Shown piece after piece: positions 1 through 64,000 of a stretch of 64,000 bases of DNA. This DNA comes from Candidatus Dormiibacterota bacterium (lineage in GTDB: Bacteria > Chloroflexota > Dormibacteria > Aeolococcales > Aeolococcaceae). The DNA lies in NCBI GenBank assembly GCA_049582105.1, contig JBAUTG010000005.1, forward strand, positions 2,672-66,671. The letters run 5' to 3'. The position numbers were made by a program, and so were the translations under genes. Within the stretch, counting starts at the first letter, position 1; the number at the start of each line of letters is the position of its first letter. Under the pieces are notes generated by a model. That model did no database searches and was not told the origin of the DNA. It saw nothing but the letters and a program-made list of their open reading frames with translations.

Positions 1-1400
1 TGTACGAGTACCTGCTCTCGCTCGACGCGCTTCCCGAGCCGCCTGCGCGCCGCGACGGCAACGGTCACGGGCCTGCGGACACCACGCTCATCGGCGCGGA
101 GGAAGTCGCCGCGCTCGGTCGCAACGGCGCCATCAAGACCAGGTCCGAGCCGAGCCATACGCTCGAGACGGTTGCCCGGCCGGAACCCACGCCTGACGCC
201 CACCGTGAGCCCGAGCCCAAGCCTGAGCACCGGCTGAGGGCCACCTCGACCGCCGAGGACATGGAGGCCGGCCTCGCCGAGCTCGATGCCCAGCTCACAC
301 CCGACGAGTACGTCGACGACACCGAGGGCACCGAGGTCGAGGTCGAGGTCGAGGTCGAGGTCGAGGTCGAGGTCGAGGCCGAAGCTGTGACCGAGGTTGC
401 GCCGGCCGAGGCCGCCGCTGAGGCGGATCCCGCGCCTTCGCAACCCAAGGCCTCGGCACGTCCGGCGTTCACGCTCTTCCGCCGCACCGGAGCCAAGGCG
501 GCTCAGCCCGAGGCCGAGCCCAACGGCCACGCGCCGCTGGAAGCCGACGCAACGCCTGCGGCCGAAGCCCATGCGGTGTCGAACGGTCATGCGACCGCCA
601 GCCCCGAAGAGCCGGCGGCGACCGACGACGGAGCCGCCCATGCCCCGTTCGAGGCCGATGCCGAGGAGTCCTTCGTTGCTCCTCGGGACGGCTTCCATCT
701 CAGCGATCTCGCCGACTTCGCAGTCGCGCAGCGCGCGCTTGCGCCGGCGACCCCCGTCGAGGCCACCGTGGACGAGCCCGTCGCAGCCGTCGTGGAGGAC
801 GAGCCGGCGCAAGCAGAGGCGATCGCGGACGCCGAGGTCGCACCGGCCCAGGAGGCGCCGAACGGCGCGGCGGCGCGCGGCTGGAGGCTCCGTGACGACG
901 AGGTCGACCAGGCACAGGATGCCGCGTCCGACCGGTCTGCCGAGGACGATCGCTTCGACACCGACCCCGAGGTTGTGGAAGCGCGCCTCGAGATCAACGA
1001 CCGCCTCCGGCGCAGACGGTGCGACGAGGCGGCCGCACTGCTGCAGCGTCTCGCCAACGACGTCGGGGGTCGCGCGCTCGCCGAGCTCGCACTCGACGCC
1101 GGTGACCGCTGCCGCGCCCTCGGCAAGGGGAACGCCGCGCTCAGCTGCTACCTGGCCGCGTCGCGCGCGGATCCCGTGCACGAGACTCCATTGCTGCGTC
1201 TCGCGGACATCTGCATCGACGATCACGACATCGACCTTGCGGTCTCATACCTCGAGCGCGTCACGCGACTGCGCCGTCTACGCAATGACGACAAGGGTGC
1301 ACTGAAGCTGTATCGGAAGATCGTGACCATCGCGCCGTACCGCGACGACATCCTTGCGATGTTGATGCGCGCACAGGCCAACGGTCGCTTCGACGAATAG
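1..1400 (+). CDS. 5'-truncated hypothetical protein: acidic low-complexity region with an (EV)n repeat and a C-terminal TPR-like region
   Basis: The reading frame is open from base 3, in frame with the track ORF 261..1400. The protein is rich in E/A/P/D. The C-terminus ('LAASRADPVHETPLLRLADICIDDHDIDLAVSYLERV...KLYRKIVTIAPYRDD') resembles TPR helices. It lies immediately upstream of cpaB. Confidence 0.45.
   Translation, partial: YEYLLSLDALPEPPARRDGNGHGPADTTLIGAEEVAALGRNGAIKTRSEPSHTLETVARPEPTPDAHREPEPKPEHRLRATSTAEDMEAGLAELDAQLTPDEYVDDTEGTEVEVEVEVEVEVEVEAEAVTEVAPAEAAAEADPAPSQPKASARPAFTLFRRTGAKAAQPEAEPNGHAPLEADATPAAEAHAVSNGHATASPEEPAATDDGAAHAPFEADAEESFVAPRDGFHLSDLADFAVAQRALAPATPVEATVDEPVAAVVEDEPAQAEAIADAEVAPAQEAPNGAAARGWRLRDDEVDQAQDAASDRSAEDDRFDTDPEVVEARLEINDRLRRRRCDEAAALLQRLANDVGGRALAELALDAGDRCRALGKGNAALSCYLAASRADPVHETPLLRLADICIDDHDIDLAVSYLERVTRLRRLRNDDKGALKLYRKIVTIAPYRDDILAMLMRAQANGRFDE
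333..380 (+). repeat. (GAGGTC)n hexanucleotide microsatellite: 7 perfect units plus 1 variant, encoding EVEVEV...
   Basis: Direct reading: gaggtc repeated from 333 to 374, then gaggcc. It lies inside the first CDS. Confidence 0.9.
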
Positions 1401-1602
1401 CTCGTCATGAACATCTCCGGTGACACACGGCGTGTGCAAGCTCGTCCGCTGTGCGATGCGTTTGTTACCGAAAGGCGACGAACCACAGGGTGAAATCGAT
1501 CCACACTCGGTTGCGGCCGTCATCCGGTACAGCGACGCTGTGCCGGGCGAGCGCAGCCGCAACGGCGTAACCGACACCAATTGAGACAACCGAGGAGAAC
1601 AG

Positions 1603-2457
1603 GTGGCCATCCAGGCGAATAAACCGAACAGCCGAGTCTTCTTGCTTCTTGGCATCGTGCTGGCTGCGGCGGCGGCGGTGGCCGTGCTGCTCCTGGTCCG
1701 CTCGAATGCGCCAGCGAATCAAGTCAGTGTTGTCGTGTCTGATGCGGCCATACCCGCAGGAACGACCTTGACTCCCGCAATGGTCATCGTGACGCAGGTC
1801 CCCGCCGCTGCAAAGCCGGGTGACGCGTTCACCGATCCGGTCGCCGTCGTCGGCAAGACCACCACGGTCGCACTGGCAGACAACACGCCGCTCGTGCCTG
1901 CATTCTTCTCGACTCCCGCGCTCTCGATCACCTCGAGTGGCACCGGCTCGACCGCGCTCTCCGTGGAGACGCAGATCACCAAGGGATACGTCGCACTCGC
2001 GATTCCGGCGTCCGCAACGCTCCCGCCGACGTACACATCGGCGCAGCAGAACAACTTCACCGGCGAGCTCGTCTCTGCTGCCGGCTACATCCTGCCCGGC
2101 GATCACATCGACATCCTGGTCACCTCGATCGCGAACGGTGCGATCAAGTTCAGCTTCCAGGACGTCATCGTGCTCCGCGTGGGCGCATCCGGTACCACGG
2201 CCACGGGCGCACCCGCGGTGCTCCTCGTCGAGGTCCCGCGCGCACAGGCGTCACTGCTCACCGGCCTCATGATCGGAGACGGTGACCATGAGATCGTGGT
2301 CAAGTACGTGCTCCGTCCAGAGTCCGAGTGGGGCAAGCTTGCTCCCGACGGCTCGAGCTACAAGCCGAACTACGAATCGTCCGGTTCGCCGTCGCTGCCG
2401 ACCGTGTCGCAGACCACCGTGACGCCCAGCATGCTGGACAGTCTCTTCGGCGGCTGA
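1603..2457 (+). CDS. cpaB: Flp pilus assembly protein CpaB/RcpC (SAF plus RcpC C-terminal domain)
   Basis: There is an N-terminal TM helix ('VFLLLGIVLAAAAAVAVLLLV'), a SAF-like beta-rich core and the C-terminal block 'GDHIDILVTS...VIVLRVG', all typical of CpaB. It sits directly upstream of tadB. Confidence 0.8.
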   Translation: MAIQANKPNSRVFLLLGIVLAAAAAVAVLLLVRSNAPANQVSVVVSDAAIPAGTTLTPAMVIVTQVPAAAKPGDAFTDPVAVVGKTTTVALADNTPLVPAFFSTPALSITSSGTGSTALSVETQITKGYVALAIPASATLPPTYTSAQQNNFTGELVSAAGYILPGDHIDILVTSIANGAIKFSFQDVIVLRVGASGTTATGAPAVLLVEVPRAQASLLTGLMIGDGDHEIVVKYVLRPESEWGKLAPDGSSYKPNYESSGSPSLPTVSQTTVTPSMLDSLFGG

Positions 2458-2463
2458 TAAGTC

Positions 2464-3444
2464 ATGACGCCAGCCGCCGTCGTCGCAGCGGCCTTGGCCG
2501 CGTCGGCAGTCCTTTCGATCTTCGCCTTCCTCCTCAGCCGGGGTCAAAGCCAGGCTGGGGAGATGGCTCGCCGCCTCAACCAGTATGGCGGCGAGACGGT
2601 CGCCGTCACGGCACCGCAGAGGGTGAAGACCGGCAACGCGCTGCGGGACGCGCTCGAAGCGGTCACCAATGGCCTGAACCCACTCCTCTCGCGCACGTCA
2701 CACACCGGCAAGCTCGCGGACGACCTCCAGAAGGCCGACCTCAAGCTGAAGTCGTCGGAGTGGCTGCTCATGGTGGTGGGGCTCGGCGTCCTTGTCGGCC
2801 TGCTCGTGGCATTGCGCTTCTCCTCGCCGATCGCCTTCATCCCGTGCCCGATCATCGTGTATGTGCTCAGCGGCTTCTTCCTGAAGTTCCGCCAGAAGCG
2901 ACGGACCCGCGCGTTCAACAACCAGCTCGGCGACACGTTGATGTTGCTGAGCAACGCGTTGAAGGCAGGGCACTCCTTCGCGCAGGCGCTGGCGTCGGTT
3001 GCGAAGAACGCGAACCCGCCGATCTCCGAGGAGTTCAGCCGCGCAACGCGTGAGATCGCCCTCGGCATCAACGTCGACGAGGCGCTCAACCACATGGTCA
3101 CGCGCAACAAGTCCGAGGACTTCGATCTCATGGTCACCGCCGTGCAGATTCAGCGTGTGGTCGGTGGAAACCTCGCCGAGATCCTCGACACCATCGCGTT
3201 CACCATTCGTGAGCGCGTGCGCATCCAGGGTGAGATCCGCACGCTCACCGCGCAGGCTCGCGCGTCCGGTTGGATCATCACCATCCTGCCGATCGCACTC
3301 GCAGGATTCCTCGCGCTCATCTCCCCAAGCTACTTCGATCCGATGATCACCGATCCGCTTGGACACATCATGCTCGGCATGGCGGTCTTCTCCATTGCGG
3401 TCGGCGCCGTCGCGATCCAGAAGATCGTGAAGATCGAGGTCTGA
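2464..3444 (+). CDS. tadB: Tad secretion system inner-membrane platform protein TadB (T2SS F domain)
   Basis: It has the T2SSF-type motif 'LGDTLMLLSNALKAGHSFAQAL' and three TM segments, 7 nt downstream of cpaB. Confidence 0.85.
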   Translation: MTPAAVVAAALAASAVLSIFAFLLSRGQSQAGEMARRLNQYGGETVAVTAPQRVKTGNALRDALEAVTNGLNPLLSRTSHTGKLADDLQKADLKLKSSEWLLMVVGLGVLVGLLVALRFSSPIAFIPCPIIVYVLSGFFLKFRQKRRTRAFNNQLGDTLMLLSNALKAGHSFAQALASVAKNANPPISEEFSRATREIALGINVDEALNHMVTRNKSEDFDLMVTAVQIQRVVGGNLAEILDTIAFTIRERVRIQGEIRTLTAQARASGWIITILPIALAGFLALISPSYFDPMITDPLGHIMLGMAVFSIAVGAVAIQKIVKIEV

Positions 3445-3445
3445 C

Positions 3446-4390
3446 GTGAGTCTTCTCGCCATCGCAGCCGCCGCGGCCGCCGCCGGCGGCATCCTCCTCA
3501 TCGCCTTCGGCCTCGCCATGGCCGTGTCCCCACGCCAGGGCGATCTGCTTGAGGCTCGCCTCGCGCAATTCGCCGAGGCTGGGCGCGCGCCCGCGACTCT
3601 CGCCGAGGTCGAGATGTCGTTGCCGCTCTTCGATCGCGTGGTGCGGCCGTTCCTCGACAAGATCGGCAATCGCCTGAATCGCAATGCGGGTCAGGGCAGC
3701 ACAGACGCGCTTCAGGAGAAGTTGAATCTTGCCGGCCGTCCATGGGGACTGACGGCGTCGGGCTTCCTCGCACTCCGCCTGCTCTCGATGCTGCTGTTCA
3801 CCGCAATCGGGTTCGCGCTCGCGCTCTTCGGCGCGCTGACGATGCCGCTGCTCGCCGTCGTGCCGGCCGGCGGTCTGATCCTCGGGTACCTCGGTCCTCA
3901 GATGGTCGTCGCGCGGCGCATCAAGAAGCGTCAGAAGGAAATCCTCCTCGCGCTGCCGAGCGCACTCGACCTCCTCACCATCTCGGTCGAGGCCGGTCTG
4001 AGCTTCGACTCGGCGCTCACCCGCGTCGTCGACAAGTACAACAACGAGTTCTCGAGAGAGCTCACGATCATGCTCAACGAGGTTCGCCTCGGCCGCCCAC
4101 GTCTCGAGGCGCTCGATGACGTCGGTCGGCGTTGCAAGGTCGAGGAGCTGAGCAACTTCATCCAGGCGATCATCCAGTCGGAGCAACTGGGCGTCGGCGT
4201 CGCGAACGTCCTCCGCATCCAGTCCGAGGAGATTCGCCGCAAGCGCCGTCAGCGCGCTGAGGAACAGGGCCAGAAGGCCCCGCTGAAGATGCTCTTCCCC
4301 ATGGTCGGGTGCATCTTCCCCACGCTCTTCATCGTGCTGCTCGGTCCCGCCGTGATCGAGGTCGCCCACCAGTTCGGCGCCGCCCACTGA
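3446..4390 (+). CDS. tadC: Tad secretion system platform protein TadC (T2SS F domain)
   Basis: It has the motif 'LPSALDLLTISVEAGLSFDSAL'. It starts at GTG 1 nt after the tadB stop and has TM helices at both ends. Confidence 0.85.
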   Translation: MSLLAIAAAAAAAGGILLIAFGLAMAVSPRQGDLLEARLAQFAEAGRAPATLAEVEMSLPLFDRVVRPFLDKIGNRLNRNAGQGSTDALQEKLNLAGRPWGLTASGFLALRLLSMLLFTAIGFALALFGALTMPLLAVVPAGGLILGYLGPQMVVARRIKKRQKEILLALPSALDLLTISVEAGLSFDSALTRVVDKYNNEFSRELTIMLNEVRLGRPRLEALDDVGRRCKVEELSNFIQAIIQSEQLGVGVANVLRIQSEEIRRKRRQRAEEQGQKAPLKMLFPMVGCIFPTLFIVLLGPAVIEVAHQFGAAH

Positions 4391-4486
4391 TCGACCGTCA
4401 GGACAGCTGGCGGACGGGGCGGCTGATTGACCGTCAGGACAGCTGGCGGATGGGGCGGCTGATTGACCGTCAGGACAGCTGGCGGA
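4387..4486. repeat. 36-bp tandem direct repeat, 2.8 copies, spanning the tadC stop codon and the stop of the convergent downstream gene
   Basis: Copy 1 (4387-4422) is ctgatcgaccgtcaggacagctggcggacggggcgg. Copy 2 (4423-4458) is ctgattgaccgtcaggacagctggcggatggggcgg. A partial copy 3 runs 4459-4486. Each unit contains a near-palindrome around CAGCTG. Confidence 0.85.
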
Positions 4487-5426
4487 GGACGCGTTCGAGC
4501 TGACGCCGGTGCGCGATGCGCCAGCGGGAGCGCAGCGCCGGCACCGACCGGTACACCTCGGGGACGGGAGCGTCGTCGTTGACTGCGACGCGCAGCAGTG
4601 TGGCGATGGTCTCGCGCAGCTCGACGAGCTGCAGCGAGCGCGCAACCTCCAGCGCCGCCGAGACGCGGGCCTCCTCACCCGAGTGCATCCAGTCCTCGAG
4701 CGCATCGACGAGACCCTCGCGACCGTCGGCGATCACGATGTGCGCGTACTCCGTCAGCTGCTCAGTGAGCGTTGTCACGTTAGTCTCGAAGCGGCGCTCC
4801 ATGTAGGCGAGGATCGCGTCGCGCGCGCTCTGGTGCGCGAGCACCGCCACGAGGCCGGGAGCGGTCCGGCCGATCAACAGCTTCTCGAAGGGCGAGACCT
4901 CGAGATACCCGATGTGGGCGCCTGCGCTCGACACGAGCCACGGGCTGCCGTCGCCCCGATACAGGCAGAGGTTGTCCGGCAAGCCTGGATGCTGCCAGCC
5001 GTAGAGCCCGCCCGTCGCCTCCTGGAGCACCGTGACGCTCTCGCGGCTCAGGGCGTAGCGCACGAGGCTCCCAGACGCCGTGGTCGTCTTCGCCTGCTGG
5101 AAGCGCGCCAGGCTGTCGACAGTGGCCTGCCCCTCAGGGTCCATCTCGCCAGGCCGCACCGTGAGCACGGCAGTCGAGCACTGGACCAGGGCGCACTCCA
5201 GCAGACCGGCGTAATCCGGGCCCCTCGGCTCGTCGAGCAGATCGTAGGTCTTGCGCGCCGAGACGTCGCTGTGGGAGGTGCGAAGGAACGGTTGCACAGC
5301 GCAATTCTGTAACGAAATCCCCGGTTCCAGCGAGACGAACGCGTGGTACCTTCCTCTCGTGGCCGCGATAGTCGCATCTATCGACAGCACCCCGGGCCAG
5401 GTTTTTGCCGACGCGCTGCTGGTCAT
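4470..5426 (-). CDS. hypothetical protein (no recognisable domain); the true start is probably internal
   Basis: This is a long ORF of ordinary amino-acid composition. Its 5' end as drawn would overlap the lower-GC intergenic stretch and the cvpA start, so an internal start such as GTG near 5159-5165 or ATG at 5144 is more likely. Confidence 0.35.
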   Translation of the reverse strand: MTSSASAKTWPGVLSIDATIAATRGRYHAFVSLEPGISLQNCAVQPFLRTSHSDVSARKTYDLLDEPRGPDYAGLLECALVQCSTAVLTVRPGEMDPEGQATVDSLARFQQAKTTTASGSLVRYALSRESVTVLQEATGGLYGWQHPGLPDNLCLYRGDGSPWLVSSAGAHIGYLEVSPFEKLLIGRTAPGLVAVLAHQSARDAILAYMERRFETNVTTLTEQLTEYAHIVIADGREGLVDALEDWMHSGEEARVSAALEVARSLQLVELRETIATLLRVAVNDDAPVPEVYRSVPALRSRWRIAHRRQLERVLRQLS

Positions 5427-5937
5427 CGCAGTGGCCGTGAACGCCTATCTGGGCTGGAGTCACGGGTTGGTTCGCCGCCTCTTCTCGGCGGTCGGCGTCT
5501 TCCTCGGCGTCTTCGCCGCAACCAACCTCGGCAACGCCGTGGCCGCGGTGATCCACGCACACAACCTCGATGCCAACGCCTGGTCGTTCGTGGCGGTCTT
5601 CCTGTTCGTGGTCATCGTCGTCGAGATCCTGGGGGCGCTGATGGACGACCGGCTGCAGAAGATCGTCGTCGCGGCGTTCGACCGGATCGGCGGCGTGCTC
5701 GTGGGCGCGGTTGTCGGCGTCGCCGAAGTGCTGATCCTCTTCCTGGTCGCGATCGCCGTCAGCGGCTCAGCGTCGTCGACGCACACCACCATGTCGCAGG
5801 ACATCCACGCCGCAACCCTGAGCGGTCAGGCAGTTCGGCTCGAGCCGCAGATGCGCGTCCTCTTCGGACCGGTGCTCCCGGGCAACCTGACCAGTCACCT
5901 GCAGCAGAACGCCGTGGTGATCACCCCGCCCGTCTGA
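5359..5937 (+). CDS. CvpA family membrane protein (colicin V production protein-like)
   Basis: It carries the CvpA-like N-terminal TM plus basic motif 'LLVIAVAVNAYLGWSHGLVRRLFSAVGVFLG' followed by more TM helices. The start was placed at GTG 5359, after the lower-GC intergenic segment, and the track ORF frame is retained. Confidence 0.55.
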   Translation: MAAIVASIDSTPGQVFADALLVIAVAVNAYLGWSHGLVRRLFSAVGVFLGVFAATNLGNAVAAVIHAHNLDANAWSFVAVFLFVVIVVEILGALMDDRLQKIVVAAFDRIGGVLVGAVVGVAEVLILFLVAIAVSGSASSTHTTMSQDIHAATLSGQAVRLEPQMRVLFGPVLPGNLTSHLQQNAVVITPPV

Positions 5938-5964
5938 CCGAGATTCCCGGCGGGTCGAGCCGCC

Positions 5965-6354
5965 TCAGCGGACGGAGCTGACGTCAGCCGGGAAGAACGT
6001 CTTGACCACCGAGCCGAGCCCGACGAGGTTGAACGGCTTGGTGATGAGGTGATTCGCGCCCGCGAGCCGTGCGCGCTCGATGTCGTCGTCGCTGGAAAGC
6101 GCGCTGAACATCACGATGGGCGTTTCCGCCGTGGCGGCGTTGCTCCGGATCCGGCGGCATGTCTCGATCCCGTCCATGCCGGGCATCATGATGTCAAGGA
6201 TCACGAGGTCCGGTGCACGCGCTTCGACTTTGGCAAGCCCGTCCTCACCGTTCTCGGCGGTGGTCACCTCGTAGCCCTCGATGCCGAGGTACATGGCAAC
6301 GATGTGCAAAAGCCTCGGATCATCATCGACGATGAGGATTCGACCCCGAGTCAC
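5965..6354 (-). CDS. single-domain response regulator (CheY-like receiver)
   Basis: It has the canonical receiver signatures 'ILIVDDD' and 'DLVILDIMMPGMDG' and the conserved Lys in 'ITKPF'. It starts at GTG 2 nt after the upstream gene's stop. Confidence 0.85.
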   Translation of the reverse strand: MTRGRILIVDDDPRLLHIVAMYLGIEGYEVTTAENGEDGLAKVEARAPDLVILDIMMPGMDGIETCRRIRSNAATAETPIVMFSALSSDDDIERARLAGANHLITKPFNLVGLGSVVKTFFPADVSSVR

Positions 6355-6356
6355 TG

Positions 6357-7058
6357 CTAGGCTCCCGCGCCACCCTGCGGCACGCTGATTCGGCCCTCAG
6401 CCATGTAATGGGAGAGGTCACGCTCGTGGCCGAGGCCGCGTTCGATCGAGTCCAGCACACGCTGGTAGAACTCCTCGCGTTCCCTGCGGTCCTCCTCCGC
6501 GCCGACGGTCTCGCCGCGCACGCGGTGCTGGATCCAGGGTGGGACGAGCTGTTCGACAGGGTTGCCGCCGACCTTGACCGTAATCATCGTGTCGTCGGCT
6601 TCCTCGACGACGATGCTGACGCGATGGGCGATGCCGACGTGGCTGTCCAGGCGCCATGAGCGCTCCCAGGCACGCTGGCGGCCGATCCCCACGAAGATGA
6701 GCGTGACGGGGTCGGCGACGAGCTGTCCGCCGCTGCCGGAGGACAGCTCCTTGAGCAGCAGACGCCAGACGTCACCGTCGATCTGCCGGGAGACCCAGCC
6801 CACCAGCGACGGCGCGCGATTGTCGAGGTCCGGCAGGGACACCGCGAGCGAGCTGTCGAGGCTCGGGAGGGCGCTGACGACGCCGGCATGGCGGCGGCAA
6901 TAGACGTGGCCCTCGATCGTGACGCGGTGCTCGGGGCACCAGGCGGTCCGGCACTCGCGGCCCCGGCGGTCGACGTACTCGCACGGCTTGCCCTCGTCGG
7001 AGGTGCATCCCAGCTGCGTGCACGGGTGCGTTGCGGTGTCGCTCATCACGCTGCGCAC
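6357..7058 (-). CDS. hypothetical protein with a Cys/His-rich N-terminal zinc-ribbon-like region
   Basis: The first ~60 residues contain C13, C18, C26, C36, C41, H44, H51, C54 and H57. It is translationally coupled to the downstream receiver gene. Confidence 0.45.
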   Translation of the reverse strand: MRSVMSDTATHPCTQLGCTSDEGKPCEYVDRRGRECRTAWCPEHRVTIEGHVYCRRHAGVVSALPSLDSSLAVSLPDLDNRAPSLVGWVSRQIDGDVWRLLLKELSSGSGGQLVADPVTLIFVGIGRQRAWERSWRLDSHVGIAHRVSIVVEEADDTMITVKVGGNPVEQLVPPWIQHRVRGETVGAEEDRREREEFYQRVLDSIERGLGHERDLSHYMAEGRISVPQGGAGA

Positions 7059-7094
7059 CTTAGCATCGGTCGAAGCAACACGAACCTCCCTCGC

Positions 7095-7814
7095 TCACCA
7101 CAGAAATGGGACAAGTCGCCGCGTGTGAGCGGCGTACGACGTGTATTCCGGAAAGGCACGGGTGAGCAAGCCTTCCTCGAAGCGAGCTCGGAGCATCTGC
7201 ACCGCGATGAACGGGACGAGCGCGAGCGTCGCCCAAAGACCCGGCCGGGCCAGCACGAGCGCGACGGCGGCGAGGATCTCGGCCGCGTAGAGCGGGTGCC
7301 GAACGACGCGGTACGGGCCACTGGTCACAAGGCGGCGCGCCTCGGGAATGATGCTGAGGCTCCGGCGCAGATAGAGCAGTCCGTACACACCCAGCGCAAA
7401 CGCGCCGAGCGTCAGGGGAACGGCCGCGTCGCGGATGAGCACCGGCGGAACCAGCAGCACCGGCAGCGGGAAGGCGCCGACCACGAGGAGCATCGTCGTC
7501 CCGACCAGCCCTGCGGCGCGCGCGACCACGCGCCCGTCGCGCGCTTTCGGGCGCGGACGCACCAGATAGATCCCGACGGGGATGACGCAGAACGCGAGGT
7601 ACACCCCGGTCGTCACCGGTCCGGCGAGCACGCCGCCGAGGTGGTCGTGCCTGGGAAGATCGTGAACCTGCGCAAGCAGGTTCATCAGCACGCGATAGCC
7701 AAGCACGGCAAACAACACGGCCGGTAGCGCACGACCGAACACGAGGAAACGGATCTCCTCGACGCGACGTGCCACGTCGCCACGGCGTGCTGGAATCGCT
7801 ACCGCCTGGGCCAT
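7095..7814 (-). CDS. isoprenylcysteine carboxyl methyltransferase (ICMT/PEMT) family membrane methyltransferase
   Basis: It has the C-terminal signature 'GPYRVVRHPLYAAEIL' and a multi-TM N-terminal half. Confidence 0.75.
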   Translation of the reverse strand: MAQAVAIPARRGDVARRVEEIRFLVFGRALPAVLFAVLGYRVLMNLLAQVHDLPRHDHLGGVLAGPVTTGVYLAFCVIPVGIYLVRPRPKARDGRVVARAAGLVGTTMLLVVGAFPLPVLLVPPVLIRDAAVPLTLGAFALGVYGLLYLRRSLSIIPEARRLVTSGPYRVVRHPLYAAEILAAVALVLARPGLWATLALVPFIAVQMLRARFEEGLLTRAFPEYTSYAAHTRRLVPFLW

Positions 7815-8048
7815 GCGCCAACTCTAGGTCAGCTGTATTCAGAGCGACGCGTCTGTATCGCGGTTGTCATCGAATCACCATGGTTTCTCGTCGTCTGAGC
7901 AGTGTCCGCCGGCGTGTCCGATCCTTCGTTACCAATCTTTAGCACGCAGGCCATTCCGTTGCCGCAGCAGGGGTACACACTCGCTTCAGTCGGAACAGAG
8001 CAACAAGCCCTGGCCCGAAAATAAAACCCGAAAGGAGGTGAAACCGGA

Positions 8049-8249
8049 ATGGATATGCTGAGCACCCTGTACCTTCGCGCAACTGAGTTTATCGCTCGCA
8101 AGCGTGAGGAGGCTGAGGAAGGCCAGGGCATGGTTGAGTATGCGCTCATCCTCGTCCTTATCGCCATCGTCGTCATCGTCATCCTGCAAGTCGTCGGCAA
8201 GCAGGTCAACAACGTGTTCTCGAACATCAGCAACGGCCTGGCCCAGTAG
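8049..8249 (+). CDS. flp: Flp/Fap family type IVb pilin precursor
   Basis: The sequence 'EEAEEGQG|MVEYALILVLIAIVVIVIL' shows the Flp motif: a G-cleavage site followed by XXXXEY and a hydrophobic stretch. It is 66 aa long, with a strong SD (GGAGGTG) 10 nt upstream. Confidence 0.85.
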   Translation: MDMLSTLYLRATEFIARKREEAEEGQGMVEYALILVLIAIVVIVILQVVGKQVNNVFSNISNGLAQ

Positions 8250-8274
8250 CTTTCGCAAGCAACCAGGACAGTCA

Positions 8275-8314
8275 AGAGGAGCCGCCCCACGGGACGGCTC
8301 CTCTTTTTTATTTG
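8275..8314 (+). terminator. rho-independent terminator downstream of flp
   Basis: There is a perfect 10-bp stem (agaggagccg at 8275-8284 pairing with cggctcctct at 8295-8304), a 10-nt loop, and then ttttttattt at 8305-8314. Confidence 0.8.
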
Positions 8315-8333
8315 TCGTGAACATCGCGCAGCG

Positions 8334-9665
8334 TTGCTGCAGCACGGCATTCCACGTCGGCACGAATCGCCGTACCATGCGCACGATGCACGGCGGATGC
8401 GAGGTGCGGCGGTGATCCGCGTTCTGATAGCGGACCGAGTGACGCGAATCGTCGGAGACCTCGAGAAGCTCGCGCCCTTTGCTGAGACCGTCGACGTCTG
8501 CGGTGTCGCCCACCAACCGACGGCGGTCATCGAGGAGGCGTGGCTGCGCCAGCCCGATGTGCTCCTCCTCCACGAGACCTTCGCCGACCCGTCGGGCGCC
8601 GACTTCGCCGCCCATCTCGGGTCCGTGTCACCCGCGACCCGGGTGCTCCTCATGACCTCGAGCGAGCCGGCTGACGCGACCGCCTGGGTCGCGGGCACCA
8701 TCCATGACGGCGCCGACGGCACCGCGCTGTTCGAGGCGATTCGCGTCACGGCCGGGGTCATCCGGCCACGCGGTGGCGCGGGCGCCGAAACCTCGGAGCC
8801 GGACGCCGAGGCGCCGCCCGTGGTGGTCCCCGACCGCGAGCACCACGGACGCGCGACACTCGTCGTCGTCTTCTCGGGGAAGGGCGGCTCCGGGACCTCG
8901 ATGGTCGCCACCAACCTCGCCGTCGCGCTGGCGGGTAGCGCGGAGGGGCGGACCGTCCTCATCGACTCGGACCTCCAGTTCGGCGATGCCGCAGCGATGC
9001 TCCATGTGGAGAGCCATCTGCTGACGATCGCCGACCTCGCGGCTGCCGGTGAGGACATCGAGGCCGTCTTCCTCGACGATGTCCTGGCAACCGGGCCCGG
9101 CGAGGTCCGCGTCCTCCGCTCGGCGCCGAGCCCCGAGCTCGCCGACATCGTGACCGCGTCACGGCTTCGCGCAATGATCCGCGCGATCTCCACGTCGTAC
9201 GAGTTCGTGGTGGTCGACACACCCTCTCATCTCGACGAGCGCATGGTCGAGGTCTTCGATCTCGCCGATCGTGTGCTCGTGGTGAGCAGCTACAACCTGA
9301 CCGCCGTGCGCAGCGCCAAGGCGTCGATCGCGCTCCTCGAAGCGCTCGGGGTCACCCGCGACCGGATCGGAGTCGTCCTCAACCACACACGGCCGCGCGT
9401 GAGCTTCCGGCGCGAGGACGTCGAGGAGATCCTGGGCTGCCGCGCCCTGGCCGACCTGCCCTACGACCCCCGGGTCGACCAGTCGCTCGACTCGGGATCG
9501 CCGATCGTCCTCGCCCTGCCTCACGCCGAGCTGAGCCGGAGGCTCGTCATGCTCGCCGGGAGCGTGTCGTCGCCGTCAACCGCGCCTGGCACGTCTCCTT
9601 CCGAGGAACCGATGCCCGCACCGCCGCCAACCTACCGCCGGCGATTCAACCTGGGGCGGAGGTAA
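8334..9665 (+). CDS. cpaE: CpaE/TadZ-like ParA/MinD-family ATPase with an N-terminal pseudo-receiver domain (paralogue 1)
   Basis: It has the deviant Walker A 'VVFSGKGGSGTSMVATNLAVALA'. The N-terminal receiver-like fold lacks the phospho-acceptor Asp ('DVLLLHETF'). The start is probably ATG 8397 or GTG 8412, the latter preceded by GAGGTG. Confidence 0.75.
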   Translation: MLQHGIPRRHESPYHAHDARRMRGAAVIRVLIADRVTRIVGDLEKLAPFAETVDVCGVAHQPTAVIEEAWLRQPDVLLLHETFADPSGADFAAHLGSVSPATRVLLMTSSEPADATAWVAGTIHDGADGTALFEAIRVTAGVIRPRGGAGAETSEPDAEAPPVVVPDREHHGRATLVVVFSGKGGSGTSMVATNLAVALAGSAEGRTVLIDSDLQFGDAAAMLHVESHLLTIADLAAAGEDIEAVFLDDVLATGPGEVRVLRSAPSPELADIVTASRLRAMIRAISTSYEFVVVDTPSHLDERMVEVFDLADRVLVVSSYNLTAVRSAKASIALLEALGVTRDRIGVVLNHTRPRVSFRREDVEEILGCRALADLPYDPRVDQSLDSGSPIVLALPHAELSRRLVMLAGSVSSPSTAPGTSPSEEPMPAPPPTYRRRFNLGRR

Positions 9666-9674
9666 GGTGGCGCC

Positions 9675-10931
9675 GTGATTCGCGTCCTGATCGCCGACGG
9701 CAGCGAACGCATCCGCGCAAACCTCCAGCGCCGCCTCTCCGCCGAGGAGGACATCACCGTCTGTGGCACGGCCGAAGACGGTGAGCACGCCCTCCAGGAG
9801 GCACTGCATCTGGTACCCGATATCGCCGTCCTCGACGCCGGCCTGAGCGGCCTCGACGGGGTCCAGACCACCGAGATGCTCGCCGAGTACGCGCCCCAGG
9901 CCGGCGTCATCCTCATGTCGATGGAGAGCGGGAGCGAGCTCTTCCGCCGGGCGATGCTCGCCGGCGCGCGCGAGGTGCTGCAGAAACCCTTCACCGGCGA
10001 CGACCTGGTCGCAGCGATCCACCGCGTCCATGCATTCCAGGCGCGCAAGCGGGCTGCTCAATCGGCGCGTCAGCCCGCCAACGGTGGAGCGCCCCCGGCG
10101 GACGGAGCCCGGCGCCGGGACGGCCGGATGATCACCATCGTCTCGGGAAAGGGCGGTGTCGGCAAGTCGATCATCGCGACGAACCTCGCGCTGATCCTGA
10201 ACCGCCCGAACCCCGGCAGCGTGGTCCTTGTCGACCTCTCCCTCCAGTTCGGCGACGTCGCGGCGCTCCTGGCGATGACCCCGGACGGGACGATTGCCGA
10301 GTTCGCCGCAAGCGACGCCTCGATCGCCGATCGCCACGTGATCCAGCAGGCACTCTCGCTCGGCCCCCAGGGGCTCACCGTGGTCGCCGCCCCGCCGAGC
10401 CCTGAGCTGGCCGACTATGTCACCACCGCTCATCTGCGCTCGCTCGTCGCCGAGCTCCGCGCGACCTACGAGATGGTGGTGGCTGACACGACTTCCCAGC
10501 TCTCGGAGATCACGCTCGAGGCGCTCGAGAACTCGGACCACATCGTGCTCGTCACGGACTTCAGCGTGACCTCGGTGAAGAACACCCGCATGATCATGTC
10601 CGTGATCGGGGTGCTCCAGGTCGACCCCGAACGGATCATCGTCGTCGCCAACCACCGCGATGCGCCGCTCGCCGGGGGGATGGACAGGGCGCGGATCGAG
10701 GACTTCCTCCGTCACCCGGTCGCGGCGGAGATCCCCCATGACGCGGTTGCGATCGGCGCCTCGGTCAGCCTGGGCGTCCCCGTGGTCATCAGCGGCCACT
10801 CGTCGCCCGCGACTGCCGCGTTCGAGCGCCTCGCCGCCGTGGTGCTGGGAAATGCCGGACCCGAAACGCCTGCCGAGCCGCCGGGCAAGAAACGCGGCCG
10901 CAGACGCCTGGGATTCGCGTCAAGGGATTGA
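9675..10931 (+). CDS. cpaE: receiver-domain-CpaE/TadZ-like ATPase fusion (paralogue 2, canonical receiver)
   Basis: The receiver has 'IRVLIADGSE', 'IAVLDAGLSGLDG' and 'LQKPF'. The Walker A is 'ITIVSGKGGVGKSIIATNLALIL'. Confidence 0.8.
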   Translation: MIRVLIADGSERIRANLQRRLSAEEDITVCGTAEDGEHALQEALHLVPDIAVLDAGLSGLDGVQTTEMLAEYAPQAGVILMSMESGSELFRRAMLAGAREVLQKPFTGDDLVAAIHRVHAFQARKRAAQSARQPANGGAPPADGARRRDGRMITIVSGKGGVGKSIIATNLALILNRPNPGSVVLVDLSLQFGDVAALLAMTPDGTIAEFAASDASIADRHVIQQALSLGPQGLTVVAAPPSPELADYVTTAHLRSLVAELRATYEMVVADTTSQLSEITLEALENSDHIVLVTDFSVTSVKNTRMIMSVIGVLQVDPERIIVVANHRDAPLAGGMDRARIEDFLRHPVAAEIPHDAVAIGASVSLGVPVVISGHSSPATAAFERLAAVVLGNAGPETPAEPPGKKRGRRRLGFASRD

Positions 10932-10980
10932 TGTCGGAGGCCCGCGGGCCGCACGGGCCGCCGGCCACTGACCCTCGCGA

Positions 10981-12210
10981 TCAGCGGCCGAAGATGCGGC
11001 GCTTTCTCTTGTCGTCGGCCTTGCCGGCGCCGACCCCGGCCGCGATGGGTTGAGCGCCCGGGACGAGCGCCCCGGCGAGCTCGCGGATCGAACGGCTGAT
11101 GTCGGACTCCGGGCTGGCCGTCACGAAGGGCGTCCCGCGATTGATCGAGTCGCCGACGACCCTGGGGTCGTAGGGGATCTGCGCGCCGACTGTGTGCCGG
11201 AGGTTCTGCTCGATCGAGTCCTTGTTGAAGTCCGAGTGTGCGTCACTGCGGTCGACGACAAGGAGGATCGAAGCCGGATCGACGGTGAGCGACTCGAGCA
11301 CCTTGAGCGCGAGCTTCGCGTCCTTGATCGCCGGGATCGTGAGCGCCGTGACCACGAGGACGTGCTGCGCTGATTCGATCACCTCGAGGTTGAAGTCCGC
11401 GAGATGGCACGAGGTGTCGACCACCACGTAGTCGTATGTCTTGCGCAGCTCGGCCATGACCATGCGGACGTGGTCGTTGGTGATGAGGTCGGCGAGCTCA
11501 GGGCTGATCGGTGCGAGCAGGACGCGAACCCCACCCGGACCGTGCGCCATGATCTCGTTCAGCATCTCCGGCTCGAGCGTTTCCGAGTCGACGACGTCGG
11601 TGATGCTTCGACTGTGGTCCAGGTTGAGCATCACGCCGATGTCGCCGAACTGCAGGTCGAGGTCGACCAGGGCCACGCGCGACTCGGTCTCGACCGCGAG
11701 CGCCACCGAGAGGTTGGTGGCCAGCATCGTCTTTCCGACGCCACCTTTGCCCGAGAACAGCACGATCACCTCACCGAGCGCCGCCGCTCGTGGCGCACCT
11801 GAGGCGTCCGGCAGCGACGCCCGCGCGAACGTCCCCTTCTTCTCCTCGAGCTGATGCACACGGCGGATCGCCGCGACGAGCTCGTCATGGCTGAAAGGCT
11901 TGATGAGGTACTCGCGAGCACCCGCCTGCATCGCGCGGCGGAGGTAGTCGCGCTCGCCCTGGACCGACATGATGATCACCGGCGAGGCCGGCAACTCCTG
12001 GGCGAGCCGCTCGGTGAGCTGGATCCCGTCCATGATCGGCATGTTCACGTCCGTGAGGACGATGTCGGGCAGCAGGCGGTGCGCCTCCTCGAGGCCCTGC
12101 TTGCCGTCGCCGGCAGTACCGATGACCTCGATGTCCTCTTCGAACCCGAGGAGCTTGCGCAGGTTGTCCCGAGTGCTCGCGATGTCGTCGACGATGAGGA
12201 GCCGGATCAA
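10981..12210 (-). CDS. cpaE: receiver-domain-CpaE/TadZ-like ATPase fusion (paralogue 3, canonical receiver)
   Basis: The receiver has 'IRLLIVDDIAS', 'IVLTDVNMPIMDG' and 'LIKPF'. The Walker A is 'IVLFSGKGGVGKTMLATNLSVALA'. It starts at TTG (12208-12210), 13 nt after the rplA stop. Confidence 0.8.
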   Translation of the reverse strand: MIRLLIVDDIASTRDNLRKLLGFEEDIEVIGTAGDGKQGLEEAHRLLPDIVLTDVNMPIMDGIQLTERLAQELPASPVIIMSVQGERDYLRRAMQAGAREYLIKPFSHDELVAAIRRVHQLEEKKGTFARASLPDASGAPRAAALGEVIVLFSGKGGVGKTMLATNLSVALAVETESRVALVDLDLQFGDIGVMLNLDHSRSITDVVDSETLEPEMLNEIMAHGPGGVRVLLAPISPELADLITNDHVRMVMAELRKTYDYVVVDTSCHLADFNLEVIESAQHVLVVTALTIPAIKDAKLALKVLESLTVDPASILLVVDRSDAHSDFNKDSIEQNLRHTVGAQIPYDPRVVGDSINRGTPFVTASPESDISRSIRELAGALVPGAQPIAAGVGAGKADDKRKRRIFGR

Positions 12211-12223
12211 ATCGAAGGCGTCC

Positions 12224-12934
12224 TCAGCCCACCGTCAGCCGTGCTGCCTGAACGGGGTCGACCGGGATGCCCGGTCCCATGGTCGAGGCAACGGTCACGG
12301 TCTTCACGTAGGTGCCCTTTGCCCCCGACGGCTTGGCTCGAACGATCGCATCCATCAAAGCGGCGAAATTGTCGCGCAGTTTGTCGTCATCGAACGAGGC
12401 TTTACCGATTGCGGCATGAATAATTCCAGTCCTGTCATTTCGGAACTCGACGCGACCACCCTGGACGTCCTGGATTGCCTTGGCGATGTCGAAGGTGACG
12501 GTGCCCGCCTTGGGGTTCGGCATGAGGCCGCGCGGGCCGAGGATCTTGCCGAGGCGCCCGACCATCCCCATGACCTCCGGGGTGGCGAGAGCGACGTCGA
12601 AGTCGATGACGCCCTCCTGGACCTTCTTGACGAGGTCCTCACCACCCACCACGTCGGCGCCCGCCTCGATTGCCTCGCGCAGCTTCTCGCCGGTGGCGAA
12701 GACGGCGATTCGCCGGACCTTGCCGGTGCCGTGGGGCAACGTGACCGTGCTCCGCACGACCTGGTCGGCGTGGCGCGGGTCGATGCCGAGACGGACGTGC
12801 GCCTCGATGGATGAATCGAACTTGGTGGTCGCGGTCTGGCGGACCAGGCTCATCGCCTCCGCGGGCGGATAGAACTTGCCGTCCTCGATCGCCCCGGCGG
12901 CCTCGCGGTACTTCTTGCCGTGTTGTGCGGGCAT
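12224..12934 (-). CDS. rplA: 50S ribosomal protein L1
   Basis: The sequence '[55 protein letters not shown]' is an unmistakable L1. Confidence 0.95.
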
Positions 12935-12985
12935 GTGACTTCTCCGTGGTGTTGGCGGGCGCCCGGCGCCCTCCCACTCAGTGGC

Positions 12986-13408
12986 TCAGTTGACGTTCAG
13001 ACCCATGGATCGCGCCGTCCCCTCGATGATCTTCATCGCGTGCTCGAGGTCATGCGCGTTGAGATCCGCCTGCTTGACCTCGGCGATCTCGCGGACCTGC
13101 TGCCTGGACAGCGTGCCCACCTTCTCCCGGTTCGGGACGCCCGAGCCCTTCTCGACTCCAGCGGCCTTCTTCAGCATCTCCGCGGCAGGCGGCGTCTTGG
13201 TGATGAACGTGAACGTGCGGTCCTCGTACACCGTGATCTGTGCGGGGATGACCCCCGACTGGTTCGCGGTGCGCTCGTTGTAGGCCTTGCAGAACTCCAT
13301 GATGTTGAGTCCGTGCGGACCGAGCGCGGTGCCCACCGGCGGTGCGGGAGTCGCCTTGCCGGCCTGCAACTGCAGTTTGATGACGGTCTTGATCTTCTTC
13401 TTGCTCAT
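12986..13408 (-). CDS. rplK: 50S ribosomal protein L11
   Basis: It has the L11 signature '[40 protein letters not shown]'. Confidence 0.95.
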
Positions 13409-13420
13409 CTGTCCTCGCCC

Positions 13421-13984
13421 CTATCGCAACCGTTCGACCTGAAGCAGGTCGAGCTCGACGGGCGTCTCGCGGCCGAACATGTTCACGAGCACCTTCAGCT
13501 TGCCCTTCTCGACGTTGATCTCAGTCACCTTGCCGTGGAAGTCGGTGAACGGACCGTCGATGACGCGCACGTTCTCGCCGACCTCGTACTCGACGTTGAC
13601 CTTGGTCGGAGCCTCGGCTTTCACCTGCTTCTGGATGCCCCGAATCTCGTGCTCCTGCAACGGAACGGGCTTGTTCCCCGAGCCGACGAACGACGTGACT
13701 CCGGGAGTGTTGCGAACGACATACCAGGACTCGTCGGACATGACCATGTTGACGAGGATGTAACCGGGGAAGATCCGCTTGCTGACCTTGCGGCGCTGGC
13801 CGTCCTTGATCTCCATGACCTCTTCGGTCGGCACGAGCACGTCGAAGATCTGGTCATGCATGTCCATCGACTCGACACGCTTGAGAAGGTTCGCGCGAAC
13901 TTTCTCCTCGTGTCCCGAGTAGGCGTGGACGACGTACCAGCGAGCGTCCTTGGCGGAAACGGCGTTAGTGACCACGATGCTCAT
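13421..13984 (-). CDS. nusG: transcription termination/antitermination factor NusG
   Basis: The NGN domain is 'WYVVHAYSGHEEKV'. The KOW domain is 'GENVRVIDGPFTDFHGKVTEIN'. Confidence 0.95.
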   Translation of the reverse strand: MSIVVTNAVSAKDARWYVVHAYSGHEEKVRANLLKRVESMDMHDQIFDVLVPTEEVMEIKDGQRRKVSKRIFPGYILVNMVMSDESWYVVRNTPGVTSFVGSGNKPVPLQEHEIRGIQKQVKAEAPTKVNVEYEVGENVRVIDGPFTDFHGKVTEINVEKGKLKVLVNMFGRETPVELDLLQVERLR

Positions 13985-13997
13985 TCTCCCACGGCGG

Positions 13998-14378
13998 CTA
14001 CGGCGACACAGTTGGCAGCGGTATCTCGGTCGGGATGGTGGTCGGCAGCGGCGCCGCGGTCACCGGCGAGGTGATCGCGGTTGGCGACGGCACTGCGGTG
14101 GCAGAGGCGGCCTGCGATTTGATCGCCTGCCCGACCCCGAGGCTGAGGATGTAGTCCGCTCCGCCGACGAGGGCGGCAAAGATGACCACCGTCGCGATGA
14201 CGATCCCGGTCATCCGGAGCAGCTCGTCCCGCGCCGGCCAGACCACCTTCTTGAGCTCCTCCCACACGCCGCGGAGGTAGCCCGCCAGGCCAACCCTCCC
14301 GGATCCACCGGATCCGGCTCCGGGCAGAGCCGGCCGAGGTGGCCGCGAGCTTCCCGGTGCGATACGAGCCTTGGCCAT
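13998..14378 (-). CDS. secE: preprotein translocase subunit SecE
   Basis: It contains 'YLRGVWEELKKVVWPARDELLRMTGIVIATVVIFAALVG'. The track ORF (to 14447, GTG) would overlap tRNA-Trp, so the start was moved to the internal ATG at 14376-14378 ('MAKARIAPG'). Confidence 0.8.
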   Translation of the reverse strand: MAKARIAPGSSRPPRPALPGAGSGGSGRVGLAGYLRGVWEELKKVVWPARDELLRMTGIVIATVVIFAALVGGADYILSLGVGQAIKSQAASATAVPSPTAITSPVTAAPLPTTIPTEIPLPTVSP

Positions 14379-14432
14379 TGACGCTGCTGTCTCCTGATGG
14401 TGATCCCGGGGCGGGGATCGCTGGTTGCGTGA

Positions 14433-14508
14433 TGGCAGGGGCGGCACGACTCGAACGCGCGACCCTCGGTTTTGGAGACCGATGCTCTACCAGCTGAGCT
14501 ACGCCCCT
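14433..14508 (-). tRNA. tRNA-Trp (anticodon CCA)
   Basis: The reverse complement reads AGGGGCGTAGCTCAGCTGGTAGAGCATCGGTCTCCAAAACCGAGGGTCGCGCGTTCGAGTCGTGCCGCCCCTGCCA. This matches the canonical bacterial tRNA-Trp cloverleaf, with a CUCCAAA anticodon loop and a CCA end. It sits in the classic position upstream of secE. Confidence 0.9.
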
Positions 14509-14512
14509 TCGG

Positions 14513-14680
14513 TTACTTGGTCTCGCGGTGCTGCCTGTGCACGCGGCAACGCCTGCAGAACTTGCGCAACTCCAGGCGGTCCGGGTCGTTGCGCTTGTTC
14601 TTGACCGTCGTGTAATTGCGTTCCTTGCACTCGTTGCACTGCAACGTGATGATCGAGGAACCGCCCTTGGCTGTGGCCAC
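14513..14680 (-). CDS. rpmG: 50S ribosomal protein L33 (not in the ORF track)
   Basis: Manual translation of the reverse complement gives (GTG)[55 protein letters not shown]. This is the L33 zinc-ribbon signature (C-x2-C...C-x2-C) with the 'TKNKRN...RLELRKFC' block. Confidence 0.85.
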
Positions 14681-14860
14681 GTGTCAACGCCTCAACACAA
14701 AAGAGACCTAGCGGCGCTAGGTCGGAAAGCAGTTTACCACAGATCCTGAGGGCCGCCAAATGCCTTTGGCAGGCGGATCGTCACCGGGTCGCCAACCCCC
14801 CGTCCGTCGATTCGGACTACCCTTGGAGGAAGCAAACGCTCATTCCGGGGGACCGTCGCC

Positions 14861-15352
14861 ATGCATCCGCTGCTCAGTCCGAAGAACCTGCTCATTGCCG
14901 GCCTTGGAGCCGCCGTCCTCGGGCTTGGCACCGTTGTTGCCGTCGATCACACCGCCGGCGCCTCCGCCACGACCCAGTCCGCCGCACTCTCCTCCTCGAC
15001 GACCACGACGCCCAGGCTGCCGAGCTTCGGCTCCGGCGGGTTTGCCGGGGTCACCCAGTTCAAGAACGAGGCGTCCAAGGTCTTCGACTTCGTGACCAGG
15101 GACACCAAGCTCACCTGGCAGCAGATCGGCGCCGACCTGCTTGCGGGCAAGACCCTGGATCAGATCGCGGGTCCGAACGCAGCCAGGGTGGCGAGTGACG
15201 CACTTGCCGAGGTCAGGGCAGGGCTGAACCAGGGCGTCTCGAAGGGCGTGATCACACCGGCCGAGGAGACCCGCCTGGTCGCCGACGCGCGGGATGCTAT
15301 CTCTGTGCTGATGGCCGCAAAGTTGAGCGCGCTGGCCCCGACGGGACACTGA
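14861..15352 (+). CDS. hypothetical secreted or membrane-anchored protein
   Basis: It has an N-terminal hydrophobic segment ('LLIAGLGAAVLGLGTVVAV') followed by an S/T-rich linker and a small globular region. The overlapping antisense ORF 14840..15616 is R/G-rich junk. Confidence 0.45.
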   Translation: MHPLLSPKNLLIAGLGAAVLGLGTVVAVDHTAGASATTQSAALSSSTTTTPRLPSFGSGGFAGVTQFKNEASKVFDFVTRDTKLTWQQIGADLLAGKTLDQIAGPNAARVASDALAEVRAGLNQGVSKGVITPAEETRLVADARDAISVLMAAKLSALAPTGH

Positions 15353-16244
15353 CCGGCCGGCCGCGCAGGTCGGCGATCGCCGCGCTCTCGAGCGGTGGAT
15401 GGAGCATGCACTCCTTGTCGGAGTTCCCCTCCCACCACCATCGCCCGGCTCGCTCACCCTCCCCCGGCGCCGTCGCGCGCGTGCACGGCGCGCACCCGAT
15501 CGACGTGTACCCCCGCGCGTACAGCGGATGCGCCTCGATCCCCCGCGCAGACAGGTAGTCCCACACCTCCTCCCGCGTCCACCCCGCCAGCGGCACCACC
15601 TTGGTGATGTCCCCATGGCCTCGGTCCGACGCCACCACCGGCGTCGCCGCCCGCGTCGGCGTCTGCTCCCGGCGCAGTCCCGTGATCCACGCGTCGTACC
15701 CCTCGAGCGCCCGCGCCAGCGGGTTCACCTTGCGCACCGCGCAGCACTCGTTGCGCAGCTCGATCGAGCGCCGGAACTGCATCGTCCCGTGCTCCCCGGT
15801 CATCGCCTCCAGCTCCTCCGCGTCCGGCGACAGGATCCGCAGCCGGATCGGGTAGCGCTCCCGCACCTCCTCCATGTAGCCCAGCGTCTCCTCGTGGAGC
15901 CGCCCCGTGTCAAGGGTCAGCACCTCCGGGTGCGCCACGATCCGGCACGCCAGGTCGATCAGCACCAGCGACTCCGCCTGGAAGCTCGCCACCAGCGCCA
16001 CCCGCCGAAAGCGCTTGTACGTCCACGCCAGGATCTCCTCCGCCGTCCCCTCCGGCGGCGTCACCGCGATCACCAAGACGCCTGGACCACGAAGAGCACC
16101 GGGTTCGACGCCGTGGTCGCGCTGAGGTCGGAATCGCGGGGGCTCACGGCGCACATGATCAGGCAATCTCCTCGATTGCGAACGGATGAGCGTGAAACTC
16201 GGACGGGAGCATTGGGTCTCTGCTTTCTCGTTGTATCGCGCCAC
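15297..16244 (-). CDS. cysH: phosphoadenosine phosphosulfate / adenylylsulfate reductase (CysH family)
   Basis: It has the PAPS-reductase fold ('ALVASFQAESLVLIDL', 'LDTGRLHEETLGYMEEV') and the C-terminal 'GYTSIGCAPCTR...RWWWEGNSDKECMLH' motif typical of the Fe-S-containing APS reductase subclass. The N-terminal ~50 residues of the track ORF are low complexity, so the real start is probably internal. Confidence 0.8.
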   Translation of the reverse strand: MARYNEKAETQCSRPSFTLIRSQSRRLPDHVRREPPRFRPQRDHGVEPGALRGPGVLVIAVTPPEGTAEEILAWTYKRFRRVALVASFQAESLVLIDLACRIVAHPEVLTLDTGRLHEETLGYMEEVRERYPIRLRILSPDAEELEAMTGEHGTMQFRRSIELRNECCAVRKVNPLARALEGYDAWITGLRREQTPTRAATPVVASDRGHGDITKVVPLAGWTREEVWDYLSARGIEAHPLYARGYTSIGCAPCTRATAPGEGERAGRWWWEGNSDKECMLHPPLESAAIADLRGRPVSVPSGPARSTLRPSAQR

Positions 16245-16477
16245 GCGACGGGGGCGCGGTTGGGTCGTAGGTTCCGGGGCGGCCTGGTGGCCGGCGACAT
16301 GGCGGCGAGGCGCTCGTGGCGCCCCGTGTCCGGTCTAGCCGCTACAGCCCGATCCGGCGGCGCGATTGCGCCCCCAGTCGAGCCAGAAACGCCGTGTGAG
16401 CGTGCGGAGTCCACTGCCGTGCATCGCGGCCGATGCTACGGAGTCCCTCCTTCGGAAGTCAACGTTCGTATTCGGGT

Positions 16478-17866
16478 TCACGCCTGGCTGAGCCAGAGGT
16501 GGATCGCTGCGTGCGCGCGCCACGGTCGCCAGCGTTCCGCGATCCCGAAGACGGCGGAGGGCGCCACGCTCGTGCCCGTGAGACGCTCGATTCCTCTGCG
16601 GATGCCGAGGTCCCCGGCCGGAAACGCGTCGGGCTCACCCATGCGGAGTGCGAGGTAGTTCGCCGTCCACGGACCGAGTCCCGGCAGCCCGACGACGCCG
16701 GCGACCAGCTCATCGAGGCGCATGCTCCGATCCAGCCGGAGCGTGCCGTCCGAGACCGCGCGCGAGAAGCTCCGGATCGCGGCCACGCGTGCCCGGGTGA
16801 GGCCGATCCCGTCGAGATCGGCGTCGGCCAGCGCGCCCGCCGTGGGGAACAGATGGGTCAGCCCCATCTGCCCGAGACCTGGAACGGCGACCCCATGTCG
16901 CTCGACAAGCCGGCCGATGATCGTCCCCGCCCCTGCGACGGAGACCTGCTGCCCGACGATGGCGCGCACGCCCACCTCGAAGGGATCCCAGACCCCGGGC
17001 ACGCGCACCCCGTCATGGGATCGGATCGATCGCGCGAGGATGGGATCGCGGCGCAATGCCGCGTTGGCGGAGTTCAGATCCGCATCCAGGTTGAAGAGCC
17101 GCCGCACCTGCTGGACGACGTGGATGAGGCCGTTCCAGTGCGGAAGATGGGCGGTGAGCACGAGCTGGCCCGGCACGGCGAGGGCGACCTCGATGGCGCC
17201 GGGATCACCGTCGATGGCGATCGTGCGGCGGTAGACACCCCCCGAGACGTGCTCGACGCCCTTGATCGCGCGAGCGGCCATATAGCCGAGCATCGAGTGC
17301 CAGTCGAGCGGACCGTTGAAGCCGAGGCGGAGCGAGAGGCCGCCGTCCGCGACCAGGCGGTCGGCGTTCCGCCGTCGGGCTCGAAGTTCCCTGGGGGACG
17401 CCTGGAAGATCTGGCCGACGGTCCGGTTGAACTGGCGCAGGCTGCCGAAGCCCGCCGCGAAGGCGATGTCCGTCACCGAGAGGTCGCTGTCGTCGAGCAG
17501 GCGGCGCGCGAAGTGCGCGCGGCTGCTCCGCGCCAGCTGCACGGGGGTGACCCCGACCTCGTCCTGGAAGAGCCGCCGAAGGTGCCGGGCGGAGACTCCG
17601 AGACGGGCGGCCACGACCTGCTCCGTGCGCCCTTCGTCAAGACCGCCCTCCACGATGAGGCGTATTCCCCGGCATACCACCTCGGAGGCATTCCCGGTGA
17701 CCGGCGCCGCTTCGCGATACGGGCGACAGCGCAGGCACGCCCGGAAGCCGGCCGCTTCGGCGGCGGCCGCCAGGTCGTAGTGGCGGACGTTGCCGGGATT
17801 CGGGCGTCCCGCACACCCGGGCCGGCAGTAGATGCCGGTGGTCACCACCGCGTTGAATCCGTTCAC
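16478..17866 (-). CDS. alkA: Ada (AdaA)-AlkA fusion: Ada zinc-binding methylphosphotriester repair domain, AraC-type HTH and DNA-3-methyladenine glycosylase II domain
   Basis: The N-terminus 'CRPGCAGRP...CLRCRP' is the Ada Zn(Cys4) motif. An AraC HTH follows ('VTDIAFAAGFGSLRQFNR'). The C-terminal half is AlkA/HhH-GPD-like ('GLGPWTANYLALRMGEPDAFPAGD'). Confidence 0.85.
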   Translation of the reverse strand: MNGFNAVVTTGIYCRPGCAGRPNPGNVRHYDLAAAAEAAGFRACLRCRPYREAAPVTGNASEVVCRGIRLIVEGGLDEGRTEQVVAARLGVSARHLRRLFQDEVGVTPVQLARSSRAHFARRLLDDSDLSVTDIAFAAGFGSLRQFNRTVGQIFQASPRELRARRRNADRLVADGGLSLRLGFNGPLDWHSMLGYMAARAIKGVEHVSGGVYRRTIAIDGDPGAIEVALAVPGQLVLTAHLPHWNGLIHVVQQVRRLFNLDADLNSANAALRRDPILARSIRSHDGVRVPGVWDPFEVGVRAIVGQQVSVAGAGTIIGRLVERHGVAVPGLGQMGLTHLFPTAGALADADLDGIGLTRARVAAIRSFSRAVSDGTLRLDRSMRLDELVAGVVGLPGLGPWTANYLALRMGEPDAFPAGDLGIRRGIERLTGTSVAPSAVFGIAERWRPWRAHAAIHLWLSQA

Positions 17867-17947
17867 AGCGTCTTTTGTAGCGTGATTCCCCCGGCCGTAC
17901 CGGCCGGATCCGGACGCAATCCTGACCTGTCCGGATATGACCGGAGC

Positions 17948-18553
17948 ATGTCCGCGTCAACGAGCGATCCTTGGCTCGTGCCATCTCCCGCCCCGTCATC
18001 CGCCGGCTACGCGCCAACACCGCTGGGGCGCGTCCTCGTCGCCATCGCGGACGAGCACCTGGTCGGCCTCTACTTCGACGGCCACGAGCGGACGCCCGCG
18101 CTCGACGGCGTCCCTCACGTCGAGACTGCTGCCCTCGCGCTCGTGCGGAGACAGCTGGCCGAGTACTTCGCCGGCAGCCGTGACACCTTCGAGCTTCCCA
18201 TCCGGCCCGAGGGGACCTCATTTCAACGCGACGTCTGGACTGCGCTGGTTGCCATCCCGCCGGGGACGACCGCAACCTATTCGGAGATCGCGGAGCGGAT
18301 CGGCCGGCCCCGGGCTTCTCGGGCTGTGGGCGCGGCCAACGGCGGCAATCCAATCTCCATCGTGATTCCGTGCCACCGTCTCGTCGGCGCCGGCGGCGGA
18401 TTGACCGGGTACGGCTGGGGACTCCAGCGCAAGGAATGGCTCATCGCGCACGAGCGAACGATGGCGGAAGCCCGCGCCGCGTCTGGGTCCGGGTCAGATC
18501 CTCGAGGTCGTGACCGTGACGGTGTCGCGGAGGCTCGGCGCCGCCGCACCTAA
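17948..18553 (+). CDS. ogt: methylated-DNA--protein-cysteine methyltransferase (Ogt/AdaB)
   Basis: The active site is 'IPCHRLVGAGGGLTGYGWGLQRKEWLIAHE' and the HTH is 'TYSEIAERIGRPRASRAVG'. It is the in-frame tail of the track ORF 16433..18553, with its start set at ATG 17948. Confidence 0.85.
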   Translation: MSASTSDPWLVPSPAPSSAGYAPTPLGRVLVAIADEHLVGLYFDGHERTPALDGVPHVETAALALVRRQLAEYFAGSRDTFELPIRPEGTSFQRDVWTALVAIPPGTTATYSEIAERIGRPRASRAVGAANGGNPISIVIPCHRLVGAGGGLTGYGWGLQRKEWLIAHERTMAEARAASGSGSDPRGRDRDGVAEARRRRT

Positions 18554-19504
18554 GGCGTTTCCGGCGCCAGTGCCGTTGTGGCCGTTGTGGCCGTTGCGGC
18601 TCTGGTGGGCGTTGCCGCCGCGGTGGCCGGTGTTCCCACCGCCGTTGAAGAAGTCCTGGAGCACCTTGAGCTGGCGGTGCACCGCAGCCTCGTTCCAGCC
18701 ATGGCCCTGATCACTGTCCGTGAAGGTATTGAGACCCGGGAGCTTCGCGATCAGGCACTTGAGCCGCTCGACATCGACGAGGCGATCGTGCCGGGCGACG
18801 ATGATCAGGGTCGCGGCGGCGCGGGCTGCGACGACGTCGACGTCGTCCCTCCGAAGGCAGTCGTTGAGCCACTCCCGAGCGGCGCGCGGGTCAGCGCGAC
18901 GCTGGTTCTCGTAGTTCACGTCGGCCGTGCGGTCGTCGACGTCACCCTCGACGATCACGAAGCGCTTGTAGAGATCGCTGATCCATCGCTGGCGGCTCAG
19001 CCACACCACCGCGTCCCACATCGGCCGCCCGCTGAGCACCTGGATCTGCGCGCGATACCGGCGTCGCATGAGATTCGGCGACAGCAACGGCGTGTGCAGC
19101 ACGAGACGCTCGGCCCTGTCACCTGCACGTTTCGCGAGCGCGCAGGCAACGGTCGCCCCGAGGCAGAGGCCCCCGACATCGAACCGATCGATCTTGAGCG
19201 CGGTCAGCAGGTCGAAGACGAGGTCTGCCATCGCGGCTGAGGTGTGCCTCCCACGAAGCGGTGGGGAAGCGCCGTTGCCCGGCAGGTCGGGAATGATCAG
19301 CGTCCGATGTGCGCCAAGCTCGCTGAAGCGGCCGCCGAATTCCTCGGCCGAGCTGAGGAACCCGTGGCACAGCACCAGAGGCTTGCCCTCACCGCCGACC
19401 AGGTAACGGAGTGTCTGGCCGCGGATCGTGACGAACCGCTCGTCGAGCACCGTCGGGTCGTTTCGAGTGTCAGGCGAAACCCTGGCGGCCAGGGTGCGCG
19501 TCAA
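18494..19504 (-). CDS. alpha/beta hydrolase fold protein with a C-terminal His/Asn/Gly-rich tail
   Basis: It contains 'KPLVLCHGFLSSAEEFGGRF...IPDLPGNGASPP' (the HG oxyanion region) and the nucleophile elbow 'GLCLGATVA'. The tail is 'GGGNTGHRGGNAHQSRNGHNGHNGTGAGN'. Confidence 0.65.
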   Translation of the reverse strand: MTRTLAARVSPDTRNDPTVLDERFVTIRGQTLRYLVGGEGKPLVLCHGFLSSAEEFGGRFSELGAHRTLIIPDLPGNGASPPLRGRHTSAAMADLVFDLLTALKIDRFDVGGLCLGATVACALAKRAGDRAERLVLHTPLLSPNLMRRRYRAQIQVLSGRPMWDAVVWLSRQRWISDLYKRFVIVEGDVDDRTADVNYENQRRADPRAAREWLNDCLRRDDVDVVAARAAATLIIVARHDRLVDVERLKCLIAKLPGLNTFTDSDQGHGWNEAAVHRQLKVLQDFFNGGGNTGHRGGNAHQSRNGHNGHNGTGAGNALGAAAPSLRDTVTVTTSRI

Positions 19505-19650
19505 GACCGGTCACCGTGCATCAATGGCCCCATTAAAGACGCACCGAGGCGCCGTGCGTCGTCCGGTGGCGTACACATGGGCGCCAGTGGCACACGCCCG
19601 GCGACCGCTTCACCCGGGTCGCGACACCGGATTGATCTCGAACATCAGAG

Positions 19651-20538
19651 GTGGAGGCATCTCGACAGGTGACTGACATCGCGCTCGCGACCTGCTCGTC
19701 TCTCCCGGACCTCGACGAGGACGAGCGTCTGCTCATCCCGGCGCTCGCGGCGCGCGGCGTCCACGCAGAACCCAGAATCTGGGACGACGCGTCCGTCGAC
19801 TGGGGTGGGTTTCGCGCCGTCGTCGTGCGTTCGACGTGGGACTACGCAGATCGCCGCGATGCGTTTCTTGCCTGGGGTGCGCGCCCCCGTCAGTTGATGA
19901 ACGACATCGCGGTGATCCGGTGGAACACGAACAAGCGATACCTCCGCGAACTGGCGGCTGCAGGCATTCCCGTCGTGCCGACGACGTGGATCGATCCCGA
20001 GACAGCCCGCGAGGCAGCACTGCTTCCTCTCGGGCCAGTGGTCGTGAAACCGTCGATCTCGGCCGGAGCGCGCGACACCTCGCGGTATGGATCCGGCGAG
20101 CTCGCGCGCGCCCACGTCGACCGGCTCCTTGCCGAAGGGCGCACCGTCATGGTCCAGCCGTACATCCCGTCGGTTGACAGCGCGGGCGAGACGGGGCTCA
20201 TCTATATCGACGGGATCTTCTCGCATTCGATACGCAAGGGCCCGGTGCTCCATGCGCCGGGAGTGGCCACGGAGGACCTCTGGGCGCCGGAGGACATCTC
20301 CTCCCGCGATCCGGACGAGGCCGAACGAGCTGTTGCCGACGCCACTCTCGACAGGCTCCCGTGGCCGCGCGAGGAGCTGGTCTACGCCCGAGTGGACATC
20401 GTCCGCGGCGGCGACGACGCTCCGATGCTGCTGGAGCTGGAGCTCGCCGAGCCCTCCCTGTTTCTTCAGTTCGGCGCCGGCGCCGCGGACCGGCTTGCCA
20501 CCGCGATCACACGCCGTCTCCGCCTCGAACATGCGTGA
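19651..20538 (+). CDS. ATP-grasp domain protein (RimK / glutathione synthetase-like ligase)
   Basis: It contains 'VVKPSISAGARDTSRY', 'TVMVQPYIPSVDSAGETGLIYIDG' and 'YARVDIV', the ATP-grasp nucleotide-binding blocks. Confidence 0.6.
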   Translation: MEASRQVTDIALATCSSLPDLDEDERLLIPALAARGVHAEPRIWDDASVDWGGFRAVVVRSTWDYADRRDAFLAWGARPRQLMNDIAVIRWNTNKRYLRELAAAGIPVVPTTWIDPETAREAALLPLGPVVVKPSISAGARDTSRYGSGELARAHVDRLLAEGRTVMVQPYIPSVDSAGETGLIYIDGIFSHSIRKGPVLHAPGVATEDLWAPEDISSRDPDEAERAVADATLDRLPWPREELVYARVDIVRGGDDAPMLLELELAEPSLFLQFGAGAADRLATAITRRLRLEHA

Positions 20539-20570
20539 CTCCCGCGGTCACAGCTCACCGAAAGGGTGCC

Positions 20571-20807
20571 TTAGACAGGTAGGCCCTCGGGTGTCTCAGG
20601 GGCCGGCGGCTCGATCCGTCGCAGGGTCGGACCGTTCTTGTTCGCCCTGTCCCGAAGAGCCCGCTCCACTCGGTTCGTGGTGATCAACCGCGTGACCAGG
20701 GCGCTGAACGTCTCGTCCGGTCCGAGCGGTGCCTGTCGTGTGTTCGCGACACGCTCGGTCATACGGAATGCCTCACAAATCTCATCGAACGACTCCCACA
20801 ATTGCAA
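20571..20807 (-). CDS. small hypothetical protein (weak call)
   Basis: This is a 78-aa ORF in a lower-GC, otherwise gene-free 540-bp stretch upstream of the Crp-family regulator. It has no recognisable domain. Confidence 0.2.
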   Translation of the reverse strand: MQLWESFDEICEAFRMTERVANTRQAPLGPDETFSALVTRLITTNRVERALRDRANKNGPTLRRIEPPAPETPEGLPV

Positions 20808-21080
20808 TGGCGCCGATCAAGGTCGCGGTCTGCCCGAACACCCCTCGGCTACTCCCAGTTATCGCCATCCATGGCGGAAATAAGAAGTTCGGCTCGTGCG
20901 AGGAGCCGGTGCCCGCGGTCGGGATCCACGAGGACGGTTCCCATTGCGACACGCTCTCCTCTGCTCGACGTGACCACTTCTGTGTCACCTCGCGCGCTGC
21001 TGTGCGTCATAATCTGACGAACACCTTTCGCAAAGTCTGTCCGTGATCGCACACACGGCCGGCCGCTACCCCCTCGAGGC

Positions 21081-21830
21081 ATGATTCCCACCGCAGGAAG
21101 CAAGGGTTTCCCGTTCGGTCAGAACCGGATTCTCGCAGCCCTGCCGCCCTCCGAGCGTCAAGAACTGTTCGAAGTCGTTCGGACCGTCAGCTTGCCGGTC
21201 AAAACGGTTCTGTTCGAACCGGGCGCCGCTGTGGACGCGGTTCACTTCCCCACGGACGGAGTCATCTCACTCGTCACCCCCCTGCACGACGGTGCCATCG
21301 TGGAGGTGGCCACCATCGGCAACGAGGGGATCGTCGGAGTCCCGCTCGTTCCGCTGGGAGGGCTCGCGGTCCGCGCCATCTCCCAGGTGGCCGGTCACTG
21401 CCTGCGCATGGAGGCCCCGACATTTCTCGAATGGGCGGAGAGGAGCCCCACGTTCCAGACGCTCGTGGAGAGCTACACTCAGGCGCTGTTCGGTCAGATC
21501 TCGCAGGCGGCGGCGTGCAATCGCCTCCATTCGAGCGAGGAGCGCCTCAGCCGCTGGCTCCTCATGAGCCATGACCGGGTGGGATCTGACGAGTTCATGA
21601 TCACCCAGGAGTTCCTCGGACAGATGCTGGCCGCCCGGAGATCGACGGTTTCGGTGTCCGCGGGCATCCTGCAGCGTGCGGGACTCATCCGCTACGTACG
21701 CGGGCACGTGACAATCGTCGATCGCCGCGGCCTCGAGGCCGTCGCCTGCGAGTGCTACGCGGTGATCAAGGCGGAGCTGGAGCGCGTGGTGCAACGGTCG
21801 CCCGGACCAGGCGAAGGGGCGACCTCCTAG
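21081..21830 (+). CDS. Crp/Fnr family transcriptional regulator (cNMP-binding domain plus C-terminal HTH)
   Basis: There is a cNMP-binding beta-barrel region, and the C-terminal HTH is 'QEFLGQMLAARRSTVSVSAGILQRAGLIRYVRGHVTIVDRRGLE'. Confidence 0.8.
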   Translation: MIPTAGSKGFPFGQNRILAALPPSERQELFEVVRTVSLPVKTVLFEPGAAVDAVHFPTDGVISLVTPLHDGAIVEVATIGNEGIVGVPLVPLGGLAVRAISQVAGHCLRMEAPTFLEWAERSPTFQTLVESYTQALFGQISQAAACNRLHSSEERLSRWLLMSHDRVGSDEFMITQEFLGQMLAARRSTVSVSAGILQRAGLIRYVRGHVTIVDRRGLEAVACECYAVIKAELERVVQRSPGPGEGATS

Positions 21831-21863
21831 AGTTCGGGTCGTCGTGATGATCCGGGTGCTGCC

Positions 21864-22784
21864 GTGAGCCGCTCACCTTCGGGCGCGCAGTACGAGCTGA
21901 CCTGTGGCGATCAGCACGCCGTCGTCGTCGAGCTCGGTGCCGGGTTGCGGTCGTACGGAAGCGCCATGGATATCGTCGACGGGTACGCGCGCGACGAGCC
22001 CTGCCCGGGAAGTCGCGGAGAGCTGCTGCTCCCCTGGCCGAACCGGATCGCCGGCGGCCGCTATGCCTTCGAAGGGCGAGCACTGCAGCTCCCCGTCAAT
22101 GAGACGAGGACGGGAAGCGCGATTCACGGCCTGACCCGGGAGATGCCCTGGCGCGCGGTCGACCTGTCATCGGATCATGTTTCCCTCACGCTCGATCTGC
22201 ATCCGCAGCAGGGCTATCCGTTCGAGCTCGGCCTCGCAGTCACCTACGCGCTCAGCGCCACCGGTCTGGCCGTGCACACCACCGCGACGAACCGCAGTGA
22301 CACGTCCTGTCCGTATGGAGCAGGAGCGCATCCGTACGTGCGCGTCGCGGACGGGGAGCTCATCGACGATGCGGTGCTGACGGTTCCCGCATCAGTCACG
22401 CTCGAGGCCGATGCCCTCGGCATTCCGACCGGTGACGCACACAAGGTTGACGGCACCGCATTCGACTTCCGCGCTCCACGGCCTATCGGCGCAACGATTC
22501 TCGACACCGCGTACACGGATCTCCGCGCCGACGACGACGGTATCACGCGCATCTCGCTCGCTCCCTCCGGTGGAGGGCACGAGGTGGTCGTCTGGATGGA
22601 CGCGACACACCCGTACGCGATGATCTACAGCGGCGACACGCTCGCGGATGTGCCCCGGCGGCGCCATGGGCTCGCGATCGAGCCGATGACGTGCGCCCCC
22701 AACGCCTTCAACTCCGGTGCGGGACTGATCACGCTCCAACCCGGCGAAAGCCACACGAGCACATGGGGAATCACCGCTCCGTGA
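21864..22784 (+). CDS. aldose 1-epimerase (galactose mutarotase-like) family protein
   Basis: It contains 'RGELLLPWPNRIAGGRYAFEGRALQLPVNE...HGL' and 'GAGAHPY', consistent with the mutarotase fold. Confidence 0.7.
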   Translation: MSRSPSGAQYELTCGDQHAVVVELGAGLRSYGSAMDIVDGYARDEPCPGSRGELLLPWPNRIAGGRYAFEGRALQLPVNETRTGSAIHGLTREMPWRAVDLSSDHVSLTLDLHPQQGYPFELGLAVTYALSATGLAVHTTATNRSDTSCPYGAGAHPYVRVADGELIDDAVLTVPASVTLEADALGIPTGDAHKVDGTAFDFRAPRPIGATILDTAYTDLRADDDGITRISLAPSGGGHEVVVWMDATHPYAMIYSGDTLADVPRRRHGLAIEPMTCAPNAFNSGAGLITLQPGESHTSTWGITAP

Positions 22785-22830
22785 CGTCCTCAAGCCCTCT
22801 GGTGTCGCAGTGAATAGGAGGCCACACATC

Positions 22831-23133
22831 ATGATGCTCACGGTCATCGCACACTATCGAGCGCAGACTGGGCTCGGCGACGACGTCGCGACGATCCTCG
22901 CACGGCATGTGACACCGAGCCGTGCCGAGCCCGGGTGTGTCGCGTTCGTCGCATACCGCTCAACGGACGACCCCGACGTCTTCGCGCTGTACGAACAGTA
23001 TGTCGACGACACTGCATTCCAGCAGCATCGCGAGACGGCTCACTACAAGGAATACATCGAAAACGGCGTCGTACCGCTGCTGGCGGAGCGCACCTGGCAG
23101 CGATACGGCACCGTCGAGCCGCCCGCCGTGTGA
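22831..23133 (+). CDS. antibiotic biosynthesis monooxygenase (ABM) domain protein
   Basis: It contains 'MMLTVIAHYRAQ...VAFVAYRSTDDPDVFALYEQYVDDTAFQQHRETAHYKEY'. The start was set at ATG 22831, 9 nt after AGGAGG; the track's GTG 22810 lies upstream of the RBS. Confidence 0.7.
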   Translation: MMLTVIAHYRAQTGLGDDVATILARHVTPSRAEPGCVAFVAYRSTDDPDVFALYEQYVDDTAFQQHRETAHYKEYIENGVVPLLAERTWQRYGTVEPPAV

Positions 23134-23365
23134 GCCGCCTGAGGCCTCAGACGGCCGCGCCGGAGATCGCCGGCACGTTCTCACGCCGGAGCGTGTCCAC
23201 AAGTGCGAGGAGTGCCCAGGCGACGCCGAGTCGTGGCCGGGCGGGCCAACGCTCCCCTCGCGGGACGCCGGGGTGCTCGGCGCACAGTCGAACGCGATCG
23301 ACGCGGATGCGACCATGTGGGCGTTCTTCGAGGCGCACCCCCTCCGCGAGCGTTGAATCCCGCGG

Positions 23366-24211
23366 TCAGCCGCTCCTCCAGGCGTCGATGACCTGCCGGA
23401 GGCCGGAGCGGTAGTCGGTGTGCAGGGGGCGGAACCCACGCGGGCGAGGCCGATCCGGAGCCTCTGCGGAGGCGAGGTCGACCTGCTGCACGTGCTCCTC
23501 CGCAATGAGCCCGCGCGTCAGCGGACGCAGCAACCCGGGAATGTGCAGTGGGACACGATTCCCGACAAGACGCGCGAAATGATCCATGAACGTCGCGAAC
23601 GAAACCGGCGTGTCGTCGGCCGCGTACAGGGTGCGGCCGGCAGGCCGCTGGCGCGCTGCGGCAAGCAATGCCGACGCGGCATCGTCGCTGTGCAGGTGTC
23701 GCTGCTTGACCCTCGTCGAACCCGCCCAGTACGGCCGCCCGATGCGAAACGCGAGCTGGTAGCTGCGCAGGTCGCGAGATTCAGGGCCGTAGCGATACCC
23801 GAGGCGCACGACGCACGAGGGCACCCTGCCGCGCAACACAAGATCTTCAGCTTCGAGCGCGGCGGCGGCGATATCGCCGATCGGTGGCCCGACTCCCTCC
23901 TCCAGCGCAGGAGTGCCAAGAAAGAGATAGCTCGCGTGCACGACGAAGTCCGAGCCAACGGCCTCACGCAGCGCCGCGCGCGTGTCGTTGAGCAACCGGG
24001 TCGCCCGGTACCGTCTCCACGCGTGTCCGTCGTGCAGCAGCGTGTTCGGTGACTGCAGCGCCAGGTTCACGACGACGCGCGGCGCACCGCTCGATGGTCG
24101 CAAGCCGGTGAGCGCGCGCCCCATCGCCGCAGCGAGCTCACCTCGTGGGGCGGTGAGGATGATCTCCACGTTCTCGCAAGTATCGTCGAGCCCGTCGAAC
24201 CGATGAGCCAT
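23366..24211 (-). CDS. NAD(P)-dependent epimerase/dehydratase (NmrA-like) family protein with a degenerate Rossmann motif
   Basis: It has an extended-SDR-like organisation ('IILTAPRGELAAAMGRAL' in place of GxxGxxG; 'YAADDTPVSFATFMDHFARLVG'). The start was taken at the internal ATG 24211 to avoid a 90-bp overlap with the divergent gene. Confidence 0.45.
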   Translation of the reverse strand: MAHRFDGLDDTCENVEIILTAPRGELAAAMGRALTGLRPSSGAPRVVVNLALQSPNTLLHDGHAWRRYRATRLLNDTRAALREAVGSDFVVHASYLFLGTPALEEGVGPPIGDIAAAALEAEDLVLRGRVPSCVVRLGYRYGPESRDLRSYQLAFRIGRPYWAGSTRVKQRHLHSDDAASALLAAARQRPAGRTLYAADDTPVSFATFMDHFARLVGNRVPLHIPGLLRPLTRGLIAEEHVQQVDLASAEAPDRPRPRGFRPLHTDYRSGLRQVIDAWRSG

Positions 24212-24240
24212 CCCCCGCGTCCGCGTGGTATGACCAACAT

Positions 24241-25017
24241 ATGACCTCTGCCAAGCGTCCTTCGATGGCGCTCTTCGTGAGCGAGCCGGGCCGCGCCGTC
24301 GCGGACTATGCGGCGATGCTCGCAACATCACCCGTGCTGTTCTGGGCTGCGCGCGGCGACGGACACCCGGTGCTCGTGATGCCCGGCCTGCTTGCGGAGG
24401 ACGCCTCGACCGCGATCCTGCGCTTCTACCTTCGCTCCATCGGCTATGAGGTCCACGGCTGGCGTCTCGGCCGGAACCTCGGTCCGACGCCGGAGATCAT
24501 GCACGGAATGACCGCACGCCTCGAGGAATTGGAGGCGACGGCAGGAAGACGCGTCAGCCTGGTGGGCTGGAGCCTTGGAGGGATCTTCGCGCGGGAGCTG
24601 GCGCGATCGAGGCCGACGCTCGTCCGTCAGGTGATCACGCTCGGGAGCCCGTTCGGCCTGGACGACCTGCGCCACAGTCGCGTCGACGCCGTGTATCAGC
24701 GGCTGACGGGACGGCACGTGAGCGCGAACTCCCTGCCTCTGCGAGAGCACCTGCGCCGTCCGATCCCGGTGCCGACGACTGCCGTCTACTCCCGGTTCGA
24801 CGGAGTCGTGCCATGGGAGGCCTGCATCAACACGCCTGGCCCGCGCTGCGAGAACGTCGCCGTCTACGGAAGCCACATGGGGTTGGGGCACAACCCCGCA
24901 GTCCTCTGGGTTGTCGCAGACCGCCTAGCGCAGATCGAGGGCGCCTGGCGTACCTTCAGGCCGCCGTCGGTCGCCCGTCATCTCTTTCCAGAACGCGGAG
25001 CGGCCGAAGCGGCCTGA
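24241..25017 (+). CDS. alpha/beta hydrolase (lipase/esterase-like, GWSLGG nucleophile elbow)
   Basis: It contains 'PVLVMPGLLAEDASTAILRFYLRSIGYEVHGW...VSLVGWSLGGIFAREL'. Confidence 0.7.
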   Translation: MTSAKRPSMALFVSEPGRAVADYAAMLATSPVLFWAARGDGHPVLVMPGLLAEDASTAILRFYLRSIGYEVHGWRLGRNLGPTPEIMHGMTARLEELEATAGRRVSLVGWSLGGIFARELARSRPTLVRQVITLGSPFGLDDLRHSRVDAVYQRLTGRHVSANSLPLREHLRRPIPVPTTAVYSRFDGVVPWEACINTPGPRCENVAVYGSHMGLGHNPAVLWVVADRLAQIEGAWRTFRPPSVARHLFPERGAAEAA

Positions 25018-26465
25018 CCGCGCGCGGCGCGTGGACGCGGCGCTCGTGCTTTGGATCGCGCTCGTCGGCGCGGCGCGGGGCTCGAAGCGCCGCCGGAGGC
25101 GGCGACCAGTTCCTGCAAACCCGCCTCGATGCCGTCTCGAAGCACGTCGATGTCCGACACCGTGTCGTAATCGCCCGTGATGCCGAAGAACAGGCGCCCG
25201 CAGTAGGAGAAGATCGCGATGCTGATCCGAACGCTGCCCATGATCGGCACATAGGGATACGAATAGAGCATCCGACGCCCCGCGACGTAGAGCGGATCCT
25301 GCGGACCGGGAACGTTCGTGGTCACCGTCTGGAGCGCCCGTTGCGGCGTCCGTGCCGCGAGCCGCGCGCCCATGGCGAGCAGCATCGGAGGCGCGAACCC
25401 GGCGAGGCGCACGAGTGCGTCACCCGCGACCGCCTGCTTGGAGCTCTTCAGCATCGAGAGCTGCTCGGAGATGGCGGCAAGACGTTCCACCGGGTCGTCG
25501 ATGGAGACCGGCAGACCCGGGAACATCGCCGACACCCGGTTGTTGAGGGTGCCCCGCTCGTGCTCCGCGCGAACGGAGACGGGGACGAGGGTGCGAACGA
25601 CACGATTCGAAAGGTCCTCGCCGCGATGCTCGAGCAGCGCTCGGAACCCGGCGGCGATCGACGCGAGCACCACGTCGTTGACCGTCCCGCCGAGCCCCGC
25701 GCGCACGACCTTGACGTCGTCGAGGCTCGCCTCAGCCCAACTCCAGCGCCGGTGCGGTCCGATCGGGCCGTTGAGCGACGTCGCGGACCGCTTTCCCCAG
25801 TCCGCGAGTGAGCGCACCAGCACCGCGGCATCCGTGAGCCGCGTCATCGGGGCGGCGGTGAGGTGCATGACACCGGTGACGTTGCGCAGGCTCCCGATCG
25901 GATCAGCCAGGGTCTCGAGGACGCCGCGTGCGGCGAGGGTCAGCCTTCCCGGCTCGGGGTCCGGAAGCCATTCCTCGGGAGGCTCGACCTCCTCGGACGC
26001 ATCGCTCGAGTCGAAGAGCACGGTGAGCAGGTCTGTGGCAGCGACGCCGTCGACCATGCAGTGATGGACCTTCGAGATGATGGCCCAGCGGCCGTCCTCG
26101 AGCCCTTCCACCATCCAGAGCTCCCAGAGCGGCTTGCTTCGGTCGAGGAGTTGCGCGAACACTCGACCGGCGAGGTTGCGAAGCTCGTCGCGGCCACCGG
26201 GAGGCGGGATCGCCGTATGCCGTATGTGGTACAGGATCTGGAAGTGCGGGTCGTCGACCCAGACGGGACGTCCGATCCCCCCAAGCGCGGTGCGCACCTT
26301 CTGGCGATACCGCGGAACCAGGGGCAACTTCGCGGCGATGAGGCGGACGAGGTCGCCGTAGGCCGGCACGGGACCGTCCAGCACCGCGACCGAGCCGATG
26401 TGCATGGGGTTGCTCCCATTCTCGACGTCGAGGAACACCGCATCCTGCACGCTCATCACGTCCAC
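24978..26465 (-). CDS. wax ester synthase / diacylglycerol O-acyltransferase (WS/DGAT)
   Basis: The active-site motif 'HHCMVDGVAATDL' (HHxxxDG) is present with the WS/DGAT N-terminal ('MHIGSVAVLDGPVP') and C-terminal domains. The basic R/A/P-rich C-terminal tail is probably disordered. Confidence 0.85.
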   Translation of the reverse strand: MDVMSVQDAVFLDVENGSNPMHIGSVAVLDGPVPAYGDLVRLIAAKLPLVPRYRQKVRTALGGIGRPVWVDDPHFQILYHIRHTAIPPPGGRDELRNLAGRVFAQLLDRSKPLWELWMVEGLEDGRWAIISKVHHCMVDGVAATDLLTVLFDSSDASEEVEPPEEWLPDPEPGRLTLAARGVLETLADPIGSLRNVTGVMHLTAAPMTRLTDAAVLVRSLADWGKRSATSLNGPIGPHRRWSWAEASLDDVKVVRAGLGGTVNDVVLASIAAGFRALLEHRGEDLSNRVVRTLVPVSVRAEHERGTLNNRVSAMFPGLPVSIDDPVERLAAISEQLSMLKSSKQAVAGDALVRLAGFAPPMLLAMGARLAARTPQRALQTVTTNVPGPQDPLYVAGRRMLYSYPYVPIMGSVRISIAIFSYCGRLFFGITGDYDTVSDIDVLRDGIEAGLQELVAASGGASSPAPRRRARSKARAPRPRAARGQAASAAPRSGKR

Positions 26466-26593
26466 GTCGTGTCGCTCCTCGTCAGCCGGACCGGCTGCAG
26501 TTGCTCGCGGAGAGGCCTCCGCGCTAGGGTTCGATCATCACCGATTACAGCAGAGAAAGCCACGCGCGTCGTGCGCCGAGGCGTGCCGCCACG

Positions 26594-27118
26594 GTGTTCA
26601 CCGTCGTCGCGTCGCTCGCCATGGTGGCATGCGGGCAACCGGCAGCACAGCCCGGCACGACCGCCGCGGAGCTCCGGGCCTATCTCGTTGCGGTGGAACC
26701 GATCCGGCTTGGGGTCAACCAGCTTCTCAACAACGCCGACCCGGTGCTCGAGGCGTATCGCGCGCACACGCTGACCGGCAAGGAGGCATCGGCGAAGATG
26801 GGCAGCCTCGAGGCGACGTTTGCGATGTACACCGTCGAGGTCAACGCGCTGCAGCCGTCCGACCCGGCGCTCGCCGGCATCGCCGCGCCGTATGCGCACA
26901 CGTTCATCCTCGAGGACTCGTATCTGAACGCGCTGGTGAACGGACTGGCAGAGGGGAGCTTCGACAGCCTCCCCAACACGCAGAACGATCAGCGCGCGGC
27001 GATCATCGAGTGGCGGGTGCAGCTCGAGATCCTCGCCGAACGGCTGCACGTCTCCCTGCCCTCGGATCTGCAGCAGGCCGGACGCGGCGAGATCGCACCG
27101 TCGATATCCGGGAGCTGA
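26594..27118 (+). CDS. hypothetical lipoprotein
   Basis: Its signal peptide has a lipobox-like 'LAMVAC' ('MFTVVASLAMVACGQP'). There is no recognisable domain. Confidence 0.45.
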   Translation: MFTVVASLAMVACGQPAAQPGTTAAELRAYLVAVEPIRLGVNQLLNNADPVLEAYRAHTLTGKEASAKMGSLEATFAMYTVEVNALQPSDPALAGIAAPYAHTFILEDSYLNALVNGLAEGSFDSLPNTQNDQRAAIIEWRVQLEILAERLHVSLPSDLQQAGRGEIAPSISGS

Positions 27119-27136
27119 CGCTCCGCAGTCCGGTTC

Positions 27137-27505
27137 CTAGCGCACCACAGCGGACTTGCCGGGTTTCGCGCTGCACGGCACGCAGAGCGCGGCCCACGGC
27201 ACAGCGTGCAGCCGCTCCTGCGGGATCTCACCGCCGCAGAGAATGCAGCGCCCATACGTCCCCGCGTCGAGCCGTTCCAGGGCCTGGTCGATCTCGCTCA
27301 CCGTGGCGTAGATCGTACGTGCCTGGTACGCGTCGGTCATGCGGTCCACCGCGTACGACGTGGCGTCGCCGATCCGTTTGCCGAACCCGAGGTTCGCCAC
27401 CTCGGCGGGATCGTGCTCGCCGAGTTGAGCGACCTTGGCGACGATCTCCGCGCGCTTCTCGAGCAGCACAGCCCGAACTTCGTCCGCCGCGGGGTCTGCA
27501 GTCAT
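27137..27505 (-). CDS. TraR/DksA family C4-type zinc-finger protein
   Basis: The C-terminus 'GRCILCGGEIPQERLHAVPWAALCVPC' is a Cx2C-x17-Cx2C motif preceded by a coiled-coil region. The start is ATG 27503-27505, 19 nt downstream of the adenylate cyclase gene stop on the same strand. Confidence 0.7.
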   Translation of the reverse strand: MTADPAADEVRAVLLEKRAEIVAKVAQLGEHDPAEVANLGFGKRIGDATSYAVDRMTDAYQARTIYATVSEIDQALERLDAGTYGRCILCGGEIPQERLHAVPWAALCVPCSAKPGKSAVVR

Positions 27506-27524
27506 CACATGGATACGCGTGACG

Positions 27525-30500
27525 CTACGCGGACGCCGCGAACAGAGCCTCGCCCTGGCGGATGTAACGCGTCGCGCCGACCGAGCGGTAGAAGGCGAGC
27601 GCACGCTGCAGTTCAATGTCTGCCTCGGCTCTGCGACCGCGTCCGATGAGTGACTCGGCGAGCACGAGCCGGTCCCGGGCTTCGTCGGTGACGGCTCCCA
27701 TCGACGCGTGGATGCCGGCCGCCGCGCCGAAGTCGCCTGATGCGAAGGCTCGCGCGGCGAGGACCCAGGGGATGTCACTCTGGACAGTGCATGCGAGCAG
27801 GTCCTCGCCGCGCCCAAGCTTGATCAGCGTCCACGCCAGCGCGTGCAGAGCGTCCGCGTAGACCAGGCTACTCCCCGGCGTGCGGAGGTTCTCGAGCAGC
27901 TCGTCGGCGAGCGCGCCGGCGCGCTCGGCGTCCCCGCACTCGAGGAAGATCTGCCCTGCGGCCGCCAGCGCCGGGTAAAGGATCTGCCGATCCTTCGCAA
28001 GCCGCGCGAGCGCGAGCGATTGCTCCGCATCGCGCAGCGCACCCGGTGCGTCGTCGCGACCGAGGCGGATCTCGGCGCGGATCATGTAACCGTCGGCGGC
28101 AAGGTAGTGAGGCGAACCGGCCTCAACGTCCGCAAGGAAATGCTCAGCGCTCGTGTGCGCAGCATCCCAGTCACCCAATGCGTAGCAGCTGTGCCCCATG
28201 CTTGCCTGCAACCAGGTGACGAAACGGCTCAGGCCGTATCGAGTGGCGATCACCACGGCTTCGGCAACGACGACCATCGTGCGTTCGAGGTTGCCATTGG
28301 TCCACAGGACTGACGCGAGATTCGATCGCGAGCGGCTGCCCTCCAGCGCAAGCTCGTTCTGCTCGGCGATGCTCACCGCCAACTCGAGATCTGCGATTCC
28401 ACCCAGGTCACCGTGATTGCCACGCGCTGCGCCAATGTTGTTCAGCGCGTGGACGCGTACCTCGTCGAGTCCAAGAAAATCGGCCATTTCGAGTGCGGAG
28501 CGCCCGATGCGGATCGCTTCCTCGTCCTCGCCAGCGAGCATGAGGTATCGCGACACAGTGCTCGTCACGTGCGCCTTGACGCGCGTCGTCTCGCCCGCCT
28601 CGACCAGCTCGCGCGCTCGTGTGAGATGCGCGAAGGCCCGACTGGCATCACCCTTCACCCAGATGGCCTCGGTGAGGAGAACCTCAGCCTCGGCCGCGGT
28701 CGCGCTGTCACCGCACTCGACAAGCGCGGCGCTCGCCGCCGTCAGCATCTCCTCATCCTGTTCGCCGGCCTGGTATCGCGATCGGCCGAGTACGAACAGC
28801 AGGCGAGCGCGATCATGTGAATCGGGCGCGGCGAGGTCGAGTGCCGAAGCGTAGAAGCTGCTCGCCTTCGACCAGGCGTTGAGCGAGTAGGCTCGGTCAC
28901 CTGCGTCGCGCACGCTGTCCAGGGCACGTGCTGCGAAACTCGCGTCGACCTTGCCGCCCGTTGCGCGGTCCAGTTCGAGTGCGCTCATGTAATGGTGCGC
29001 GAGCATCTCGGCATGATCCTCGGTACGTCCGAGTGACCCGATCCACGCGGCGGCGAGGCGATGCTTCTCAGCGCGTTCGCCACGCGGGATCTGGCCGTAT
29101 GCGACATCACGCACGAGCACGTGGAGAAACGCGTACTCCGCCTCGCCGGCCACCGACGAACGCCGCGCGCGTTGCACGAAATCCTTGCGCTCGAGGGCGT
29201 GGAGACGCAGTTCCGCGGTACGGCGATCGAGTCCGACGGCCACCGCGCCCAGCCAGAACACCTTACCGAGCACCGACGCATCCTGAAGGAGTCGCTTCTC
29301 GTCCGAAGTCAGCGCATCGAGACGCGCGGCGATGATGCCCTGCACCGTTTCCGGCAAAGGCAGGTCTTCCGCGTCACCGCGCTCCGCGAGCATCCGAACG
29401 TACTGCTCCGCATACAGTGGGTTGCCGCCTGCGCGCAGCAGCAGGGCCTGATGCGCTTCCGCGGCCATCACCGGTCGCTCGCTCAGGCTGCTGATGAGCC
29501 GCGATGTCTCGTCGTCGGTGAGCGGCGCCAGCGAGAGCCTGATGGCGTTGCGCGTCGTTCCCGCCCAGCCGGGACGGCGTTCCAGGAGCTCCGGCCTGGT
29601 GCTGCACACGACCAGCATCGGCACGCCACCCGCCCAGTCCACGAGGTGCTCGACAAAGTCGAGCAGGTTGTCGTCCGCCCAGTGCAGGTCCTCGAACACC
29701 AGCACGAGTGGGTTCTGCTCTGCGAGTGCCTCGAAGAAGCGCCGCCAGGCGGTGAACGCCTCCTCGCGCCGGTCGCCGGTCACGTCAGCTCCGGTGCTGA
29801 CGCCGGCCAGAGGACGTAGGTGACCGGAGATCCACTTGGCGTCGGCGGGATCGGCGATCAGCGCCGCAACTGCGGCGTCGAGCCGTTGCTCGGCCTCCGC
29901 CTCAGTGTGTGTTTCGAGGATGCCGGCCTGCGCCTTGACCATTTCGGCGAGCGCCCAGAACGTCACGCCGTCGCCGTAGGGGAGCGACCGTCCCTGCCTC
30001 CAGATCACGAACGTCTCCGGGTCGGCGTCGACTCTCTGAAAGAGCTCGGCGACCAGCCGGCTCTTGCCGATGCCGGGAACACCGACCAGCGTGACGAGCT
30101 GAGGCGACCGTTCGCGCTGGACACGAGCAAGCGCCTCGGTGAGCACGAGCGACTCCTGCAGCCGCCCCACGAGCGGCGAGCGATTGGCAGCGAAGAGGTC
30201 AACACCCATCCGCGAGCGTGCCTCAACGACCTCCCATGCCTTCACGGGCTCTGTCTTGCCCTTCGCTGCAACGGGCATCGCCTCCCGGTACGAGATGGAG
30301 TTCGACGTAGCCCGGTACGTGGTCTCCCCGACGAGGATGCCGTTGACCGGTGCCGCCGTCTGCAGCCGCGCCGTCGTGTTGACGACATCGCCCGAAGCCA
30401 TCCCCTCACCGTGAGTCGGCTGGGCGCCGAGCGAAACCAGCGCCTCACCGGTGTTAACGGCGATGCGCAGTTGCAGGTCCGCCTCCTGCTCCTGCACCCA

Positions 30501-30896
30501 GTCACGGATAGCGAGAGCCGCGCGCACCGCTCGCTCCGGGTCGTCCTCGTGCGCGACGGGCGCACCGAAGAGCGCCATCACCGCGTCGCCGATGAACTTC
30601 TCGACGGTGCCGCCGAAACGCTCCAGCTCGGTGCGGAGCTTCGTGTAGTACGGCGAGAGCAGCGCCCGGACGTCCTCGGGATCGAGGCGTTCGGACCGTG
30701 ACGTGAAGCCGACCAGGTCGGCGAAGAGCACGGTGACCACCTTTCGCTCCTCGCGCGGACGCGCGGCACTCTCGGTCATCACCGCACCGCATTCGGAGCA
30801 GAACTTCGCCTGCGCCTGGTTCTCGTGTCCGCAGGCTGGGCAGCGACTCACCACGCGAAGCGTACGCCCGACGCGAGCCGGTGTCCGGCCACGCAC
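27525..30896 (-). CDS. adenylate/guanylate cyclase fused to a STAND (AAA/NB-ARC-like) NTPase and TPR repeats, with an N-terminal double zinc ribbon
   Basis: The zinc ribbon is 'CPACGHENQAQAKFCSECG'. The class III cyclase core is 'VLFADLVGFT...FIGDAVMALFG'. The P-loop is 'LVGVPGIGKSRL'. The C-terminal half is TPR-like. Confidence 0.85.
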   Translation of the reverse strand: MRGRTPARVGRTLRVVSRCPACGHENQAQAKFCSECGAVMTESAARPREERKVVTVLFADLVGFTSRSERLDPEDVRALLSPYYTKLRTELERFGGTVEKFIGDAVMALFGAPVAHEDDPERAVRAALAIRDWVQEQEADLQLRIAVNTGEALVSLGAQPTHGEGMASGDVVNTTARLQTAAPVNGILVGETTYRATSNSISYREAMPVAAKGKTEPVKAWEVVEARSRMGVDLFAANRSPLVGRLQESLVLTEALARVQRERSPQLVTLVGVPGIGKSRLVAELFQRVDADPETFVIWRQGRSLPYGDGVTFWALAEMVKAQAGILETHTEAEAEQRLDAAVAALIADPADAKWISGHLRPLAGVSTGADVTGDRREEAFTAWRRFFEALAEQNPLVLVFEDLHWADDNLLDFVEHLVDWAGGVPMLVVCSTRPELLERRPGWAGTTRNAIRLSLAPLTDDETSRLISSLSERPVMAAEAHQALLLRAGGNPLYAEQYVRMLAERGDAEDLPLPETVQGIIAARLDALTSDEKRLLQDASVLGKVFWLGAVAVGLDRRTAELRLHALERKDFVQRARRSSVAGEAEYAFLHVLVRDVAYGQIPRGERAEKHRLAAAWIGSLGRTEDHAEMLAHHYMSALELDRATGGKVDASFAARALDSVRDAGDRAYSLNAWSKASSFYASALDLAAPDSHDRARLLFVLGRSRYQAGEQDEEMLTAASAALVECGDSATAAEAEVLLTEAIWVKGDASRAFAHLTRARELVEAGETTRVKAHVTSTVSRYLMLAGEDEEAIRIGRSALEMADFLGLDEVRVHALNNIGAARGNHGDLGGIADLELAVSIAEQNELALEGSRSRSNLASVLWTNGNLERTMVVVAEAVVIATRYGLSRFVTWLQASMGHSCYALGDWDAAHTSAEHFLADVEAGSPHYLAADGYMIRAEIRLGRDDAPGALRDAEQSLALARLAKDRQILYPALAAAGQIFLECGDAERAGALADELLENLRTPGSSLVYADALHALAWTLIKLGRGEDLLACTVQSDIPWVLAARAFASGDFGAAAGIHASMGAVTDEARDRLVLAESLIGRGRRAEADIELQRALAFYRSVGATRYIRQGEALFAASA

Positions 30897-30929
30897 ATCG
30901 CGGTGGCCGGCCTCCAGACGCCGTGCGGC

Positions 30930-31406
30930 CTACGTGGTGAACGCTCCGGCGAAGTCCTGCAGGATCCCCGACCAGCCGTTCTTCGAGGAGACGTCCCTGA
31001 GGACGTTTTCCCAGGTGTCGCCGAGCCCGTCGAGCCCGCGGTGCTCGAACTCGACCCGCGTGACCGTCTCACCCTCCGCGATGAAGCGGACGTCGACCGT
31101 GGCAGGCTTCTCGAGATCCGGATCGACCTCCCATTCCGAGTTGATCTGCCATGAGAGCGTGACCCGGTGCGGCGGCTCCCAGGCGAGCACACGTCCCCAG
31201 TCGCATTCGGACCCGTCCACCCTCCGCTCGAACCAGCGGCCGCCGACGCCCGCCTCCATCGTGACCGAAACCAGGTCGACCGGCCCGATGTGATGGACAC
31301 GCGGCCACCACGTGTCGAACCCCGCGGTGAAGACGGTGAAAGCGCGCTCGATCGGCGCCTTCACCGTGATCGAGGTACGGAATGCAGTCTCCGTGTTGGT
31401 GGTCAT
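30930..31406 (-). CDS. SRPBCC superfamily protein (AHSA1/Aha1-like)
   Basis: It contains 'TSITVKAPIERAFTVFTAGFDTWWP...GGRW', typical of activator-of-Hsp90-ATPase-like SRPBCC proteins. It is paired with an ArsR regulator. Confidence 0.7.
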   Translation of the reverse strand: MTTNTETAFRTSITVKAPIERAFTVFTAGFDTWWPRVHHIGPVDLVSVTMEAGVGGRWFERRVDGSECDWGRVLAWEPPHRVTLSWQINSEWEVDPDLEKPATVDVRFIAEGETVTRVEFEHRGLDGLGDTWENVLRDVSSKNGWSGILQDFAGAFTT

Positions 31407-31720
31407 GTCGGCACCTCCTTTCTCTCAGCCGCTTCTGCGAATGCTGCCAGCGCCGCCGTCCAGACGCCCTCCACCCACGCACGGATCTCCTTCACCCCTG
31501 CCGGGTCGATCTCGTAGAGACGCCGGGTTCCCGACGGCCGGTCCACGACGAGCCCAGCCGCCTTGAGCACTCGAAGGTGCTGCGAGACAGCCGGCCTGCT
31601 GATCGGCAGGCGCGCCGCCAGCCTGCCGACGGGCATGGGGCCGTTTGCGAGCGCTTCGAAGATCCCGCGACGGGTGGGATCCCCGAGTGCGTCGAGGAGG
31701 CTCGATTGGTTCGTCATCAC
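31403..31720 (-). CDS. ArsR/SmtB family transcriptional regulator
   Basis: It has the winged HTH 'LGDPTRRGIFEALANGPMPVGRLAARLPISRPAVSQHLRVLKAAGLV'. Confidence 0.85.
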   Translation of the reverse strand: MMTNQSSLLDALGDPTRRGIFEALANGPMPVGRLAARLPISRPAVSQHLRVLKAAGLVVDRPSGTRRLYEIDPAGVKEIRAWVEGVWTAALAAFAEAAERKEVPT

Positions 31721-31849
31721 TTACCGTAAGGTATTGCTTACGCTCTGCTCCTGTCAACTTCGCGGCGCCGGTCACCGCTCCCTGAACCGCCCGCCTGGAG
31801 CGCTGAATATGGCGAATCTCCGCGAGAAAGCGACCATTCCGTTGTCAGC

Positions 31850-34393
31850 GTGCCGTCCTGGACGCAGCACACTCATCCGGTGCGTGCCCTCGCTGCCGAT
31901 CCGCGCCTTGACGTCCTGACGCAACTCGGACATCGCCTGCCGCGCACGCGGAGCCCCGAGGAGGCGGCTCATGAAGTGACCGCCGCGCTCGGCGCGCTCC
32001 AGCTGGCTGCGGTCGTGAGCGCCGTCGAATCCGACATCGCCGTGCTGATGTCGGTGAACATCCCGACCAGCCTCCAGCCGCGGCTGTCGCGGGAGATGGC
32101 GGCGAGCGTGATTGGGATGCGGCTCCCCCTCGATGGAGTCGAGTCACTCCGCCAGCCGGTTCGGCTTCGCCGCGTCTACTACGGTCCGGCATCCGTCTCC
32201 GAGACGCTCCGCCGCCTGACCACCGACTCTGCGCTGGCCAAAACGCTTCCCAATGCGAACGACGAGCGCAATGTGCTCTCGGTGCCGGTCACCTGTCGCG
32301 ACCGCGTCGTCGCGGTGCTCATTGTTTTCGGTTCGGGGTGCAGCCCCGCGCTCGGCCCGGTGCTCGAGGTCGTGGCCGCGATGCTCGCCGCGGCATGGTC
32401 GAGCGGGGCGCAGCCTGCGTTCGGGCGATTCGACGCGCCTGTCTCGGCCACCCCCGACCCGGAGTTGCGCGCCATCATCGATCAGCTCCTGGCCGGAGGC
32501 AGCATCGTGTCGGCGTTGCAGCCGATCGTCCGCCTCAACAACGAGACGGTCATCGGCTACGAAGCGCTCGCCCGCTACCCACCACGTGCCCGGATCGGGA
32601 CCCCCGACGAGCTGTTCGCCTCTGCGGCGACGCTCGGAATGCAATCGGCAGTGGACCTCGCGTGCGTGAGCGCCGCCCTGCATGCTGCGGCAAACATCGG
32701 CGAGGCCGATCTCTTCGTCAACGTCCTGATCGGCACACTCGTCGACCAGCGCGGCGTCGCCGCGCTTGACAAGGCCGTTCGCGACGCACGGGTTGATCCC
32801 ACATCGATCGTCCTCGAGTTCAGTGAGCGCGAACCGGTGCCGGATCTCGCGCTGCTCCAGCGCATTGCCGCGGAGCTCCGCGCTCGCGGTTTCCGCATCG
32901 CGGTCGACGACGCCGGTGCCGGCCACGCGAGCATGCGCGTCATCGCCGAGCTCCGACCGGAGTTCATCAAGGTCGACCGATCGCTGATCCAGGCGGTCGA
33001 CTCGGACCGCGCCCGCCGGGCACTCGTGGTCGCGATGCTCTCCTTCAGCGGCCACATCGGTGCCCGCGTCATCGCCGAGGGCATCGAGACGGTGCGCGAA
33101 CGCGAGACGCTGCAGTCGCTCGGCGTGCAGTTCGGACAGGGATGGCTGCTCGGCCGGCCCGTTCTCATGCACGAGCTCGAGGGCAACAGGGAGGAGGTTG
33201 TCGATCCCACCTGGTTCGCGCGCCGTCAGGTCTCGCCGACTCGCGTCGGCACGGCAGCAACTGATGCGCCGGAACCCGAAGTGTTCCGGGAGGAGCCGGT
33301 CCAGGCAAGACCCGCGCGGCGTGGACTCGCCCGGGCACTGAGCGACGCCGCACTTGCACTCCAGAGTGAGCACGATCCCATGCGAATCCTGGGGGTGATG
33401 GCCGATCAGATGAGCCGTGTGATCCAGGTCACCGAGATGGCGATCTTCGTCGCCGACTACGAGACGTTCCGCCTCGTCCCTGTGCTGGCCACGGGTCCCG
33501 ATCGCGACGAGATCCTTGCCGACAGCATGTCGCTCGATGCCGGCATCACCGGGTGGGCGTTCGCGAGAGGGACTCCGCAGAACATCCCCGACACGTCGAA
33601 GCATCCACTCGCTCGTCAGATCCCCGGGACGGCATACGTCGAGGAATCGCTCCTGCTCGTGCCACTTGTGGCGACCGAGCACAAGCTCGGCATCATCAAC
33701 TGCTGGCGCCTCGGCGTTGCGCAGTTCAGCGATCGCGAGCTCGAGGCGGCTTCATTGTTCGCTCACGTTGCCGCGTCGGCGTGGCGGAACGCGCAGCTCT
33801 ACGTCGAGCTCGTCAACGCCGCCATGACCGATCCGCTGACACGTCTGTACAACAGCCGCTGGCTGCACGACACCGGCGAGCGCGACCTGGCGCGAGCGGA
33901 ACGCGAGTGCAAGCCGCTGTCGCTCCTGCTCGTCGACCTCGATCACTTCAAAGCGGTGAACGACAGCAGCGGCCACGCCATCGGGGATCTGCTGCTCCAG
34001 CGAGTCGCGACGCAATTGCGTACCACTGTGCGCGGCACCGATGCAGTCGTGCGTCTCGGCGGTGAGGAGTTCGTCGTGCTGCTCCACGAATGCACGACCG
34101 AGTCGGCGATGGCGGTGTCCGAGGCGGTGCGTGCGGCAGTCCGCGACGTCACGATGCCGGAGGGCTGCAGCCTTGGTCAGCTGACAGCGTCGGTCGGTGT
34201 CGCGACCTACCCCGACCACGGTCGCGACCTCGATCAGCTGCTCGGCGCGGCAGACCGCGCCATGTACGCGGCCAAGCACGAGGGCCGGGACCGGACGGTT
34301 CGCGCGCTGCCGATGGCAGGCGCCGGAAAGATCATCCCGCTGCCCCGCCGGCGGGCTCCTCGCGGAAGCCCGAAGCTCGTCTCCAGGAGCTGA
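31850..34393 (+). CDS. multidomain c-di-GMP turnover protein: GAF-like, EAL, GAF, GGDEF
   Basis: The EAL domain has 'QPIVRLNNETVIGYEALARY', 'EFSERE', 'DDAGAGHAS', 'EGIET' and 'QGWLLGRP'. A second GAF follows ('INCWRLG'). The GGDEF domain has 'DLDHFKAVND...RLGGEEFVVLL'. Confidence 0.85.
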   Translation: MPSWTQHTHPVRALAADPRLDVLTQLGHRLPRTRSPEEAAHEVTAALGALQLAAVVSAVESDIAVLMSVNIPTSLQPRLSREMAASVIGMRLPLDGVESLRQPVRLRRVYYGPASVSETLRRLTTDSALAKTLPNANDERNVLSVPVTCRDRVVAVLIVFGSGCSPALGPVLEVVAAMLAAAWSSGAQPAFGRFDAPVSATPDPELRAIIDQLLAGGSIVSALQPIVRLNNETVIGYEALARYPPRARIGTPDELFASAATLGMQSAVDLACVSAALHAAANIGEADLFVNVLIGTLVDQRGVAALDKAVRDARVDPTSIVLEFSEREPVPDLALLQRIAAELRARGFRIAVDDAGAGHASMRVIAELRPEFIKVDRSLIQAVDSDRARRALVVAMLSFSGHIGARVIAEGIETVRERETLQSLGVQFGQGWLLGRPVLMHELEGNREEVVDPTWFARRQVSPTRVGTAATDAPEPEVFREEPVQARPARRGLARALSDAALALQSEHDPMRILGVMADQMSRVIQVTEMAIFVADYETFRLVPVLATGPDRDEILADSMSLDAGITGWAFARGTPQNIPDTSKHPLARQIPGTAYVEESLLLVPLVATEHKLGIINCWRLGVAQFSDRELEAASLFAHVAASAWRNAQLYVELVNAAMTDPLTRLYNSRWLHDTGERDLARAERECKPLSLLLVDLDHFKAVNDSSGHAIGDLLLQRVATQLRTTVRGTDAVVRLGGEEFVVLLHECTTESAMAVSEAVRAAVRDVTMPEGCSLGQLTASVGVATYPDHGRDLDQLLGAADRAMYAAKHEGRDRTVRALPMAGAGKIIPLPRRRAPRGSPKLVSRS

Positions 34394-34395
34394 CC

Positions 34396-35157
34396 TCAGG
34401 GGATGTCCCGGCGGATCGTGAAGATCCACCCGGAGACCGCGAAGAGCAATCCCCACGCGACCAGCACGACGCCTCCGACCCAGGGGTCGAGCAAGGTCGA
34501 GCCCGGCCGCCCACCACCGGTGATCGCACTGGCGGCGGCGCCCGGCAGGTATGGGTAGACGTTCTTGACGACAGGGATGATCTGGATCAGCGGCTCGATC
34601 ACGAAGAGATACGCGAGCGCCGCGATCACCGCGGCGATCTGATTGCGGACGAGCACGCCGATCCCGATGCCGACAACGGCGAAGATGGCGATGACGACGA
34701 TCGCGCTGAGCAGCGATTCGAGGACTCCACCGCCGATCCACTGGATCGTGACCCCCTTTGCGCTGAGCCACGGCACCATGATCGCGACTGCGGTCGCAGC
34801 ACAGACAACGCCATAGACGATCCCGACCAGTGCGGCGACCATCATCTTGGCGACGATCACCAGGCCGCGCCTCGGCTCGATCAGGAACGTCGGGCGCGAC
34901 GTGAAGTGACGGAACTCGATCGTGATCAGGATGATCCCCACCACGATCGAGAAGAGATAGGCACTCGCCGCGGACGCTGCGATCGACTTCTGCGTTGCGG
35001 CGTCGCTCAACGGGAGCGCGACGCTGCCGCGCACCCCGTTGCTCGCGATGAGCGCGACGACGCCGAGCGAGGTCAGCGCCATCGCGCCAAGCAACATCCC
35101 CCACCAGAGCTTCGTCGTCAGCACCTTGCGCCACTCGGCGCGGAGCAGATTGGTCAC
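34396..35157 (-). CDS. ABC-2 family transporter permease
   Basis: It is a six-TM protein ('LWWGMLLGAMALTSLGVVALIAS...'), with its start overlapping the upstream ATPase gene stop. Confidence 0.75.
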   Translation of the reverse strand: MTNLLRAEWRKVLTTKLWWGMLLGAMALTSLGVVALIASNGVRGSVALPLSDAATQKSIAASAASAYLFSIVVGIILITIEFRHFTSRPTFLIEPRRGLVIVAKMMVAALVGIVYGVVCAATAVAIMVPWLSAKGVTIQWIGGGVLESLLSAIVVIAIFAVVGIGIGVLVRNQIAAVIAALAYLFVIEPLIQIIPVVKNVYPYLPGAAASAITGGGRPGSTLLDPWVGGVVLVAWGLLFAVSGWIFTIRRDIP

Positions 35158-36098
35158 GCCGGTGGCCCGGCAGAGGAAGGAGCATCGGGCGGGTCGGCGG
35201 TCAGACGGAGGAACGTCTCCTCGAGGCTGGAGCTCCCCGCCCGGAGCTCGTGGATCTCGACGTGCGCCGCCCAGGCGGCGTGGCCAACCGCGGCGGGGGT
35301 GGCACCGACGATTGCCACCGAGCCATCCGGCCGCGACGTGATCTTGGCGTTGAGCGGCGCGAGCGCCGCACCGAGCGCGTCCGGCGTCGGGGTGCGCACG
35401 ATGACACCGGCGCTCGCCCCCTCGAGGTCGTTGAGCCTGCCCTCGTATATCAGATGTCCCTTGGCGACGATCACCACGCGGTCGACCGTCTGCTCGACCT
35501 CCGACAGGATGTGGCTGGAGACCAGCACGGTGCGGCCCTCGGCGTCGGCAAAGTGCCGGAGGAGCGCGCGGAGCCAGGCGATGCCCTCCGGGTCGAGGCC
35601 GTTTGCGGGCTCGTCGAGCAGGAGGACCCTCGGATCGCCGATCAGCGCCGTGGCGAGGCCGAGACGCTGGCGCATGCCGAGGGAGAACCCGCGCACCGCG
35701 TACTTCGCGGCCGGGGTCAGCCCGACCATCTCGAGCACGGCATCAGCACGGGCATCCGGAACGCCGGCGGCCGCGCAGAACACGCGGAGGTGATTGCGCG
35801 CCGATCGGCCTGGATGGAAGCTCGTCGCCTCGAGGACCGCGCCCACGGTCCGGCCCGGGGCGGGGAGGTGCGCGTACGCGACCCCGTTGATGGTGCTGGT
35901 ACCGGCGGTCGGCGTCGCCAGTCCGAGGAGCATCCGCAGGGTCGTGGTCTTCCCGGCACCGTTGGGTCCGAGGAATCCGGTGACCGACCCCGGTTCCACA
36001 GCGAAGCTCAGGTTGTCAACGGCTTTGATCGGCCCGAACACCTTCGTCAGGCCGGAGGCGACGATGCGCCCTTCGCCGGCGGCAGCCGTGACGCTCAC
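35154..36098 (-). CDS. ABC transporter ATP-binding protein
   Basis: It has the Walker A 'GPNGAGKTT', the ABC signature 'LSLGMRQRL' and the Walker B 'LLLDEP'. Confidence 0.9.
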   Translation of the reverse strand: MSVTAAAGEGRIVASGLTKVFGPIKAVDNLSFAVEPGSVTGFLGPNGAGKTTTLRMLLGLATPTAGTSTINGVAYAHLPAPGRTVGAVLEATSFHPGRSARNHLRVFCAAAGVPDARADAVLEMVGLTPAAKYAVRGFSLGMRQRLGLATALIGDPRVLLLDEPANGLDPEGIAWLRALLRHFADAEGRTVLVSSHILSEVEQTVDRVVIVAKGHLIYEGRLNDLEGASAGVIVRTPTPDALGAALAPLNAKITSRPDGSVAIVGATPAAVGHAAWAAHVEIHELRAGSSSLEETFLRLTADPPDAPSSAGPPA

Positions 36099-36120
36099 AC
36101 CGTCACGTTCGATCGCGGCT

Positions 36121-36477
36121 TCAGCGGGCAGCGACCTCTGCGCCGAGATGCGCGTGCGCCCATTCGCCGAGCGCCATCAGCGCCGGGCGCAGCGCCTCGC
36201 CGCTCGGCGTGAGCCGGTACAGCGATGCGATGGGTGGCCCCTCGAGGACCTCGCGGGTCACGAGCCCGGCGTCCTTCAACTCGGCGAGGCGCGTCGAAAG
36301 CATGCTCTCCGTGATGCCCGGGATCGCGCGCGCGATCTCAGCAAAGCGCGCCGGCCGCTCGAGGAGCACTCCGATCACAAGCCCGGTCCAGCGCTTGCCC
36401 AGGACGCTGAACACCGACGTCAACGCGACGTCGCACTGAATCGCAACCGTCCGGCAGCCGGCATCCACGTGCAGCAT
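36121..36477 (-). CDS. HxlR family (MarR-like winged-helix) transcriptional regulator
   Basis: It contains 'CDVALTSVFSVLGKRWTGLVIGVLLERPARFAEIARAIPGITESMLSTRLAELKDAGLV'. Confidence 0.75.
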   Translation of the reverse strand: MLHVDAGCRTVAIQCDVALTSVFSVLGKRWTGLVIGVLLERPARFAEIARAIPGITESMLSTRLAELKDAGLVTREVLEGPPIASLYRLTPSGEALRPALMALGEWAHAHLGAEVAAR

Positions 36478-36885
36478 CCTACCGCCTCGTGGCCCTGCGA
36501 CCTAGTGACTTGTTACGGCCGAGTAACTACGGAATCGCGAGGGAGCCAGCGCCGGCCTCTCCGCCACGCCAAGGGATTGCTCCCTGGAACGGACCCTGCA
36601 GTACGGGACTGCATCGTCAGAAACGGCACCGCGCATTGCATCGCTGCAACCGCCGGACACAAAGCTGTCGCGTTCACCGTGTACGTGCGCTTGCGAACAG
36701 ACCACACGCCCGCACTGCACCACCCTTCGCATGGCGGGACCTTCTTGCCACCCGTCCTCAAGGTGACCCAAGTGTCCGTGCGGCTCCCCGACCCGTCGAC
36801 TGCAGAGGCGCTGCCCGCGAGCGCCCACGGCAGACCGGCTGTCCTCCATCGCACTGTGGTCGGAAGAAAGGTGCATCAGGGAGCG

Positions 36886-38730
36886 ATGGCAGGGACGTCG
36901 GGTGATGCGCTGCTGCTGGAAACACTGGCGCTGTTCAATGAATCGGACGACGTCGACCCGACGCTGCAGCAGTGCCTGTCGATGCTGACCGCCGCGTTCG
37001 GAGCTCGCGTCGCGGAGATCTGGTTGCGCAGCGGCAATGCACGTCAGGTGGAGTTGCAGTACGCGTCATCGGATGGCTCGGCCGGGGTCGAGGCATTCGA
37101 GGCCGAGGGCAGAGCTATCGGACTCGGAACGGGTCCGGCGCTGATCAGTCGCGTCGTACGCACCGGGCGTGGATCGACGGCGACGGCGGGCATCTCCGAC
37201 GGCTGGGGCGGCCGCGCTCCCGAGGCAGCTGCAGCCGACATCCACAGCGCCATGACGTTTCCGATCAGGGCTCGGAGCGGTGTCATCGGCGTCCTCGTCG
37301 TCTTTCGCGAGTCAACGGAGCGGCCGCCCGGTGGGGTGCTCACCGTCGTTCCCACGATCTGTCATCACATGGGTCGTTTCCTCGAGCGTGTCCGAGCCGA
37401 GGGCGCGATCCACGAGGCGGCGATGGAGCTTTCCGCGCTCGCGTCCACGGACTCGCTCACCGGGCTGAAGAACCGGCGCGAGTTCGACCGAGCGCTCCGC
37501 ACCATCCCGCGTCTGCCCTTCGCGATCCTCTCTCTCGACGTCGATCGCCTGAAGGAGACCAACGACACCGACGGCCACTCCGCAGGGGACGCTCTTTTGC
37601 GCGTCGTCGGCCACACCCTCGGACTGCTCGTCCGTGGCTGGGACGTGATGGCGCGGGTTGGCGGTGACGAGTTCGCCGCGCTGCTTCCCGAGGTCGGTGT
37701 CTTCGGTGCAAACCTGGTTGCGGAGCGCATGCGTTTGGCGATGCACTCACTGGTGCTGCCAAGTGGACCGGTGCGCGTCACGGTCGGTTGGAGTGCGGCG
37801 CCCGCGGGAGCCGACCCGGTGTCGGTGTGGCAGCGCGCCGACGAGTCGCTCTACAAGGCCAAGCGCGCGGGCGGCGACCGCGTCGCCGGCGCCTCCTACG
37901 AAGGAGGCGAGGCCGGCGACATCGCCGAGCGCTCGTACAACGATGTGGTCACGCGCATCCTTGACGGCGGCCCGCTGACGACGATGTTCCAGCCGATCGT
38001 CGACCTCGGCGACGGGACGGTCGAAGGATACGAGGCGCTCGCCCGCCCCGAGGGTTTCGCCGCCATGGACTCTGTTGAAGCCGTTTTCGAGGCAGCGCGG
38101 ACGGGCGGCCAGATCCGCGACCTCGACTGGGTGTGCCGCAAGCATGCGGTCGACGACGCGAAGGTGCTGCCGTCGAACGTTCCCCTGTTCCTGAACATCA
38201 GCGCCGCGGCGCTGCTCGATCCTGTGCACGGCGTCGATCAGCTGCTCCTGCTGCTCGATGCCGCGCAACGCGCGCCGAACACGGTCGTCCTCGAGATCAC
38301 CGAACACGAGCGCATTCGTGATTACGATGCGCTCGCGCGGGTCCTCGCCTCCTATCGCGCCGAGGGCATCCGCTTCGCGCTCGATGATGTCGGCGAGGGC
38401 CACTCGACGCTCGAATTGCTTGCCGCCTCCTCGAGTGAGTACCTCAAGCTCGGCCGGAGCCTCACGATGACCTCGACCCGTGTCGGCTCCCGGGCCGCGA
38501 TGGACGCAACGATGGCGTTTGCCCGGGTCAGCGGCGCGATGGTGATTGCGGAGGGGGTCGAGAACGAGTTCGTCGCCGACCTCATGAAACGAGCCGGCAT
38601 CAGACTCGGGCAGGGTTTCGGGCTCGGCAAGCCAACCTACGCAAGCGACATCGAGGACGTCGCCTCAGCGCTGACCGATCGGGCTGCGCTCGCCGGCCTT
38701 CGTCCTCGCGCGGTCTCCGGTCACCTGTAG
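36886..38730 (+). CDS. GAF-GGDEF-EAL protein (probable bifunctional diguanylate cyclase/phosphodiesterase)
   Basis: The start was set at ATG 36886, 5 nt after GGGAG; the track ORF 35794..38730 runs antisense through the ABC and HxlR genes upstream. GAF is followed by 'SLTGLKNRREF...RVGGDEFAALL' and then 'FQPIVDLGDGTVEGYEALAR', 'EITEHE' and 'DDVGEGHS'. Confidence 0.85.
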   Translation: MAGTSGDALLLETLALFNESDDVDPTLQQCLSMLTAAFGARVAEIWLRSGNARQVELQYASSDGSAGVEAFEAEGRAIGLGTGPALISRVVRTGRGSTATAGISDGWGGRAPEAAAADIHSAMTFPIRARSGVIGVLVVFRESTERPPGGVLTVVPTICHHMGRFLERVRAEGAIHEAAMELSALASTDSLTGLKNRREFDRALRTIPRLPFAILSLDVDRLKETNDTDGHSAGDALLRVVGHTLGLLVRGWDVMARVGGDEFAALLPEVGVFGANLVAERMRLAMHSLVLPSGPVRVTVGWSAAPAGADPVSVWQRADESLYKAKRAGGDRVAGASYEGGEAGDIAERSYNDVVTRILDGGPLTTMFQPIVDLGDGTVEGYEALARPEGFAAMDSVEAVFEAARTGGQIRDLDWVCRKHAVDDAKVLPSNVPLFLNISAAALLDPVHGVDQLLLLLDAAQRAPNTVVLEITEHERIRDYDALARVLASYRAEGIRFALDDVGEGHSTLELLAASSSEYLKLGRSLTMTSTRVGSRAAMDATMAFARVSGAMVIAEGVENEFVADLMKRAGIRLGQGFGLGKPTYASDIEDVASALTDRAALAGLRPRAVSGHL

Positions 38731-38784
38731 CGCCGGCTGCCGCACCGCGTCCGCCCGCCCACCCACTCCCGCGGCGGGCAACGT

Positions 38785-41700
38785 TCAGACACGCGGTGCG
38801 GGATCGAGCTCCAACTCTCGCAACAATGCGACGCTTGCGAGGGCGAACTCCGCGTCCACGCTGTCGATGAGGCGTGCGTCCTCGGCGGCGCCGGCCGACG
38901 TCGCGCGGGCCTGGAGCTCGCCGCACCTGGCCGCGAGCGCGCCGGCTCCGAAGCTGCTGGCACTGCCTCTCAGGCTGTGGGCGATCCTGGCCATCGCGCT
39001 GGTGTCGTTGATCGACTGAGCTGTGCGAAGGCCCGTGACCCTGGATGCGCCATCCCGGAGGAAGAGCCTGATCAGCTTGTCGAACTCATCGGCGCCCAGT
39101 TCGCGCAGGCCGGAGACGTAGGTCTGGTCGAGGACGCCGAGGATGGCCGGATTCGCCGCCTCGGTGGACGCCGGGGCGCCGGTCCACTTCGCGACCATTG
39201 CGGCCAGCGCACCTGCCGTGACCGGCTTGCTGAGGTATGCGTCCATGCCGGCCTCGAGGCACTTCTCCTCGTCGCCGGACATGGCGCCCGCGGTCATGGC
39301 GATGATCGGCGTGTGCCGCTCCGACCCCTCGCGCCGGCGGATCTCACGCGTTGCCTCGAATCCATCCATCTCGGGCATCTGGCAGTCCATGAACACAGCG
39401 TCATAACGAACGCGGTCGAGTGCCGCAAGCGCGCCGATTCCGTTGGCGGCGACGTCCACCGAGTGCCCCATCTTCTCGATCATCCGCAGTGAGACGCGCT
39501 GATTGACGGGGTTGTCGTCGACGACAAGCACCCGTGCCCGTGCGCCTGCCTCAGCCTCGGTGAACGAGTATCGAAGGTTTTCGGTCATGACCGCCGCCGT
39601 CGTGCCGCCGCCGTCCGCTGCGAGCAACGTGGCGAGGCAGTCGTACAGGTCGGCGATCCGCGCCGGCTTCGTCAGGAAGGCGCCGATACCGGCCTCCTGT
39701 GCCGCTCTGGTGTCACCCGGACGCGCTGACGAGGAGACCAGCGCCAGACGCACCCCGTTGAGGCTCGAGTCGCTGCGGATTGCGCGCGCGAGCCCGATCC
39801 CGTCCATCCCGGGCATCTGATGGTCGAGGACCGCCAGGTCGTACGGGTCACCCGCGGTCACGCCGTCAGCAAGGCCCGCGAGCGCCGCGCGGCCGCTCTC
39901 GAAACTCTCCGACCGCGCTCCCCAGACTTTGAGATGCTGCTCGAGAATGGCGCGGTCGGTCTTGTTGTCATTAACGACGAGAACTCGAACGCCCTGCAAC
40001 GCCATCCGCGAGGGGGTGGTGCGCACTCGCGCCGACACGTTCTTCTCGAGCGTGAGCGTGAACCAGAAGGTGCTTCCCGTGCCGGGGTTGCTCACCACGC
40101 CGATCTCACCGCCCATCCGCTCCACCAGCTTCTTGCAGATGGCCAGTCCGAGGCCGGTGCCGCCGAACCTGCGGGTGGTTGACGCATCCGCCTGCACGAA
40201 GCTCTCGAACAGGCGAGACTGCTGTTCCGCGGTGATGCCGATGCCGGTGTCGGTCACCTCGAAGCGAAGGCCGACGCTGGTGTCGCGCTCGGTCTCCTTG
40301 CGGACTCGGAGGATGACCTCGCCCTGGTCAGTGAACTTGACAGCGTTGCCGAGCATGTTGATGAGGATCTGCCGGAGCCGGCCGGGATCGCCGCGCACCA
40401 TCGTCGACATCTGAGGATCGATCATCACCGCGAGCTCGATGTCCTTCTCGTCGGCTCGTGGGGCGATCAGCTTGGCCGCCTCCTCCACCACGTACCGGAG
40501 GTCGAAGTCAATCACCTCGATGTCGATCTTGCCGGCCTCGATCTTCGAGAAGTCGAGGATGTCGTTGATGACGGTGAGCAGCGCATCGGCCGATTGGCTG
40601 ATCGCGTCCGCATACTCACGCTGCTCGGAGTCGAGTCGTGTCGTGAACAGCAGCCGTGTCATGCCGATCACGCCGTTCATCGGCGTCCTGATCTCATGGC
40701 TCATGTTGGCGAGAAACTCCGACTTGAGACGCGACGCCTCCATCGCCTGCGCATGCGCGACCGCGAGGTCGTTCTCGATCCGCTTGCGCTCGGTGATGTC
40801 GTTGAACGTGACAACCGCCCCGGTCACGACCTTCCCGTCGTCAACGATGGGAAACGCGGAGAACTCGACGGGAAACGACGTCCCGTCGCTGCGCCACATC
40901 ACCTCGGTCGCCACGCGCCGGCTCTCGCCACCGTGGAGCACCTTGGTGATCGGGCTGTCGGCGAGCAGCGACGGAGAGCCGTCTGCACGCGTGTGGTGGA
41001 ACAGCGGCTGCGTGAGCTGCCCCATGACCTGGGTTGCGTCCACCTGCAGGGCTGCCGCTCCGGCGGTATTCATGAAGGTGCAGCGCCCATCTGCATCGAT
41101 GCCGTAGATACCTTCACCCGCCGACTCGAGCAACATGCGGAGGCTGTTGGCGAGCCTGATCCGCTCGACGGCGGCCGCGGTGTTGTCGCTGCGCAACTGG
41201 TCGGAGAGGCTGCTCAGGCGCACCGCTCCGGCGAGTGGAGGCACGAGGATGCGCGCGCGATCCGACTCGACGCGCGTGAACTGCGCCTCGCCGGCGCTGC
41301 GGGCCACCAGCACCGCGCCGATCGATTCGCCACCGCTCACCATCGGAACGGCCATCACCGGACCGAGGGCACCCTGCTGCGCCCATGCGCGCGTCGACTC
41401 TCCCCAGTGCTGCTTGTTCAGGTCACCAGTGAAGATCTGACCTGTGAGCACGGCGCGATCTCCGGGAGAGTCGCCGATGATGACCGCCACGTCGACCGCG
41501 GGATGTCCGTCGACGACGCGCAGTCCGCTCGGGTCGACGAGGCTGACGACGATCCGTTCAGCGTCGAGCAGTTTGGCAACGTGGGCGAGCAAGCCCTTGT
41601 CGAGGACTTCCGACTGTTCGACGCGGCCGCTGAGACGGTCGACCGTGACTCGCTGCCACGCTGCGAGGAACTGCGCGAGCTCGTCGACCTCGTCGCGAAG

Positions 41701-41856
41701 CGTGATGCCGTGGTCCTGGTCATTCCGCTCAGGCGCAAGGCCTGACCCGTCAGCGCGCACGATCCTGAAGTGACCACTCGGCCAGCCGAACAGGAACTGG
41801 AACCCGATCATCCCGGCAAGGAGCAGGATCACGACAACCAGGATCACGTCGAGCAT
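38785..41856 (-). CDS. hybrid sensor histidine kinase: TM, GAF, PAS, HisKA, HATPase, receiver, receiver, HPt
   Basis: The H-box is '[18 protein letters not shown]'. The HATPase G-boxes are '[21 protein letters not shown]'. There are two receivers ('[10 protein letters not shown]', '[11 protein letters not shown]...[14 protein letters not shown]'). The C-terminal HPt is '[14 protein letters not shown]'. Confidence 0.9.
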
Positions 41857-41911
41857 CAGATGCGCTCCATGCCGGTCAACGACGTCAGGGGCCGCATCGG
41901 GTTCGATGCAT

Positions 41912-44032
41912 TCACTCGGACGTGTGCGCGAGCATCTCGCTTCGCCGTCGCATTGCTGCGTTGACGCGGCTCACGAGGTCTCGTGGGCTGAACGGCTTCA
42001 CCATGTAGTCGTCGGCCTTCAGCGAGAACGCCATGACCTTTTCGCTTGCCTCAGCATCGCCGGTCAGGACGACGATGCTCGTGTGCTTGTTCTGCGGATC
42101 CTCGCGAAGGATCCGGCAGACGTCGAAACCGCTGATTCCAGGCAGGTTCACGTCGAGCACCACGCAATCCGGGCGGAAATGTCTCGTCACGGTGATGGCA
42201 TCCTCGCCGCTGGAGGCTTCCTGAACCTCCATCCCCACAGCTGCAAGGCTCGAGCGCGCGAGCATGCGAACGTCTTCGGCGTCGTCGACGACGAGGATCC
42301 GCCTGATGTGCGTGCCCAGATTCGTCCGGGGGGCGGACACCCGATGCCCGTCGACACTCGCCAGCTTTTCAGCCGCGAGTCGCGCGTCGATGTCGTCTGC
42401 CGACCCCGGCCGCGCAAAGTAGAACCCCTGCGCTTCGTCGCAGCCCTGCGTGCGCAGCAGCGTGACCTGATCCGCAGTCTCCACTCCTTCGGCGACGACC
42501 TTGAGGTTGAGCCCGTGCGCCATCCCCATCACCGCCGCCACGATCGCAGTCGCCTCTGGGTCACGCCCGAGGCCGTCCACGAACGACTTGTCGATCTTGA
42601 GCTCGTTGAGCGGGAACCGCTTGAGGTACGCCAGCGATGAGAAACCGGTGCCGAAGTCGTCAACCGAGATTCGCAGGCCGAGCGCCTTGAGTTCACGGAG
42701 AGTCGTGATCGCGAGCTCGGCGTCCTGCATCACCATGCTCTCCGTCACCTCGAGGCAGATCGTCGTGGGATCGACGCCGGCGTCTTCGATGATCGTGCCG
42801 AACGTTTCCGCGAGCCCCGACTCGAATTGTCGCGGTGAAACGTTCACAGCGACCGTCAGCGGCCTTCCACCCGCGAGCGCACTCGTCCAGCGTTTGGCGT
42901 CGCGGCACACCTGCGTGAGCACCCATGCCCCGATCGGCACAATGAGTCCCGATTCCTCCGCAAGCGGGATGAAGTCCAACGGGGAGACCAGTCCCCGGTC
43001 CGGGTGGTTCCAGCGGAGCAGCGCCTCGACGCCCACCGTGAGCTCGGAGTTCAGGTCCACGATCGGCTGATACACCACGGAGAACTCCTCGCGAGCGAGC
43101 GCCTTGCGCAGCGAGTCCTCGTCCTTGCCGCGCGCACGCAGCTCGGCGCGCATCTCGGGAACGAACGGCTGATACCGCCCAGTTCCGCGCATCCTGGATC
43201 GGCGCATCGCCGTTTCAGCCTCGAGGATGAGCGTCTCCGGATCCTGACCGGGATCGCGGGTGACTGTGATCCCGATTGCGGCGCTCAGTCGTACCACATC
43301 GTCGCCGATGGTGATGGGTTCGAGCAGGGTCGCCTCGATGCGGTTCGCCACGGCGGCCGCGGCGTTTGCATCCGCCATGTCCTCGCACATCAGCAGAAAC
43401 CGGTCGCCTCCGAGGCGCGCGAGCGTGTCGACAGGTCGCGCGACGATGTCATACGGACGCAGCGTCACCTCGAGGCGCTGCGCCACCTGGAGCAGGAGCC
43501 TGTCGGCTGATCCCTCACCAAGCCGGATGGCAACGTCGGCGAAATGGTCGAGGTTGATCGCGAGGACGGCGGTCGACCACCCGTATCGCGGCGCCCGAAC
43601 CAGCGCCGAGCGCACCCGGTCAATGAACAACGCGCGATTCGGGAGCCCGGTCAGCGAGTCGTGGAGCACTGAGAACGCGAGTCGCTCTTCGGCGTCGCGC
43701 TGATCGGTGATATCCCGCCACACCACGAGCGCCCCGAGCAGGGCACCATCGGCGTCCAACAATGGCTCACCGTCGGCGACCATTCGGCGTCGTCGACCGG
43801 ACTTCGAGACGAGGAGCATCTCCATCCCCAGCACCGGCGCACCGCGGAGCGCCATGCCGAGCGGCGCCTGTTCCGCAGTGGCCGGCGTCCCATCCGGCTG
43901 CAGCATCCGGCCGTACTCCGACGACAGCTCGGGGAGGACGCCCCCAGGCTCGAGACCGCAGAACACCTCCATGGCATGGTTGATCAGGATGACCCGCCCC
44001 TGCGGGTCGCAGACCATGACGAGGTCGCGCAT
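41912..44032 (-). CDS. PAS-GGDEF(degenerate)-EAL-receiver protein (probable c-di-GMP phosphodiesterase with a C-terminal receiver)
   Basis: The GGDEF site is '[11 protein letters not shown]' (GGDRF rather than GGDEF). The EAL domain is intact ('YQPIVDLNS...GVEALLRW', 'EVTESM', 'DDFGTG'). The C-terminal receiver has '[10 protein letters not shown]', '[12 protein letters not shown]' and 'MVKPF'. ATG 44032 is the only in-frame start (an in-frame stop lies 65 codons upstream), so the N-terminal PAS is short. Confidence 0.85.
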
Positions 44033-44891
44033 GGAGCCGAACGCGGCGCGAACGAATCGTTGCTCACGCCGAAGGAGCTCATCATCGTGACGCTGTGCAC
44101 GCGTGATGAGGACGGTCGCAGGCTGACGCTCAGCGCTGTCCGGGTTGGTCAGAGTGCCGCGGGAGGTCGTCAGCAGCGTCCCTGCCGCAACGCTGCGTGA
44201 TCGGCTTCCAGGCGCGACCCGGGTCGGTCATCGGCAACGGCGTTGGGTCGCGAGTCAAGAGCCATTTCGTCCACACCTCGGATGAGCACCGGCTGCAGCG
44301 TCAGCGCGTGCCGACGAACCGAGCATAGGTGGCCCACTGGGGATGCCATGGCCTGTAACCGAACACAAACATTCGCGCGTGATGTCGAAGCAACGGGTGG
44401 GGTCGATTGCTTTCCACCGGGGATCGTCTGCAATCGCGCTTCGCGTTCGAGCATGACGCAGTATCCCTCCACGCGCTCGGTCAGACAGCATGTTCATTCG
44501 TTTCCGCCGGAAACAACGTGCCGGATGTCGCATTGTCGGTCTGTATCGCAGCGGACATAGGGCCACCCCGTTCGACATCGTCACACGCCATCACATCCGG
44601 TGAACCCTCGCACGAGTGCATCTGGGTCTGGAGGTCTCCTGGTTCTCCCGTTTCGCCGACGGGATGCAGATCCTCGAGCACGTCAACGGGGAGAGTGAGG
44701 CATTCGGACTCGCGTCGGGAGTCAGTGGACCGTATTCGGAGTCGTATCGCTCGCGAGTCGTCTCGGGCGAGCTGCCCAACATCGTCCCGGACGTTCGCAG
44801 TGACGAGCGCACCCGCGATCTTCGGATCACGCGGAGCATCGGCGCCGGCTCCTCCGCCGGCGTACCCGGTCGTTCTGCCCGGAGGAGAGGT

Positions 44892-45632
44892 CTACGAGCC
44901 CGCGGTGATGCAGACGACGGCGACGATCGCCGCCCCAACTCCGGCAACCTGGGGTGCTCGCAGCCGCTCCCCAAGAAAGGTGATCGAGCACAGCACGGTG
45001 GACACCGGGTACAGGGACACAAGCACCGCGACGATGCTGAGCAGGCCCCCGTGGACCGCAAGCAGGTACAGCGCGTTGGCGGTCACGTCGAGGCCGCCCG
45101 CCCCGGTGATCACGAGAGGATTCGCGGCGCCGTAACGCGGTGCGCTTCGCACGGCTGCCGACACCACGAGCAACGCTGTGACGGACGCGGCTCGGGCGGC
45201 GACGAGCGGCCAGAGGTTGGCACCGGGCGACGTCTTTGCGATGGCCACGTAGAAGAGCCCGAAACCGATCCCGGCACCCACCGCCAGCAGGAGGGTGCCG
45301 CGGCTCAGACGGGCGGCACGGGATCCGCCGCCGCTCAACAGCGCAACGGCTCCCACCGCGAGGACGATCCCCGCGTATTGCAGCAGCGACGGACGGTCAC
45401 CGCCCCCGACGCCCACGGCAACCGGGACGATCACCGCGACCACCCCGGTGATGGGGGCGACGAGTGACATCGCGCCGGAGGCGAGCCCGCGATACAGCAT
45501 CGCGACGCCTGCCGCGCCGGCGAGCCCGCCGAGCGCGCCGAAGAGCAGATCCCCAGCTCCGACGGTGCCGCCGACCACGAGCGCGACGATGAACATCCCG
45601 ACGAGCCCGACACCCTGGGAGATCACCAGCAC
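44892..45632 (-). CDS. DMT superfamily (EamA-like) transporter, possibly 5'-incomplete
   Basis: This is a polytopic membrane protein rich in GxxxG/A-V-L, with EamA-like repeats. Only about 8 TM helices are present, so it may be shortened or truncated. Confidence 0.5.
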   Translation of the reverse strand: MLVISQGVGLVGMFIVALVVGGTVGAGDLLFGALGGLAGAAGVAMLYRGLASGAMSLVAPITGVVAVIVPVAVGVGGGDRPSLLQYAGIVLAVGAVALLSGGGSRAARLSRGTLLLAVGAGIGFGLFYVAIAKTSPGANLWPLVAARAASVTALLVVSAAVRSAPRYGAANPLVITGAGGLDVTANALYLLAVHGGLLSIVAVLVSLYPVSTVLCSITFLGERLRAPQVAGVGAAIVAVVCITAGS

Positions 45633-45721
45633 CGACAGGAGCGGTGCCGCGCGGTTGGCAAAGCCACCGAGGAAGTCACCGCTGCCCCACAGCGCGGCGG
45701 CGGCGAGCGCCAGTGCGATGC

Positions 45722-47356
45722 TCAGGCTGTCGTCACCGACGCCGCGGACTGCAACCCGAGCTCCTCGACTGCAACCTGGCGCATCAGGTACTTCTGTATC
45801 TTGCCGGTGACGGTCATCGGAAACGCGTCGACGAACTTCCAGTATCGTGGGATCTTGTTCCCTGCGATCTGATTGCGGCAGTACGCGTCAAGTGTCTCGC
45901 CGGTCAGGGTCGCGCCCTCTCTGGGCTTGACCCAGGCCATGACCTCCTCCCCGTAGCGCTCCGAGGGGACACCGATCACCTGCACGTCGCTGACATCGGG
46001 GTGGCGGTAGAGGAACTCCTCGATCTCACGCGGATAGATGTTCTCGCCGCCGCGGATGATCATGTCCTTGATCCGTCCGACGATGTTGACGTAGCCGTCG
46101 TCATCCATGGTTGCGAGGTCTCCGGTGTGCATCCACCGCGCCGCGTCGATCGCCTCAGCCGTCGCCTCGGCGTTGGCCCAGTACCCGAGCATGACGCTGT
46201 AGCCGCGCGTGCACAGCTCACCGGCCGAACCGCGTGGCACGCACCGGTTGGTCTCCGGGTCGACAACCTTGACCTCGACGTGCGGATGGACGCGACCGAC
46301 AGTCCCGACCCGCTTCTCCAGCGGATCGTCGAGGGCGCTCTGCGTTGATACGGGCGAAGTCTCGGTCATGCCGTAGCAGATGGTCACCTCGCGCATGTTC
46401 ATGCGCGACTGCACCTTGCGCATCACCTCGACTGGGCATGGTGATCCCGCCATGATGCCGGTGCGCAGATGCGTGAAATCGAACGTTTCGAAATCGGGAT
46501 GCTCGAGCTCGGCGATGAACATCGTGGGCACGCCATAGAGCGAGGTGCAGCGCTCGTCCTGTGTCACCCGCATCGTCGCGGCGGCCTCGAATGCCTCGCC
46601 GGGGACGACGATGCATGCGCCGTGGGTCGTGCACGCCAGGTTCCCCAGCACCATTCCGAAACAGTGGTAGAAGGGCACGGGAATGCACACACGGTCCGCG
46701 GCTGAGTAGCTGACCGTCTCGCCGATGAAGAAGCCGTTATTGAGAATGTTGTGGTGTGAGAGAGTCGCGCCCTTCGGGAATCCCGTGGTGCCCGACGTGT
46801 ACTGGATGTTGATGGCGTCGTCACACTGCAGCGTGGTCTCCACCGCGGCGAGCGCATCGAGTGAGACGCCCTCGCCATCACGGAGCAGCGATTCCCACCC
46901 GTCCTCGAGCACGAGCGCCTCACGCAACGCCGGACACGCTCCTTTGACCTCGCCGAGCATGCCGACGTAGTCCGTCTGCCTGAATGCCCGCGCGAGGATC
47001 AGGAACGACACGCCGGATTGCTGCAACGCGTACTGCAGCTCGGTGGTGCGATACGCGGGGTTGATGTTCACCAGGATGGCGCCGATCCGCGCCGTCGCGA
47101 ACTGCACGACGACCCACTCGAACCTGTTGGGCGACCAGATGCCGACGCGGTCACCCTTGGTCACACCGCGAGCAAGCAGGCCACGCGCGACGAGTTCCAC
47201 CTGGTCCCAGAGCTGGCCGTACGTCGCGCGATAGCCCTGGTGGGGAACGACAAGCGCCTCGGTGTCGCCGTGTTCCTCCACGGTTCGTCGGAGGTTGTCG
47301 CCGATGGTCTCACCGAGCAAGGGGAGCGCGCTGACGCCCGATGCATAGGACAGCAT
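45722..47356 (-). CDS. long-chain-fatty-acid--CoA ligase (AMP-dependent synthetase/ligase)
   Basis: It has the AMP-binding motif '[18 protein letters not shown]', plus 'GYGMTE' and '[21 protein letters not shown]'. The start was set at ATG 47356, 11 nt after GAGGAGG; the track's upstream extension looks non-coding. Confidence 0.85.
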
Positions 47357-47455
47357 GCCGGTGTCGACCTCCTCGTTCAGACTTCGATCCGCAGGGCACA
47401 ACGATACCCGGCGGCATCGGTCTCCGAAAGCGCGACGGCGCACAGTCGCGGCACG

Positions 47456-48766
47456 TCACTGGATCGCGAGCGAGGGGACCTCGCTGCCTTCAGCGGCATT
47501 CTCCGTGAGCGAGAGTGCTGCGCCGGGCTCCCCGGCGGGCCGGTCTCGCCGCATCCCGAGCCTCCTGACCGCGAGCACGCCGATCCCTGCGGCGGTGAGG
47601 CACGAGAGGCCGCCGACTGCCAGTCCGACCCTCGCGCCGGCGAGCGCGACGACCCACCCGATCAGCGGACCACCGATTGGGGTCGACCCCATGAATGCCA
47701 CCGCCCACAGCGCCATGACGCGGCCGCGCATCGACGGCACGGCCTGGAGTTGCAGTGTCGAGTTGCCGGTCGCGAGACAGGTGACGCTGGTCCAGCCGAC
47801 CGTCGCCATGACGACGAACGCGACCGCGATCACCGGCGAGAGCGCAGCGCAGACCATCGCCACACCGAAGGCGCCGGCGGCATAGGTCAGCGGCCGGAGA
47901 CCGGTGCGCCCACGGGTCGCCGTCATCAGGCCTCCGCACACCGCCCCCACTCCCATCGACGCGGTGAGGAATCCGTACGTCGTGGCGTTGCCGCCAAATG
48001 TCTGCTTGGCGAGCACCGGCAGGGTTACCTGGAACTCGTACGCGAGCGTGCCGATGATCGCCATCATCAAGAGCGGCACCCAGAGGCGTGGATCCTCCGC
48101 GATGTAGCGGAACCCTTCGCGCAACTGCCCCCTCCCACGGTGCGTCGGCGGGCTCGGGCGCAGTGCACCGGTCTCCATCGAGACGAGCGAGAACACGACG
48201 GCGCCGAAGCTCGCGGCGTTCACGAGAAAGCAGATCCCGATGCCGACCGTCGCGATGAGCACGCCCGCGACCGCCGGTCCGACCGCGCGTGCGGCGTTGA
48301 CCATCGTCGAGTTGAGGCTCACGGCATTGCGGAGCTCGTCGGCGCCGACCATCTCGAGCACGAACGACTGGCGCGCGGGATTCTCGAAGCAGTTGTTGAG
48401 CCCAAGTACCACCGCGAGGAGACAGATCTCCCAGAAGATGATCGCGTGCGTCACGACGAGGACACCGAGCACGAGTGCCTGCAACCCCATCAACGATTGC
48501 AACAGGATCATGAGACGGCGCTTGTCGACTCGGTCCGCGATGACGCCACCGTACGGACCGAGGAGGAGCACCGGCAGCGTCTGCAGCGCGAGCACGAAGC
48601 CGATCGCGGTCGCCGAGTGCGTGAGCGTGAACACGAGCCACGACTGCGCGACCGATTGCATCCAGGTCCCGATCAGTGACGTGCTCTGACCGACGAAGTA
48701 GCGCCGGTAATTCGGGATCGCGAGTGCCGAGAAGGTGCGCCGGCTGATGGCGACGAGGCGGCTCAC
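47456..48766 (-). CDS. MFS transporter (EntS/YbdA-like)
   Basis: It has 12 TM helices and the motif 'LGPYGGVIADRVDKRRLM'. It starts at GTG, overlapping the marR stop by 4 nt. Confidence 0.85.
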   Translation of the reverse strand: MSRLVAISRRTFSALAIPNYRRYFVGQSTSLIGTWMQSVAQSWLVFTLTHSATAIGFVLALQTLPVLLLGPYGGVIADRVDKRRLMILLQSLMGLQALVLGVLVVTHAIIFWEICLLAVVLGLNNCFENPARQSFVLEMVGADELRNAVSLNSTMVNAARAVGPAVAGVLIATVGIGICFLVNAASFGAVVFSLVSMETGALRPSPPTHRGRGQLREGFRYIAEDPRLWVPLLMMAIIGTLAYEFQVTLPVLAKQTFGGNATTYGFLTASMGVGAVCGGLMTATRGRTGLRPLTYAAGAFGVAMVCAALSPVIAVAFVVMATVGWTSVTCLATGNSTLQLQAVPSMRGRVMALWAVAFMGSTPIGGPLIGWVVALAGARVGLAVGGLSCLTAAGIGVLAVRRLGMRRDRPAGEPGAALSLTENAAEGSEVPSLAIQ

Positions 48767-49251
48767 CCGCGGCTCGAACCGGCCATCGCAGGCGAGCGCG
48801 CGAGCAGCCGCTCAGCCAGCTCCTCGATCACCGGCAGCGCGTCGAGAACGGCTCTGCGCTCGAGGTCATCCAGCCCGCGGAGCAGTTGCGAGAGGGCGTC
48901 GTTCCTTTCGGACCGGATGCGGTCGAGCAGGCGGCGCCCCTTCGGTGTCACGTCGACGCGGCAGACGCGTCGATCCCCTTCCACAACGAGGCGGCGCATC
49001 AGCCCCCCCGCCTCGAGCCGGGGCACCAGCCTGGACAGCATGGTCGGGTTCAGCCCCGCGAAACCGGCGAGATCCGAGAGGCGGAGCGGACCGCGGCGGT
49101 CAGCCGCAAAGAGCACATCGACCTCGGTCGGGGTCAGAGCCCCCGCAGCGGCGGTGGGGCGGAGGCGCTTTGCGAGGCGAGTGACCGCGAGGCGCAGGCG
49201 CGCCGCGCTCCCATCCGATGCCACCGCTTCCGTGACCGGGCGTCTCATCAC
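48763..49251 (-). CDS. MarR family transcriptional regulator
   Basis: It has the winged HTH 'LTPTEVDVLFAADRRGPLRLSDLAGFAGLNPTMLSRLVPRLEAGGLMRR'. Confidence 0.85.
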   Translation of the reverse strand: MMRRPVTEAVASDGSAARLRLAVTRLAKRLRPTAAAGALTPTEVDVLFAADRRGPLRLSDLAGFAGLNPTMLSRLVPRLEAGGLMRRLVVEGDRRVCRVDVTPKGRRLLDRIRSERNDALSQLLRGLDDLERRAVLDALPVIEELAERLLARSPAMAGSSRG

Positions 49252-49318
49252 ACCGCTGCCTCCGATGCTTGCCTGCTGGCAAGCAGGATAGCCCCGCGGT
49301 GGTGGTAGATCCGCGTCG

Positions 49319-50794
49319 CTACACGGTGTCGCGGATCACGTCTCCGAGCCTGCGCACCGCTCCATCGGCCGCGCACTCGTCCAGCCCGCCGAACCCGATG
49401 ATGAGCCCGGGTCGAGACGCTCCGTTCGCGTAACAGGTCGACAATGCCGTCGGGAACATGCCGAGCCGCGACGCGGTGCGGGCAACCGCCTTGTCGTCGG
49501 CTCCGTCCGGGAGAAACGCGACGAGATGGAGTCCCGCATCGGCGTTGCCGACCGTGAGCACGTCGCCGGCGTGGCGCTCGATCGCTCCGATCATGGCGTC
49601 GCGGCGAGCGAGATAGACGGCGCGCATCCGGCGCAGGTGGCGCGCGAAGTGCCCTTCCTTCAGAAAGTCCGTCAGCACCAGCTGATAGAGGGTGGGAGAG
49701 AACAGGTCGAACGTCTCGCGCATGCGCACGAACCGGGTTATGAGCTCGTGCGGGACGACCACATAGCCCAGCCGGATGGAGGGGAACAGGACCTTGCTGA
49801 AGGTGCCGAGGTAGATGACCCGCCCGCTGGTGTCCATCCCCTGCAGCGCGCCCAGCGGACGGCTCGAGTAGCGGTACTCGCTGTCGTAATCGTCCTCGAG
49901 GATCCAGGCGTTGTTGCGCTCAGCCCATCCGAGCAGCTCGAGGCGGCGCGACACGGCCATCGAGACCCCGAGCGGGTATTGATGCGACGGCGTGACGTAC
50001 GCGAGCTTCGCCCGCGGCCCGAGGCGTGTGATCGCGGCGACGTCGATACCGTCGCGATCGACCGGGATCGGGACGACGTTAGCCGCCGTGGTCGCGAGAG
50101 CATGACGCGCCCCCCGATATCCGGGGTCCTCCATGCAGACCACCGAGTCGGCCGTCGTCAGCGACATCGCCGCCACTCGCAGTCCCATCTGCGACCCGGA
50201 GAGAACGATGACCTGGCTCGCGTCGCAGTCGACCGCGCGAGCGGTTCGAAGGTATGCGGCGATCGCCTCGCGAAGCGGTGCGTATCCCGCGGCGTCTCCA
50301 TAGGCAAGGAGGTCAGGGGTGAGGTGCGCCGCGTGCTTGCGCGTCAGCCGAGCGAAGGTTTCATGCGGAAAGCGATCGAGCGCGGGGATGCTTCGGAACG
50401 TCCCCGCACCCTCGACGCGCGCCACGGCATCGTGCCCCGGAGGCGCGACCGGCGCCCGCACCGGCAGTGGCGGAGACATCGGCCGGCGCAGACGCATCGG
50501 TCTCGCGACCTCGTCGGGGATGCAGTCGCGCACGTACGTCCCCGATCCGACCTTGCCTTCGAGGTATCCCTCGTGGAGGAGCTGCTCGAACGCGTTCAGC
50601 ACCGGAAGACGAGAGATCTGCAGTTCCGCGGCGAGCGTTCGAGTGGAAGGGAGTCGCTGACCGGGTCCGAGGCGGCCGGAGAGGATGGCCATCCGATAAC
50701 CGTCGTAGATCTGGGTGTAGAACGGCACACCGGAGGCTCGGTCAAACGCGATGTACGGGGAGAGACCGGCGCTCGATGCCGTCTTCACCGCCAC
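49319..50794 (-). CDS. MocR/GabR family regulator (GntR-type HTH fused to a class I aminotransferase-like PLP domain)
   Basis: The N-terminal HTH is 'LPSTRTLAAELQISRLPVLNAFEQLLHEGYLEGKVGSGTYV'. The C-terminal ~380 aa are aminotransferase-like. Confidence 0.85.
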   Translation of the reverse strand: MAVKTASSAGLSPYIAFDRASGVPFYTQIYDGYRMAILSGRLGPGQRLPSTRTLAAELQISRLPVLNAFEQLLHEGYLEGKVGSGTYVRDCIPDEVARPMRLRRPMSPPLPVRAPVAPPGHDAVARVEGAGTFRSIPALDRFPHETFARLTRKHAAHLTPDLLAYGDAAGYAPLREAIAAYLRTARAVDCDASQVIVLSGSQMGLRVAAMSLTTADSVVCMEDPGYRGARHALATTAANVVPIPVDRDGIDVAAITRLGPRAKLAYVTPSHQYPLGVSMAVSRRLELLGWAERNNAWILEDDYDSEYRYSSRPLGALQGMDTSGRVIYLGTFSKVLFPSIRLGYVVVPHELITRFVRMRETFDLFSPTLYQLVLTDFLKEGHFARHLRRMRAVYLARRDAMIGAIERHAGDVLTVGNADAGLHLVAFLPDGADDKAVARTASRLGMFPTALSTCYANGASRPGLIIGFGGLDECAADGAVRRLGDVIRDTV

Positions 50795-50919
50795 GACCTC
50801 GAAGGGTGCTTGGTCGCCGGGTCACAAGGAGGCGACGCATGAAGCGCCGTGGGACAGAGACTCGCGTAGCCCGAACGACCAAGCCGGCATAGCGTGAAGC
50901 GGGCATCGTGAAAACGCGA

Positions 50920-50962
50920 GTACCACTTCCGATCACGTGATACCAGCCATTCCAGCGTACCA
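50920..50962. promoter_or_regulatory. cluster of (A/G)TACCA direct repeats upstream of the MocR-family gene: candidate MocR operator
   Basis: GTACCA lies at 50920-50925, ATACCA at 50940-50945 and GTACCA at 50957-50962, with a fourth GTACCA at 51122-51127. GabR/PdxR-type regulators bind direct ATACCA-like repeats. Confidence 0.35.
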
Positions 50963-51298
50963 ATCCGCGTCGAACGCATGGTGCCATTCTGTGGTTTTCG
51001 AGGAACTGCCTCATCACCCAGAAGGATGATTTTCGCAGTGCTCCTGTCGCCGGTCATGCAGCGCATCGCGCGCGAGACATGCAACCTCGTGGTCACTCGA
51101 AGCATGATCGCGCCTTGTGCCGTACCACTTTCTCGAAATGATCTCGTGCCATTTTGCGAGTTTCCGCGAAGCAACTCATCACCCGTTGGAGTGAATTCCT
51201 CGACGAATCGTGTCGGGCGCCGGAAGACGTTTCGTATCGTGATTGCGCGAGTGCACCAATCGACTTGCTGAGGAGGCGCAGATGACGTCGCAACGCGC

Positions 51299-51547
51299 AT
51301 GGCGGCAGCGGAGTCTCATCACGTCCGCAGCGCTGACGCAACGCTGCTTGTCGCCGCATGCGGCAGCACGAGCAATGCGACCGGGCCCTCGGTGAACAAG
51401 ACCACCGCCACGTTCGCCGAGGGCCGCGACGGTCAGGCGTCGACAGCGACTGCCGCAGCGGCGAACGCCGCCATCGACGGGAAGGTCCAGTCCGGGTGGA
51501 CGTCGCAGTCGGGCGGCGGTGTCGCGCCCCACCCGGCACGGCCCTGA
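51299..51547 (+). CDS. possible small lipoprotein (weak call; may be the frameshifted remainder of an ORF starting at 51282)
   Basis: It has a lipobox-like 'LLVAAC'. An ATG at 51282 in another frame has an ideal SD (GAGGAGG plus 5 nt). The 3' end overlaps the convergent HAD gene by about 115 bp. Confidence 0.25.
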   Translation: MAAAESHHVRSADATLLVAACGSTSNATGPSVNKTTATFAEGRDGQASTATAAAANAAIDGKVQSGWTSQSGGGVAPHPARP

Positions 51548-52179
51548 CGCCGGTTGATCCACACCGTCGGCAAGCCCGCGCTGTGCGCCGGGGTGTGGTC
51601 GTGGAAAAGGCTCTGAGCCACGTGAAGCAACCGCCCGTGCTCGACGCCCAGGTCGCCGGCCGCGCGAAGCAGGGCTTCGAAGTTGCGCGCCGCAGGCTTG
51701 TACGAGCCGACGTCCTGCGCTGTGACGATCGCGTCGAAGTGTATGTGCAGTCTCGCGTTGCTCCCGGCGAAGGACGTGCGGTCAACATTGGAGAGAATGA
51801 TCAGCTTGTATCGCGCCGCGAGCAACGCGAGTGCTGCCGGCGAGTCCGGGAATGCCGGCCATCCGGCGACCGACCGCGCAAGACGCTCACAGTCTTCGAT
51901 CGTCGCCGTCGTACCGACAGCTGTCGCGAGCGTTCGCATCGCGGCGGCGAGGATGTCCGGGTACAGCGCCCCGGGGGTGCGCTCCTCCTCCAGGGCTTCG
52001 GCGGTCGCGTAGCGCTCGAGCAGTTGCTCGGGGGTGAGCGCCACTCCCTGCCTCGCCGCCCACGGTGCGAGCGCGGCGGAGATCCCGGACTCCCAATCGA
52101 TGAGCGTCCCGTAGCAGTCGAAGCTCAAGGCGTCGAAGTCCGTGAGCAGGGCTGGTTCCTTGTTCACGGACGCGATCAT
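51433..52179 (-). CDS. HAD-superfamily hydrolase (haloacid dehalogenase type II-like)
   Basis: It contains 'FDCYGTLIDWE' (HAD motif I), 'LIILSNVD' and 'SYKPAARNFEA'. The start was set at ATG 52179 ('MIASVNKEP'). Confidence 0.75.
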   Translation of the reverse strand: MIASVNKEPALLTDFDALSFDCYGTLIDWESGISAALAPWAARQGVALTPEQLLERYATAEALEEERTPGALYPDILAAAMRTLATAVGTTATIEDCERLARSVAGWPAFPDSPAALALLAARYKLIILSNVDRTSFAGSNARLHIHFDAIVTAQDVGSYKPAARNFEALLRAAGDLGVEHGRLLHVAQSLFHDHTPAHSAGLPTVWINRRQGRAGWGATPPPDCDVHPDWTFPSMAAFAAAAVAVDA

Positions 52180-52210
52180 CCGCCTTGGACGGCGCCGCGA
52201 CCGGTCGGGA

Positions 52211-53275
52211 ATGCCGAGGCCGGGTGGCGAGGGCGCACTCACCTCTTGCGGCCGCTTGGGGCTAGGCTTCGCCACCGTGGAGCGATACGCCGACGGGCCC
52301 GCCTACCTGGGACCCACCACGTTCTGCCGGGTGCCGTCCCTGACCGCTCCCGATCAGCTCGACGAGGTGCGACCGGATATCGCCATCGTCGGCGCCCCGT
52401 GGGACGACGGCGTGACCTATCGCCCGGGGGCTCGTTTCGGCCCGCGCAGCGTGCGCACCGCGTCGTACCAATCCGCCGAATGGCACCTCGAGCTCGAGGT
52501 CGCGCCACTCGACGTGCTCCGTGTCATCGATTACGGCGACGCGATGTGCCTTCCGGGCATGGCAGAGGAGTCGCACACCGCGATCCGAACCCGCGTCGGC
52601 GAGGTTGCGCAGCGTCACATCATCCCGATGGTGATCGGCGGTGATCACTCGATCACCTGGCCCTCGGCCACGGCCGTCGCCGCCGCATACCCACCCGGCA
52701 GCCTCGGCATCGTGCACTTCGATGCACACGCCGACACCGGCAACAACCAGTGGGGGAACCTGTACTCACACGGGTCTCCGATGCGCCGGCTCATCGAGTC
52801 CGGCGTTGTCCCGGGGCGCAATTTCGTGCAGGTCGGCCTGCGCGGATACTGGCCCCCGAAGGACGTCTTCGACTGGATGCGCGAACAGGGGATGCGCTGG
52901 CACCTCATGGGCGAGCTCCGCGATCGAGGCGTGGTCCCCGTGATCGAGGACGCGATCGCCCAGGCGCTCGACGGACCAACCCACATCTACCTCTCCGTCG
53001 ATATCGATGTGCTCGATCCGGGCTTCGCGCCGGGAACGGGAACGCCGGAGCCCGGCGGCATGCAGCCGATTGACCTCCTCGCCGCCATTCGGCAGATCGC
53101 CCTGCGCACCGACCTCGTCGCGATGGATGTCGTCGAGGTCTCGCCGCCGTATGACTGGGCGGAGCTGACCTCGCAGAATGCGCATCGATGCCTGCTCGAG
53201 GCGATCTCCGCGCTCGCCGTCAAGCGTCGCAACGGAGACCTGCCGGCGCCGCAGAATCAGTCGGAAAGCGCTTGA
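52211..53275 (+). CDS. agmatinase / ureohydrolase (arginase family)
   Basis: The arginase-family metal-binding blocks are present: 'IVGAPWDDGVTYRPGARFGP', 'GGDHSITWP', 'HFDAHADT' and 'SVDIDVLDPGFAPGTGTPEPGG'. The start was set at ATG 52211 to avoid overlapping the divergent HAD start. Confidence 0.8.
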   Translation: MPRPGGEGALTSCGRLGLGFATVERYADGPAYLGPTTFCRVPSLTAPDQLDEVRPDIAIVGAPWDDGVTYRPGARFGPRSVRTASYQSAEWHLELEVAPLDVLRVIDYGDAMCLPGMAEESHTAIRTRVGEVAQRHIIPMVIGGDHSITWPSATAVAAAYPPGSLGIVHFDAHADTGNNQWGNLYSHGSPMRRLIESGVVPGRNFVQVGLRGYWPPKDVFDWMREQGMRWHLMGELRDRGVVPVIEDAIAQALDGPTHIYLSVDIDVLDPGFAPGTGTPEPGGMQPIDLLAAIRQIALRTDLVAMDVVEVSPPYDWAELTSQNAHRCLLEAISALAVKRRNGDLPAPQNQSESA

Positions 53276-54456
53276 CCGACCGCGCGCACGGTCGCGCGGC
53301 CCGGTAGCCCGAGCGCGAGCGGGATGCCGAGCGCACCCACGACGGCGAGCGCCGCGAACGGCAGGTAGGCGTTGCCCATCAGCGCCTGGATGACGAGGAC
53401 CAGCACGACGCCGCCGAGGTTGCCGGCCATCAACAGGAAGCCCGCCGCGGCGCCCTCGTGTGCCCTGCCCGCGTACACCGCGGACCAGTCGAGCACGACC
53501 GGCAGGCAGGCCATGATGAGAAACCCGGTGGCGAAGAGCCAGATACCCAGCCACACGACGTCGTGGCGGAGATCCGACGCGGCGAACGCGACAGCACTGA
53601 AGGCGAGTGCCACCACGAGCATCGTTCGACGCTGGTCGCGTCCCGCGACAAGCGGGGGGAGCACTGCGGCGCCGACGATGCCGCCCGCCGTGAGCACCGC
53701 TATCAGGTTTCCAGCCGCACCCCCCTGACCGAAGTTCGTCAGCACCGGTTGCAACCAGGTTGCGACCGCGTTGTACACGCCCATGCCGATGAAGATGAGT
53801 CCCGCGAGCAACCACATGAAGCGGTCGCGCACGAGCCAGCGCAGGCTCACCGCCGTCGACGCGTTGTCACGGTACGTCGCCGGCGCACGGAGCAGCACGA
53901 GCATAAGCAGTGCGCCGATCACCGAGGGAATGGCCTCGACGCCGAGCACGAGACCAATGCCCCCGGCGCTGAAGAGGGGGCCGGCGATCAGCACCGATGC
54001 GAGGATCCCGATGAACAGCGCGACGCTGCCGATGGCGATCGCGGTCGCACGTTCCGGTTGCGGGAAATAGCGCGCAGCGACCTTGGTGATGCTGTTGAGC
54101 ACGAACGGTTGCCCGGCCGCGATGACGAACTGCCCGCCGAGTTGCACGGCGAACGATGTCGGGGCGATGAGGCGGAGCAGCGCGCCGCCACCGGTGAGCA
54201 CGGCGCCGACGCCGAGCGCATGTGAGAAGCGCGAGTCCAGCCAGCGCCCGACCGGCAGCGCGAGCACGACGTAGACGAAGGGAAAGATCGCGGCGAGGTC
54301 GCCCACAGTGCCGACATCCGTGTGCATGACTCTCGCGGTGTCAGTGTCGATCGCCGCGAAGGTGAGCCAGAGCAACTGCGTGCACCCCGCGAGCAGCGCG
54401 TACACCGAGAGGATCGCCCACCGTCGCGCGGGAGCACGACCGACATCTCCGCTCAC
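53257..54456 (-). CDS. MFS transporter
   Basis: It is a 12-TM protein of about 400 aa with a GxxxG-rich MFS pattern. Confidence 0.75.
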   Translation of the reverse strand: MSGDVGRAPARRWAILSVYALLAGCTQLLWLTFAAIDTDTARVMHTDVGTVGDLAAIFPFVYVVLALPVGRWLDSRFSHALGVGAVLTGGGALLRLIAPTSFAVQLGGQFVIAAGQPFVLNSITKVAARYFPQPERATAIAIGSVALFIGILASVLIAGPLFSAGGIGLVLGVEAIPSVIGALLMLVLLRAPATYRDNASTAVSLRWLVRDRFMWLLAGLIFIGMGVYNAVATWLQPVLTNFGQGGAAGNLIAVLTAGGIVGAAVLPPLVAGRDQRRTMLVVALAFSAVAFAASDLRHDVVWLGIWLFATGFLIMACLPVVLDWSAVYAGRAHEGAAAGFLLMAGNLGGVVLVLVIQALMGNAYLPFAALAVVGALGIPLALGLPGRATVRAVGQALSD

Positions 54457-56009
54457 GCGTTCAACCTCGCATACACCCCGTGCAGGCGATGGTACAGGCG
54501 TCGGTACTCCGCATACATGGGCTCATACACCTGCATCGCAGCCGCGTCGGGCTCGAAGGTGCGCGTCACCCGCACGCGCTCGGCGACATCCGTAAGCTCG
54601 ATCCTGCCGAGCGACATCGCCGCGAAGAACGCAGCACCGCGGAGGTTCGCGTACATCGGCTCGTCGACCTGTTCGATGCGGCGGTTGAGGATGTCGGCAT
54701 GGATCTGGCACCAAAGATCCGACAGGGCGCCGCCGCCGAGAATCCGCAGCGAGGGCATGGATCGCTTGATGAAGCGCTCGACGGAGTCGAGCAACCAGCG
54801 CGCGTTGAAGGCAACTCCCTCCAGCACCGCGCGCACGAGATGGGTGCGCTCGGTCGTCATGGAGAGGTTGAGGAACGCGGCACGGAGGTTCCGGTCCTCG
54901 ACAGGGCTTCGCTCGCCGTTGAGCCACGGAGTGAACAGGACGCCACCCGCGCCCGGCGGCGCCGTCGCCGCGATTGCGGTGAGCCTGGTGTAGTCGGCAT
55001 TCGCGCTCTGGCGGTCCTCGCCCGTCCCGACTGCGGCACGCAACCACGCAAGGCAGACCCCTGCGGTCTCGTGGTTGTTGGCGACGAGATAGGACCCGCT
55101 GCGGAGGCCGGGGACGGACGCGATCTGGTGCAACACGTCGGTGCGCTTGAAGGGCACCTCGCATCCGATCCACGCCGTCGTGCTGATCGTGATATGGCCC
55201 GCATAGGGCGCCACCGCCCCGGAGCCGACGTACCCCGAGTGCAGATCCGGGATCCCCGCCACCACAGGGATGCCGTGCGGCAGGCCGAGCTCCTCCGCGA
55301 CCGACGGCTTGATGTTGCCGAGCACGCTTCCGGTCGGCAGGAGCTCCGGCAGCTTTGCCGGGTCGCGCCCCGACCTCCGCACGAGAGCGGCCTGATAGCC
55401 GCTTGCGCCCTTCGGACGGTTGTCGGTCAGCCAGGACAGGATCATCGATGCCTGCGTGGCCGCCCGCCGTCCGGTGAAGCGCATCCCGAGATAATCGAGC
55501 GGCTCGAGCAGGGTCTCGATCCTCGCGTAGACCTCGGGCTCGCGATCGCGCAGGTGGAGGTGGTGACCGAGGGGGTCGGCGCCGTGGGGTGACGGCGCAC
55601 CACCGGTGACCCGCAACCAGGCCAGGAGGTTCCCCGGTGAATACCCCACGATGCTGATCGGACCGCCCATCCGCCTCGCCGAGAGCGGCCGGCCGCGGGT
55701 GTCGGCCCAAAGCAGGCAGGGCCCGACCGGCTCGTCGCCGGCGCCGACCGGTACCGTCGAGCCCCACTGACCGGTGAGGCCGACGCCGATCGCCGCGTCC
55801 GCCCGCACGCCCTGGCCAAGCACGTCGGCGACACCCTCGCGGATGCCCCGCCACCAGGTGTGCGGGTCCTGGACCGCGCCACCATCATCGGTGTACGTCG
55901 TCGGCACAGCCCGGATCGCCACCCCCAGGAGCTCACCGTCGAGGGAGACGGCGCCGATCTTCGGGCCTCCGGTCCCGAGATCGACGGCCAGGATCCAGGG
56001 CGCCGTCAT
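54453..56009 (-). CDS. FGGY family carbohydrate kinase (xylulokinase/gluconokinase-like)
   Basis: It contains 'ILAVDLGTGGPKIGAV' (N-terminal phosphate 1) and the 'GGGALSDLW' ATP-binding block. Confidence 0.8.
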   Translation of the reverse strand: MTAPWILAVDLGTGGPKIGAVSLDGELLGVAIRAVPTTYTDDGGAVQDPHTWWRGIREGVADVLGQGVRADAAIGVGLTGQWGSTVPVGAGDEPVGPCLLWADTRGRPLSARRMGGPISIVGYSPGNLLAWLRVTGGAPSPHGADPLGHHLHLRDREPEVYARIETLLEPLDYLGMRFTGRRAATQASMILSWLTDNRPKGASGYQAALVRRSGRDPAKLPELLPTGSVLGNIKPSVAEELGLPHGIPVVAGIPDLHSGYVGSGAVAPYAGHITISTTAWIGCEVPFKRTDVLHQIASVPGLRSGSYLVANNHETAGVCLAWLRAAVGTGEDRQSANADYTRLTAIAATAPPGAGGVLFTPWLNGERSPVEDRNLRAAFLNLSMTTERTHLVRAVLEGVAFNARWLLDSVERFIKRSMPSLRILGGGALSDLWCQIHADILNRRIEQVDEPMYANLRGAAFFAAMSLGRIELTDVAERVRVTRTFEPDAAAMQVYEPMYAEYRRLYHRLHGVYARLNA

Positions 56010-56013
56010 GGCA

Positions 56014-57447
56014 TCAGGGGACCACGTCGTACATCGCGTCCAGGGCGGCCGCGAACAGAAGGTCGAGCGCCTCGTTGCCCTCGGGGGAGCCGCCGAGCCC
56101 GTACAGCGCGCCGCTCTTCGCCGGTCCGAGACCCGGCGCCTTGGCGTAGGCTACCGCGGCGCGAAGATCCTCGAGGAACGCGTCCGCGACGCCCTCCGCC
56201 GTGTTGGGACGGGTGACGCAGAAATGGAGCCCGGGGGGCAGCTGCAATCCGTTGAGACGCCAGCCCTTGCTGATGAGGAAGTCATTGACGTGATAGATGT
56301 CGATGCCTTTGCCTCGGAACGCGATGATGAACGTCGGGTCGCCGAAGACCTCGAGCTCAGGAATCGCGCCGATGCCCTCGAGGATCGTCGCAGCGGTTGC
56401 GAAGATGCGCTCCGCGATCTCGAGATATCCCTGCTCCCCCAGGCTGAGCATCGCCGCCCATGCCGCGGCGACGACACCGCCTGATCGACTGCCGGACAGC
56501 CCCGGGGACATGTAGATGCCGCCCGGCCAGTCCGGGTAGCTGAAGTACTGGTATCGGCGGAGCGCGCTGTTCCGATAGAGGAGCACCGAGGTGCCCTTGA
56601 GCGCGTAGCCGAACTTGTGCGTGTCCGCTGAGATGCTGGTGACTCCGGGCAACCGGAAGTCGAAGACGGGTATGGGGTACCCGAGGCGCTCGGCCCAGGG
56701 CAGGATGAAGCCGCCCATGCATCCGTCGACATGGAGTCCGAGGTCGTATTCGAGCGCGAGCTCCGACATCTCCTCGATCGGATCGATGAGGCCGTGCGGG
56801 TAGTTCCCCGCGGAGCCGACGATCGCGATCGTGTTGCCGTTCACGTGCTCGCGCATCCAGGCGACGTCGGCGCGCCAGTCGGCGCCGACGGGCGCCTGGA
56901 TCAGGCGGATGTCGAGCATGTGCGCCGCCTTCTGCAGCGCCACGTGCGCGGTGACCGGAAGGATGACCTCGGGCTCACTGATCCCCTTCTCCACCCGGCC
57001 GCGCTCGCGATACACGAGCATCGGGTCGATCAGGCTTTCCGTGCCACCGAAGGTGATCACCCCGGAGACCTCCTCCCCCGGGTGATGTCCCTTGATCGCC
57101 TCGCCGTGGAGCAGGGAGGCGGTCATCGCCACGATCTCGCCCTCGAGCTTGGTCGCGCTCGGGTACATGTCGCGCTGCAGGACGTTGGCGTGCGCGAAAA
57201 GCCCGAACGCCTCGGTGAGGAAGGCGTAGTGATCGTGACCTCCGTGGTAGATCGAGCCCGATACCCGACCCGCGTTGGCCATCCGATCCTCCTCCTCAGC
57301 CATCACTCTGAGTTCCGCGAGGATGCTCTCCCGTGATCGGGGCTCCACAGGGATGCGGTGGTGTGCCTCGAAACGGTCGCGGTACGGATGGAAGTCGATG
57401 AGGCCTTCGAAATCCTGGGATTCCTCCGCCACGTGCTGATCTTTCAT
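56014..57447 (-). CDS. PLP-dependent group II decarboxylase (sphingosine-1-phosphate lyase/glutamate decarboxylase-like)
   Basis: The PLP-lysine motif is 'SISADTHKFGYALKGTSVLLYRN'. The fold is consistent with the SPL/GAD family. Confidence 0.75.
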   Translation of the reverse strand: MKDQHVAEESQDFEGLIDFHPYRDRFEAHHRIPVEPRSRESILAELRVMAEEEDRMANAGRVSGSIYHGGHDHYAFLTEAFGLFAHANVLQRDMYPSATKLEGEIVAMTASLLHGEAIKGHHPGEEVSGVITFGGTESLIDPMLVYRERGRVEKGISEPEVILPVTAHVALQKAAHMLDIRLIQAPVGADWRADVAWMREHVNGNTIAIVGSAGNYPHGLIDPIEEMSELALEYDLGLHVDGCMGGFILPWAERLGYPIPVFDFRLPGVTSISADTHKFGYALKGTSVLLYRNSALRRYQYFSYPDWPGGIYMSPGLSGSRSGGVVAAAWAAMLSLGEQGYLEIAERIFATAATILEGIGAIPELEVFGDPTFIIAFRGKGIDIYHVNDFLISKGWRLNGLQLPPGLHFCVTRPNTAEGVADAFLEDLRAAVAYAKAPGLGPAKSGALYGLGGSPEGNEALDLLFAAALDAMYDVVP

Positions 57448-57500
57448 CGCCGCGTGGATTGTCGCTCCAAGGCATGGCGGGGCGTCTATGCTCGGGCGCG

Positions 57501-58514
57501 ATGGCTGACGACGTCGTGATGGTCGAGGCGTCGGGGCGCGAGGTGCCGATCACCAATCCGGGCAAGGTCTATTTCAACGAGCGCCACGAGACGAAGCTCG
57601 ACCTGGTCCGCTACTACCAGTCCGTCGAGGACCCGCTCATGCGTGCGATGGGCGGGCGACCGGTTCTGCTGCAGCGGTTTCCCAATGGGGCAAGCGGACC
57701 GTCCTTCTTTCAGAAGCGCGTTCCGGACACGCGACCCGAGTGGCTCGAGACCACGATCGTCAGCACTCCCAACGGGACGACGTCGCGAGCCCTCGTCGCG
57801 GCAGATCTCGCCCACGTGCTCTGGGCGGTGAACATGGGCTGCCTCGGGTTCCACGTGTGGCCGTCGCTGGCCTCCGATCCGGAGCATGCCGACGAGCTCC
57901 GCATCGACCTCGACCCGAGCCCCGGGGTGACGTTCGCGATGGTCCAGGAAGCGGCGCGCGAGGTCCGCACCCTTTTCGACGAGCTCGGGGTGCTCTGCCT
58001 CCCCAAGACGACCGGCAACCGCGGCATCCATGTCTATGCGCGCCTACAGCCGCGGTGGACGTCATACGAGGTGCGATCCGCCGCGGTCGCGGTCGCGCGA
58101 GAGCTCGAGCGGCGCCGGCCCGACCTCATCACCGCCGCGTGGTGGAAGGAGGAGCGCGGGCGCCGAGTATTTGTCGACTTCAACCAGAACGCGCCACACA
58201 AGACCATCTTCGGAGCGTGGTCGGTGCGTGCCCGGTCGGGCGCACAGGTGTCGACACCCTTCGCATGGGCTGAGCTCGCGGAGATCAAACCCGACGCATT
58301 GACGGTGGTCACCGTGCCGCTGCGTGTCGCGCGCGACGGCGACCCGTGGCTGCCGATGTCCGCTTCGCCACAATCCCTCGAACCCCTGCTGGTGCTCCAC
58401 CGGCGAGACAGCGCCGCAGGGTTGGTCGACGCGCCGTGGCCGCCGCAGTATCCGAAGATGCCGGACGAGCCGTCGCGTGTCGCGCCGAGCCGGGCGAAGA
58501 AGACCGAGGTCTAG
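57501..58514 (+). CDS. LigD polymerase-domain (NHEJ primase-polymerase) protein, standalone
   Basis: It contains 'ITNPGKVYFNE...TKLDLVRYY', 'RFPNGASGPSFFQKRVPD', 'LDPSPGVTFAMVQEAA', 'LPKTTGNRGIHVY' and 'RVFVDFNQNAPHKT'. The start was set at ATG 57501. Confidence 0.8.
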   Translation: MADDVVMVEASGREVPITNPGKVYFNERHETKLDLVRYYQSVEDPLMRAMGGRPVLLQRFPNGASGPSFFQKRVPDTRPEWLETTIVSTPNGTTSRALVAADLAHVLWAVNMGCLGFHVWPSLASDPEHADELRIDLDPSPGVTFAMVQEAAREVRTLFDELGVLCLPKTTGNRGIHVYARLQPRWTSYEVRSAAVAVARELERRRPDLITAAWWKEERGRRVFVDFNQNAPHKTIFGAWSVRARSGAQVSTPFAWAELAEIKPDALTVVTVPLRVARDGDPWLPMSASPQSLEPLLVLHRRDSAAGLVDAPWPPQYPKMPDEPSRVAPSRAKKTEV

Positions 58515-58527
58515 GCGATTCGCGACC

Positions 58528-59307
58528 TCAGGCGGCTTGGATGACTGCGCACGCCGCAGTCTCGCCCGAGTCGATGAACCATACCGACGTCGTGGCGTCG
58601 ATCCCGGCGACGGCGAGCGTGAGGTCCGAGGCCAGGTCCACGGCGCGGCGATATTCGAGCACCGCTCGTAGCGGACCTGCGGCACTGCGATCGACGAGTG
58701 CGAGCGCCGTCTCGATGGCCTCCCAGTACACCGCGTTGTTCGCATGGCCGAGTGCATCGAGATCGGTGAGGCGCAGCGGCCACGGCAGTGTCGACGCCTC
58801 CGGCACGGGCCGCGCCGGCAACTCGAGCTTTGCGGACACGATCCTTCCGAGGGTCGACGGCCCGTACAGGGCGTCGAAGGCCGCCGGCAGGCGGGTGAGG
58901 CGACCCGCCGCACGGTCGATGAGCACCCAGATGCTCTCAGCCTCGGCGCGTCCACCCTCGTTGCCGCCAATCGTGGTGCGCCGTGCCGCCCAGTGTGACC
59001 CGGAGCCACTTGCCCACGTGGCGAGCGCGACCGTGGTGTCAGCCTTGAAGGGGCTGGAGACCTGAATCACGGTCCGTCGCACGACCCAGGTGAGCCGCGC
59101 GTCCTCCGCGTGCGCATCAGCTACGTCGTCAGACGCCACATCCTGCATGTACCGCGCCATGGCATCGAGACGAAGACGGCCGTCGGGAGCTGCGTCGGAG
59201 AGGCGAATCGGACGGTGGGACCGAAAGACACGTCCGCTCCCGGGTTCGGGCACGAGCGTGGAAGGTGGGGCCGTTTGATCTCCCATGGGTCCGGATTGTG
59301 GGCACAA
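58528..59307 (-). CDS. acyl-ACP thioesterase family protein (tandem hotdog)
   Basis: It contains 'RLSDAAPDGRLRLDAMARYMQDVASDD' and 'LRLTDLDALGHANNAVYWEAIE', typical of the two hotdog halves. Confidence 0.65.
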   Translation of the reverse strand: MCPQSGPMGDQTAPPSTLVPEPGSGRVFRSHRPIRLSDAAPDGRLRLDAMARYMQDVASDDVADAHAEDARLTWVVRRTVIQVSSPFKADTTVALATWASGSGSHWAARRTTIGGNEGGRAEAESIWVLIDRAAGRLTRLPAAFDALYGPSTLGRIVSAKLELPARPVPEASTLPWPLRLTDLDALGHANNAVYWEAIETALALVDRSAAGPLRAVLEYRRAVDLASDLTLAVAGIDATTSVWFIDSGETAACAVIQAA

Positions 59308-59467
59308 TGTGCTCCGGTCACGCCTCAGCCTGGTTTGGTTTCGGCGCGATGAGGTACCGTAGGGTCATCGCCTCGAAAGTTGAGGTGCATCGCTCGTGGT
59401 CGTCATTCCTTCTCGAACGGACGCGCTGCGTCTGTTTCACGTTCGAGAAGGGATTGGAGAGACCAGA

Positions 59468-59668
59468 GTGACTGGTACCGTCAAGAAGGTCGTTGCCGAG
59501 CGCGGCTTCGGCTTCATCAGCGCTGAGGATGGACAGGAGTATTTCTTCCATCGCAGCGGACTCGACAGCTCGTTGAGCTTCGAGAACCTTGCCGCCGACG
59601 AGCGCGTGAGCTTTGAAGTGGAGAACAGCGACAAGGGCCCGCGCGCCCGCCAGGTCCGCGCGGCCTAG
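59468..59668 (+). CDS. cold-shock domain protein (CspA family)
   Basis: It reads '(V)TGTVKKVVAERGFGFISAEDGQEYFFHRSGL...FEVENSDKGPRARQVR', which contains the RNP1-like 'KGFGFI' motif. It starts at GTG, 8 nt after GGAGAG, with a long 5' leader. Confidence 0.85.
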   Translation: MTGTVKKVVAERGFGFISAEDGQEYFFHRSGLDSSLSFENLAADERVSFEVENSDKGPRARQVRAA

Positions 59669-59763
59669 TCATCGCTGACTGAGGATCGTGCCGTCATCGC
59701 CGTGCGTGGCGGTGGCGGCGCATCTTCACCTTTCCGCAAGGGTCCGCTGCATACCCTGACAAC

Positions 59764-60054
59764 GTGGCGAGACAAACGCAGCTCGAGTCGGCACGTCTCC
59801 GCCGAGACCTGGGATTGGCGCGCGCGCGCCGGCTGACGGTCGCCACGGCGCTGGGAGCCACCGGGCTCACAGCAGTCATCGCCCTTGTGGCTGCCACCAC
59901 CATCCCGGGGCGAACGGCGAGCACCTCGCAGCAATCGACGACCCCATCCGAGGGTGACACGAGCGGCGTGCCGCAGCCCGGCCTGACCGGCCCGGGCCAG
60001 CTTCCCCAGCCCGTCAACGGTGGTGTGCCCATCGTCATCTCCGGCGGTTCCTGA
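59764..60054 (+). CDS. small hypothetical membrane/secreted protein
   Basis: It has one hydrophobic helix ('LTVATALGATGLTAVIALVAATTI') followed by an S/T/P/G-rich tail. It lies immediately upstream of the ferric-reductase-like gene. Confidence 0.3.
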   Translation: MARQTQLESARLRRDLGLARARRLTVATALGATGLTAVIALVAATTIPGRTASTSQQSTTPSEGDTSGVPQPGLTGPGQLPQPVNGGVPIVISGGS

Positions 60055-60069
60055 CTCCTGCTCGGTTCC

Positions 60070-60786
60070 GTGCTCGCCGCCGTCCTCGGCCCGACTCCCA
60101 TGTGGTACGCGACACGCGCGAGCGGATATACCGCGCTCGTCCTGGTGAGCGCCACCGTCGTTGTCGGGTTGATCACGTCGCTGCGACAGAGCACGCGAAA
60201 CTGGCCGAGGTTCCTCGTGCAATCGGTGCATCGCAACCTGTCGCTCCTTTTCGTCGCTTTTCTGGTGATCCACATCGCCACGTCCGTCCTCGACCCGTTC
60301 GCGAAGCTCACGGTTGCCGACGCCCTCGTCCCGTTCGTCGCGACATACCGCCCCCTCTGGCTGGGTCTCGGCGTGGTGAGTTGTGAGCTCCTGGTTGCAA
60401 TCACGGTCACGAGCCTTCTGCGCGGGCGGCTCGGGTGGCGTGCGTGGCGCGTTGTGCACCTCCTCGCGTATCTCAGCTGGCCGATCGCGGTCGTGCACGG
60501 GATCGGCACCGGCACCGACACCAAGTCGATCTGGGCGCTGCTGCTCGTCACGCTCTGCACAGTTGTCGTGATCACCGCGATTGTCTGGCGTCTCTCGGTG
60601 GCCGGGCCCCGGTTCGCGCTGCTGCGGTACAGCGGCATGGCCGCTGCGTTCGCGAGCGTCGCGGTTCTCATGATATGGATGGTGGCCGGACCGCTCCAGC
60701 CCGGCTGGGCAAAGGCGGCGGGTACGCCGGCGAGCCTTCTTGCCGGCACCACTGGTCAGGTCAATGCCGCCGGCTCCGGGCGTTGA
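60070..60786 (+). CDS. ferric reductase-like transmembrane domain protein (bis-heme b, MsrQ/FRE-type)
   Basis: It has six TM helices. Two His pairs spaced 13 residues apart lie on separate helices ('VHRNLSLLFVAFLVIHI', 'VVHLLAYLSWPIAVVHGI'), which is the FRD heme-ligand pattern. Confidence 0.7.
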   Translation: MLAAVLGPTPMWYATRASGYTALVLVSATVVVGLITSLRQSTRNWPRFLVQSVHRNLSLLFVAFLVIHIATSVLDPFAKLTVADALVPFVATYRPLWLGLGVVSCELLVAITVTSLLRGRLGWRAWRVVHLLAYLSWPIAVVHGIGTGTDTKSIWALLLVTLCTVVVITAIVWRLSVAGPRFALLRYSGMAAAFASVAVLMIWMVAGPLQPGWAKAAGTPASLLAGTTGQVNAAGSGR

Positions 60787-60793
60787 GCGCTCC

Positions 60794-62065
60794 ATGCCTG
60801 CGGTCACGCTGACGCACCGCCTGCTGCCGGCGGGTGTGGCGAGTGAAGGCCTGGCCGCCCACGCGGCAATCTTCGGCGCGCGGCCGGCGCTGAATCCGGG
60901 AGCCATGGTCTCGGTACTCGACGCGAGCGGGTTGCGCGGACGCGGCGGCGCAGGGTTTCCAACCGGCACGAAGTGGCGAGCCGTCATGGAGAACGCCGAG
61001 CGCTCAGGCGCCGTGATCGTGGCGAACGCGGCGGAGTGCGAACCGGCGAGTCGCAAGGATCGCCATCTGATCGCCCTGCGCCCGCACCTGATCCTCGACG
61101 GACTTGCACACGCGGCCGAGACGATGGGCGCGCGTCGAGCGATCGTCTACACGTCGCGATCACACAGCGCGCTGAGTGACGGGCTCGCGCGTGCGATCGT
61201 CGAGCGCAGACGCCAGGGCGACGGTGACCTCTTCATCGAGATCCTGAACGGCCCGAACCGCTATGTCGCCGGCGAGGAGACGGCGCTGATCTCGCGCGTC
61301 TCGGGCCGCCTGGCAAAGCCCCACGTCGTCCCCCCGCGGCCATTCCAGAGTGGGGTCGATGCTTTGCCCACGCTCGTTCAGAACGTGGAAACCCTTGCGC
61401 ATGCCGCGCTCATCGCCCGTTTCGGTCCGGAGTGGTTCCGTGAGGCCGGCACTGCGCGTGCTCCGGGGACGATGCTCCTCACGGTGACCGGAGCCGTCCG
61501 GGAGGCGTGCGTGGTCGAGGCAGACTCGCGCATGACCCTGGCTGATGTGATCGACCGCGCGGGTGGCCCCGTCGAAGACCCGGCTGCCCTTCTCATCGGA
61601 GGGTACTCCGGGCGTTGGGTGCCGTCCGGGGGCGTCTTGAACACACCGATGGACGCAGACATCGGCCGTGGCATCGCTGCGAACATCGGCGCTGGGGTTG
61701 TCGCCGTCCTTCCCGCAACCGCCTGCGGGGTCATGGAAACGGACCGCGTGCTCACGTATCTCGCGGATCAGACGGCGGGCCAGTGCGGCCCCTGTCATGT
61801 CGGCTTGCCTGCCACTGCGCGTCTGTTCCACGAGGTTGCGATCGGCTCGGCGCGACCATCGGCACTCGATGTCCTGGAGCGCTGGTCCGGCGAGGTGCCC
61901 GGCCGAGGCGCCTGTCGACACCCGGACGGCGCGATGCTCCTCCTGTCGAGTGCACTGCGGGTTTTCGCCGCGGATCTGCGACATCATCTCCGCCACGGCG
62001 CGTGCCGGTTCAGCGCGCGGGCGCCACTCCTGCCGGTGCCGGCTCTCGAGAAGGGGTGGTGGTGA
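60794..62065 (+). CDS. NuoF-like NADH-binding flavoprotein (respiratory complex I 51-kDa subunit family)
   Basis: The FMN site is 'RGRGGAGFPTGTKW', the NADH site is 'NAAECEP', and there is a C-terminal Cys cluster ('GQCGPC...GACRHPDG'). The start was set at ATG 60794, just after the upstream gene's stop. Confidence 0.8.
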   Translation: MPAVTLTHRLLPAGVASEGLAAHAAIFGARPALNPGAMVSVLDASGLRGRGGAGFPTGTKWRAVMENAERSGAVIVANAAECEPASRKDRHLIALRPHLILDGLAHAAETMGARRAIVYTSRSHSALSDGLARAIVERRRQGDGDLFIEILNGPNRYVAGEETALISRVSGRLAKPHVVPPRPFQSGVDALPTLVQNVETLAHAALIARFGPEWFREAGTARAPGTMLLTVTGAVREACVVEADSRMTLADVIDRAGGPVEDPAALLIGGYSGRWVPSGGVLNTPMDADIGRGIAANIGAGVVAVLPATACGVMETDRVLTYLADQTAGQCGPCHVGLPATARLFHEVAIGSARPSALDVLERWSGEVPGRGACRHPDGAMLLLSSALRVFAADLRHHLRHGACRFSARAPLLPVPALEKGWW

Positions 62066-62301
62066 AAGAGCGGCTGCACGTGGATCCCATCAAATGCAAG
62101 GCGCACGGCATGTGCGCCGAGCTCATCCCCGAGCGCATCCGCCTCGATGACTGGGGCTATCCGATCGTCGATCCGCGCGCGCTGTCACAAGACCTGCTGA
62201 GTCACGCCCGTCGCGCCGTCGCCGAGTGCCCTCGGGCTGCCCTCGCCGTTACCGGAGTCGACCAACCGGGAGCGCGAGACGGGCCACACGACGCCGATTG
62301 A
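62059..62301 (+). CDS. small ferredoxin (single Fe-S cluster type)
   Basis: It contains 'VDPIKCKAHGMCAELIPE...DWGYPIV...AVAECPRAAL' (C-x3-G-x-C...CP). It starts at one of three GTGs (62056, 62059 or 62062) overlapping the NuoF-like stop. Confidence 0.6.
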   Translation: MVKERLHVDPIKCKAHGMCAELIPERIRLDDWGYPIVDPRALSQDLLSHARRAVAECPRAALAVTGVDQPGARDGPHDAD

Positions 62302-63471
62302 GATCCCGCCGCCGGGGTTGTCCTCGATCCGCCAGTGCCCGCGTGTGGACCCGACGATCGCGTCACCGATGGCGAGACCGAGACCCGCTCCCTCGCCCTC
62401 GCTGGTGCCTCGGTGAAAGCGATCAAAGATGCGATGCCGCCGCTCCGGGCTGATACCCGGTCCGTCGTCGGCGACAGTGAGCCGAACGTGATTCCGCTCG
62501 CGAAGCGCGGAGATTCGAATGTGACCACCTGACGGCGTGTAGCGACATGCGTTGTCGAGCAGCACGCCGACAAGTCGATCGATCCACTCCGCGGGTGCGT
62601 CGATCAGTGCTGGCACGGATGCGACTGAGGCATCCTCGAGATGCAGCCCTCCCCGCTCGGCGATCGATGCGAACCGCTGGGCTCCCAGCTCGACCACCGT
62701 CACCACATCGACCGGCTCGGTCATGGGATCCGGTGGCATCGCATCGAACCGAGCGAGCCAGAGCAGGTCGTCCACGATCGCGCGCATCCGGCCGGTCTCA
62801 CCGGCAACACGGCGCAGCGCGTCCGTGCCGGCATCGCCATCCCGCGCGCCACTGAGCGCGAGGGACGTTTCGGCTTCGATGACCGCGAGCGGCGTGCGCA
62901 GCTCGTGCGAGGCGTCGGCAGTGAATTCCAGCTGGCGGCGGCGCGCCCGCTCGACAGGTCCCGCGGCATTCCGCCCGACGACAACGGCGCCACCGAAGAC
63001 CGCCGCGAGCAGAATCGGCCCGACGATCGCCTCGGTGACGAGGAGAGTCGTGACCGAGCTCGACTCGCCGGCGAGGCTGACCGCACCGACGAGCCGGCCG
63101 CCGTCGAATGCCGTCCCAGCGACGATCAGGTCATTGCCCGCAATCCACATCTCGGCGGGGGACGTTGCTCGCCGTGCAGCTGCCGTCAGCGACGGCGCGC
63201 CGACGCTTGAGCTGATCACATGTCCCGACGCGTCCAGTTGCCAGACGAGGAACGGATCATCGAGATCCGGCTCATTCAACACCTGCCGACCCCGGTCCCG
63301 TGTCAGCTGCCGCAACTCCGACGTCAGTCGCGTGGCGGCGGACGATCGGAGTGTGTGCGCCACCACGAGGTCGACCGCCACGCACAGGACAACAATCAAG
63401 ACCGCGACCGCGATCGTTGTGACCGCGGCAACTCGCACCGCGTTCCTGGCGAGTCTCGTCCCGGGGATCAT
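62185..63471 (-). CDS. two-component sensor histidine kinase
   Basis: It has two N-terminal TM helices. The H-box is 'ASHELRTPLAVIEAE'. The HATPase blocks are 'LDNACRYT' and 'GAGLGLAIGDAIVGSTRG'. Confidence 0.85.
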   Translation of the reverse strand: MIPGTRLARNAVRVAAVTTIAVAVLIVVLCVAVDLVVAHTLRSSAATRLTSELRQLTRDRGRQVLNEPDLDDPFLVWQLDASGHVISSSVGAPSLTAAARRATSPAEMWIAGNDLIVAGTAFDGGRLVGAVSLAGESSSVTTLLVTEAIVGPILLAAVFGGAVVVGRNAAGPVERARRRQLEFTADASHELRTPLAVIEAETSLALSGARDGDAGTDALRRVAGETGRMRAIVDDLLWLARFDAMPPDPMTEPVDVVTVVELGAQRFASIAERGGLHLEDASVASVPALIDAPAEWIDRLVGVLLDNACRYTPSGGHIRISALRERNHVRLTVADDGPGISPERRHRIFDRFHRGTSEGEGAGLGLAIGDAIVGSTRGHWRIEDNPGGGISIGVVWPVSRSRLVDSGNGEGSPRALGDGATGVTQQVL

Positions 63472-64000
63472 TGTTCGATCAGACGGTAGCCGACGCGACG
63501 CACGGCCTCGAATCGCACCCCCGCAGTCGCAAGTTTCGCTCGGAGCCGGGCGATGTGGACATCAATCGCGTTCGAAGCGATGGGATCCAGCGAATCCGGC
63601 CATGCGTGGTTGGCGATCGTGTCACGCCGAACGACGGCGGGACTCCGCCGAGCCAGCAGCTCGACGATCGCGTACTCGGTCGGCGTCAAGGCCACAACGT
63701 GACCGTTGACGGTCACGGTTCGCACAGCAGGATCGATCACCACCGCACCGGTGCGGAGATGCACACCAAGGCTCGCCGCGGGGCGGCGCATCAGGGCGCG
63801 AAGCCGAGCGAGCAACTCCTCGAAATCAAAGGGCTTCACGAGATAGTCGTCGCATCCCGCGTCGAGACCACGGATCCTGTCCGGCGGCGTGTCGCGTGCC
63901 GTCAGCATCAGCACCGGGACGGACACGCCCTGGAGACGGGCGGCGATGACCACGTCGATCCCTTGCATCGCCGGCATGCGCCAGTCGACGACGGCCGCGT
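63468..64000 (-). CDS. OmpR-family response regulator, 5'-truncated by the window edge
   Basis: The receiver end is 'VPVLMLTARDTPPDRIRGLDAGCDDYLVKPF'. The winged-helix output is 'VTVNGHVVALTPTEYAIVELLARR...RVGYRL'. It overlaps the downstream kinase by 4 nt. Confidence 0.85.
   Translation of the reverse strand, partial: AAVVDWRMPAMQGIDVVIAARLQGVSVPVLMLTARDTPPDRIRGLDAGCDDYLVKPFDFEELLARLRALMRRPAASLGVHLRTGAVVIDPAVRTVTVNGHVVALTPTEYAIVELLARRSPAVVRRDTIANHAWPDSLDPIASNAIDVHIARLRAKLATAGVRFEAVRRVGYRLIEQ

Follow-up and report, generated by a model that had tools for sequence, protein, structure and literature searches.

Does a Tad/Flp pilus locus that has no gene for its secretion ATPase dispense with such a motor, or is the motor encoded elsewhere? 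The question is raised by the 64,000-nucleotide stretch of DNA analysed here (the window), which comes from a metagenome-assembled genome (MAG) of Candidatus Dormibacteraeota, an uncultured soil bacterium. In Aggregatibacter actinomycetemcomitans, the genes follow the order flp-tadV-rcpCAB-tadZABCDEFG, and in Caulobacter the order pilA-cpaA-F. Tad systems are considered to be single-locus, frequently transferred modules, in which the presence of tadA directly upstream of tadB is typical but not strictly defining (PMC6668835, Denise et al.). An earlier note on the window had offered two explanations, a split locus or an unusual regulatory architecture for pilus biogenesis. As shown below, the first is borne out by the location of cpaF, far off in the relatives, and we found no support for an architecture in which CpaE-like ATPases would make a secretion ATPase unnecessary.

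Judged from its sequence, the gene set is genuinely that of a Tad/Flp adhesive pilus, with parts that appear to be spread over about 20 kb. The gene calls and families of cpaB, tadB, tadC, the distant flp and the MinD/ParA cluster that had been described before were all reproduced. The cpaB/rcpC-like gene (1603..2457, plus strand) encodes a protein in which a SAF domain (E 8.9e-8, above the cut-off) comes after an N-terminal TM segment. Its matches to RcpC (6e-4) and TIGR03177 pilus_cpaB (2.4e-14) are below the curated cut-offs, and its sequence matches none of the solved structures; the putative CpaB/RcpC assignment is supported by its position beside the tad genes. It is followed by tadB (2464..3444, plus strand; T2SSF, 3e-21) and tadC (3446..4390, plus strand; T2SSF, 1.3e-19), an adjacent pair of paralogous platform genes separated by 1 nt. 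This is the order that had been proposed, with a gap of 6 nt, and not 7 nt, between the cpaB stop and tadB.

The flp gene (8049..8249, plus strand) starts 3.66 kb beyond the stop of tadC and is the sole ORF with a class-III signal peptide in the 64-kb window. It encodes a prepilin of 66 aa with a 25-aa leader (PF04964, 1e-9, above the cut-off), whose predicted cleavage after EEG and before QGMVEYALIL places E5-Y6 in the mature protein; from the predicted cleavage site, EEG is followed by QGMVEYALILVLIAIVVIVIL. By these features, it is a genuine Flp prepilin. Both signals that had been ascribed to this gene, its own Shine-Dalgarno sequence and a very strong terminator, were found. The former is a GGAGG, and the latter (8274..8315, plus strand) consists of a 14-bp G+C stem followed by UUUUUUAUUU (U6AU3), with a dG of -32 kcal/mol and a z of -6.64; none of 200 shuffled sequences folded as well. 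It should be noted that this terminator was found by folding, as a simple terminator scanner missed its bulged stem. Kram and colleagues are said to have described, in 2008, a terminator after the pilin gene in tad loci, as part of a "termination cascade".

The absence of a secretion ATPase and a TadV peptidase from the 64 kb, which the earlier note had also claimed, was confirmed. Pfam searches of about 55 ORFs detected neither a T2SSE ATPase nor an A24 peptidase, the best tblastn match of a Dormibacteria CpaF to the window had an E of 0.95, and scans for the A24 active-site motif returned nothing, the sole unassigned polytopic ORF being an ABC-2 permease. Among the close relatives, 28 have a complete left flank, and 26 of these encode cpaF on the minus strand, with a start that lies 9.45-10 kb upstream of tadB; the N-terminus, MSLLDRVQRKAEG..., marks the gene in these genomes. 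The closest relative, L002, shares 89% nucleotide identity with the window and is colinear with it over 13.5 kb; position 1 of the window corresponds to L002:7576, and the characteristic cpaF N-terminus is found at L002:496. Judged from this colinear relative, cpaF would start about 7.1 kb to the left of position 1, on the opposite strand. cpaF was not found directly upstream of position 1, and the locus is therefore not a conventional, contiguous one. As to the window's own DNA in the leftward direction, the only exact match to CpaB was one 2.1-kb Logan contig, TadB had none, and the first 43 nt were absent from metagenome contigs. The same pattern is seen in two other clades, in which cpaF is located 11.8 kb and 15.0 kb away. 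A full-length, motif-intact cpaF orthologue is present in the same context in L082. In the full-length orthologue P0102, the Walker A/B, Asp and His boxes are all intact, and the gene is situated in the context cpaF / CAP, MacB-type ABC transporter, ABC-2 exporter, unk544 / cpaB, tadB. The typical adjacency of tadA and tadB is thus broken here: cpaB abuts tadB, and cpaF, in the relatives, is inverted and 9.45-15 kb away.

The synteny of related genomes, whose comparison had been suggested before, shows that this layout recurs in Dormibacteria. Orthologues with 61-99% identity to the TadB of the window are present in 80 Dormibacteria loci, and in about 70 of these loci the blocks cpaB-tadB-tadC, REC129-unk233-PEMT, flp-parA1-parA2 and parA3-rplA-rplK are kept. 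Since all the data derive from MAGs, many of which were obtained from Stordalen palsa, bog and fen samples, one might suspect that the split is an artefact of assembly or binning. We give this explanation next to no credence: the same order recurs in dozens of assemblies that were produced independently, by different studies and with different sequencing technologies (among them, OY970355.1 and OY970307.1 are closed chromosomes, and others are contigs of 0.3-1.4 Mb), and the colinearity of the window with L002 speaks against it as well.

The conventional order flp-cpaB-cpaE-cpaF-tadB-tadC, in which the cpaB orthologue lies between flp and cpaE, is present in four loci (L074, L076, L079 and L080). 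Together with L081, a short contig that shows only cpaF abutting tadB, these form one TadB/TadC clade, a small sister clade. In the close relatives, the space between cpaF and cpaB is occupied by six unrelated genes plus a conserved gene, unk550, which in split-type loci is always directly upstream of cpaB. The window contains its 3' part (3..1400, plus strand), encoding an acidic low-complexity protein of about 550 aa with a weak TPR-like C-terminus (TPR_14 and TPR_12 matches at E 0.008-0.1, nothing else in Pfam); a 544-aa orthologue has no Pfam match. The protein is a possible accessory factor. Comparison ruled out that unk550 is a homologue of the gene upstream of flp in the conventional loci, which encodes a soluble HisKA_3 kinase with no orthologue in the window.

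The conventional loci also bear on whether the distant cpaF is the motor of this system. TadB/TadC might instead be driven by another motor, either a short T2SSE paralogue or the ParA-type ATPases, with the distant cpaF serving another function. This would fit with cpaF being monocistronic and physically unlinked from tadBC, and with the presence of a second T2SSE gene, encoding 389-419 aa, which split-type loci keep at 1-3 kb from cpaF and which, in conventional loci, lies downstream of tadC by a few kb. We regard this alternative as improbable. The distant cpaF is 68% identical to the conventional cpaF that abuts tadB and has the same characteristic N-terminus, whereas in the short paralogue the identity drops to 58-60% and that N-terminal region is missing; moreover, no second T2SSF platform gene was seen near either ATPase. 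In T4F systems, no MinD/ParA ATPase is known to drive pilin extraction. Pseudopilins or a peptidase might have been encoded by the small genes next to the second T2SSE paralogue, but these were rejected as candidates, having neither family matches nor class-III leaders. Likewise, the gap of about 1.6 kb between parA1 and parA2 in L041-type loci does not hide a cpaF but encodes a coiled-coil M23 peptidase.

Other parts were searched for over a region from about -20 kb (the flanks of the relatives, about 10 kb beyond cpaF) to +60 kb. This region yielded neither an A24 peptidase nor TadE/TadF pseudopilins, the Pfam scans gave no TadE match, and no secretin, TadD, TadV or TadE/F/G was linked to the locus. 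Peptidase genes outside the cluster have been described: in Bifidobacterium, tadV is located outside the cluster (PMC13091076), and the dispersed Tad system of Bdellovibrio shares PilD (bioRxiv 10.64898/2026.07.08.737194). Because of these precedents, an unlinked peptidase is by itself not strong evidence of anything unusual; in Dormibacteria, too, the peptidase gene may lie at another site in the genome or serve more than one system. The lack of T2SSE, A24 peptidase and pseudopilin genes within 64 kb, together with the loss of catalytic residues from one of the CpaE/TadZ paralogues (parA1, see below), could nevertheless mean that the locus is decaying, the remnant of a Tad system that has lost its motor and peptidase, in a bacterium that is no longer piliated. 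This is quite improbable in our view: the core ORFs are all intact, Flp and TadB are 98-100% and 91-99% identical, respectively, over about 35 related MAGs, an intact orthologous cpaF lies nearby in conserved synteny in every clade examined, and the layout is old and stable, as purifying selection would give. Flp shows 98-100% identity over the close clade, and 100% in all loci but one.

The region between tadC and flp contains five further genes. A 318-aa cytoplasmic protein without family match (4470..5426, minus strand) is encoded convergently with tadC and is kept in most split-type loci. It is followed by a gene at a conserved position for a polytopic membrane protein of the CvpA (Colicin_V) family (5251..5937, plus strand; PF02674, 1.6e-16), whose true start is probably downstream of 5251. 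The gene for REC129 (5965..6354, minus strand), a stand-alone CheY-like receiver of 129 aa (Response_reg, 1.3e-30) with the canonical DD...D...S...K residues, is present in all split-type loci with 69-97% conservation. Next to it, unk233 (6357..7058, minus strand) encodes a protein of 233 aa with a Cys-rich N-terminus and no family match, and is likely part of an operon between REC129 and the gene for an ICMT/PEMT-family membrane methyltransferase (7095..7814, minus strand; PEMT 1.5e-9, ICMT 2.7e-6, isopcys_mtase 9e-15, the latter below the cut-off). The methyltransferase gene is divergent from flp, and this adjacency is common to split and conventional loci. The methyltransferase and the CvpA-like protein were also considered as cryptic prepilin peptidases, and rejected: they have no A24 motif and match different families.

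Beyond flp, the earlier note had recognised three receiver-CpaE proteins. There are indeed three MinD/ParA paralogues, but two of the receivers look phosphorylatable and one is a pseudo-receiver. That cpaE is normally a single gene is a fair statement; the triplication is specific to this lineage, and some Dormibacteria clades hold only parA3 of the three. The C-terminal domain finds its best solved-structure matches in ParA, FleN and MinD, and all three paralogues score below the curated equivalog cut-offs. parA3 (10981..12210, minus strand; Response_reg, 2e-29) combines a canonical receiver (DD, D54, S, K) with the Walker A motif GKGGVGKT. It is 64% identical over its full length to the CpaE of L074, and since the cpaE of the conventional clade lies between cpaB and cpaF, parA3 is the true CpaE orthologue; public annotations name it "pilus assembly protein CpaE" or "response regulator". 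parA2 (9675..10931, plus strand; Response_reg, 6e-21), 40% identical to parA3, keeps the phospho-acceptor Asp, the Ser and the Lys, its acidic pair being D-G, and has the Walker A motif GKGGVGKS. From these residues, parA2 and parA3 look phosphorylatable. parA1 (8397..9665, plus strand; ParA, CbiA and AAA_31 matches), which likely starts at ATG 8397 in an ORF that is open from TTG 8334, is a degenerate paralogue, 31% identical to and colinear with parA2. Its N-terminus is receiver-like but degenerate (no Pfam REC match, a weak NCBIfam receiver match of 5e-5), its phospho-Asp has been replaced (LLLHETF), and its Walker A, GKGGSGTS, has lost the P-loop Lys, as have 31 of the 52 parA1 orthologues with a readable motif. 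Thus, the deviant Walker A KGGxGK[ST] is present in parA2 and parA3 and broken in parA1. parA3 begins 13 nt past the rplA stop on the same strand, and the median rplA-parA3 gap in 47 loci is also 13 nt.

Taken together, the Dormibacteria locus is a known machine in an unusual, conserved split-locus layout, and not a new machine. We consider it probable that the window encodes most of a Dormibacteria type IVc (Tad/Flp) pilus system, that the genes are distributed over at least four transcription units, and that the layout has been passed on vertically. From the gene arrangement, we infer that a first unit would comprise (unk550)-cpaB-tadB-tadC. A second would be flp with its own Shine-Dalgarno sequence and strong terminator, with parA1-parA2 expressed thereafter by read-through or from their own promoter. 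A third would be parA3, joined to the 3' end of the nusG-rplK-rplA operon, and a fourth the monocistronic, inverted cpaF, about 7 kb past the left edge of the window according to its position in relatives. If the products of these units function together, the Flp prepilin would be cut between G and QGMVEY by an unlinked A24 peptidase (none was found near the locus), and, by homology, a CpaF hexamer would dock onto the TadB/TadC platform for Flp polymerisation, with CpaB as the envelope-spanning collar. A secretin may be dispensable if the envelope is monoderm-like. The REC-CpaE proteins may position or license the machine, their receiver domains taking phosphorylation input, and parA1, as a pseudo-receiver and pseudo-ATPase, would probably be a scaffold or regulator of parA2 and parA3.

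A further-reaching view is that Tad control has been rebuilt on a three-member CpaE/TadZ module (parA3 canonical, parA2 intermediate, parA1 pseudo) plus a dedicated CheY-like protein, with parA3 being co-transcribed with nusG-rplK-rplA, so that positioning or licensing tracks growth-rate-coupled ribosomal-protein expression as well as two-component signalling, and with the ICMT-like methyltransferase modifying the pilin. We consider this view unlikely; if true, it would mean a new kind of regulation for a type IV filament.

Our literature search found nothing specific on pili in Dormibacterota. The system shares with canonical tad/cpa systems the Flp with G/XXXXEY, the TadB/TadC pair, a putative CpaB/RcpC, a MinD/ParA-type TadZ/CpaE and, in relatives, a CpaF-family ATPase. 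Unlike them, it is not a single locus, its cpaF, as placed in the relatives, is inverted and distant, and its cpaE is detached and triplicated. The lack of a secretin is shared with tad2003 of Bifidobacterium breve and the Flp locus of Mycobacterium tuberculosis. However, monoderm/actinobacterial loci keep tadZ-tadA-tadB-tadC contiguous with flp-tadE-tadF alongside, whereas in Dormibacteria tadA/cpaF and tadZ are apart from tadBC, there are three TadZ paralogues and no pseudopilins are linked. Bdellovibrio bacteriovorus likewise has several loci, extra tadA paralogues, no dedicated TadV in its tad loci and signalling genes nearby (bioRxiv 10.64898/2026.07.08.737194), but there the separated gene is tadC, and a fusion of TadZ with TadA lacks the receiver-like domain, whereas Dormibacteria keep tadB-tadC together, have a detached cpaF and possess TadZ paralogues with canonical receivers. 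Finally, the TadZ of Eubacterium rectale, as reported by Xu et al. (2012), also combines a receiver-like N-terminus with a deviant-Walker-A ATPase. The receiver described for TadZ is atypical and non-phosphorylatable, whereas parA2 and parA3 have retained the phospho-acceptor Asp and are scored like any ordinary receiver; parA1 alone resembles the atypical TadZ receiver, and it has lost the P-loop Lys besides.

For annotation, the lesson is that the "missing ATPase" is here an effect of the window edge, and Tad may be under-called in genomes of this type by locus-based tools such as MacSyFinder/TFFscan. With CpaE/TadZ paralogues that range from canonical to degenerate, the locus also provides a natural series for work on how positioning ATPases are regulated. 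A Tad system that is both dispersed and stably inherited is found throughout this class of uncultured soil bacteria, in agreement with the link that has been proposed between a scattered organisation and vertical inheritance.

Gene order in the window (G+C content, 68%) was established by GC3-guided gene calling combined with Pfam and NCBIfam scans. The plus strand carries the 3' part of a gene for an acidic, weakly TPR-like protein without family assignment (unk550, 3-1400), followed by genes for a CpaB-like SAF protein (1603-2457) and the T2SSF proteins TadB (2464-3444) and TadC (3446-4390). The CvpA-family membrane protein gene (5251-5937, plus) is flanked by minus-strand genes for a 318-aa protein without family (unk318, 4470-5426) and for a CheY-like receiver (REC129, 5965-6354), a Cys-rich protein without family (unk233, 6357-7058) and an ICMT/PEMT-like methyltransferase (7095-7814). 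Next on the plus strand are flp (8049-8249) and the genes for two MinD/ParA paralogues, parA1 (8397-9665) and parA2 (9675-10931); the third, parA3 (10981-12210), lies on the minus strand and is followed by rplA, rplK and nusG on that strand. A (CGAGGT) x 8.5 hexanucleotide repeat (332-382) gives the acidic protein encoded upstream of cpaB an (EV)n tract, and a 36-bp tandem repeat (4387-4486; 2.8 copies, 96% match) covers both the tadC stop and the 3' end of unk318, a convergent gene whose last codons it duplicates. The extra copies are absent from the closest relative, L002, where 8 nt separate the two genes and the alignment is interrupted at that point. Further along, a dense signalling region (27525-44032) encodes an adenylate-cyclase/STAND-TPR protein (27525-30896), three GGDEF-EAL proteins (31850-34393, 35794-38730 and 41912-44032) and a hybrid histidine kinase (38785-41856) that combines PAS and GAF with two receivers and an Hpt domain; these proteins may regulate surface behaviour through c-di-GMP.

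The gene calls, the domain scans and the features of Flp bear out, in essentials, the coordinates and descriptions of the earlier note. Flp retains its pilin-like features on re-translation, with a leader ending in ...EEG|QGMVEY and E5-Y6 after the predicted cleavage; a good Shine-Dalgarno sequence precedes the gene, and folding predicts a 3' hairpin of -32 kcal/mol (z = -6.6) followed by a U-tract. The methyltransferase gene is divergently paired with flp in both the split-type Dormibacteria loci, whose tad genes are dispersed as in the window, and the conventional ones, a pairing that has outlasted the rearrangement of most other tad genes. A role of this membrane enzyme in pilin modification is conceivable.

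The earlier note had described the locus as fragmented and lacking both the CpaF/TadA ATPase and a prepilin peptidase. Within the 64-kb window neither was found: Pfam scans of the ~55 ORFs covering it gave no match to T2SSE or Peptidase_A24, the best tblastn hit with a Dormibacteria CpaF query had an E value of 0.95, and two scans for the A24 active-site motif returned no credible ORF. The only polytopic ORF without assignment is an ABC-2 permease. Flp is the sole ORF with a class-III leader, and thus TadE/F pseudopilins are absent from the window. When the flanks of relatives are included, the stretch in which no prepilin peptidase was found reaches from about -20 kb to +60 kb relative to tadB. 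It should be noted that unlinked or shared prepilin peptidases have documented precedents: tadV invariably lies away from the cluster in Bifidobacterium (PMC13091076), the Tad system of Bdellovibrio apparently relies on the T4aP-associated PilD (bioRxiv 10.64898/2026.07.08.737194), and peptidases are at times common to several systems (Denise et al., PMC6668835).

Going by relatives, the absence of the ATPase does not extend beyond the window. Four more distant loci (L074, L076, L079 and L080) have the textbook order flp-cpaB-cpaE-cpaF-tadB-tadC, with a CpaF of 497-522 aa and Walker A VSGGTGSGKTTTLN; together with L081, a short contig on which cpaF abuts tadB, they form one clade in the TadB/TadC tree. 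Used as a probe, this CpaF matched N-terminal fragments, encoded on the minus strand, at the far left end of many split-type loci. In 26 of the 28 close relatives with a full 10-kb left flank, a search for 'MSLLDRV' placed the cpaF start 9.45-9.99 kb upstream of tadB. In L002, cpaF starts at L002:496 and window position 1 corresponds to L002:7576, so that by these coordinates the start codon lies ~7.1 kb left of the window and not immediately upstream of position 1, as a contiguous locus would have it. A homologue search yielded full-length CpaF proteins, the nearest to L002 being P0102 (547 aa; Walker A, Asp box, Walker B and His box all intact). Its contig, L082, has the order tadB, cpaB, unk544, an ABC-2 exporter pair, a small lipoprotein-like gene, a MacB-type ABC transporter, a CAP-domain gene and cpaF, the last divergent and monocistronic; on its far side come a permease gene, a second, short T2SSE paralogue, three genes without family and par genes. 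This design recurs in two other clades, in which 11.8 kb and 15.0 kb separate cpaF from tadB. Split-type cpaF is ~68% identical to conventional-locus cpaF and both have the conserved 'MSLLDRVQR' start, whereas the short paralogue reaches 58-60% without this N-terminal region; the detached cpaF is therefore the orthologue of the tadB-adjacent ATPase. The short ATPase, which at 389-419 aa has no N-terminal extension, is itself conserved near cpaF (L082:12840-14009, L083:13211-14380, L084:14315-15574, L074:15540-16745), among acidic proteins without family and with no platform gene nearby. ParA-like, ParB and ParA genes lie ~8-10 kb past cpaF (L082:18325-21175, L084:18285-20976), which may put the entire stretch close to the partition/origin region of the chromosome.

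A TadB-based scan, with one genome per species, recovered 80 loci, practically all of them in Candidatus Dormibacteraeota/Dormiibacterota MAGs. The best, L002 (CAVOMR010000002.1; TadB 99% and DNA 89% identical), aligns colinearly with the window over positions 1-13548. When all window proteins were mapped onto these loci, ~70 of them (TadB identity 63-99%) showed the recurring order cpaB-tadB-tadC / (unk318, cvpA) REC129-(unk233)-PEMT / flp-(parA1)-(parA2) / parA3-rplA-rplK, PEMT being the methyltransferase. Recurrence across so many loci, two of them on closed chromosomes (OY970355.1 and OY970307.1), shows that the arrangement is not an artefact of assembly and did not arise by recent accident. 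Together with the position of cpaF in relatives, this supports the split locus, one of the two readings offered in the earlier note.

The same note's three receiver-CpaE paralogues are indeed three MinD/ParA paralogues, but their receiver and Walker A residues range stepwise from the canonical state to a degenerate one. Aligned end to end, ParA3 shares 64% identity with the cpaE product encoded between cpaB and cpaF in conventional loci; public pipelines label ParA3 'pilus assembly protein CpaE' or 'response regulator'. It has the full DD/D/S/K receiver set and Walker A KGGVGKT. ParA2 (40% identical to ParA3) keeps the phospho-Asp, Ser and Lys, with D-G in the acidic pair. ParA1 (31% identical to ParA2, colinear) has His at the phospho-Asp position and no Pfam receiver match; its P-loop Lys is lost in 31 of the 52 orthologues with a readable motif, being Thr in the window's clade (GKGGSGTS in the window). 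Paralogue number differs among clades: the L036/L037/L039 clade has parA3 alone, L012 and L024 lack parA1, and the Dormibacter/Amunia-like L041-type clade (also L045, L050 and others) has parA1 and parA2 separated by a coiled-coil M23 peptidoglycan peptidase gene (L041:15710-17032), with a second flp-like gene after parA2. The rplA stop and the parA3 start are 13 nt apart on the same strand (median 13 nt, range 5-72 nt in 47 loci), a gap too small for a terminator in most loci, and therefore parA3 is likely co-transcribed with nusG-rplK-rplA. It is apparently the last gene of that operon (10981-12934, minus), in the usual place of rplJ-rplL. In conventional loci, a soluble HisKA_3 histidine kinase is encoded between the methyltransferase and flp, just upstream of flp (L074:4373-5467, L079:4384-5565). 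Its presence fits phospho-control of REC-CpaE, for which it is a candidate kinase; no orthologue was found in the window or the split-type loci.

From these comparisons, the most parsimonious history would start with a conventional locus, as kept in the L074 clade, from which cpaE-cpaF would have been excised from between cpaB and tadB; cpaF would then have been moved and inverted, cpaE captured downstream of rplA, and cpaE-like genes duplicated beside flp. By homology, processed Flp would be polymerised by CpaF on the TadB/TadC platform, with CpaB as an envelope collar and the CpaE paralogues as positioning and licensing factors with a phosphorylation input; the absence of a secretin agrees with a monoderm-like envelope. 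Bdellovibrio offers a precedent for dispersed Tad genes, and the locus in the window represents a known system in a variant, conserved organisation.

Follow-up and report, generated by a model that had tools for sequence, protein, structure and literature searches.

A cpaE/tadZ-type gene directly behind rplA in the secE-nusG-rplKA gene cluster of a Candidatus Dormibacterota clade

The gene cpaE3, predicted to encode a positioning ATPase of the TadZ/CpaE type, lies directly behind the ribosomal protein gene rplA in the window, the 64-kb stretch of DNA that was analysed. Comparison with relatives showed that this change of gene order is real and conserved within one clade of Dormibacterota, an uncultured phylum of soil bacteria; the window belongs to this clade. 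The reading which we favour, and consider fairly likely, is that cpaE/tadZ moved behind rplA, where it now closes the unit rpmG-tRNATrp-secE-nusG-rplK-rplA-cpaE3 as its last cistron, with coupled translation.

The rplA/cpaE3 junction and its recurrence

All genes of the unit are on the minus strand, in the order rpmG, tRNA-Trp, secE, nusG, rplK, rplA and cpaE3. The features are as follows.

14731-14759, minus strand: candidate sigma-70-type promoter, putative -35 TTGGCG at 14759-14754 and -10 TAAACT at 14736-14731
14696-14723, minus strand: leader hairpin, GACCUAGC-GCC-GCUAGGUC then UCUUUUGUGU, 3' of the candidate promoter and 5' of the rpmG start
14513-14680, minus strand: rpmG (ribosomal protein L33), GTG start; PF00471 76.9 bits, TIGR01023 78.5 bits
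14433-14508, minus strand: tRNA-Trp (CCA), ARAGORN; Rfam RF00005 66 bits
13998-14378, minus strand: secE; PF00584 64.4 bits, TIGR00964 57.8 bits
13421-13984, minus strand: nusG; TIGR00922 227 bits against a cut-off of 135.7
12986-13408, minus strand: rplK (L11); TIGR01632 203.5 bits
12224-12934, minus strand: rplA (L1); TIGR01169 326.6 bits; stop TGA at 12226-12224
12211-12223, minus strand: rplA/cpaE3 spacer of 13 nt, GGACGCCTTCGAT on the minus strand
10981-12210, minus strand: cpaE3, 409 aa, TTG start at 12210-12208, directly 3' of rplA
10937-10989, minus strand: two stable GC-rich hairpins over the cpaE3 stop and the 49 nt that separate it from the convergent cpaE2

The tRNA gene begins 4 nt past the rpmG stop, and spacers of 13, 12 and 51 nt follow the stops of secE, nusG and rplK respectively. 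The longest secE ORF (13998-14447) runs into tRNA-Trp and therefore the ATG at 14378, with AGGAGA 9 nt 5' of it, was taken as the most likely start; secE orthologues are called at 119-124 aa.

As originally predicted, cpaE3 begins at a TTG 13 nt past the rplA stop on the same strand, with a Shine-Dalgarno-like GAGGA (12225-12221) over that stop. The start is well supported because the N-terminus, MIRLLIVDD, is the usual beginning of a receiver domain and agrees with all orthologues. The spacer is as tight as those of secE-nusG and nusG-rplK. GAGGA is peculiar to the window genome, close relatives having GAGGT or GAGGG at the equivalent site, and a GGTGG in the final rplA codons is shared with most relatives, both close and distant. 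The predicted absence of a terminator between the two genes also held, the scan giving no terminator-like site in or near the junction and folding of 12160-12290 giving no unusual structure (z = -0.38 against shuffles).

The same junction, on the same strand, was found in 44 Candidatus Dormibacterota loci from independent assemblies, a count which overstates the number of independent observations because many of the loci are closely related. In the 43 loci besides the window the cpaE3 orthologues that follow rplA are 54-97% identical, and rplA lies upstream of every cpaE3 homologue of at least 67% identity that has enough upstream DNA. Of the 44 loci, 39 have a gap of 2-14 nt between the two genes, one has 25 nt and four have 66-73 nt. 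The start codon of cpaE3 is TTG in 21 loci, GTG in 20 and ATG in 3 (non-ATG in 41/44). L1 identity among the loci bearing the junction drops to 70%.

Transcription and translation of the unit

Transcription of the whole unit most likely starts from one sigma-70-like promoter 5' of rpmG. The spacer of the candidate is 17 nt and holds an extended TG (14739-14738), and its -10 is the sole minus-strand TAnnnT hexamer in the 4 kb from 14900 to 10900. The pattern TTGnCn / 16-17 nt / TGnTAnnnT can be read 5' of rpmG in the window and in loci L002, L003, L008, L009 and L010; in L001, L005 and L006 the extended -10 is retained but no -35 is readable. The candidate does not reach the cut-off score of the consensus scanner. 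The leader hairpin was flagged as terminator-like by the scan. Of 10 Dormibacteria loci with sufficient upstream sequence, counting the window, 9 carry its stem unchanged and L011 lacks it. A search of Rfam with this hairpin matched no family, and it may be either a 5'-terminal stabiliser or an attenuator.

At the other end, transcription would stop at the GC-rich hairpins in the convergent spacer past cpaE3 (MFE -44.3 kcal/mol, z = -1.98; as stable a fold in 8 of 200 shuffles). These carry no U-tract and are the probable 3' end of the unit, with a putative terminator function. The genes 3' of cpaE3 are convergent in the window, L001 and L002, and therefore cpaE3 is the terminal cistron in these three.

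We strongly infer that rplA and cpaE3 are co-transcribed, because there is no terminator-like structure at the junction and the only TAnnnT lies upstream of rpmG. Alternatively, cpaE3 could be driven by its own promoter within the 3' part of rplA, for example an alternative-sigma or response-regulator-dependent one, with its placement a neutral by-product; the position behind rplA would then be without regulatory meaning. This we regard as rather unlikely, even though the tad neighbourhood is rearranged in the clade in any case and the 66-73-nt spacers of four loci, in which no terminator-like or unusually stable structure was found, could house a promoter or a processing site. The short spacers persist in most loci although L1 diverges to 70% identity, and this makes co-transcription the best reading. 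The last 300 nt of rplA contain no TAnnnT in 12 of 14 representative loci, in a scan that is blind to alternative-sigma promoters inside rplA; the promoter scanner likewise covers sigma-70-type sites only, and Dormibacterota promoters may follow other rules. The non-ATG starts, and the Shine-Dalgarno-like sequence lying within rplA, fit the usual picture of a coupled distal cistron, and the other phyla sampled have no foreign gene less than 95 nt from rplA.

Given co-transcription from the rpmG promoter, translation of cpaE3 would probably rely on ribosomes arriving from rplA, a coupling proposed because of the Shine-Dalgarno-like sequence in or over the rplA end and the 2-14-nt spacer. The weak TTG or GTG start probably lowers the output of CpaE3, the amount of which would track transcription of the ribosomal/NusG/SecE operon. 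One might conjecture that cpaE3 expression is coupled to growth rate in this uncultured phylum.

CpaE3, its paralogues and the tad genes

The window also contains the following genes, all on the plus strand.

1603-2457, plus strand: cpaB, SAF/RcpC match
2464-3444, plus strand: tadB, T2SSF match, product 61% identical to TadB of L131
3446-4390, plus strand: tadC, T2SSF match, product 54% identical to TadC of L131
8049-8249, plus strand: Flp-type pilin gene upstream of cpaE1-cpaE2, ORF translation …EEGQG/MVEYALILVLIAIVV…
8334-9665, plus strand: cpaE1, paralogue with degenerate receiver and degenerate Walker A
9675-10931, plus strand: cpaE2, paralogue convergent with cpaE3; receiver PF00072 75.1 bits and AAA_31

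CpaE3 contains a Response_reg domain (PF00072, 102.4 bits) and a MinD/ParA-type P-loop domain (ParA/AAA_31/CbiA). The receiver residues D8-D9, D54, S82 and K104 and a Walker A of the deviant type, GKGGVGKT, are present and are invariant across 30 orthologues; the receiver is canonical and probably phosphorylatable. Fold matches were to MinD (1hyq), a ParA-family protein (3ea0) and TadZ (3fkq), the last, at rank 6, being the one two-domain match in a list of 50 from the PDB, and the JGI label of the orthologues is 'pilus assembly protein CpaE'. These features point to a MinD/ParA positioning ATPase of the TadZ/CpaE type, with a presumed role in pilus positioning. The original prediction of a pilus-assembly ATPase has to be amended in this respect, as the motor role is that of CpaF/TadA and no cpaF was found within the 64-kb window. 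The activity of CpaE3 would be set post-translationally, by phosphorylation of D54 and ATP-dependent dimerisation.

The description of cpaE3 as the third receiver-CpaE gene is correct for its place in the window, after 8334-9665 and 9675-10931, and misleading if taken to mean a minor copy: the single cpaE in the canonical tad operons of related contigs is its orthologue, and L001 has no other copy. CpaE2 and CpaE3 are 40% identical in close relatives. The CpaE1 receiver has DR in place of DD and H at the phospho-Asp site, its Walker A reads KGGSGTS and the true start of its gene is probably near 8412. The counterparts of the pilin gene in L002 match PF04964 Flp_Fap.

The cpaB-tadB-tadC genes are contiguous in the window (1603-4390), with cpaE and cpaF missing between cpaB and tadB. 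A related contig group, with NCBI labels that are mostly Ca. Dormibacteraeota and in some cases Angelobacter, Limnocylindria or Eisenbacteria, has a cpaE orthologue within flp-cpaB-cpaE-cpaF-tadB-tadC, and in 32 loci of this group cpaE is flanked by cpaB and cpaF. The CpaE of these canonical operons is 57.6% identical to CpaE3, 37.9% to CpaE2 and 28.6% to CpaE1; by sequence, CpaE3 is the orthologue of the canonical tad-operon product. Because the related contigs keep the orthologue in a canonical tad operon, cpaE3 appears to have been relocated from there to rplA, a direction judged from how widespread the canonical operon is and not from a rooted phylogeny. In one Dormibacterota clade, then, cpaE/tadZ would have left the cpaB-cpaF interval and taken the usual place of rplJ-rplL behind rplA.

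It could also be that CpaE3 left the Tad pilus altogether for housekeeping positioning, such as division-site placement or envelope/Sec organisation. Such a role, freed from cpaF, would explain why cpaE3 travels with secE-nusG-rplKA, and none of the 46 loci in the rplA-linked clade yielded a CpaF homologue. In NCBIfam and fold searches CpaE3 matches MinD best, yet its MinD-family score is far below the cut-off (85.9 against 212.9 bits). CpaE3 ends in a basic-hydrophobic tail, DKKRKRRIFGR, that can be aligned with the membrane-targeting sequence of MinD, and the F-G-R at the end of this tail is invariant. Conservation is nearly that of L1 (97 against 99%, 68 against 73%), but the divergence from the orthologue in canonical tad operons is also about that of TadB and TadC (58% against 61% and 54%). 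The paralogues cpaE1 and cpaE2 stand beside the pilin gene, and the pilus role could fall to them; L001, however, has cpaE3 alone, beside its tad genes, and cpaE3 is about 10 kb or less from flp, cpaB, tadB and tadC in the window and in L001, L002, L003 and L011, the four relatives inspected in detail. A housekeeping role is on this evidence doubtful, and a TadZ/CpaE-type function is preferred.

A chimera of a ribosomal contig and a tad-locus contig, made in assembly or binning, might be suspected from the uncultured source of the window and the noisy MAG labels of the group, and was rejected with near certainty, the junction recurring in loci from different studies and assemblers, on megabase-scale contigs (0.6-1.4 Mb) too, with GC steady across it at 0.62-0.70 over 10-15 kb.

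Comparison with known systems

The secE-nusG / rplKAJL-rpoBC cluster is described as widely conserved (PMC12993453). The window has the order rpmG-(tRNA-Trp)-secE-nusG-rplK-rplA, on one strand and with short spacers, in common with E. coli, B. subtilis and most bacteria. It differs from them in that rplA is followed not by rplJ-rplL(-rpoBC) but by a non-ribosomal gene after a 13-nt spacer. The relocation of rplJ-rplL claimed in the original prediction was borne out as a displacement: neither gene was found in the window (tblastn; Pfam on other ORFs), nor was rplJ-rplL found in flanks of 10 kb in 11 related genomes. In itself, a split between rplKA and rplJL is not rare. In other phyla rplJ lies no more than 600 nt from rplA in 54 of 69 loci, and rplKA is split from rplJL in the remaining 15 (Actinomycetota, Herpetosiphon and some Clostridia loci in this sample), with rplJ-rplL 1.3-3.8 kb off in 8 of these and absent within 6.6-10 kb in 7. 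The two pairs are also separated in Bradyrhizobium diazoefficiens and Actinomyces israelii (PMC12993453). The window resembles such split lineages in having no rplJ-rplL adjacent to rplA. In these lineages, however, no clearly coding ORF (one with high third-position GC) on the same strand begins less than about 82 nt past rplA, and there is no tight foreign-gene junction, whereas in Dormibacteria the foreign gene at 2-14 nt is conserved across the clade.

TadZ/CpaE is localised at the pole and is required for assembly of the secretion apparatus (PMC11407121). The TadZ receiver is typically atypical and non-phosphorylatable, and tadZ usually adjoins tadA (bioRxiv 10.64898/2026.07.08.737194). 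CpaE3 shares with TadZ of Aggregatibacter actinomycetemcomitans, CpaE of Caulobacter crescentus and 3FKQ of Eubacterium rectale the arrangement of a receiver fold ahead of a MinD/ParA ATPase, although it is only 15% identical to 3fkq, and its gene, like theirs, is beside tad genes. Unlike typical TadZ it has the full set of canonical receiver residues, together with a deviant Walker A of the standard kind, and unlike tadZ next to tadA it has no cpaF/tadA alongside. In the canonical tad operon of the related contigs, L131, L112, L137 and L147 among them, the REC-MinD cpaE (55-63% identity), tadB and tadC are orthologous to those of the window, and a PEMT-like neighbour is shared as well; in contrast to the window, the cpaE of this operon stands between cpaB and cpaF with no rplA nearby.

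Ribosomal operons can carry non-ribosomal passengers, namely secY-adk-map in spc, rpoA in alpha, and secE-nusG. To our knowledge, such passengers are core housekeeping genes present across bacteria, and no report of a signal-controlled pilus-positioning ATPase among them was found in the literature searched. Like secY-adk-map, rpoA and secE-nusG, cpaE3 is a non-ribosomal cistron within a highly conserved ribosomal unit; unlike these core housekeeping passengers, it would encode a signal-controlled ATPase for pilus positioning.

The rplA-cpaE3 junction and its conservation

The ribosomal genes were found to be co-linear on a single strand in the order rpmG, tRNA-Trp, secE, nusG, rplK and rplA, followed directly by cpaE3, which encodes a receiver joined to a MinD/ParA-type ATPase.

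Genes of the ribosomal unit and cpaE3 in the window
14513-14680, minus: rpmG (Pfam and NCBIfam)
14433-14508, minus: tRNA-Trp (ARAGORN and Rfam)
13998-14378, minus: secE (Pfam and NCBIfam); the longest ORF, to 14447, overlaps the tRNA
13421-13984, minus: nusG (Pfam and NCBIfam)
12986-13408, minus: rplK (Pfam and NCBIfam)
12224-12934, minus: rplA (Pfam and NCBIfam); stop codon TGA at 12226-12224
10981-12210, minus: cpaE3, 409 aa; start codon TTG at 12210-12208

Scores for the NCBIfam equivalog models of L33, NusG, L11 and L1 exceeded their cut-offs. The spacer between rplA and cpaE3 is 13 nt, matching in its shortness those between secE and nusG (13 nt) and between nusG and rplK (12 nt), and a Shine-Dalgarno-like GAGGA (12225-12221) overlaps the rplA stop codon. 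The N-terminus of CpaE3, MIRLLIVDD, is the usual beginning of a receiver domain and is common to all orthologues. No terminator or attenuator was found between rplA and cpaE3: a consensus scan gave no terminator-like site at the junction, and folding of 12160-12290 was no more stable than that of shuffled sequences (z = -0.38). The original prediction had described exactly this gene order, TTG start, 13-nt spacer and overlapping GAGGA, with no recognisable terminator, and all of these were confirmed. ORFs that run across the operon on the plus strand (e.g. 11854-12423, 11969-12814 and 12920-14074) were taken as spurious because none passes a codon-position GC filter (third-position GC > 0.78, second-position < 0.60). 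A search of Rfam with 10500-15500 (E <= 1) returned just the tRNA and one chance-level sRNA match.

The nearest homologues of CpaE3 belong to Candidatus Dormibacterota (67-96% identity). Loci were obtained from two homologue look-ups on megabase contigs, a genome-collection scan using L1 and a metagenome scan using CpaE3. Counting the window, 44 loci have the orthologue immediately behind rplA on the same strand (the rplA-linked clade), and all homologues with 67% identity or more and enough upstream sequence have rplA upstream. In 39 of these loci the spacer measures 2-14 nt. One locus has 25 nt, and the remaining four have 66-73 nt, in spacers that are no more stable than shuffles and lack a U-tract. 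Translation starts at TTG in 21 loci, GTG in 20 and ATG in 3. Since many of the loci are from close relatives, they are not 44 independent events. The junction nevertheless recurs across loci whose L1 identity drops to 70% and is therefore a conserved feature of the clade. An assembly artefact or chimeric assembly, named in the original prediction as grounds for refutation, is excluded by the recurrence in 44 loci. A fusion of L1 to CpaE3 by read-through or frameshifting was rejected because the frame relation of the two ORFs varies by locus, with spacers of 2, 5, 6, 7, 13 and 14 nt.

Predicted transcription of the unit

Between 14900 and 10900 on the minus strand there is exactly one TAnnnT hexamer, TAAACT at 14736-14731, upstream of rpmG. 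It is preceded by an extended TG, and TTGGCG sits 17 nt upstream, giving a candidate promoter within 14696-14759 (minus strand). Among the related genomes, the layout of a -35, 16-17 nt and an extended -10 can be read 5' of rpmG in L002, L003, L008, L009 and L010, and the extended -10 alone is retained in L001, L005 and L006. An 8-bp hairpin (GACCUAGC/GCUAGGUC) with a U-rich tail, UCUUUUGUGU, occupies 14723-14696 on the minus strand between the candidate promoter and rpmG. This hairpin is invariant in nine of the ten Dormibacteria loci with sufficient upstream sequence, the window included, and has no match in Rfam. In the transcript it would be located at, or close to, the 5' end; it might stabilise the rpmG-secE-nusG-rplKA mRNA from its 5' terminus or act as an attenuator in the leader of that unit. 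At the end of cpaE3, two stable GC-rich hairpins cover the stop codon and the 49-nt convergent spacer (z = -1.98 on folding); the unit plausibly ends there.

An internal sigma-70 promoter in the window's rplA was rejected as the gene is without a TAnnnT hexamer, and in 12 of 14 representative loci the final 300 nt of rplA likewise contain none. Other sigma factors may have promoters here, the scan having been for TAnnnT hexamers, and it is possible that cpaE3 is transcribed independently from inside rplA; this reading is disfavoured and we consider it improbable. cpaE3 shares its strand with rplA, has a short spacer and a conserved adjacency, and no intervening terminator or sigma-70-type promoter was found, features of the sequence which predict co-transcription but are not proof of it. 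Given the pattern of TAnnnT hexamers, the spacer lengths and the conserved adjacency, a predicted single transcription unit running from rpmG through rplA to cpaE3 is the model with the best support. On the single-unit model, cpaE3 would be a distal cistron, translated at a reduced level and in dependence on rplA. This fits the predominance of weak TTG and GTG starts and the Shine-Dalgarno-like sequence in or over the end of rplA. Expression of cpaE3 may also follow growth rate, by analogy with the ribosomal operons of model bacteria.

Identity and probable origin of CpaE3

CpaE3 comprises a receiver domain (Response_reg/PF00072, 102.4 bits, above the gathering threshold) and then a MinD/ParA-type P-loop domain matched by the Pfam families ParA, AAA_31 and CbiA. 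The acidic pocket, phospho-Asp, Ser/Thr and Lys of a CheY-like receiver are intact, with D8-D9, D54, S82 and K104 aligning with D12, D13, D57, T87 and K109 of CheY. The Walker A motif, GKGGVGKT, is of the deviant type KGGxGK[ST] when aligned with MinD, and both it and the receiver residues are invariant in 30 orthologues. The AlphaFold2 model has a mean pLDDT of 79, exceeding 90 over most of residues 1-80, and its C-terminal domain matches archaeal MinD (1hyq) and a ParA-family ATPase (3ea0) with Foldseek TM-scores, normalised to target length, of 0.79-0.85. Of the 50 listed PDB matches, the sole one to combine a receiver with a MinD/ParA domain is TadZ of Eubacterium rectale (3fkq, rank 6, 15% identity). 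CpaE3 scored below the cut-off for TIGR03815, the model for the actinobacterial CpaE homologue Ssd (57.9 against 154.45 bits), and missed the MinD equivalog cut-offs of TIGR01968 (85.9 against 212.9 bits) and TIGR01969 (104.9 against 201.75 bits). A curated model dedicated to REC-CpaE was looked for and not found. In architecture and context the protein is TadZ/CpaE-like, with a canonical, presumably phosphorylatable receiver. TadZ/CpaE proteins are MinD-like and go to the pole, and without them the Tad secretion apparatus is not assembled (PMC11407121). CpaE3 is not the pilus motor ATPase, and no CpaF/TadA homologue was found in the window. The C-terminal tail, DKKRKRRIFGR (10981-11013), aligns with the membrane-targeting KKGFLKRLFGG of E. 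coli MinD, and its last three residues, F-G-R, do not vary among 30 orthologues. Peripheral binding to the membrane is a possible reading of this segment, which is modelled at a pLDDT below 50.

A second set of homologues (55-63% identity) is mostly labelled Ca. Dormibacteraeota by NCBI, with some conflicting MAG labels. The labels of MAG contigs in these loci are unreliable; near-identical CpaE proteins are variously assigned to Dormibacteraeota, Angelobacter, Limnocylindria and Eisenbacteria. In this related group the gene sits in an operon flp-cpaB-cpaE-cpaF-tadB-tadC with no rplA nearby, and cpaB-cpaE-cpaF are contiguous in 32 loci. Judged by protein identity, cpaE3 is the orthologue of the operon's cpaE, because CpaE3 is 57.6% identical to its product and the window paralogues CpaE2 and CpaE1 only 37.9% and 28.6%. 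The simplest reading would be that cpaE relocated from the tad operon to a position behind rplA, if the widespread canonical order is ancestral. The remaining tad genes and a dense cluster of signalling genes (31850-44032) are placed in the window as follows.

Tad-associated and signalling genes in the window
1603-4390, plus: cpaB-tadB-tadC, contiguous
5965-7814, minus: single-domain receiver, unknown 233-aa protein and PEMT/ICMT-like methyltransferase
8049-8249, plus: Flp pilin gene, upstream of cpaE1-cpaE2
8334-9665, plus: cpaE1, REC-MinD paralogue downstream of the Flp pilin gene
9675-10931, plus: cpaE2, REC-MinD paralogue; cpaE1-cpaE2 converge on cpaE3
31850-34393, plus: GAF/PAS-GGDEF-EAL protein
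35794-38730, plus: GAF/PAS-GGDEF-EAL protein
38785-41856, minus: hybrid histidine kinase with two receivers and an Hpt domain
41912-44032, minus: GAF/PAS-GGDEF-EAL protein with a receiver

The window further holds cvpA. The receiver of CpaE1 is a pseudo-receiver in which DR stands in place of DD, the phospho-Asp position is H and the region of K109 is missing, and the protein's Walker A motif, KGGSGTS, is degenerate; CpaE2 retains D54, S and K. CpaE1 evolves fastest, being 85% identical in a genome where CpaE3 is 97% identical, and L001 lacks both cpaE1 and cpaE2, leaving cpaE3 as the sole copy. In the rplA-linked clade tadB-tadC come directly after cpaB, the usual cpaE-cpaF pair being absent between them. 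No CpaF/TadA-type ATPase was found in the flanks of 46 loci of this clade (L001-L011, L083-L111), and the clade must either have lost the gene for its pilus motor or carry it at another place.

The lost linkage to cpaF, the tail resembling the MinD membrane-targeting sequence and a conservation of CpaE3 near that of L1 would all fit co-option of CpaE3 to a non-pilus, MinD-like role. However, flp, cpaB, tadB and tadC persist in linkage, within 10 kb of cpaE3 in the window, CpaE3 is orthologous to the tad cpaE and it diverges at a rate like that of TadB and TadC (61% and 54% identical, respectively, between the window and the canonical operon). Co-option is possible but unlikely.

Within the rplA-linked clade, L001 and L002 likewise carry the gene trio of 5965-7814 next to their tad genes; in the related group (L131), a PEMT-like gene adjoins the canonical tad operon too. 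As it adjoins tad genes in both groups, a functional link of the PEMT-like gene to the pilus system is suggested. The hybrid kinase at 38785-41856 is a possible, putative phosphodonor for the receiver-CpaE proteins.

Displacement of rplJ-rplL and comparison with known systems

The rplKAJL region ranks among the most conserved gene orders of bacteria. No match to L10 or L7/L12 was found directly after rplA or anywhere else in the 64-kb window, nor within 10 kb in L001-L011, nor in the retrieved flanks of 32 metagenome loci; rpoBC was not found within the window. In other phyla (Chloroflexota including Limnocylindria, Actinomycetota, Bacillota and others), the L1 genome-collection scan gave 69 loci with enough downstream sequence. 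rplJ lies at most 600 nt from rplA in 54 of these and 1.3-3.8 kb away in eight, and is absent within 6.6-10 kb in seven. Where genes intervene, the nearest clearly coding ORF on the rplA strand, as judged by high third-position GC, begins at least about 82 nt after rplA. Unrelated receiver-domain genes begin 124 nt after rplA in L068 (an Actinomycetales MAG) and 447 nt after it in L035 (an Oscillospiraceae MAG); response regulators at this position in two other phyla are probably coincidence. One contig labelled Dormiibacterota, L020 (DASQFY010000122.1), has rplA-rplJ-rplL but was set aside as uninformative on Dormibacterota because its L1 is of Limnocylindria type (85-88% identical). The original prediction had read the junction as relocation of rplJ-rplL and co-transcription of a pilus-assembly ATPase gene with the ribosomal genes, so that its expression would be coupled to growth rate. 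The displacement of rplJ-rplL stands, co-transcription is likely from the sequence and the coupling to growth rate is conjectural; 'pilus-assembly ATPase' is an imprecise description.

A putative signal-controlled pilus-positioning gene replaces rplJ-rplL as the tight downstream neighbour of rplA and is fixed across the clade, for which the arrangement is a clean genomic marker. No published description of it was found in a literature search. The combination, its tightness and its clade-wide fixation are new; ribosomal operons with a passenger gene and ATPases of the TadZ/CpaE type are known. Neither the molecule nor the mechanism is of a new kind: the protein family has been described before, as has operon capture, and the importance of the arrangement is therefore modest. 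The arrangement illustrates, in nature, the capture by a ribosomal operon of a gene with a regulatory or structural function, and it leads to a testable hypothesis in which positioning of the Tad machine is linked to the making of ribosomes in a soil phylum that is uncultured and grows slowly. A stronger proposal, which we hold to be doubtful, is that the L33/SecE/NusG/L11/L1 operon directly fixes how much of a phosphorylation-gated MinD/ParA positioning ATPase is made. The cell would then be licensed to assemble or place the Tad pilus (or, should CpaE3 have been co-opted, some other envelope machine) only while it invests in ribosomes and secretion. If true, this would be a growth-state checkpoint relevant to the dormancy and persistence that mark the way of life of these oligotrophs.

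Other bacteria, for example Bradyrhizobium diazoefficiens and Actinomyces israelii, are known to have rplKA apart from rplJL (PMC12993453); what sets the Dormibacterota clade apart is that a foreign gene is coupled tightly to rplA and that this coupling is conserved. CpaE3 shares with TadZ/CpaE proteins generally a receiver-fold N-terminus and a MinD/ParA domain. However, classical TadZ has an atypical receiver (bioRxiv 10.64898/2026.07.08.737194), which CpaE1 resembles in its degenerate receiver and Walker A motif, whereas the receiver of CpaE3 keeps its phospho-acceptor chemistry. The cpaE3 gene also differs from those in tad loci in not being beside tadA/cpaF, where its orthologues in the related group are found.

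Follow-up and report, generated by a model that had tools for sequence, protein, structure and literature searches.

A probable ancestral divergent control region with a candidate MocR operator array and a candidate structured RNA in Candidatus Dormibacteraeota

Introduction

In the 64-kb stretch of DNA analysed here (the window), a GC-poor and repeat-rich intergenic segment adjoins the start of a gene for a MocR-family regulator. The locus raises the question of which genes this segment controls, or once controlled, and whether its repeats act as DNA sites or as part of an RNA. An earlier note on this DNA had described direct-repeat operators and a possible plus-strand leader, and had left the plus-strand target without identity. 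We know of no described MocR regulon from Candidatus Dormibacteraeota, and no publication came up when full texts were queried for 'riboswitch' in combination with the name of the phylum.

We compared the segment with 15 related loci from the host clade, Candidatus Dormibacteraeota. We propose, with a probability of roughly 0.7, that positions 50795-51281 represent the ancestral region of divergent control that separates a PdxR/GabR-like MocR gene on the minus strand from an SBP_bac_5 lipoprotein gene on the plus strand. The direct-repeat boxes would serve as MocR operators and an RNA element as part of the MocR leader, and the SBP gene would since have been deleted.

Results

A PdxR/GabR-like regulator in a conserved gene order

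The MocR open reading frame is listed as 49319-50794 on the minus strand; a start at 50788 is most likely, where the motif M/V-K-T/A-A is conserved in 10 loci. The protein comprises a GntR-type winged helix-turn-helix (PF00392, residues 26-88, E 1.8e-14) and a fold-type-I aminotransferase-like domain (PF00155, residues 152-430), and its PLP-lysine motif (FSK), GTFSKVLFPSIR, aligns with GAFSKSLIPSVR in PdxR and GTFSKSLLPGLR in GabR. With a winged helix and a PLP-lysine aminotransferase-like domain it is, judged by sequence, a member of the MocR subfamily. The best PDB matches are Bacillus clausii PdxR (7PQ9, 1.5e-71) and GabR (4N0B). The PdxR model NF052282 is the only NCBIfam model that the protein passes (438 bits, cut-off 320), and its score against the GabR model is 306, below the cut-off of 600. 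To name the regulator PdxR would be to follow this score only; pdxST is absent among the called genes of the related locus L081. An exact-protein look-up returned no record.

In L081, L001, L002, L003, L005, L093 and L104, a HAD hydrolase gene converges on an SBP_bac_5 gene, which is separated by ~490 bp from the divergently oriented MocR gene. Read rightwards from the MocR start, the intergenic segment holds a 93-nt element, box pairs A1/A2 and B1/B2, palindromic unit 1, a variable spacer, box pair C1/C2 with unit 2, a -10-like TATCGT, a Shine-Dalgarno sequence and the SBP start (Table 1). Conservation over the 15 related loci bears out the earlier view of the segment as a divergent control region of the MocR regulator. 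It is also lower in GC than its surroundings, with 58.1% in 50795-51281 and 56.3% in 50898-51281 against a window mean of 67.5% (sd 2.8, 487-bp windows); local 200-bp windows go down to 55.5%, near the figure of about 55% given before. A third-position GC signal is absent across 50820-51280.

Table 1. Coordinates of the control region and its flanking genes in the window
Feature	Position	Strand	Sequence or content	Conservation
MocR-family (PdxR/GabR-like) regulator gene	49319..50788	-	489 aa; GntR and Aminotran_1_2 Pfam domains	
Candidate structured RNA	50805..50897	-	93 nt; ends 17 nt upstream of MocR start	
Box A1	50920..50928	+	GTACCACTT	ACCAnTTC invariant in 10-sequence alignment A4
Box A2	50944..50952	+	CAGCCATTC; 24 bp past A1	GCCATTC invariant in alignment A4
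Box B1	50957..50965	+	GTACCAATC	CCAnT invariant, position fixed
Box B2	50981..50989	+	GTGCCATTC; 24 bp past B1; opens 39-mer copy 1	CAT.G..CCATT.T invariant
Unit 1	51010..51033	+	CTCATCACCC-AGAA-GGATGATTTT; near-palindrome TCAyC...GrTGA; 29 bp past B2	
Variable spacer between modules	51034..51115	+		Not alignable between clades
Box C1	51122..51130	+	GTACCACTT; duplicate of B1 at offset 165	CCACTT invariant
Box C2	51146..51154	+	GTGCCATTT; 24 bp past C1; opens 39-mer copy 2	CCATT invariant
Unit 2	51175..51197	+	CTCATCACCC-GTT-GGAGTGAATT; 29 bp past C2	Conserved in 13 loci
Probable -10 of SBP promoter	51233..51240	+	CGTATCGT (TATCGT, TAnnnT type)	Conserved in 12 loci
Shine-Dalgarno of SBP gene	51270..51276	+	GAGGAGG	
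SBP_bac_5 lipoprotein gene remnant	51282..51436	+	52 codons, frameshifted; lipobox LLVAAC included	
HAD type II hydrolase gene	51433..52182	-	Pfam Hydrolase, TIGR01428	

Paired boxes in a tandemly duplicated module

The hexamer RTACCA occurs at 50920, 50940, 50957 and 51122, always on the plus strand, in agreement with the earlier count of at least four direct hexamers. Counted over both strands there are 24 copies in the window, and ~0.065 would be expected in the 208-bp span that contains the four (Poisson P ~7e-7; ~2e-4 corrected for window position). RCCAYTY is clustered too, with 5 of its 43 window copies inside 233 bp (P ~4e-7). The likeness to GabR/PdxR-type operators that had been drawn from these hexamers stands in part: the boxes are conserved in place in the relatives, as are both copies of the 39-nt repeat described below, but the ATACCA at 50940 is not, and the conserved core is CCAYT(Y) instead.

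This core defines six boxes in three pairs, 24 bp start to start, and pairs A and B share the pattern ACCAYT(Y), 17 nt, GCCATT(Y). The spacing is 24 bp for A1-A2 and 23-24 bp for C1-C2 in all loci; in the further locus L105, A2 reads GCCACTC. Among the related loci the boxes shift by no more than 1 bp, while the spacers diverge. Counted from beside the MocR start codon, the CCA core of A1 lies 134-135 bases into the intergenic segment in 14 loci, and the cores stand at 134/158/171/195 in window-type loci and one base further in L005.

The direct repeat of 39 nt (50981-51019 and 51146-51184, 165 bp start to start) was found again, with an identity of 28/39 (72%) where 27/39 had been given, and it forms the middle of a ~77-nt duplicated module. 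The motif CTCATCACCC-N4-GGAKTGAWTT stands 29 bp downstream of pair B and again of pair C, so that the 39-mer belongs to a tandemly duplicated module with an offset of 165 bp. CTCATCACCC is unchanged in 15 loci out of the 16 listed (L104 has CTCCTCACCC) and keeps its position to within 1 bp in 14 window-type loci, and the right arm of unit 2, GGAGTGAAT, is nearly invariant. The spacer between the modules varies in length (67 bp shorter in L093). At 51061 it contains GCGCATCGCG, a degenerate duplicate of the promoter segment (repeat family D8). No further copies of the module were found in the 64-kb window. A reading of the unit as an RNA hairpin was rejected because compensatory changes are lacking.

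We regard the direct-repeat boxes as the best candidates for MocR operators. MocR motifs consist of two to four boxes in direct or inverted orientation, most commonly two direct and one inverted (PMC5320631). With six boxes conserved in 14 loci in the regulator's own upstream and divergent region, the array is, on the evidence of its sequence, a candidate operator of the MocR type. Its pair spacing of 24 bp corresponds to ~2.3 helical turns, which is near two turns and out of phase (about two or three turns are the criterion in PMC5320631).

The divergent gene has been deleted in the window and repeatedly in relatives

The gene order of the relatives and a 52-codon remnant in the window identify the plus-strand target as an SBP_bac_5 lipoprotein gene. 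An intact SBP_bac_5 ORF (~617 aa, PF00496) is absent, and the stub has no Pfam match. A tblastn search of the window with the 617-aa L081 protein recovered only residues 1-18 and 20-52; codons 1-18 lie in one frame and codons 20-52 in another, with a 1-nt deletion near 51336. The sequence after codon 52 (~1.8 kb) is deleted, and blastn places the junction between 51437 and 51453. The last ~6 HAD codons and the stop are now antisense of the SBP remnant, and the C-terminal tail of the HAD protein departs from that of L081 downstream of the junction. An 82-aa 'lipoprotein' ORF (51299-51547) and a 428-aa ORF (51358-52644) are artefacts of the frame-shifted SBP stub and HAD antisense, which corrects the local annotation: neither the long ORFs nor the 'lipoprotein' stub are genes here.

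The end points of the SBP loss differ among L004, L085, L086, L100/101, L102/103 and L105/106. As read from metagenome assemblies, and for the window from a single assembly, the gene has been lost independently in at least seven lineages. The operator array of the present genome is orphaned yet still intact. That regulator and array persist where the neighbouring target has gone, here and repeatedly in relatives, suggests that there are further targets for the regulator or that its control of itself is important.

Upstream of the SBP start, TATCGT probably acts as a promoter element, to judge from its conservation. It is kept also in the rearranged loci L087 and L011, is mutated to GGATCGT in the SBP-less locus L086, and lies 82-84 bp from C2 in 13/13 loci retaining both. 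The Shine-Dalgarno core GAGGAG is invariant, 5-7 nt before the ATG, in all SBP-bearing loci. A consensus scan of 50700-51450 detected no sigma-70-like promoter on either strand and 0 terminator-like sites, and no conserved TAnnnT was seen upstream of the MocR leader. TGGCAC, the reverse complement of box B2, was considered as a sigma-54 element and rejected; there is no -12 element and the stretch is not conserved.

A candidate structured RNA beside the MocR start codon

The 93-nt element on the minus strand shows no codon periodicity. It can be folded so that 50874-50884 and 50808-50818 pair as a closing helix of 11 bp (P1), with an inner helix (P2), a variable hairpin (P3) and invariant unpaired blocks, GUCUCUGYCCC and GCCUCCUUG-like. 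RNAalifold independently predicts P1 and P2. The sole match of covariance model R1 in the window is the element itself (101 bits), and no other copies were found there. Among 15 distinct sequences, all from one clade, four P1 pairs carry compensatory double changes with G-U intermediates, and 89.6% of cells overall are paired, against 29-51% with slid partners; 0/500 shuffles reach the observed value. The minus strand has 315/351 canonical cells and a minimum free energy (MFE) of -53.8 kcal/mol (z -2.4), the plus strand 268/351 and -45.5 (z -0.8). By its compensatory pairs and the strand asymmetry of its G-U pairs, the element is a candidate structured RNA in the generic sense, as far as comparison of sequences can tell.

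Searches of the whole window with Rfam 15 (4227 families) at gathering thresholds returned only a tRNA elsewhere, and over 50600-51500 at E <= 10 the best matches had E > 5, none of them relevant. The earlier note had proposed an Rfam and covariation analysis of the leader; the former gave no match, and the latter gave a signal only for the minus-strand element beside the MocR start. The element was found in one locus type of one clade only. A metagenome scan with the RNA-core pattern, which is probably too strict, gave only three matches, one of them by chance (L083). A 17-aa ORF at 50840 behind AAGGAGG was discarded, its start codon not being conserved (alignment A1).

The element ends exactly 17 nt before the MocR start in 14/15 element-bearing lineages, and in the MFE fold the start codon is base-paired to the 5' flank of the element (UCAC). 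Both observations favour a MocR leader over an RNA that would travel with the SBP control module, either as an independent divergent small RNA or as a structured 5' end that stems from the SBP promoter region. Such an RNA, though unlikely, has several features of the rearranged loci L087-L092 on its side. There the element keeps its position and orientation by box A1 and the SBP module, while MocR sits upstream on the opposite strand. On the element's own strand, the next 340 bp are non-coding and without homology (no BLAST match; GC by phase 0.69/0.66/0.62), and P3 still pairs well (GAGACG/CGTCTC). In addition, L102/L103 have lost the element and kept MocR. These arrangements speak against a strict coupling of the element to MocR. 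However, no terminator follows the element, and L087 could be a recent rearrangement in which the element has not yet decayed; a search for a MocR N-terminal remnant downstream of it found none.

The element could also act as DNA, its arms GCTTGGTCG and CGACCAAGC being inverted TGGTC/GACCA half-sites, related to ACCA, for MocR or another regulator, and its invariant blocks protein sites. The ACCA/TGGT-like cores of the arms resemble B1/A1 and the TGGTCAT boxes of distant orthologues, and the element always adjoins box A1, in L087 too. We consider this reading distinctly unlikely. The arms are ~70 bp apart centre to centre, and L004/L100 (TCA) and L105 (CTGG) no longer have the CCA core but still pair. 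Changes at four positions are complementary, with every intermediate reading G-U on the minus strand and C-A on the plus, and only the minus-strand fold beats shuffles.

The element might represent a cis-regulatory RNA of a new class and could be a leader that binds a metabolite or a protein, in which a CCUCC-like block and the start-codon pairing would gate translation. We offer this as an improbable speculation only; the ligand may, for example, be PLP- or amine-related, or the MocR protein itself. Were it true, a layer of RNA control would be added to a PLP-dependent transcription factor of the MocR type. To our knowledge, no RNA element has been tied to a MocR control region before, if the candidate is real. 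Pairing of the CCUCC block with the SBP ribosome-binding site was rejected; the block varies (CCUCG, CCUUC, CCUCU) and GAGGAG is invariant.

Readings of the repeats as plus-strand leader, protein or mobile DNA

The earlier note had suggested a possible leader or attenuator, and the repeats could accordingly lie within a long leader (riboswitch or attenuator) of the downstream gene on the plus strand. The unusual length of the intergenic region (~490 bp) and a weak hairpin, followed by TTTT, that unit 1 can form speak for this reading. It is nevertheless very improbable, as the region has no relevant Rfam match and no terminator-like site, and the left-arm change TCAC to TCCC (L001, L003, L086, L093, L100) is uncompensated in the right arm. 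Moreover, the boxes are fixed relative to TATCGT, only 41 nt before the ATG, the ~85-nt stretch between the modules is unconserved and of variable length, and the plus-strand fold near the MocR end is no better than shuffles.

A small protein gene is scarcely credible: the 97-aa ORF 50978-51271 (+) is open in the window and the 165-bp offset is a multiple of 3, with the 39-mers in frame encoding VPFCxF...SSP twice, but third-position GC bias and a Pfam match are absent, the middle is unalignable in relatives, and indels are not multiples of three (L093 is 67 bp short). Debris of a mobile element or a REP-like repeat family, which low GC and internal repeats might suggest, can be practically dismissed, since units, pairs and RNA element do not recur elsewhere in the window and are missing from 74 other loci, and synteny and spacing are conserved across regulators 73-93% identical.

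Discussion

We hypothesize that MocR dimers, with two winged-helix domains on long linkers, would bind the direct-repeat pairs, and that the inverted half-site in each unit is probably co-bound by MocR. MocR with a PLP-linked effector may have activated the SBP promoter from module C, and modules A and B, beside the MocR gene, may mediate its own control. The structured element most likely lies in the MocR 5' leader, where it could modulate translation or stability. After the deletion, the plus-strand half of the region would drive nothing but a frameshifted stub.

The best-studied relatives offer a close comparison. GabR binds two direct ATACCA repeats, of which the CC is critical, in the divergent gabR-gabTD region (PMC4756830). 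Like Bacillus subtilis GabR, the present regulator combines a GntR winged helix with an aminotransferase-like domain carrying the PLP-lysine motif and is divergent from its target, and the putative direct-repeat operator has a CCA core and lies between both genes. This location, as in GabR, makes dual control plausible, with activation of the target and autoregulation. In contrast to GabR, whose single 47-bp site has two ATACCA and a 29-bp bridge, the present array has (G)TACCAYT and GCCATTY boxes with a bridge of 18 bp, and its three pairs and two palindromic units extend over ~280 bp. The target encodes a solute-binding protein, not gabT/gabD, across ~490 bp of intergenic DNA. The combination that marks a GabR regulon (two ATACCA, a 29-bp bridge, gabT/gabD) is not found here.

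The PdxR operator comprises a pair of direct repeats plus a single inverted one (PMC10450172). The same logic, as in pdxR-pdxST of Bacillus clausii and Corynebacterium, is seen in C1 and C2 as direct boxes with the inverted right arm of the unit. Unlike in PdxR, the divergent gene in relatives is SBP_bac_5 and not pdxS/pdxT, and the module spans ~77 bp and is tandemly duplicated, compared with 48 bp. Because the module is larger than the 47-48 bp sites of GabR and PdxR, more than one dimer or another protein may act on it, especially at the CTCATCACCC unit. Overall, the box array fits a GabR/PdxR-type MocR operator array, as judged by motif and layout.

According to Suvorova and Rodionov (2016, PMC5320631), MocR motifs are conserved within orthologous groups, and transporters, dpp/opp-type ABC systems among them, are frequent targets. 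The present case differs from those regulons in that many lineages have lost the local target and kept the operator. The RNA element, for its part, resembles the cis-regulatory leaders and riboswitches of Rfam, with a long closing helix around conserved unpaired blocks, a location just before a start codon and compensatory substitutions. It differs from them in matching none of the 4227 families and in not always being followed by a gene (L087).

The operator array is a candidate for a further case of the MocR type, and the RNA a candidate of narrow range. Together they provide a comparative operator map for a MocR regulator in an uncultured phylum (box consensus, 24-bp pairing, tandem module, 83 bp to the promoter) and point to a small candidate RNA that is supported by covariation and matches nothing in Rfam.

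Boxes of a related type accompany the regulator in other phyla too. CGAGAGTACCAC occurs upstream of MocR orthologues in Thermoanaerobaculia, and over Thermoanaerobaculia and Thermomicrobiales together the orthologues have CGAGAGTACCAC and TGGTCAT at a distance of 50-100 bp upstream. Upstream of 74 orthologues from other phyla, RTACCA was observed 32 times, compared with 11.9 expected without correction for the lower intergenic GC.

A duplicated box array in the divergent control region

The repeats between 50795 and 51281 are real and functional-looking, and the best explanation for them is an operator array of the MocR regulator, tandemly duplicated, in a divergent control region. The lower GC content described in the earlier note is borne out (58.1%, and down to 55.5-60% in 200-bp windows, against 67.5% for the whole window), and the flanking genes show strong third-position GC periodicity, of which there is none between 50820 and 51280. 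The claimed direct RTACCA hexamers are present as four copies, all on the plus strand (50920, 50940, 50957 and 51122), where ~0.065 were expected (P ~7e-7, or ~2e-4 once corrected for position), and the imperfect 39-nt direct repeat was recovered with 28/39 identical positions at an offset of 165. The conserved start of the regulator is at 50788 (M/V-K-T/A-A), not at 50794. A second low-GC intergenic stretch (56-58%, ~500 bp) lies at 7830-8330, between ORFs labelled from their translations as a membrane protein (7095-7814, minus strand) and a CpaE/TadZ-like protein (8334-9665, plus strand).

Features of the locus, and extents of the SBP gene deletions in relatives (L handles)
Feature	Position or extent	Strand	Remark
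MocR regulator ORF	49319-50794	-	491 aa; GntR and Aminotran_1_2 domains
Candidate structured RNA	50805-50897	-	block nearest the MocR gene
Box pair A	A1 50920, A2 50944	+	
Box pair B	B1 50957, B2 50981	+	
Box pair C	C1 51122, C2 51146	+	
Units 1 and 2	51010-51033 and 51175-51197	+	
HAD hydrolase gene	51433-52182	-	next real gene; bounds the region 50795-51281 beyond the SBP stub
Arginase/agmatinase-family gene	52142-53275	+	after the HAD hydrolase gene
SBP deletion, L004	box C2 to codon 218		
SBP deletion, L085	from ~30 nt past unit 2		
SBP deletion, L086	from the Shine-Dalgarno site		
SBP deletion, L100/101	codons ~30-537		
SBP loss, L102/103 and L105/106			gene also lost, by other deletions

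Alignment of six (alignment A1) and then ten (A4) intergenic regions revealed sharp-edged conserved blocks separated by unalignable spacers. The conserved core of the boxes is CCAYT(Y), not RTACCA: GCACCA, GGACCA and GTGCCA are found as well, and conservation among relatives does not extend to the ATACCA at 50940. This core is present six times, as three pairs, in each of which an ACCAYT-type box is followed 24 bp on by a GCCATT-type box. Because a near-palindromic unit, CTCATCACCC-N3/4-GGAKTGAWTT, stands 29 bp after the second box of pairs B and C, the 39-mer is the centre of a ~77-nt module duplicated at a 165-bp offset. The promoter segment also has a decayed upstream twin in the window (GCGCATCGCG at 51061, compared with CGTATCGTG at 51233). 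TATCGT (51235-51240), a match to TAnnnT located 41 nt upstream of the ATG of the divergent SBP gene, is the putative -10 region of that gene; a consensus scan of the control region detected neither a full sigma-70 promoter nor a terminator.

The phasing of these elements is fixed. In window-type loci the CCA cores lie 134, 158, 171 and 195 from the MocR start (shifted by one base in the relative L005) and unit 1 starts at 221-222, C1 and C2 are spaced by 23-24 bp, and a conserved CGTATCGT follows C2 at a distance of 82-84 bp wherever a locus keeps both. The spacings hold although the inter-module spacer varies, being 67 bp shorter in L093.

Relation to GabR and PdxR operators

Conservation and fixed phasing, a box type that follows the regulator, and precedent in the family together suggest that the boxes are putative MocR operators. 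The earlier proposal of GabR/PdxR-type operators fits the conserved CCAYT pairs; RTACCA is not their core. Upstream of orthologues with 58-61% identity (Thermoanaerobaculia, Thermomicrobiales), which face a different divergent gene, CGAGAGTACCAC and TGGTCAT are found at 50-100 bp, and in the 250 bp preceding 74 other-phylum orthologues there are 32 RTACCA/TGGTAY sites, against 11.9 expected, uncorrected for intergenic composition. GabR binds two direct ATACCA repeats, of which CC is critical, in the divergent gabR-gabTD region (PMC4756830), and motifs of MocR regulons comprise 2-4 boxes, most commonly two direct and one inverted (PMC5320631). Read on the opposite strand (ATCATTCTG or ATTCACTCC), the right arm of each unit looks like a degenerate box in inverted orientation, so that a module may be viewed as a direct pair of boxes with a third, inverted one.

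The regulator has a wHTH domain and an aminotransferase-like domain with an FSK lysine motif; it scores best with B. clausii PdxR (7PQ9), followed by GabR, and passes the NCBIfam cut-off of PdxR only. By context, its locus is not a member of a GabR or PdxR regulon, because the bridge is 18 bp (29 bp in GabR), the module ~77 bp (47-48 bp in GabR and PdxR sites), and the target an SBP gene rather than gabT or pdxST.

Two other arrangements were seen. In a more distant Dormibacteraeota locus (L011:3300-3930, MocR 62% identical) the SBP gene lies upstream of MocR in tandem, and box-and-unit modules in both orientations surround a divergent 436-aa gene, without the RNA element. In L099 (2700-3012) a 67% identical MocR orthologue and an Amidohydro_3 gene are divergent, and an Opp-type ABC system is convergent; upstream of the orthologue there is a unit-like ACATCCCCCATCAGAATGA, with neither CCAYT pairs nor the RNA element.

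The divergent target is a deleted SBP_bac_5 gene

The plus-strand target, left unnamed in the earlier note, is an SBP_bac_5 gene that has been lost here. An ATG at 51282, behind GAGGAGG, starts a lipoprotein-like signal peptide, and the frame changes after 18 codons. In the closest relative found (L081, a Candidatus Dormibacteraeota MAG with a 93% identical regulator), a 617-aa SBP_bac_5 gene lies between the HAD and regulator genes, divergent from the latter over a 483-bp gap. With this protein as query, tblastn found in the window only residues 1-18 (51282-51335) and, in another frame, 20-52 (51338-51436), and blastn placed the junction between 51437 and 51453, past which the sequence aligns with the HAD gene's 3' end. 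These matches show that ~1.8 kb has been deleted from the window and that the target gene is dead. The last ~6 codons and the stop of the HAD gene are now antisense to the SBP stub; its C-terminal tail (51433-51453) reads AVAVDA-stop in the window and CRAARDR-stop in the relative, so the deletion has altered how this neighbouring gene ends.

The order HAD -> <- SBP / ~490 bp / -> MocR has been retained in L081, L001, L002, L003, L005, L093 and L104. In at least seven lineages including the window, independent deletions that differ in their end points (see the table) have removed the SBP gene, making the loss recurrent in the clade; three of the relatives' deletions were each found in two independent assemblies. 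All of these lineages have kept the regulator together with most of the control region. In L001 and L005, both long-read-derived MAGs, the SBP reading frame breaks near codon 213, which could reflect either an indel introduced by sequencing or the onset of pseudogenisation.

A candidate RNA on the minus strand

The block nearest the MocR gene is a minus-strand candidate RNA with reasonable covariation support and no Rfam match; it is very narrowly distributed and has more than one possible role. Its closing helix P1 pairs GCUUGGUCGUU (50884-50874) with GGCGACCAAGC (50818-50808) over 11 bp. Among 15 distinct sequences, four pairs of P1 show full compensatory changes (UA/CG, GC/AU) with G-U intermediates, and 2/165 cells are unpaired. 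Across the proposed structure 89.6% of cells pair, compared with 29-51% with slid partners, and 0/500 shuffles reach the observed covariation; all element sequences come from one clade, so these counts rest on few independent events. RNAalifold predicted P1 and the inner helix P2 unaided. The register of the inner hairpin differs between subgroups. The minus-strand fold is the more stable (-53.8 kcal/mol, z -2.4, against -45.5, z -0.8, for the plus strand), the element contains 11 consecutive invariant nucleotides (GUCUCUGYCCC), and its variation is not periodic by codon position (variable columns 18/17/17; MocR coding region 17/13/76). The covariance model R1, built from the element, found one copy per locus; it gave no further hit in the window and no hit at 74 MocR loci of other phyla.

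In 14 lineages 17 nt separate the end of the element from the MocR start, and in the MFE fold the start codon is paired with the element's 5' flank (UCAC), which suggests a translational leader of MocR. Against this role, the rearranged loci L087-L092 have the order MocR, 340 bp, element, boxes, SBP gene, permease gene: the element stays with the SBP module, and the DNA downstream on its own strand is non-coding and non-homologous. Likewise, L102/L103 keep MocR although both the element and box A1 have been deleted there. Rivals to the leader are therefore a small RNA transcribed divergently and independently, and a role at the DNA level through the arms, which contain TGGTC/GACCA cores. A DNA-only reading is opposed by the direction of the G-U asymmetry, as what is a G-U intermediate on the minus strand reads as a C-A mismatch on the plus strand (315/351 canonical cells sense, 268/351 antisense), and by L004, L100 and L105, in which the CCA core is lost and pairing is kept. 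We consider it improbable that the element is a regulatory RNA of a new kind that is coupled to a transcription factor dependent on PLP. In L087-L092 (L087:4483-5135) MocR and the SBP gene share one strand, and the SBP gene is the first of a complete ABC operon that includes a BPD_transp_1 permease. Between MocR and the SBP gene stand the RNA element and one module, which is not duplicated, and the region upstream of MocR is without boxes.

The plus-strand leader or attenuator suggested earlier, or a riboswitch, is not supported, because Rfam gave no relevant match in the window or control region, the inter-module stretch is unconserved, and changes in the unit are uncompensated; RNA-like covariation was seen only in the minus-strand element. 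As an RNA hairpin the unit was rejected: TCAC in its left arm becomes TCCC in five lineages, and the right arm does not compensate. On the plus strand of the RNA element, 50827-50842 reads AAGGAGGCG...ATG, like the SBP ribosome-binding site GAGGAGGCG...ATG at 51270-51284; as this ATG is unconserved in relatives, the site probably does not mark a small ORF.
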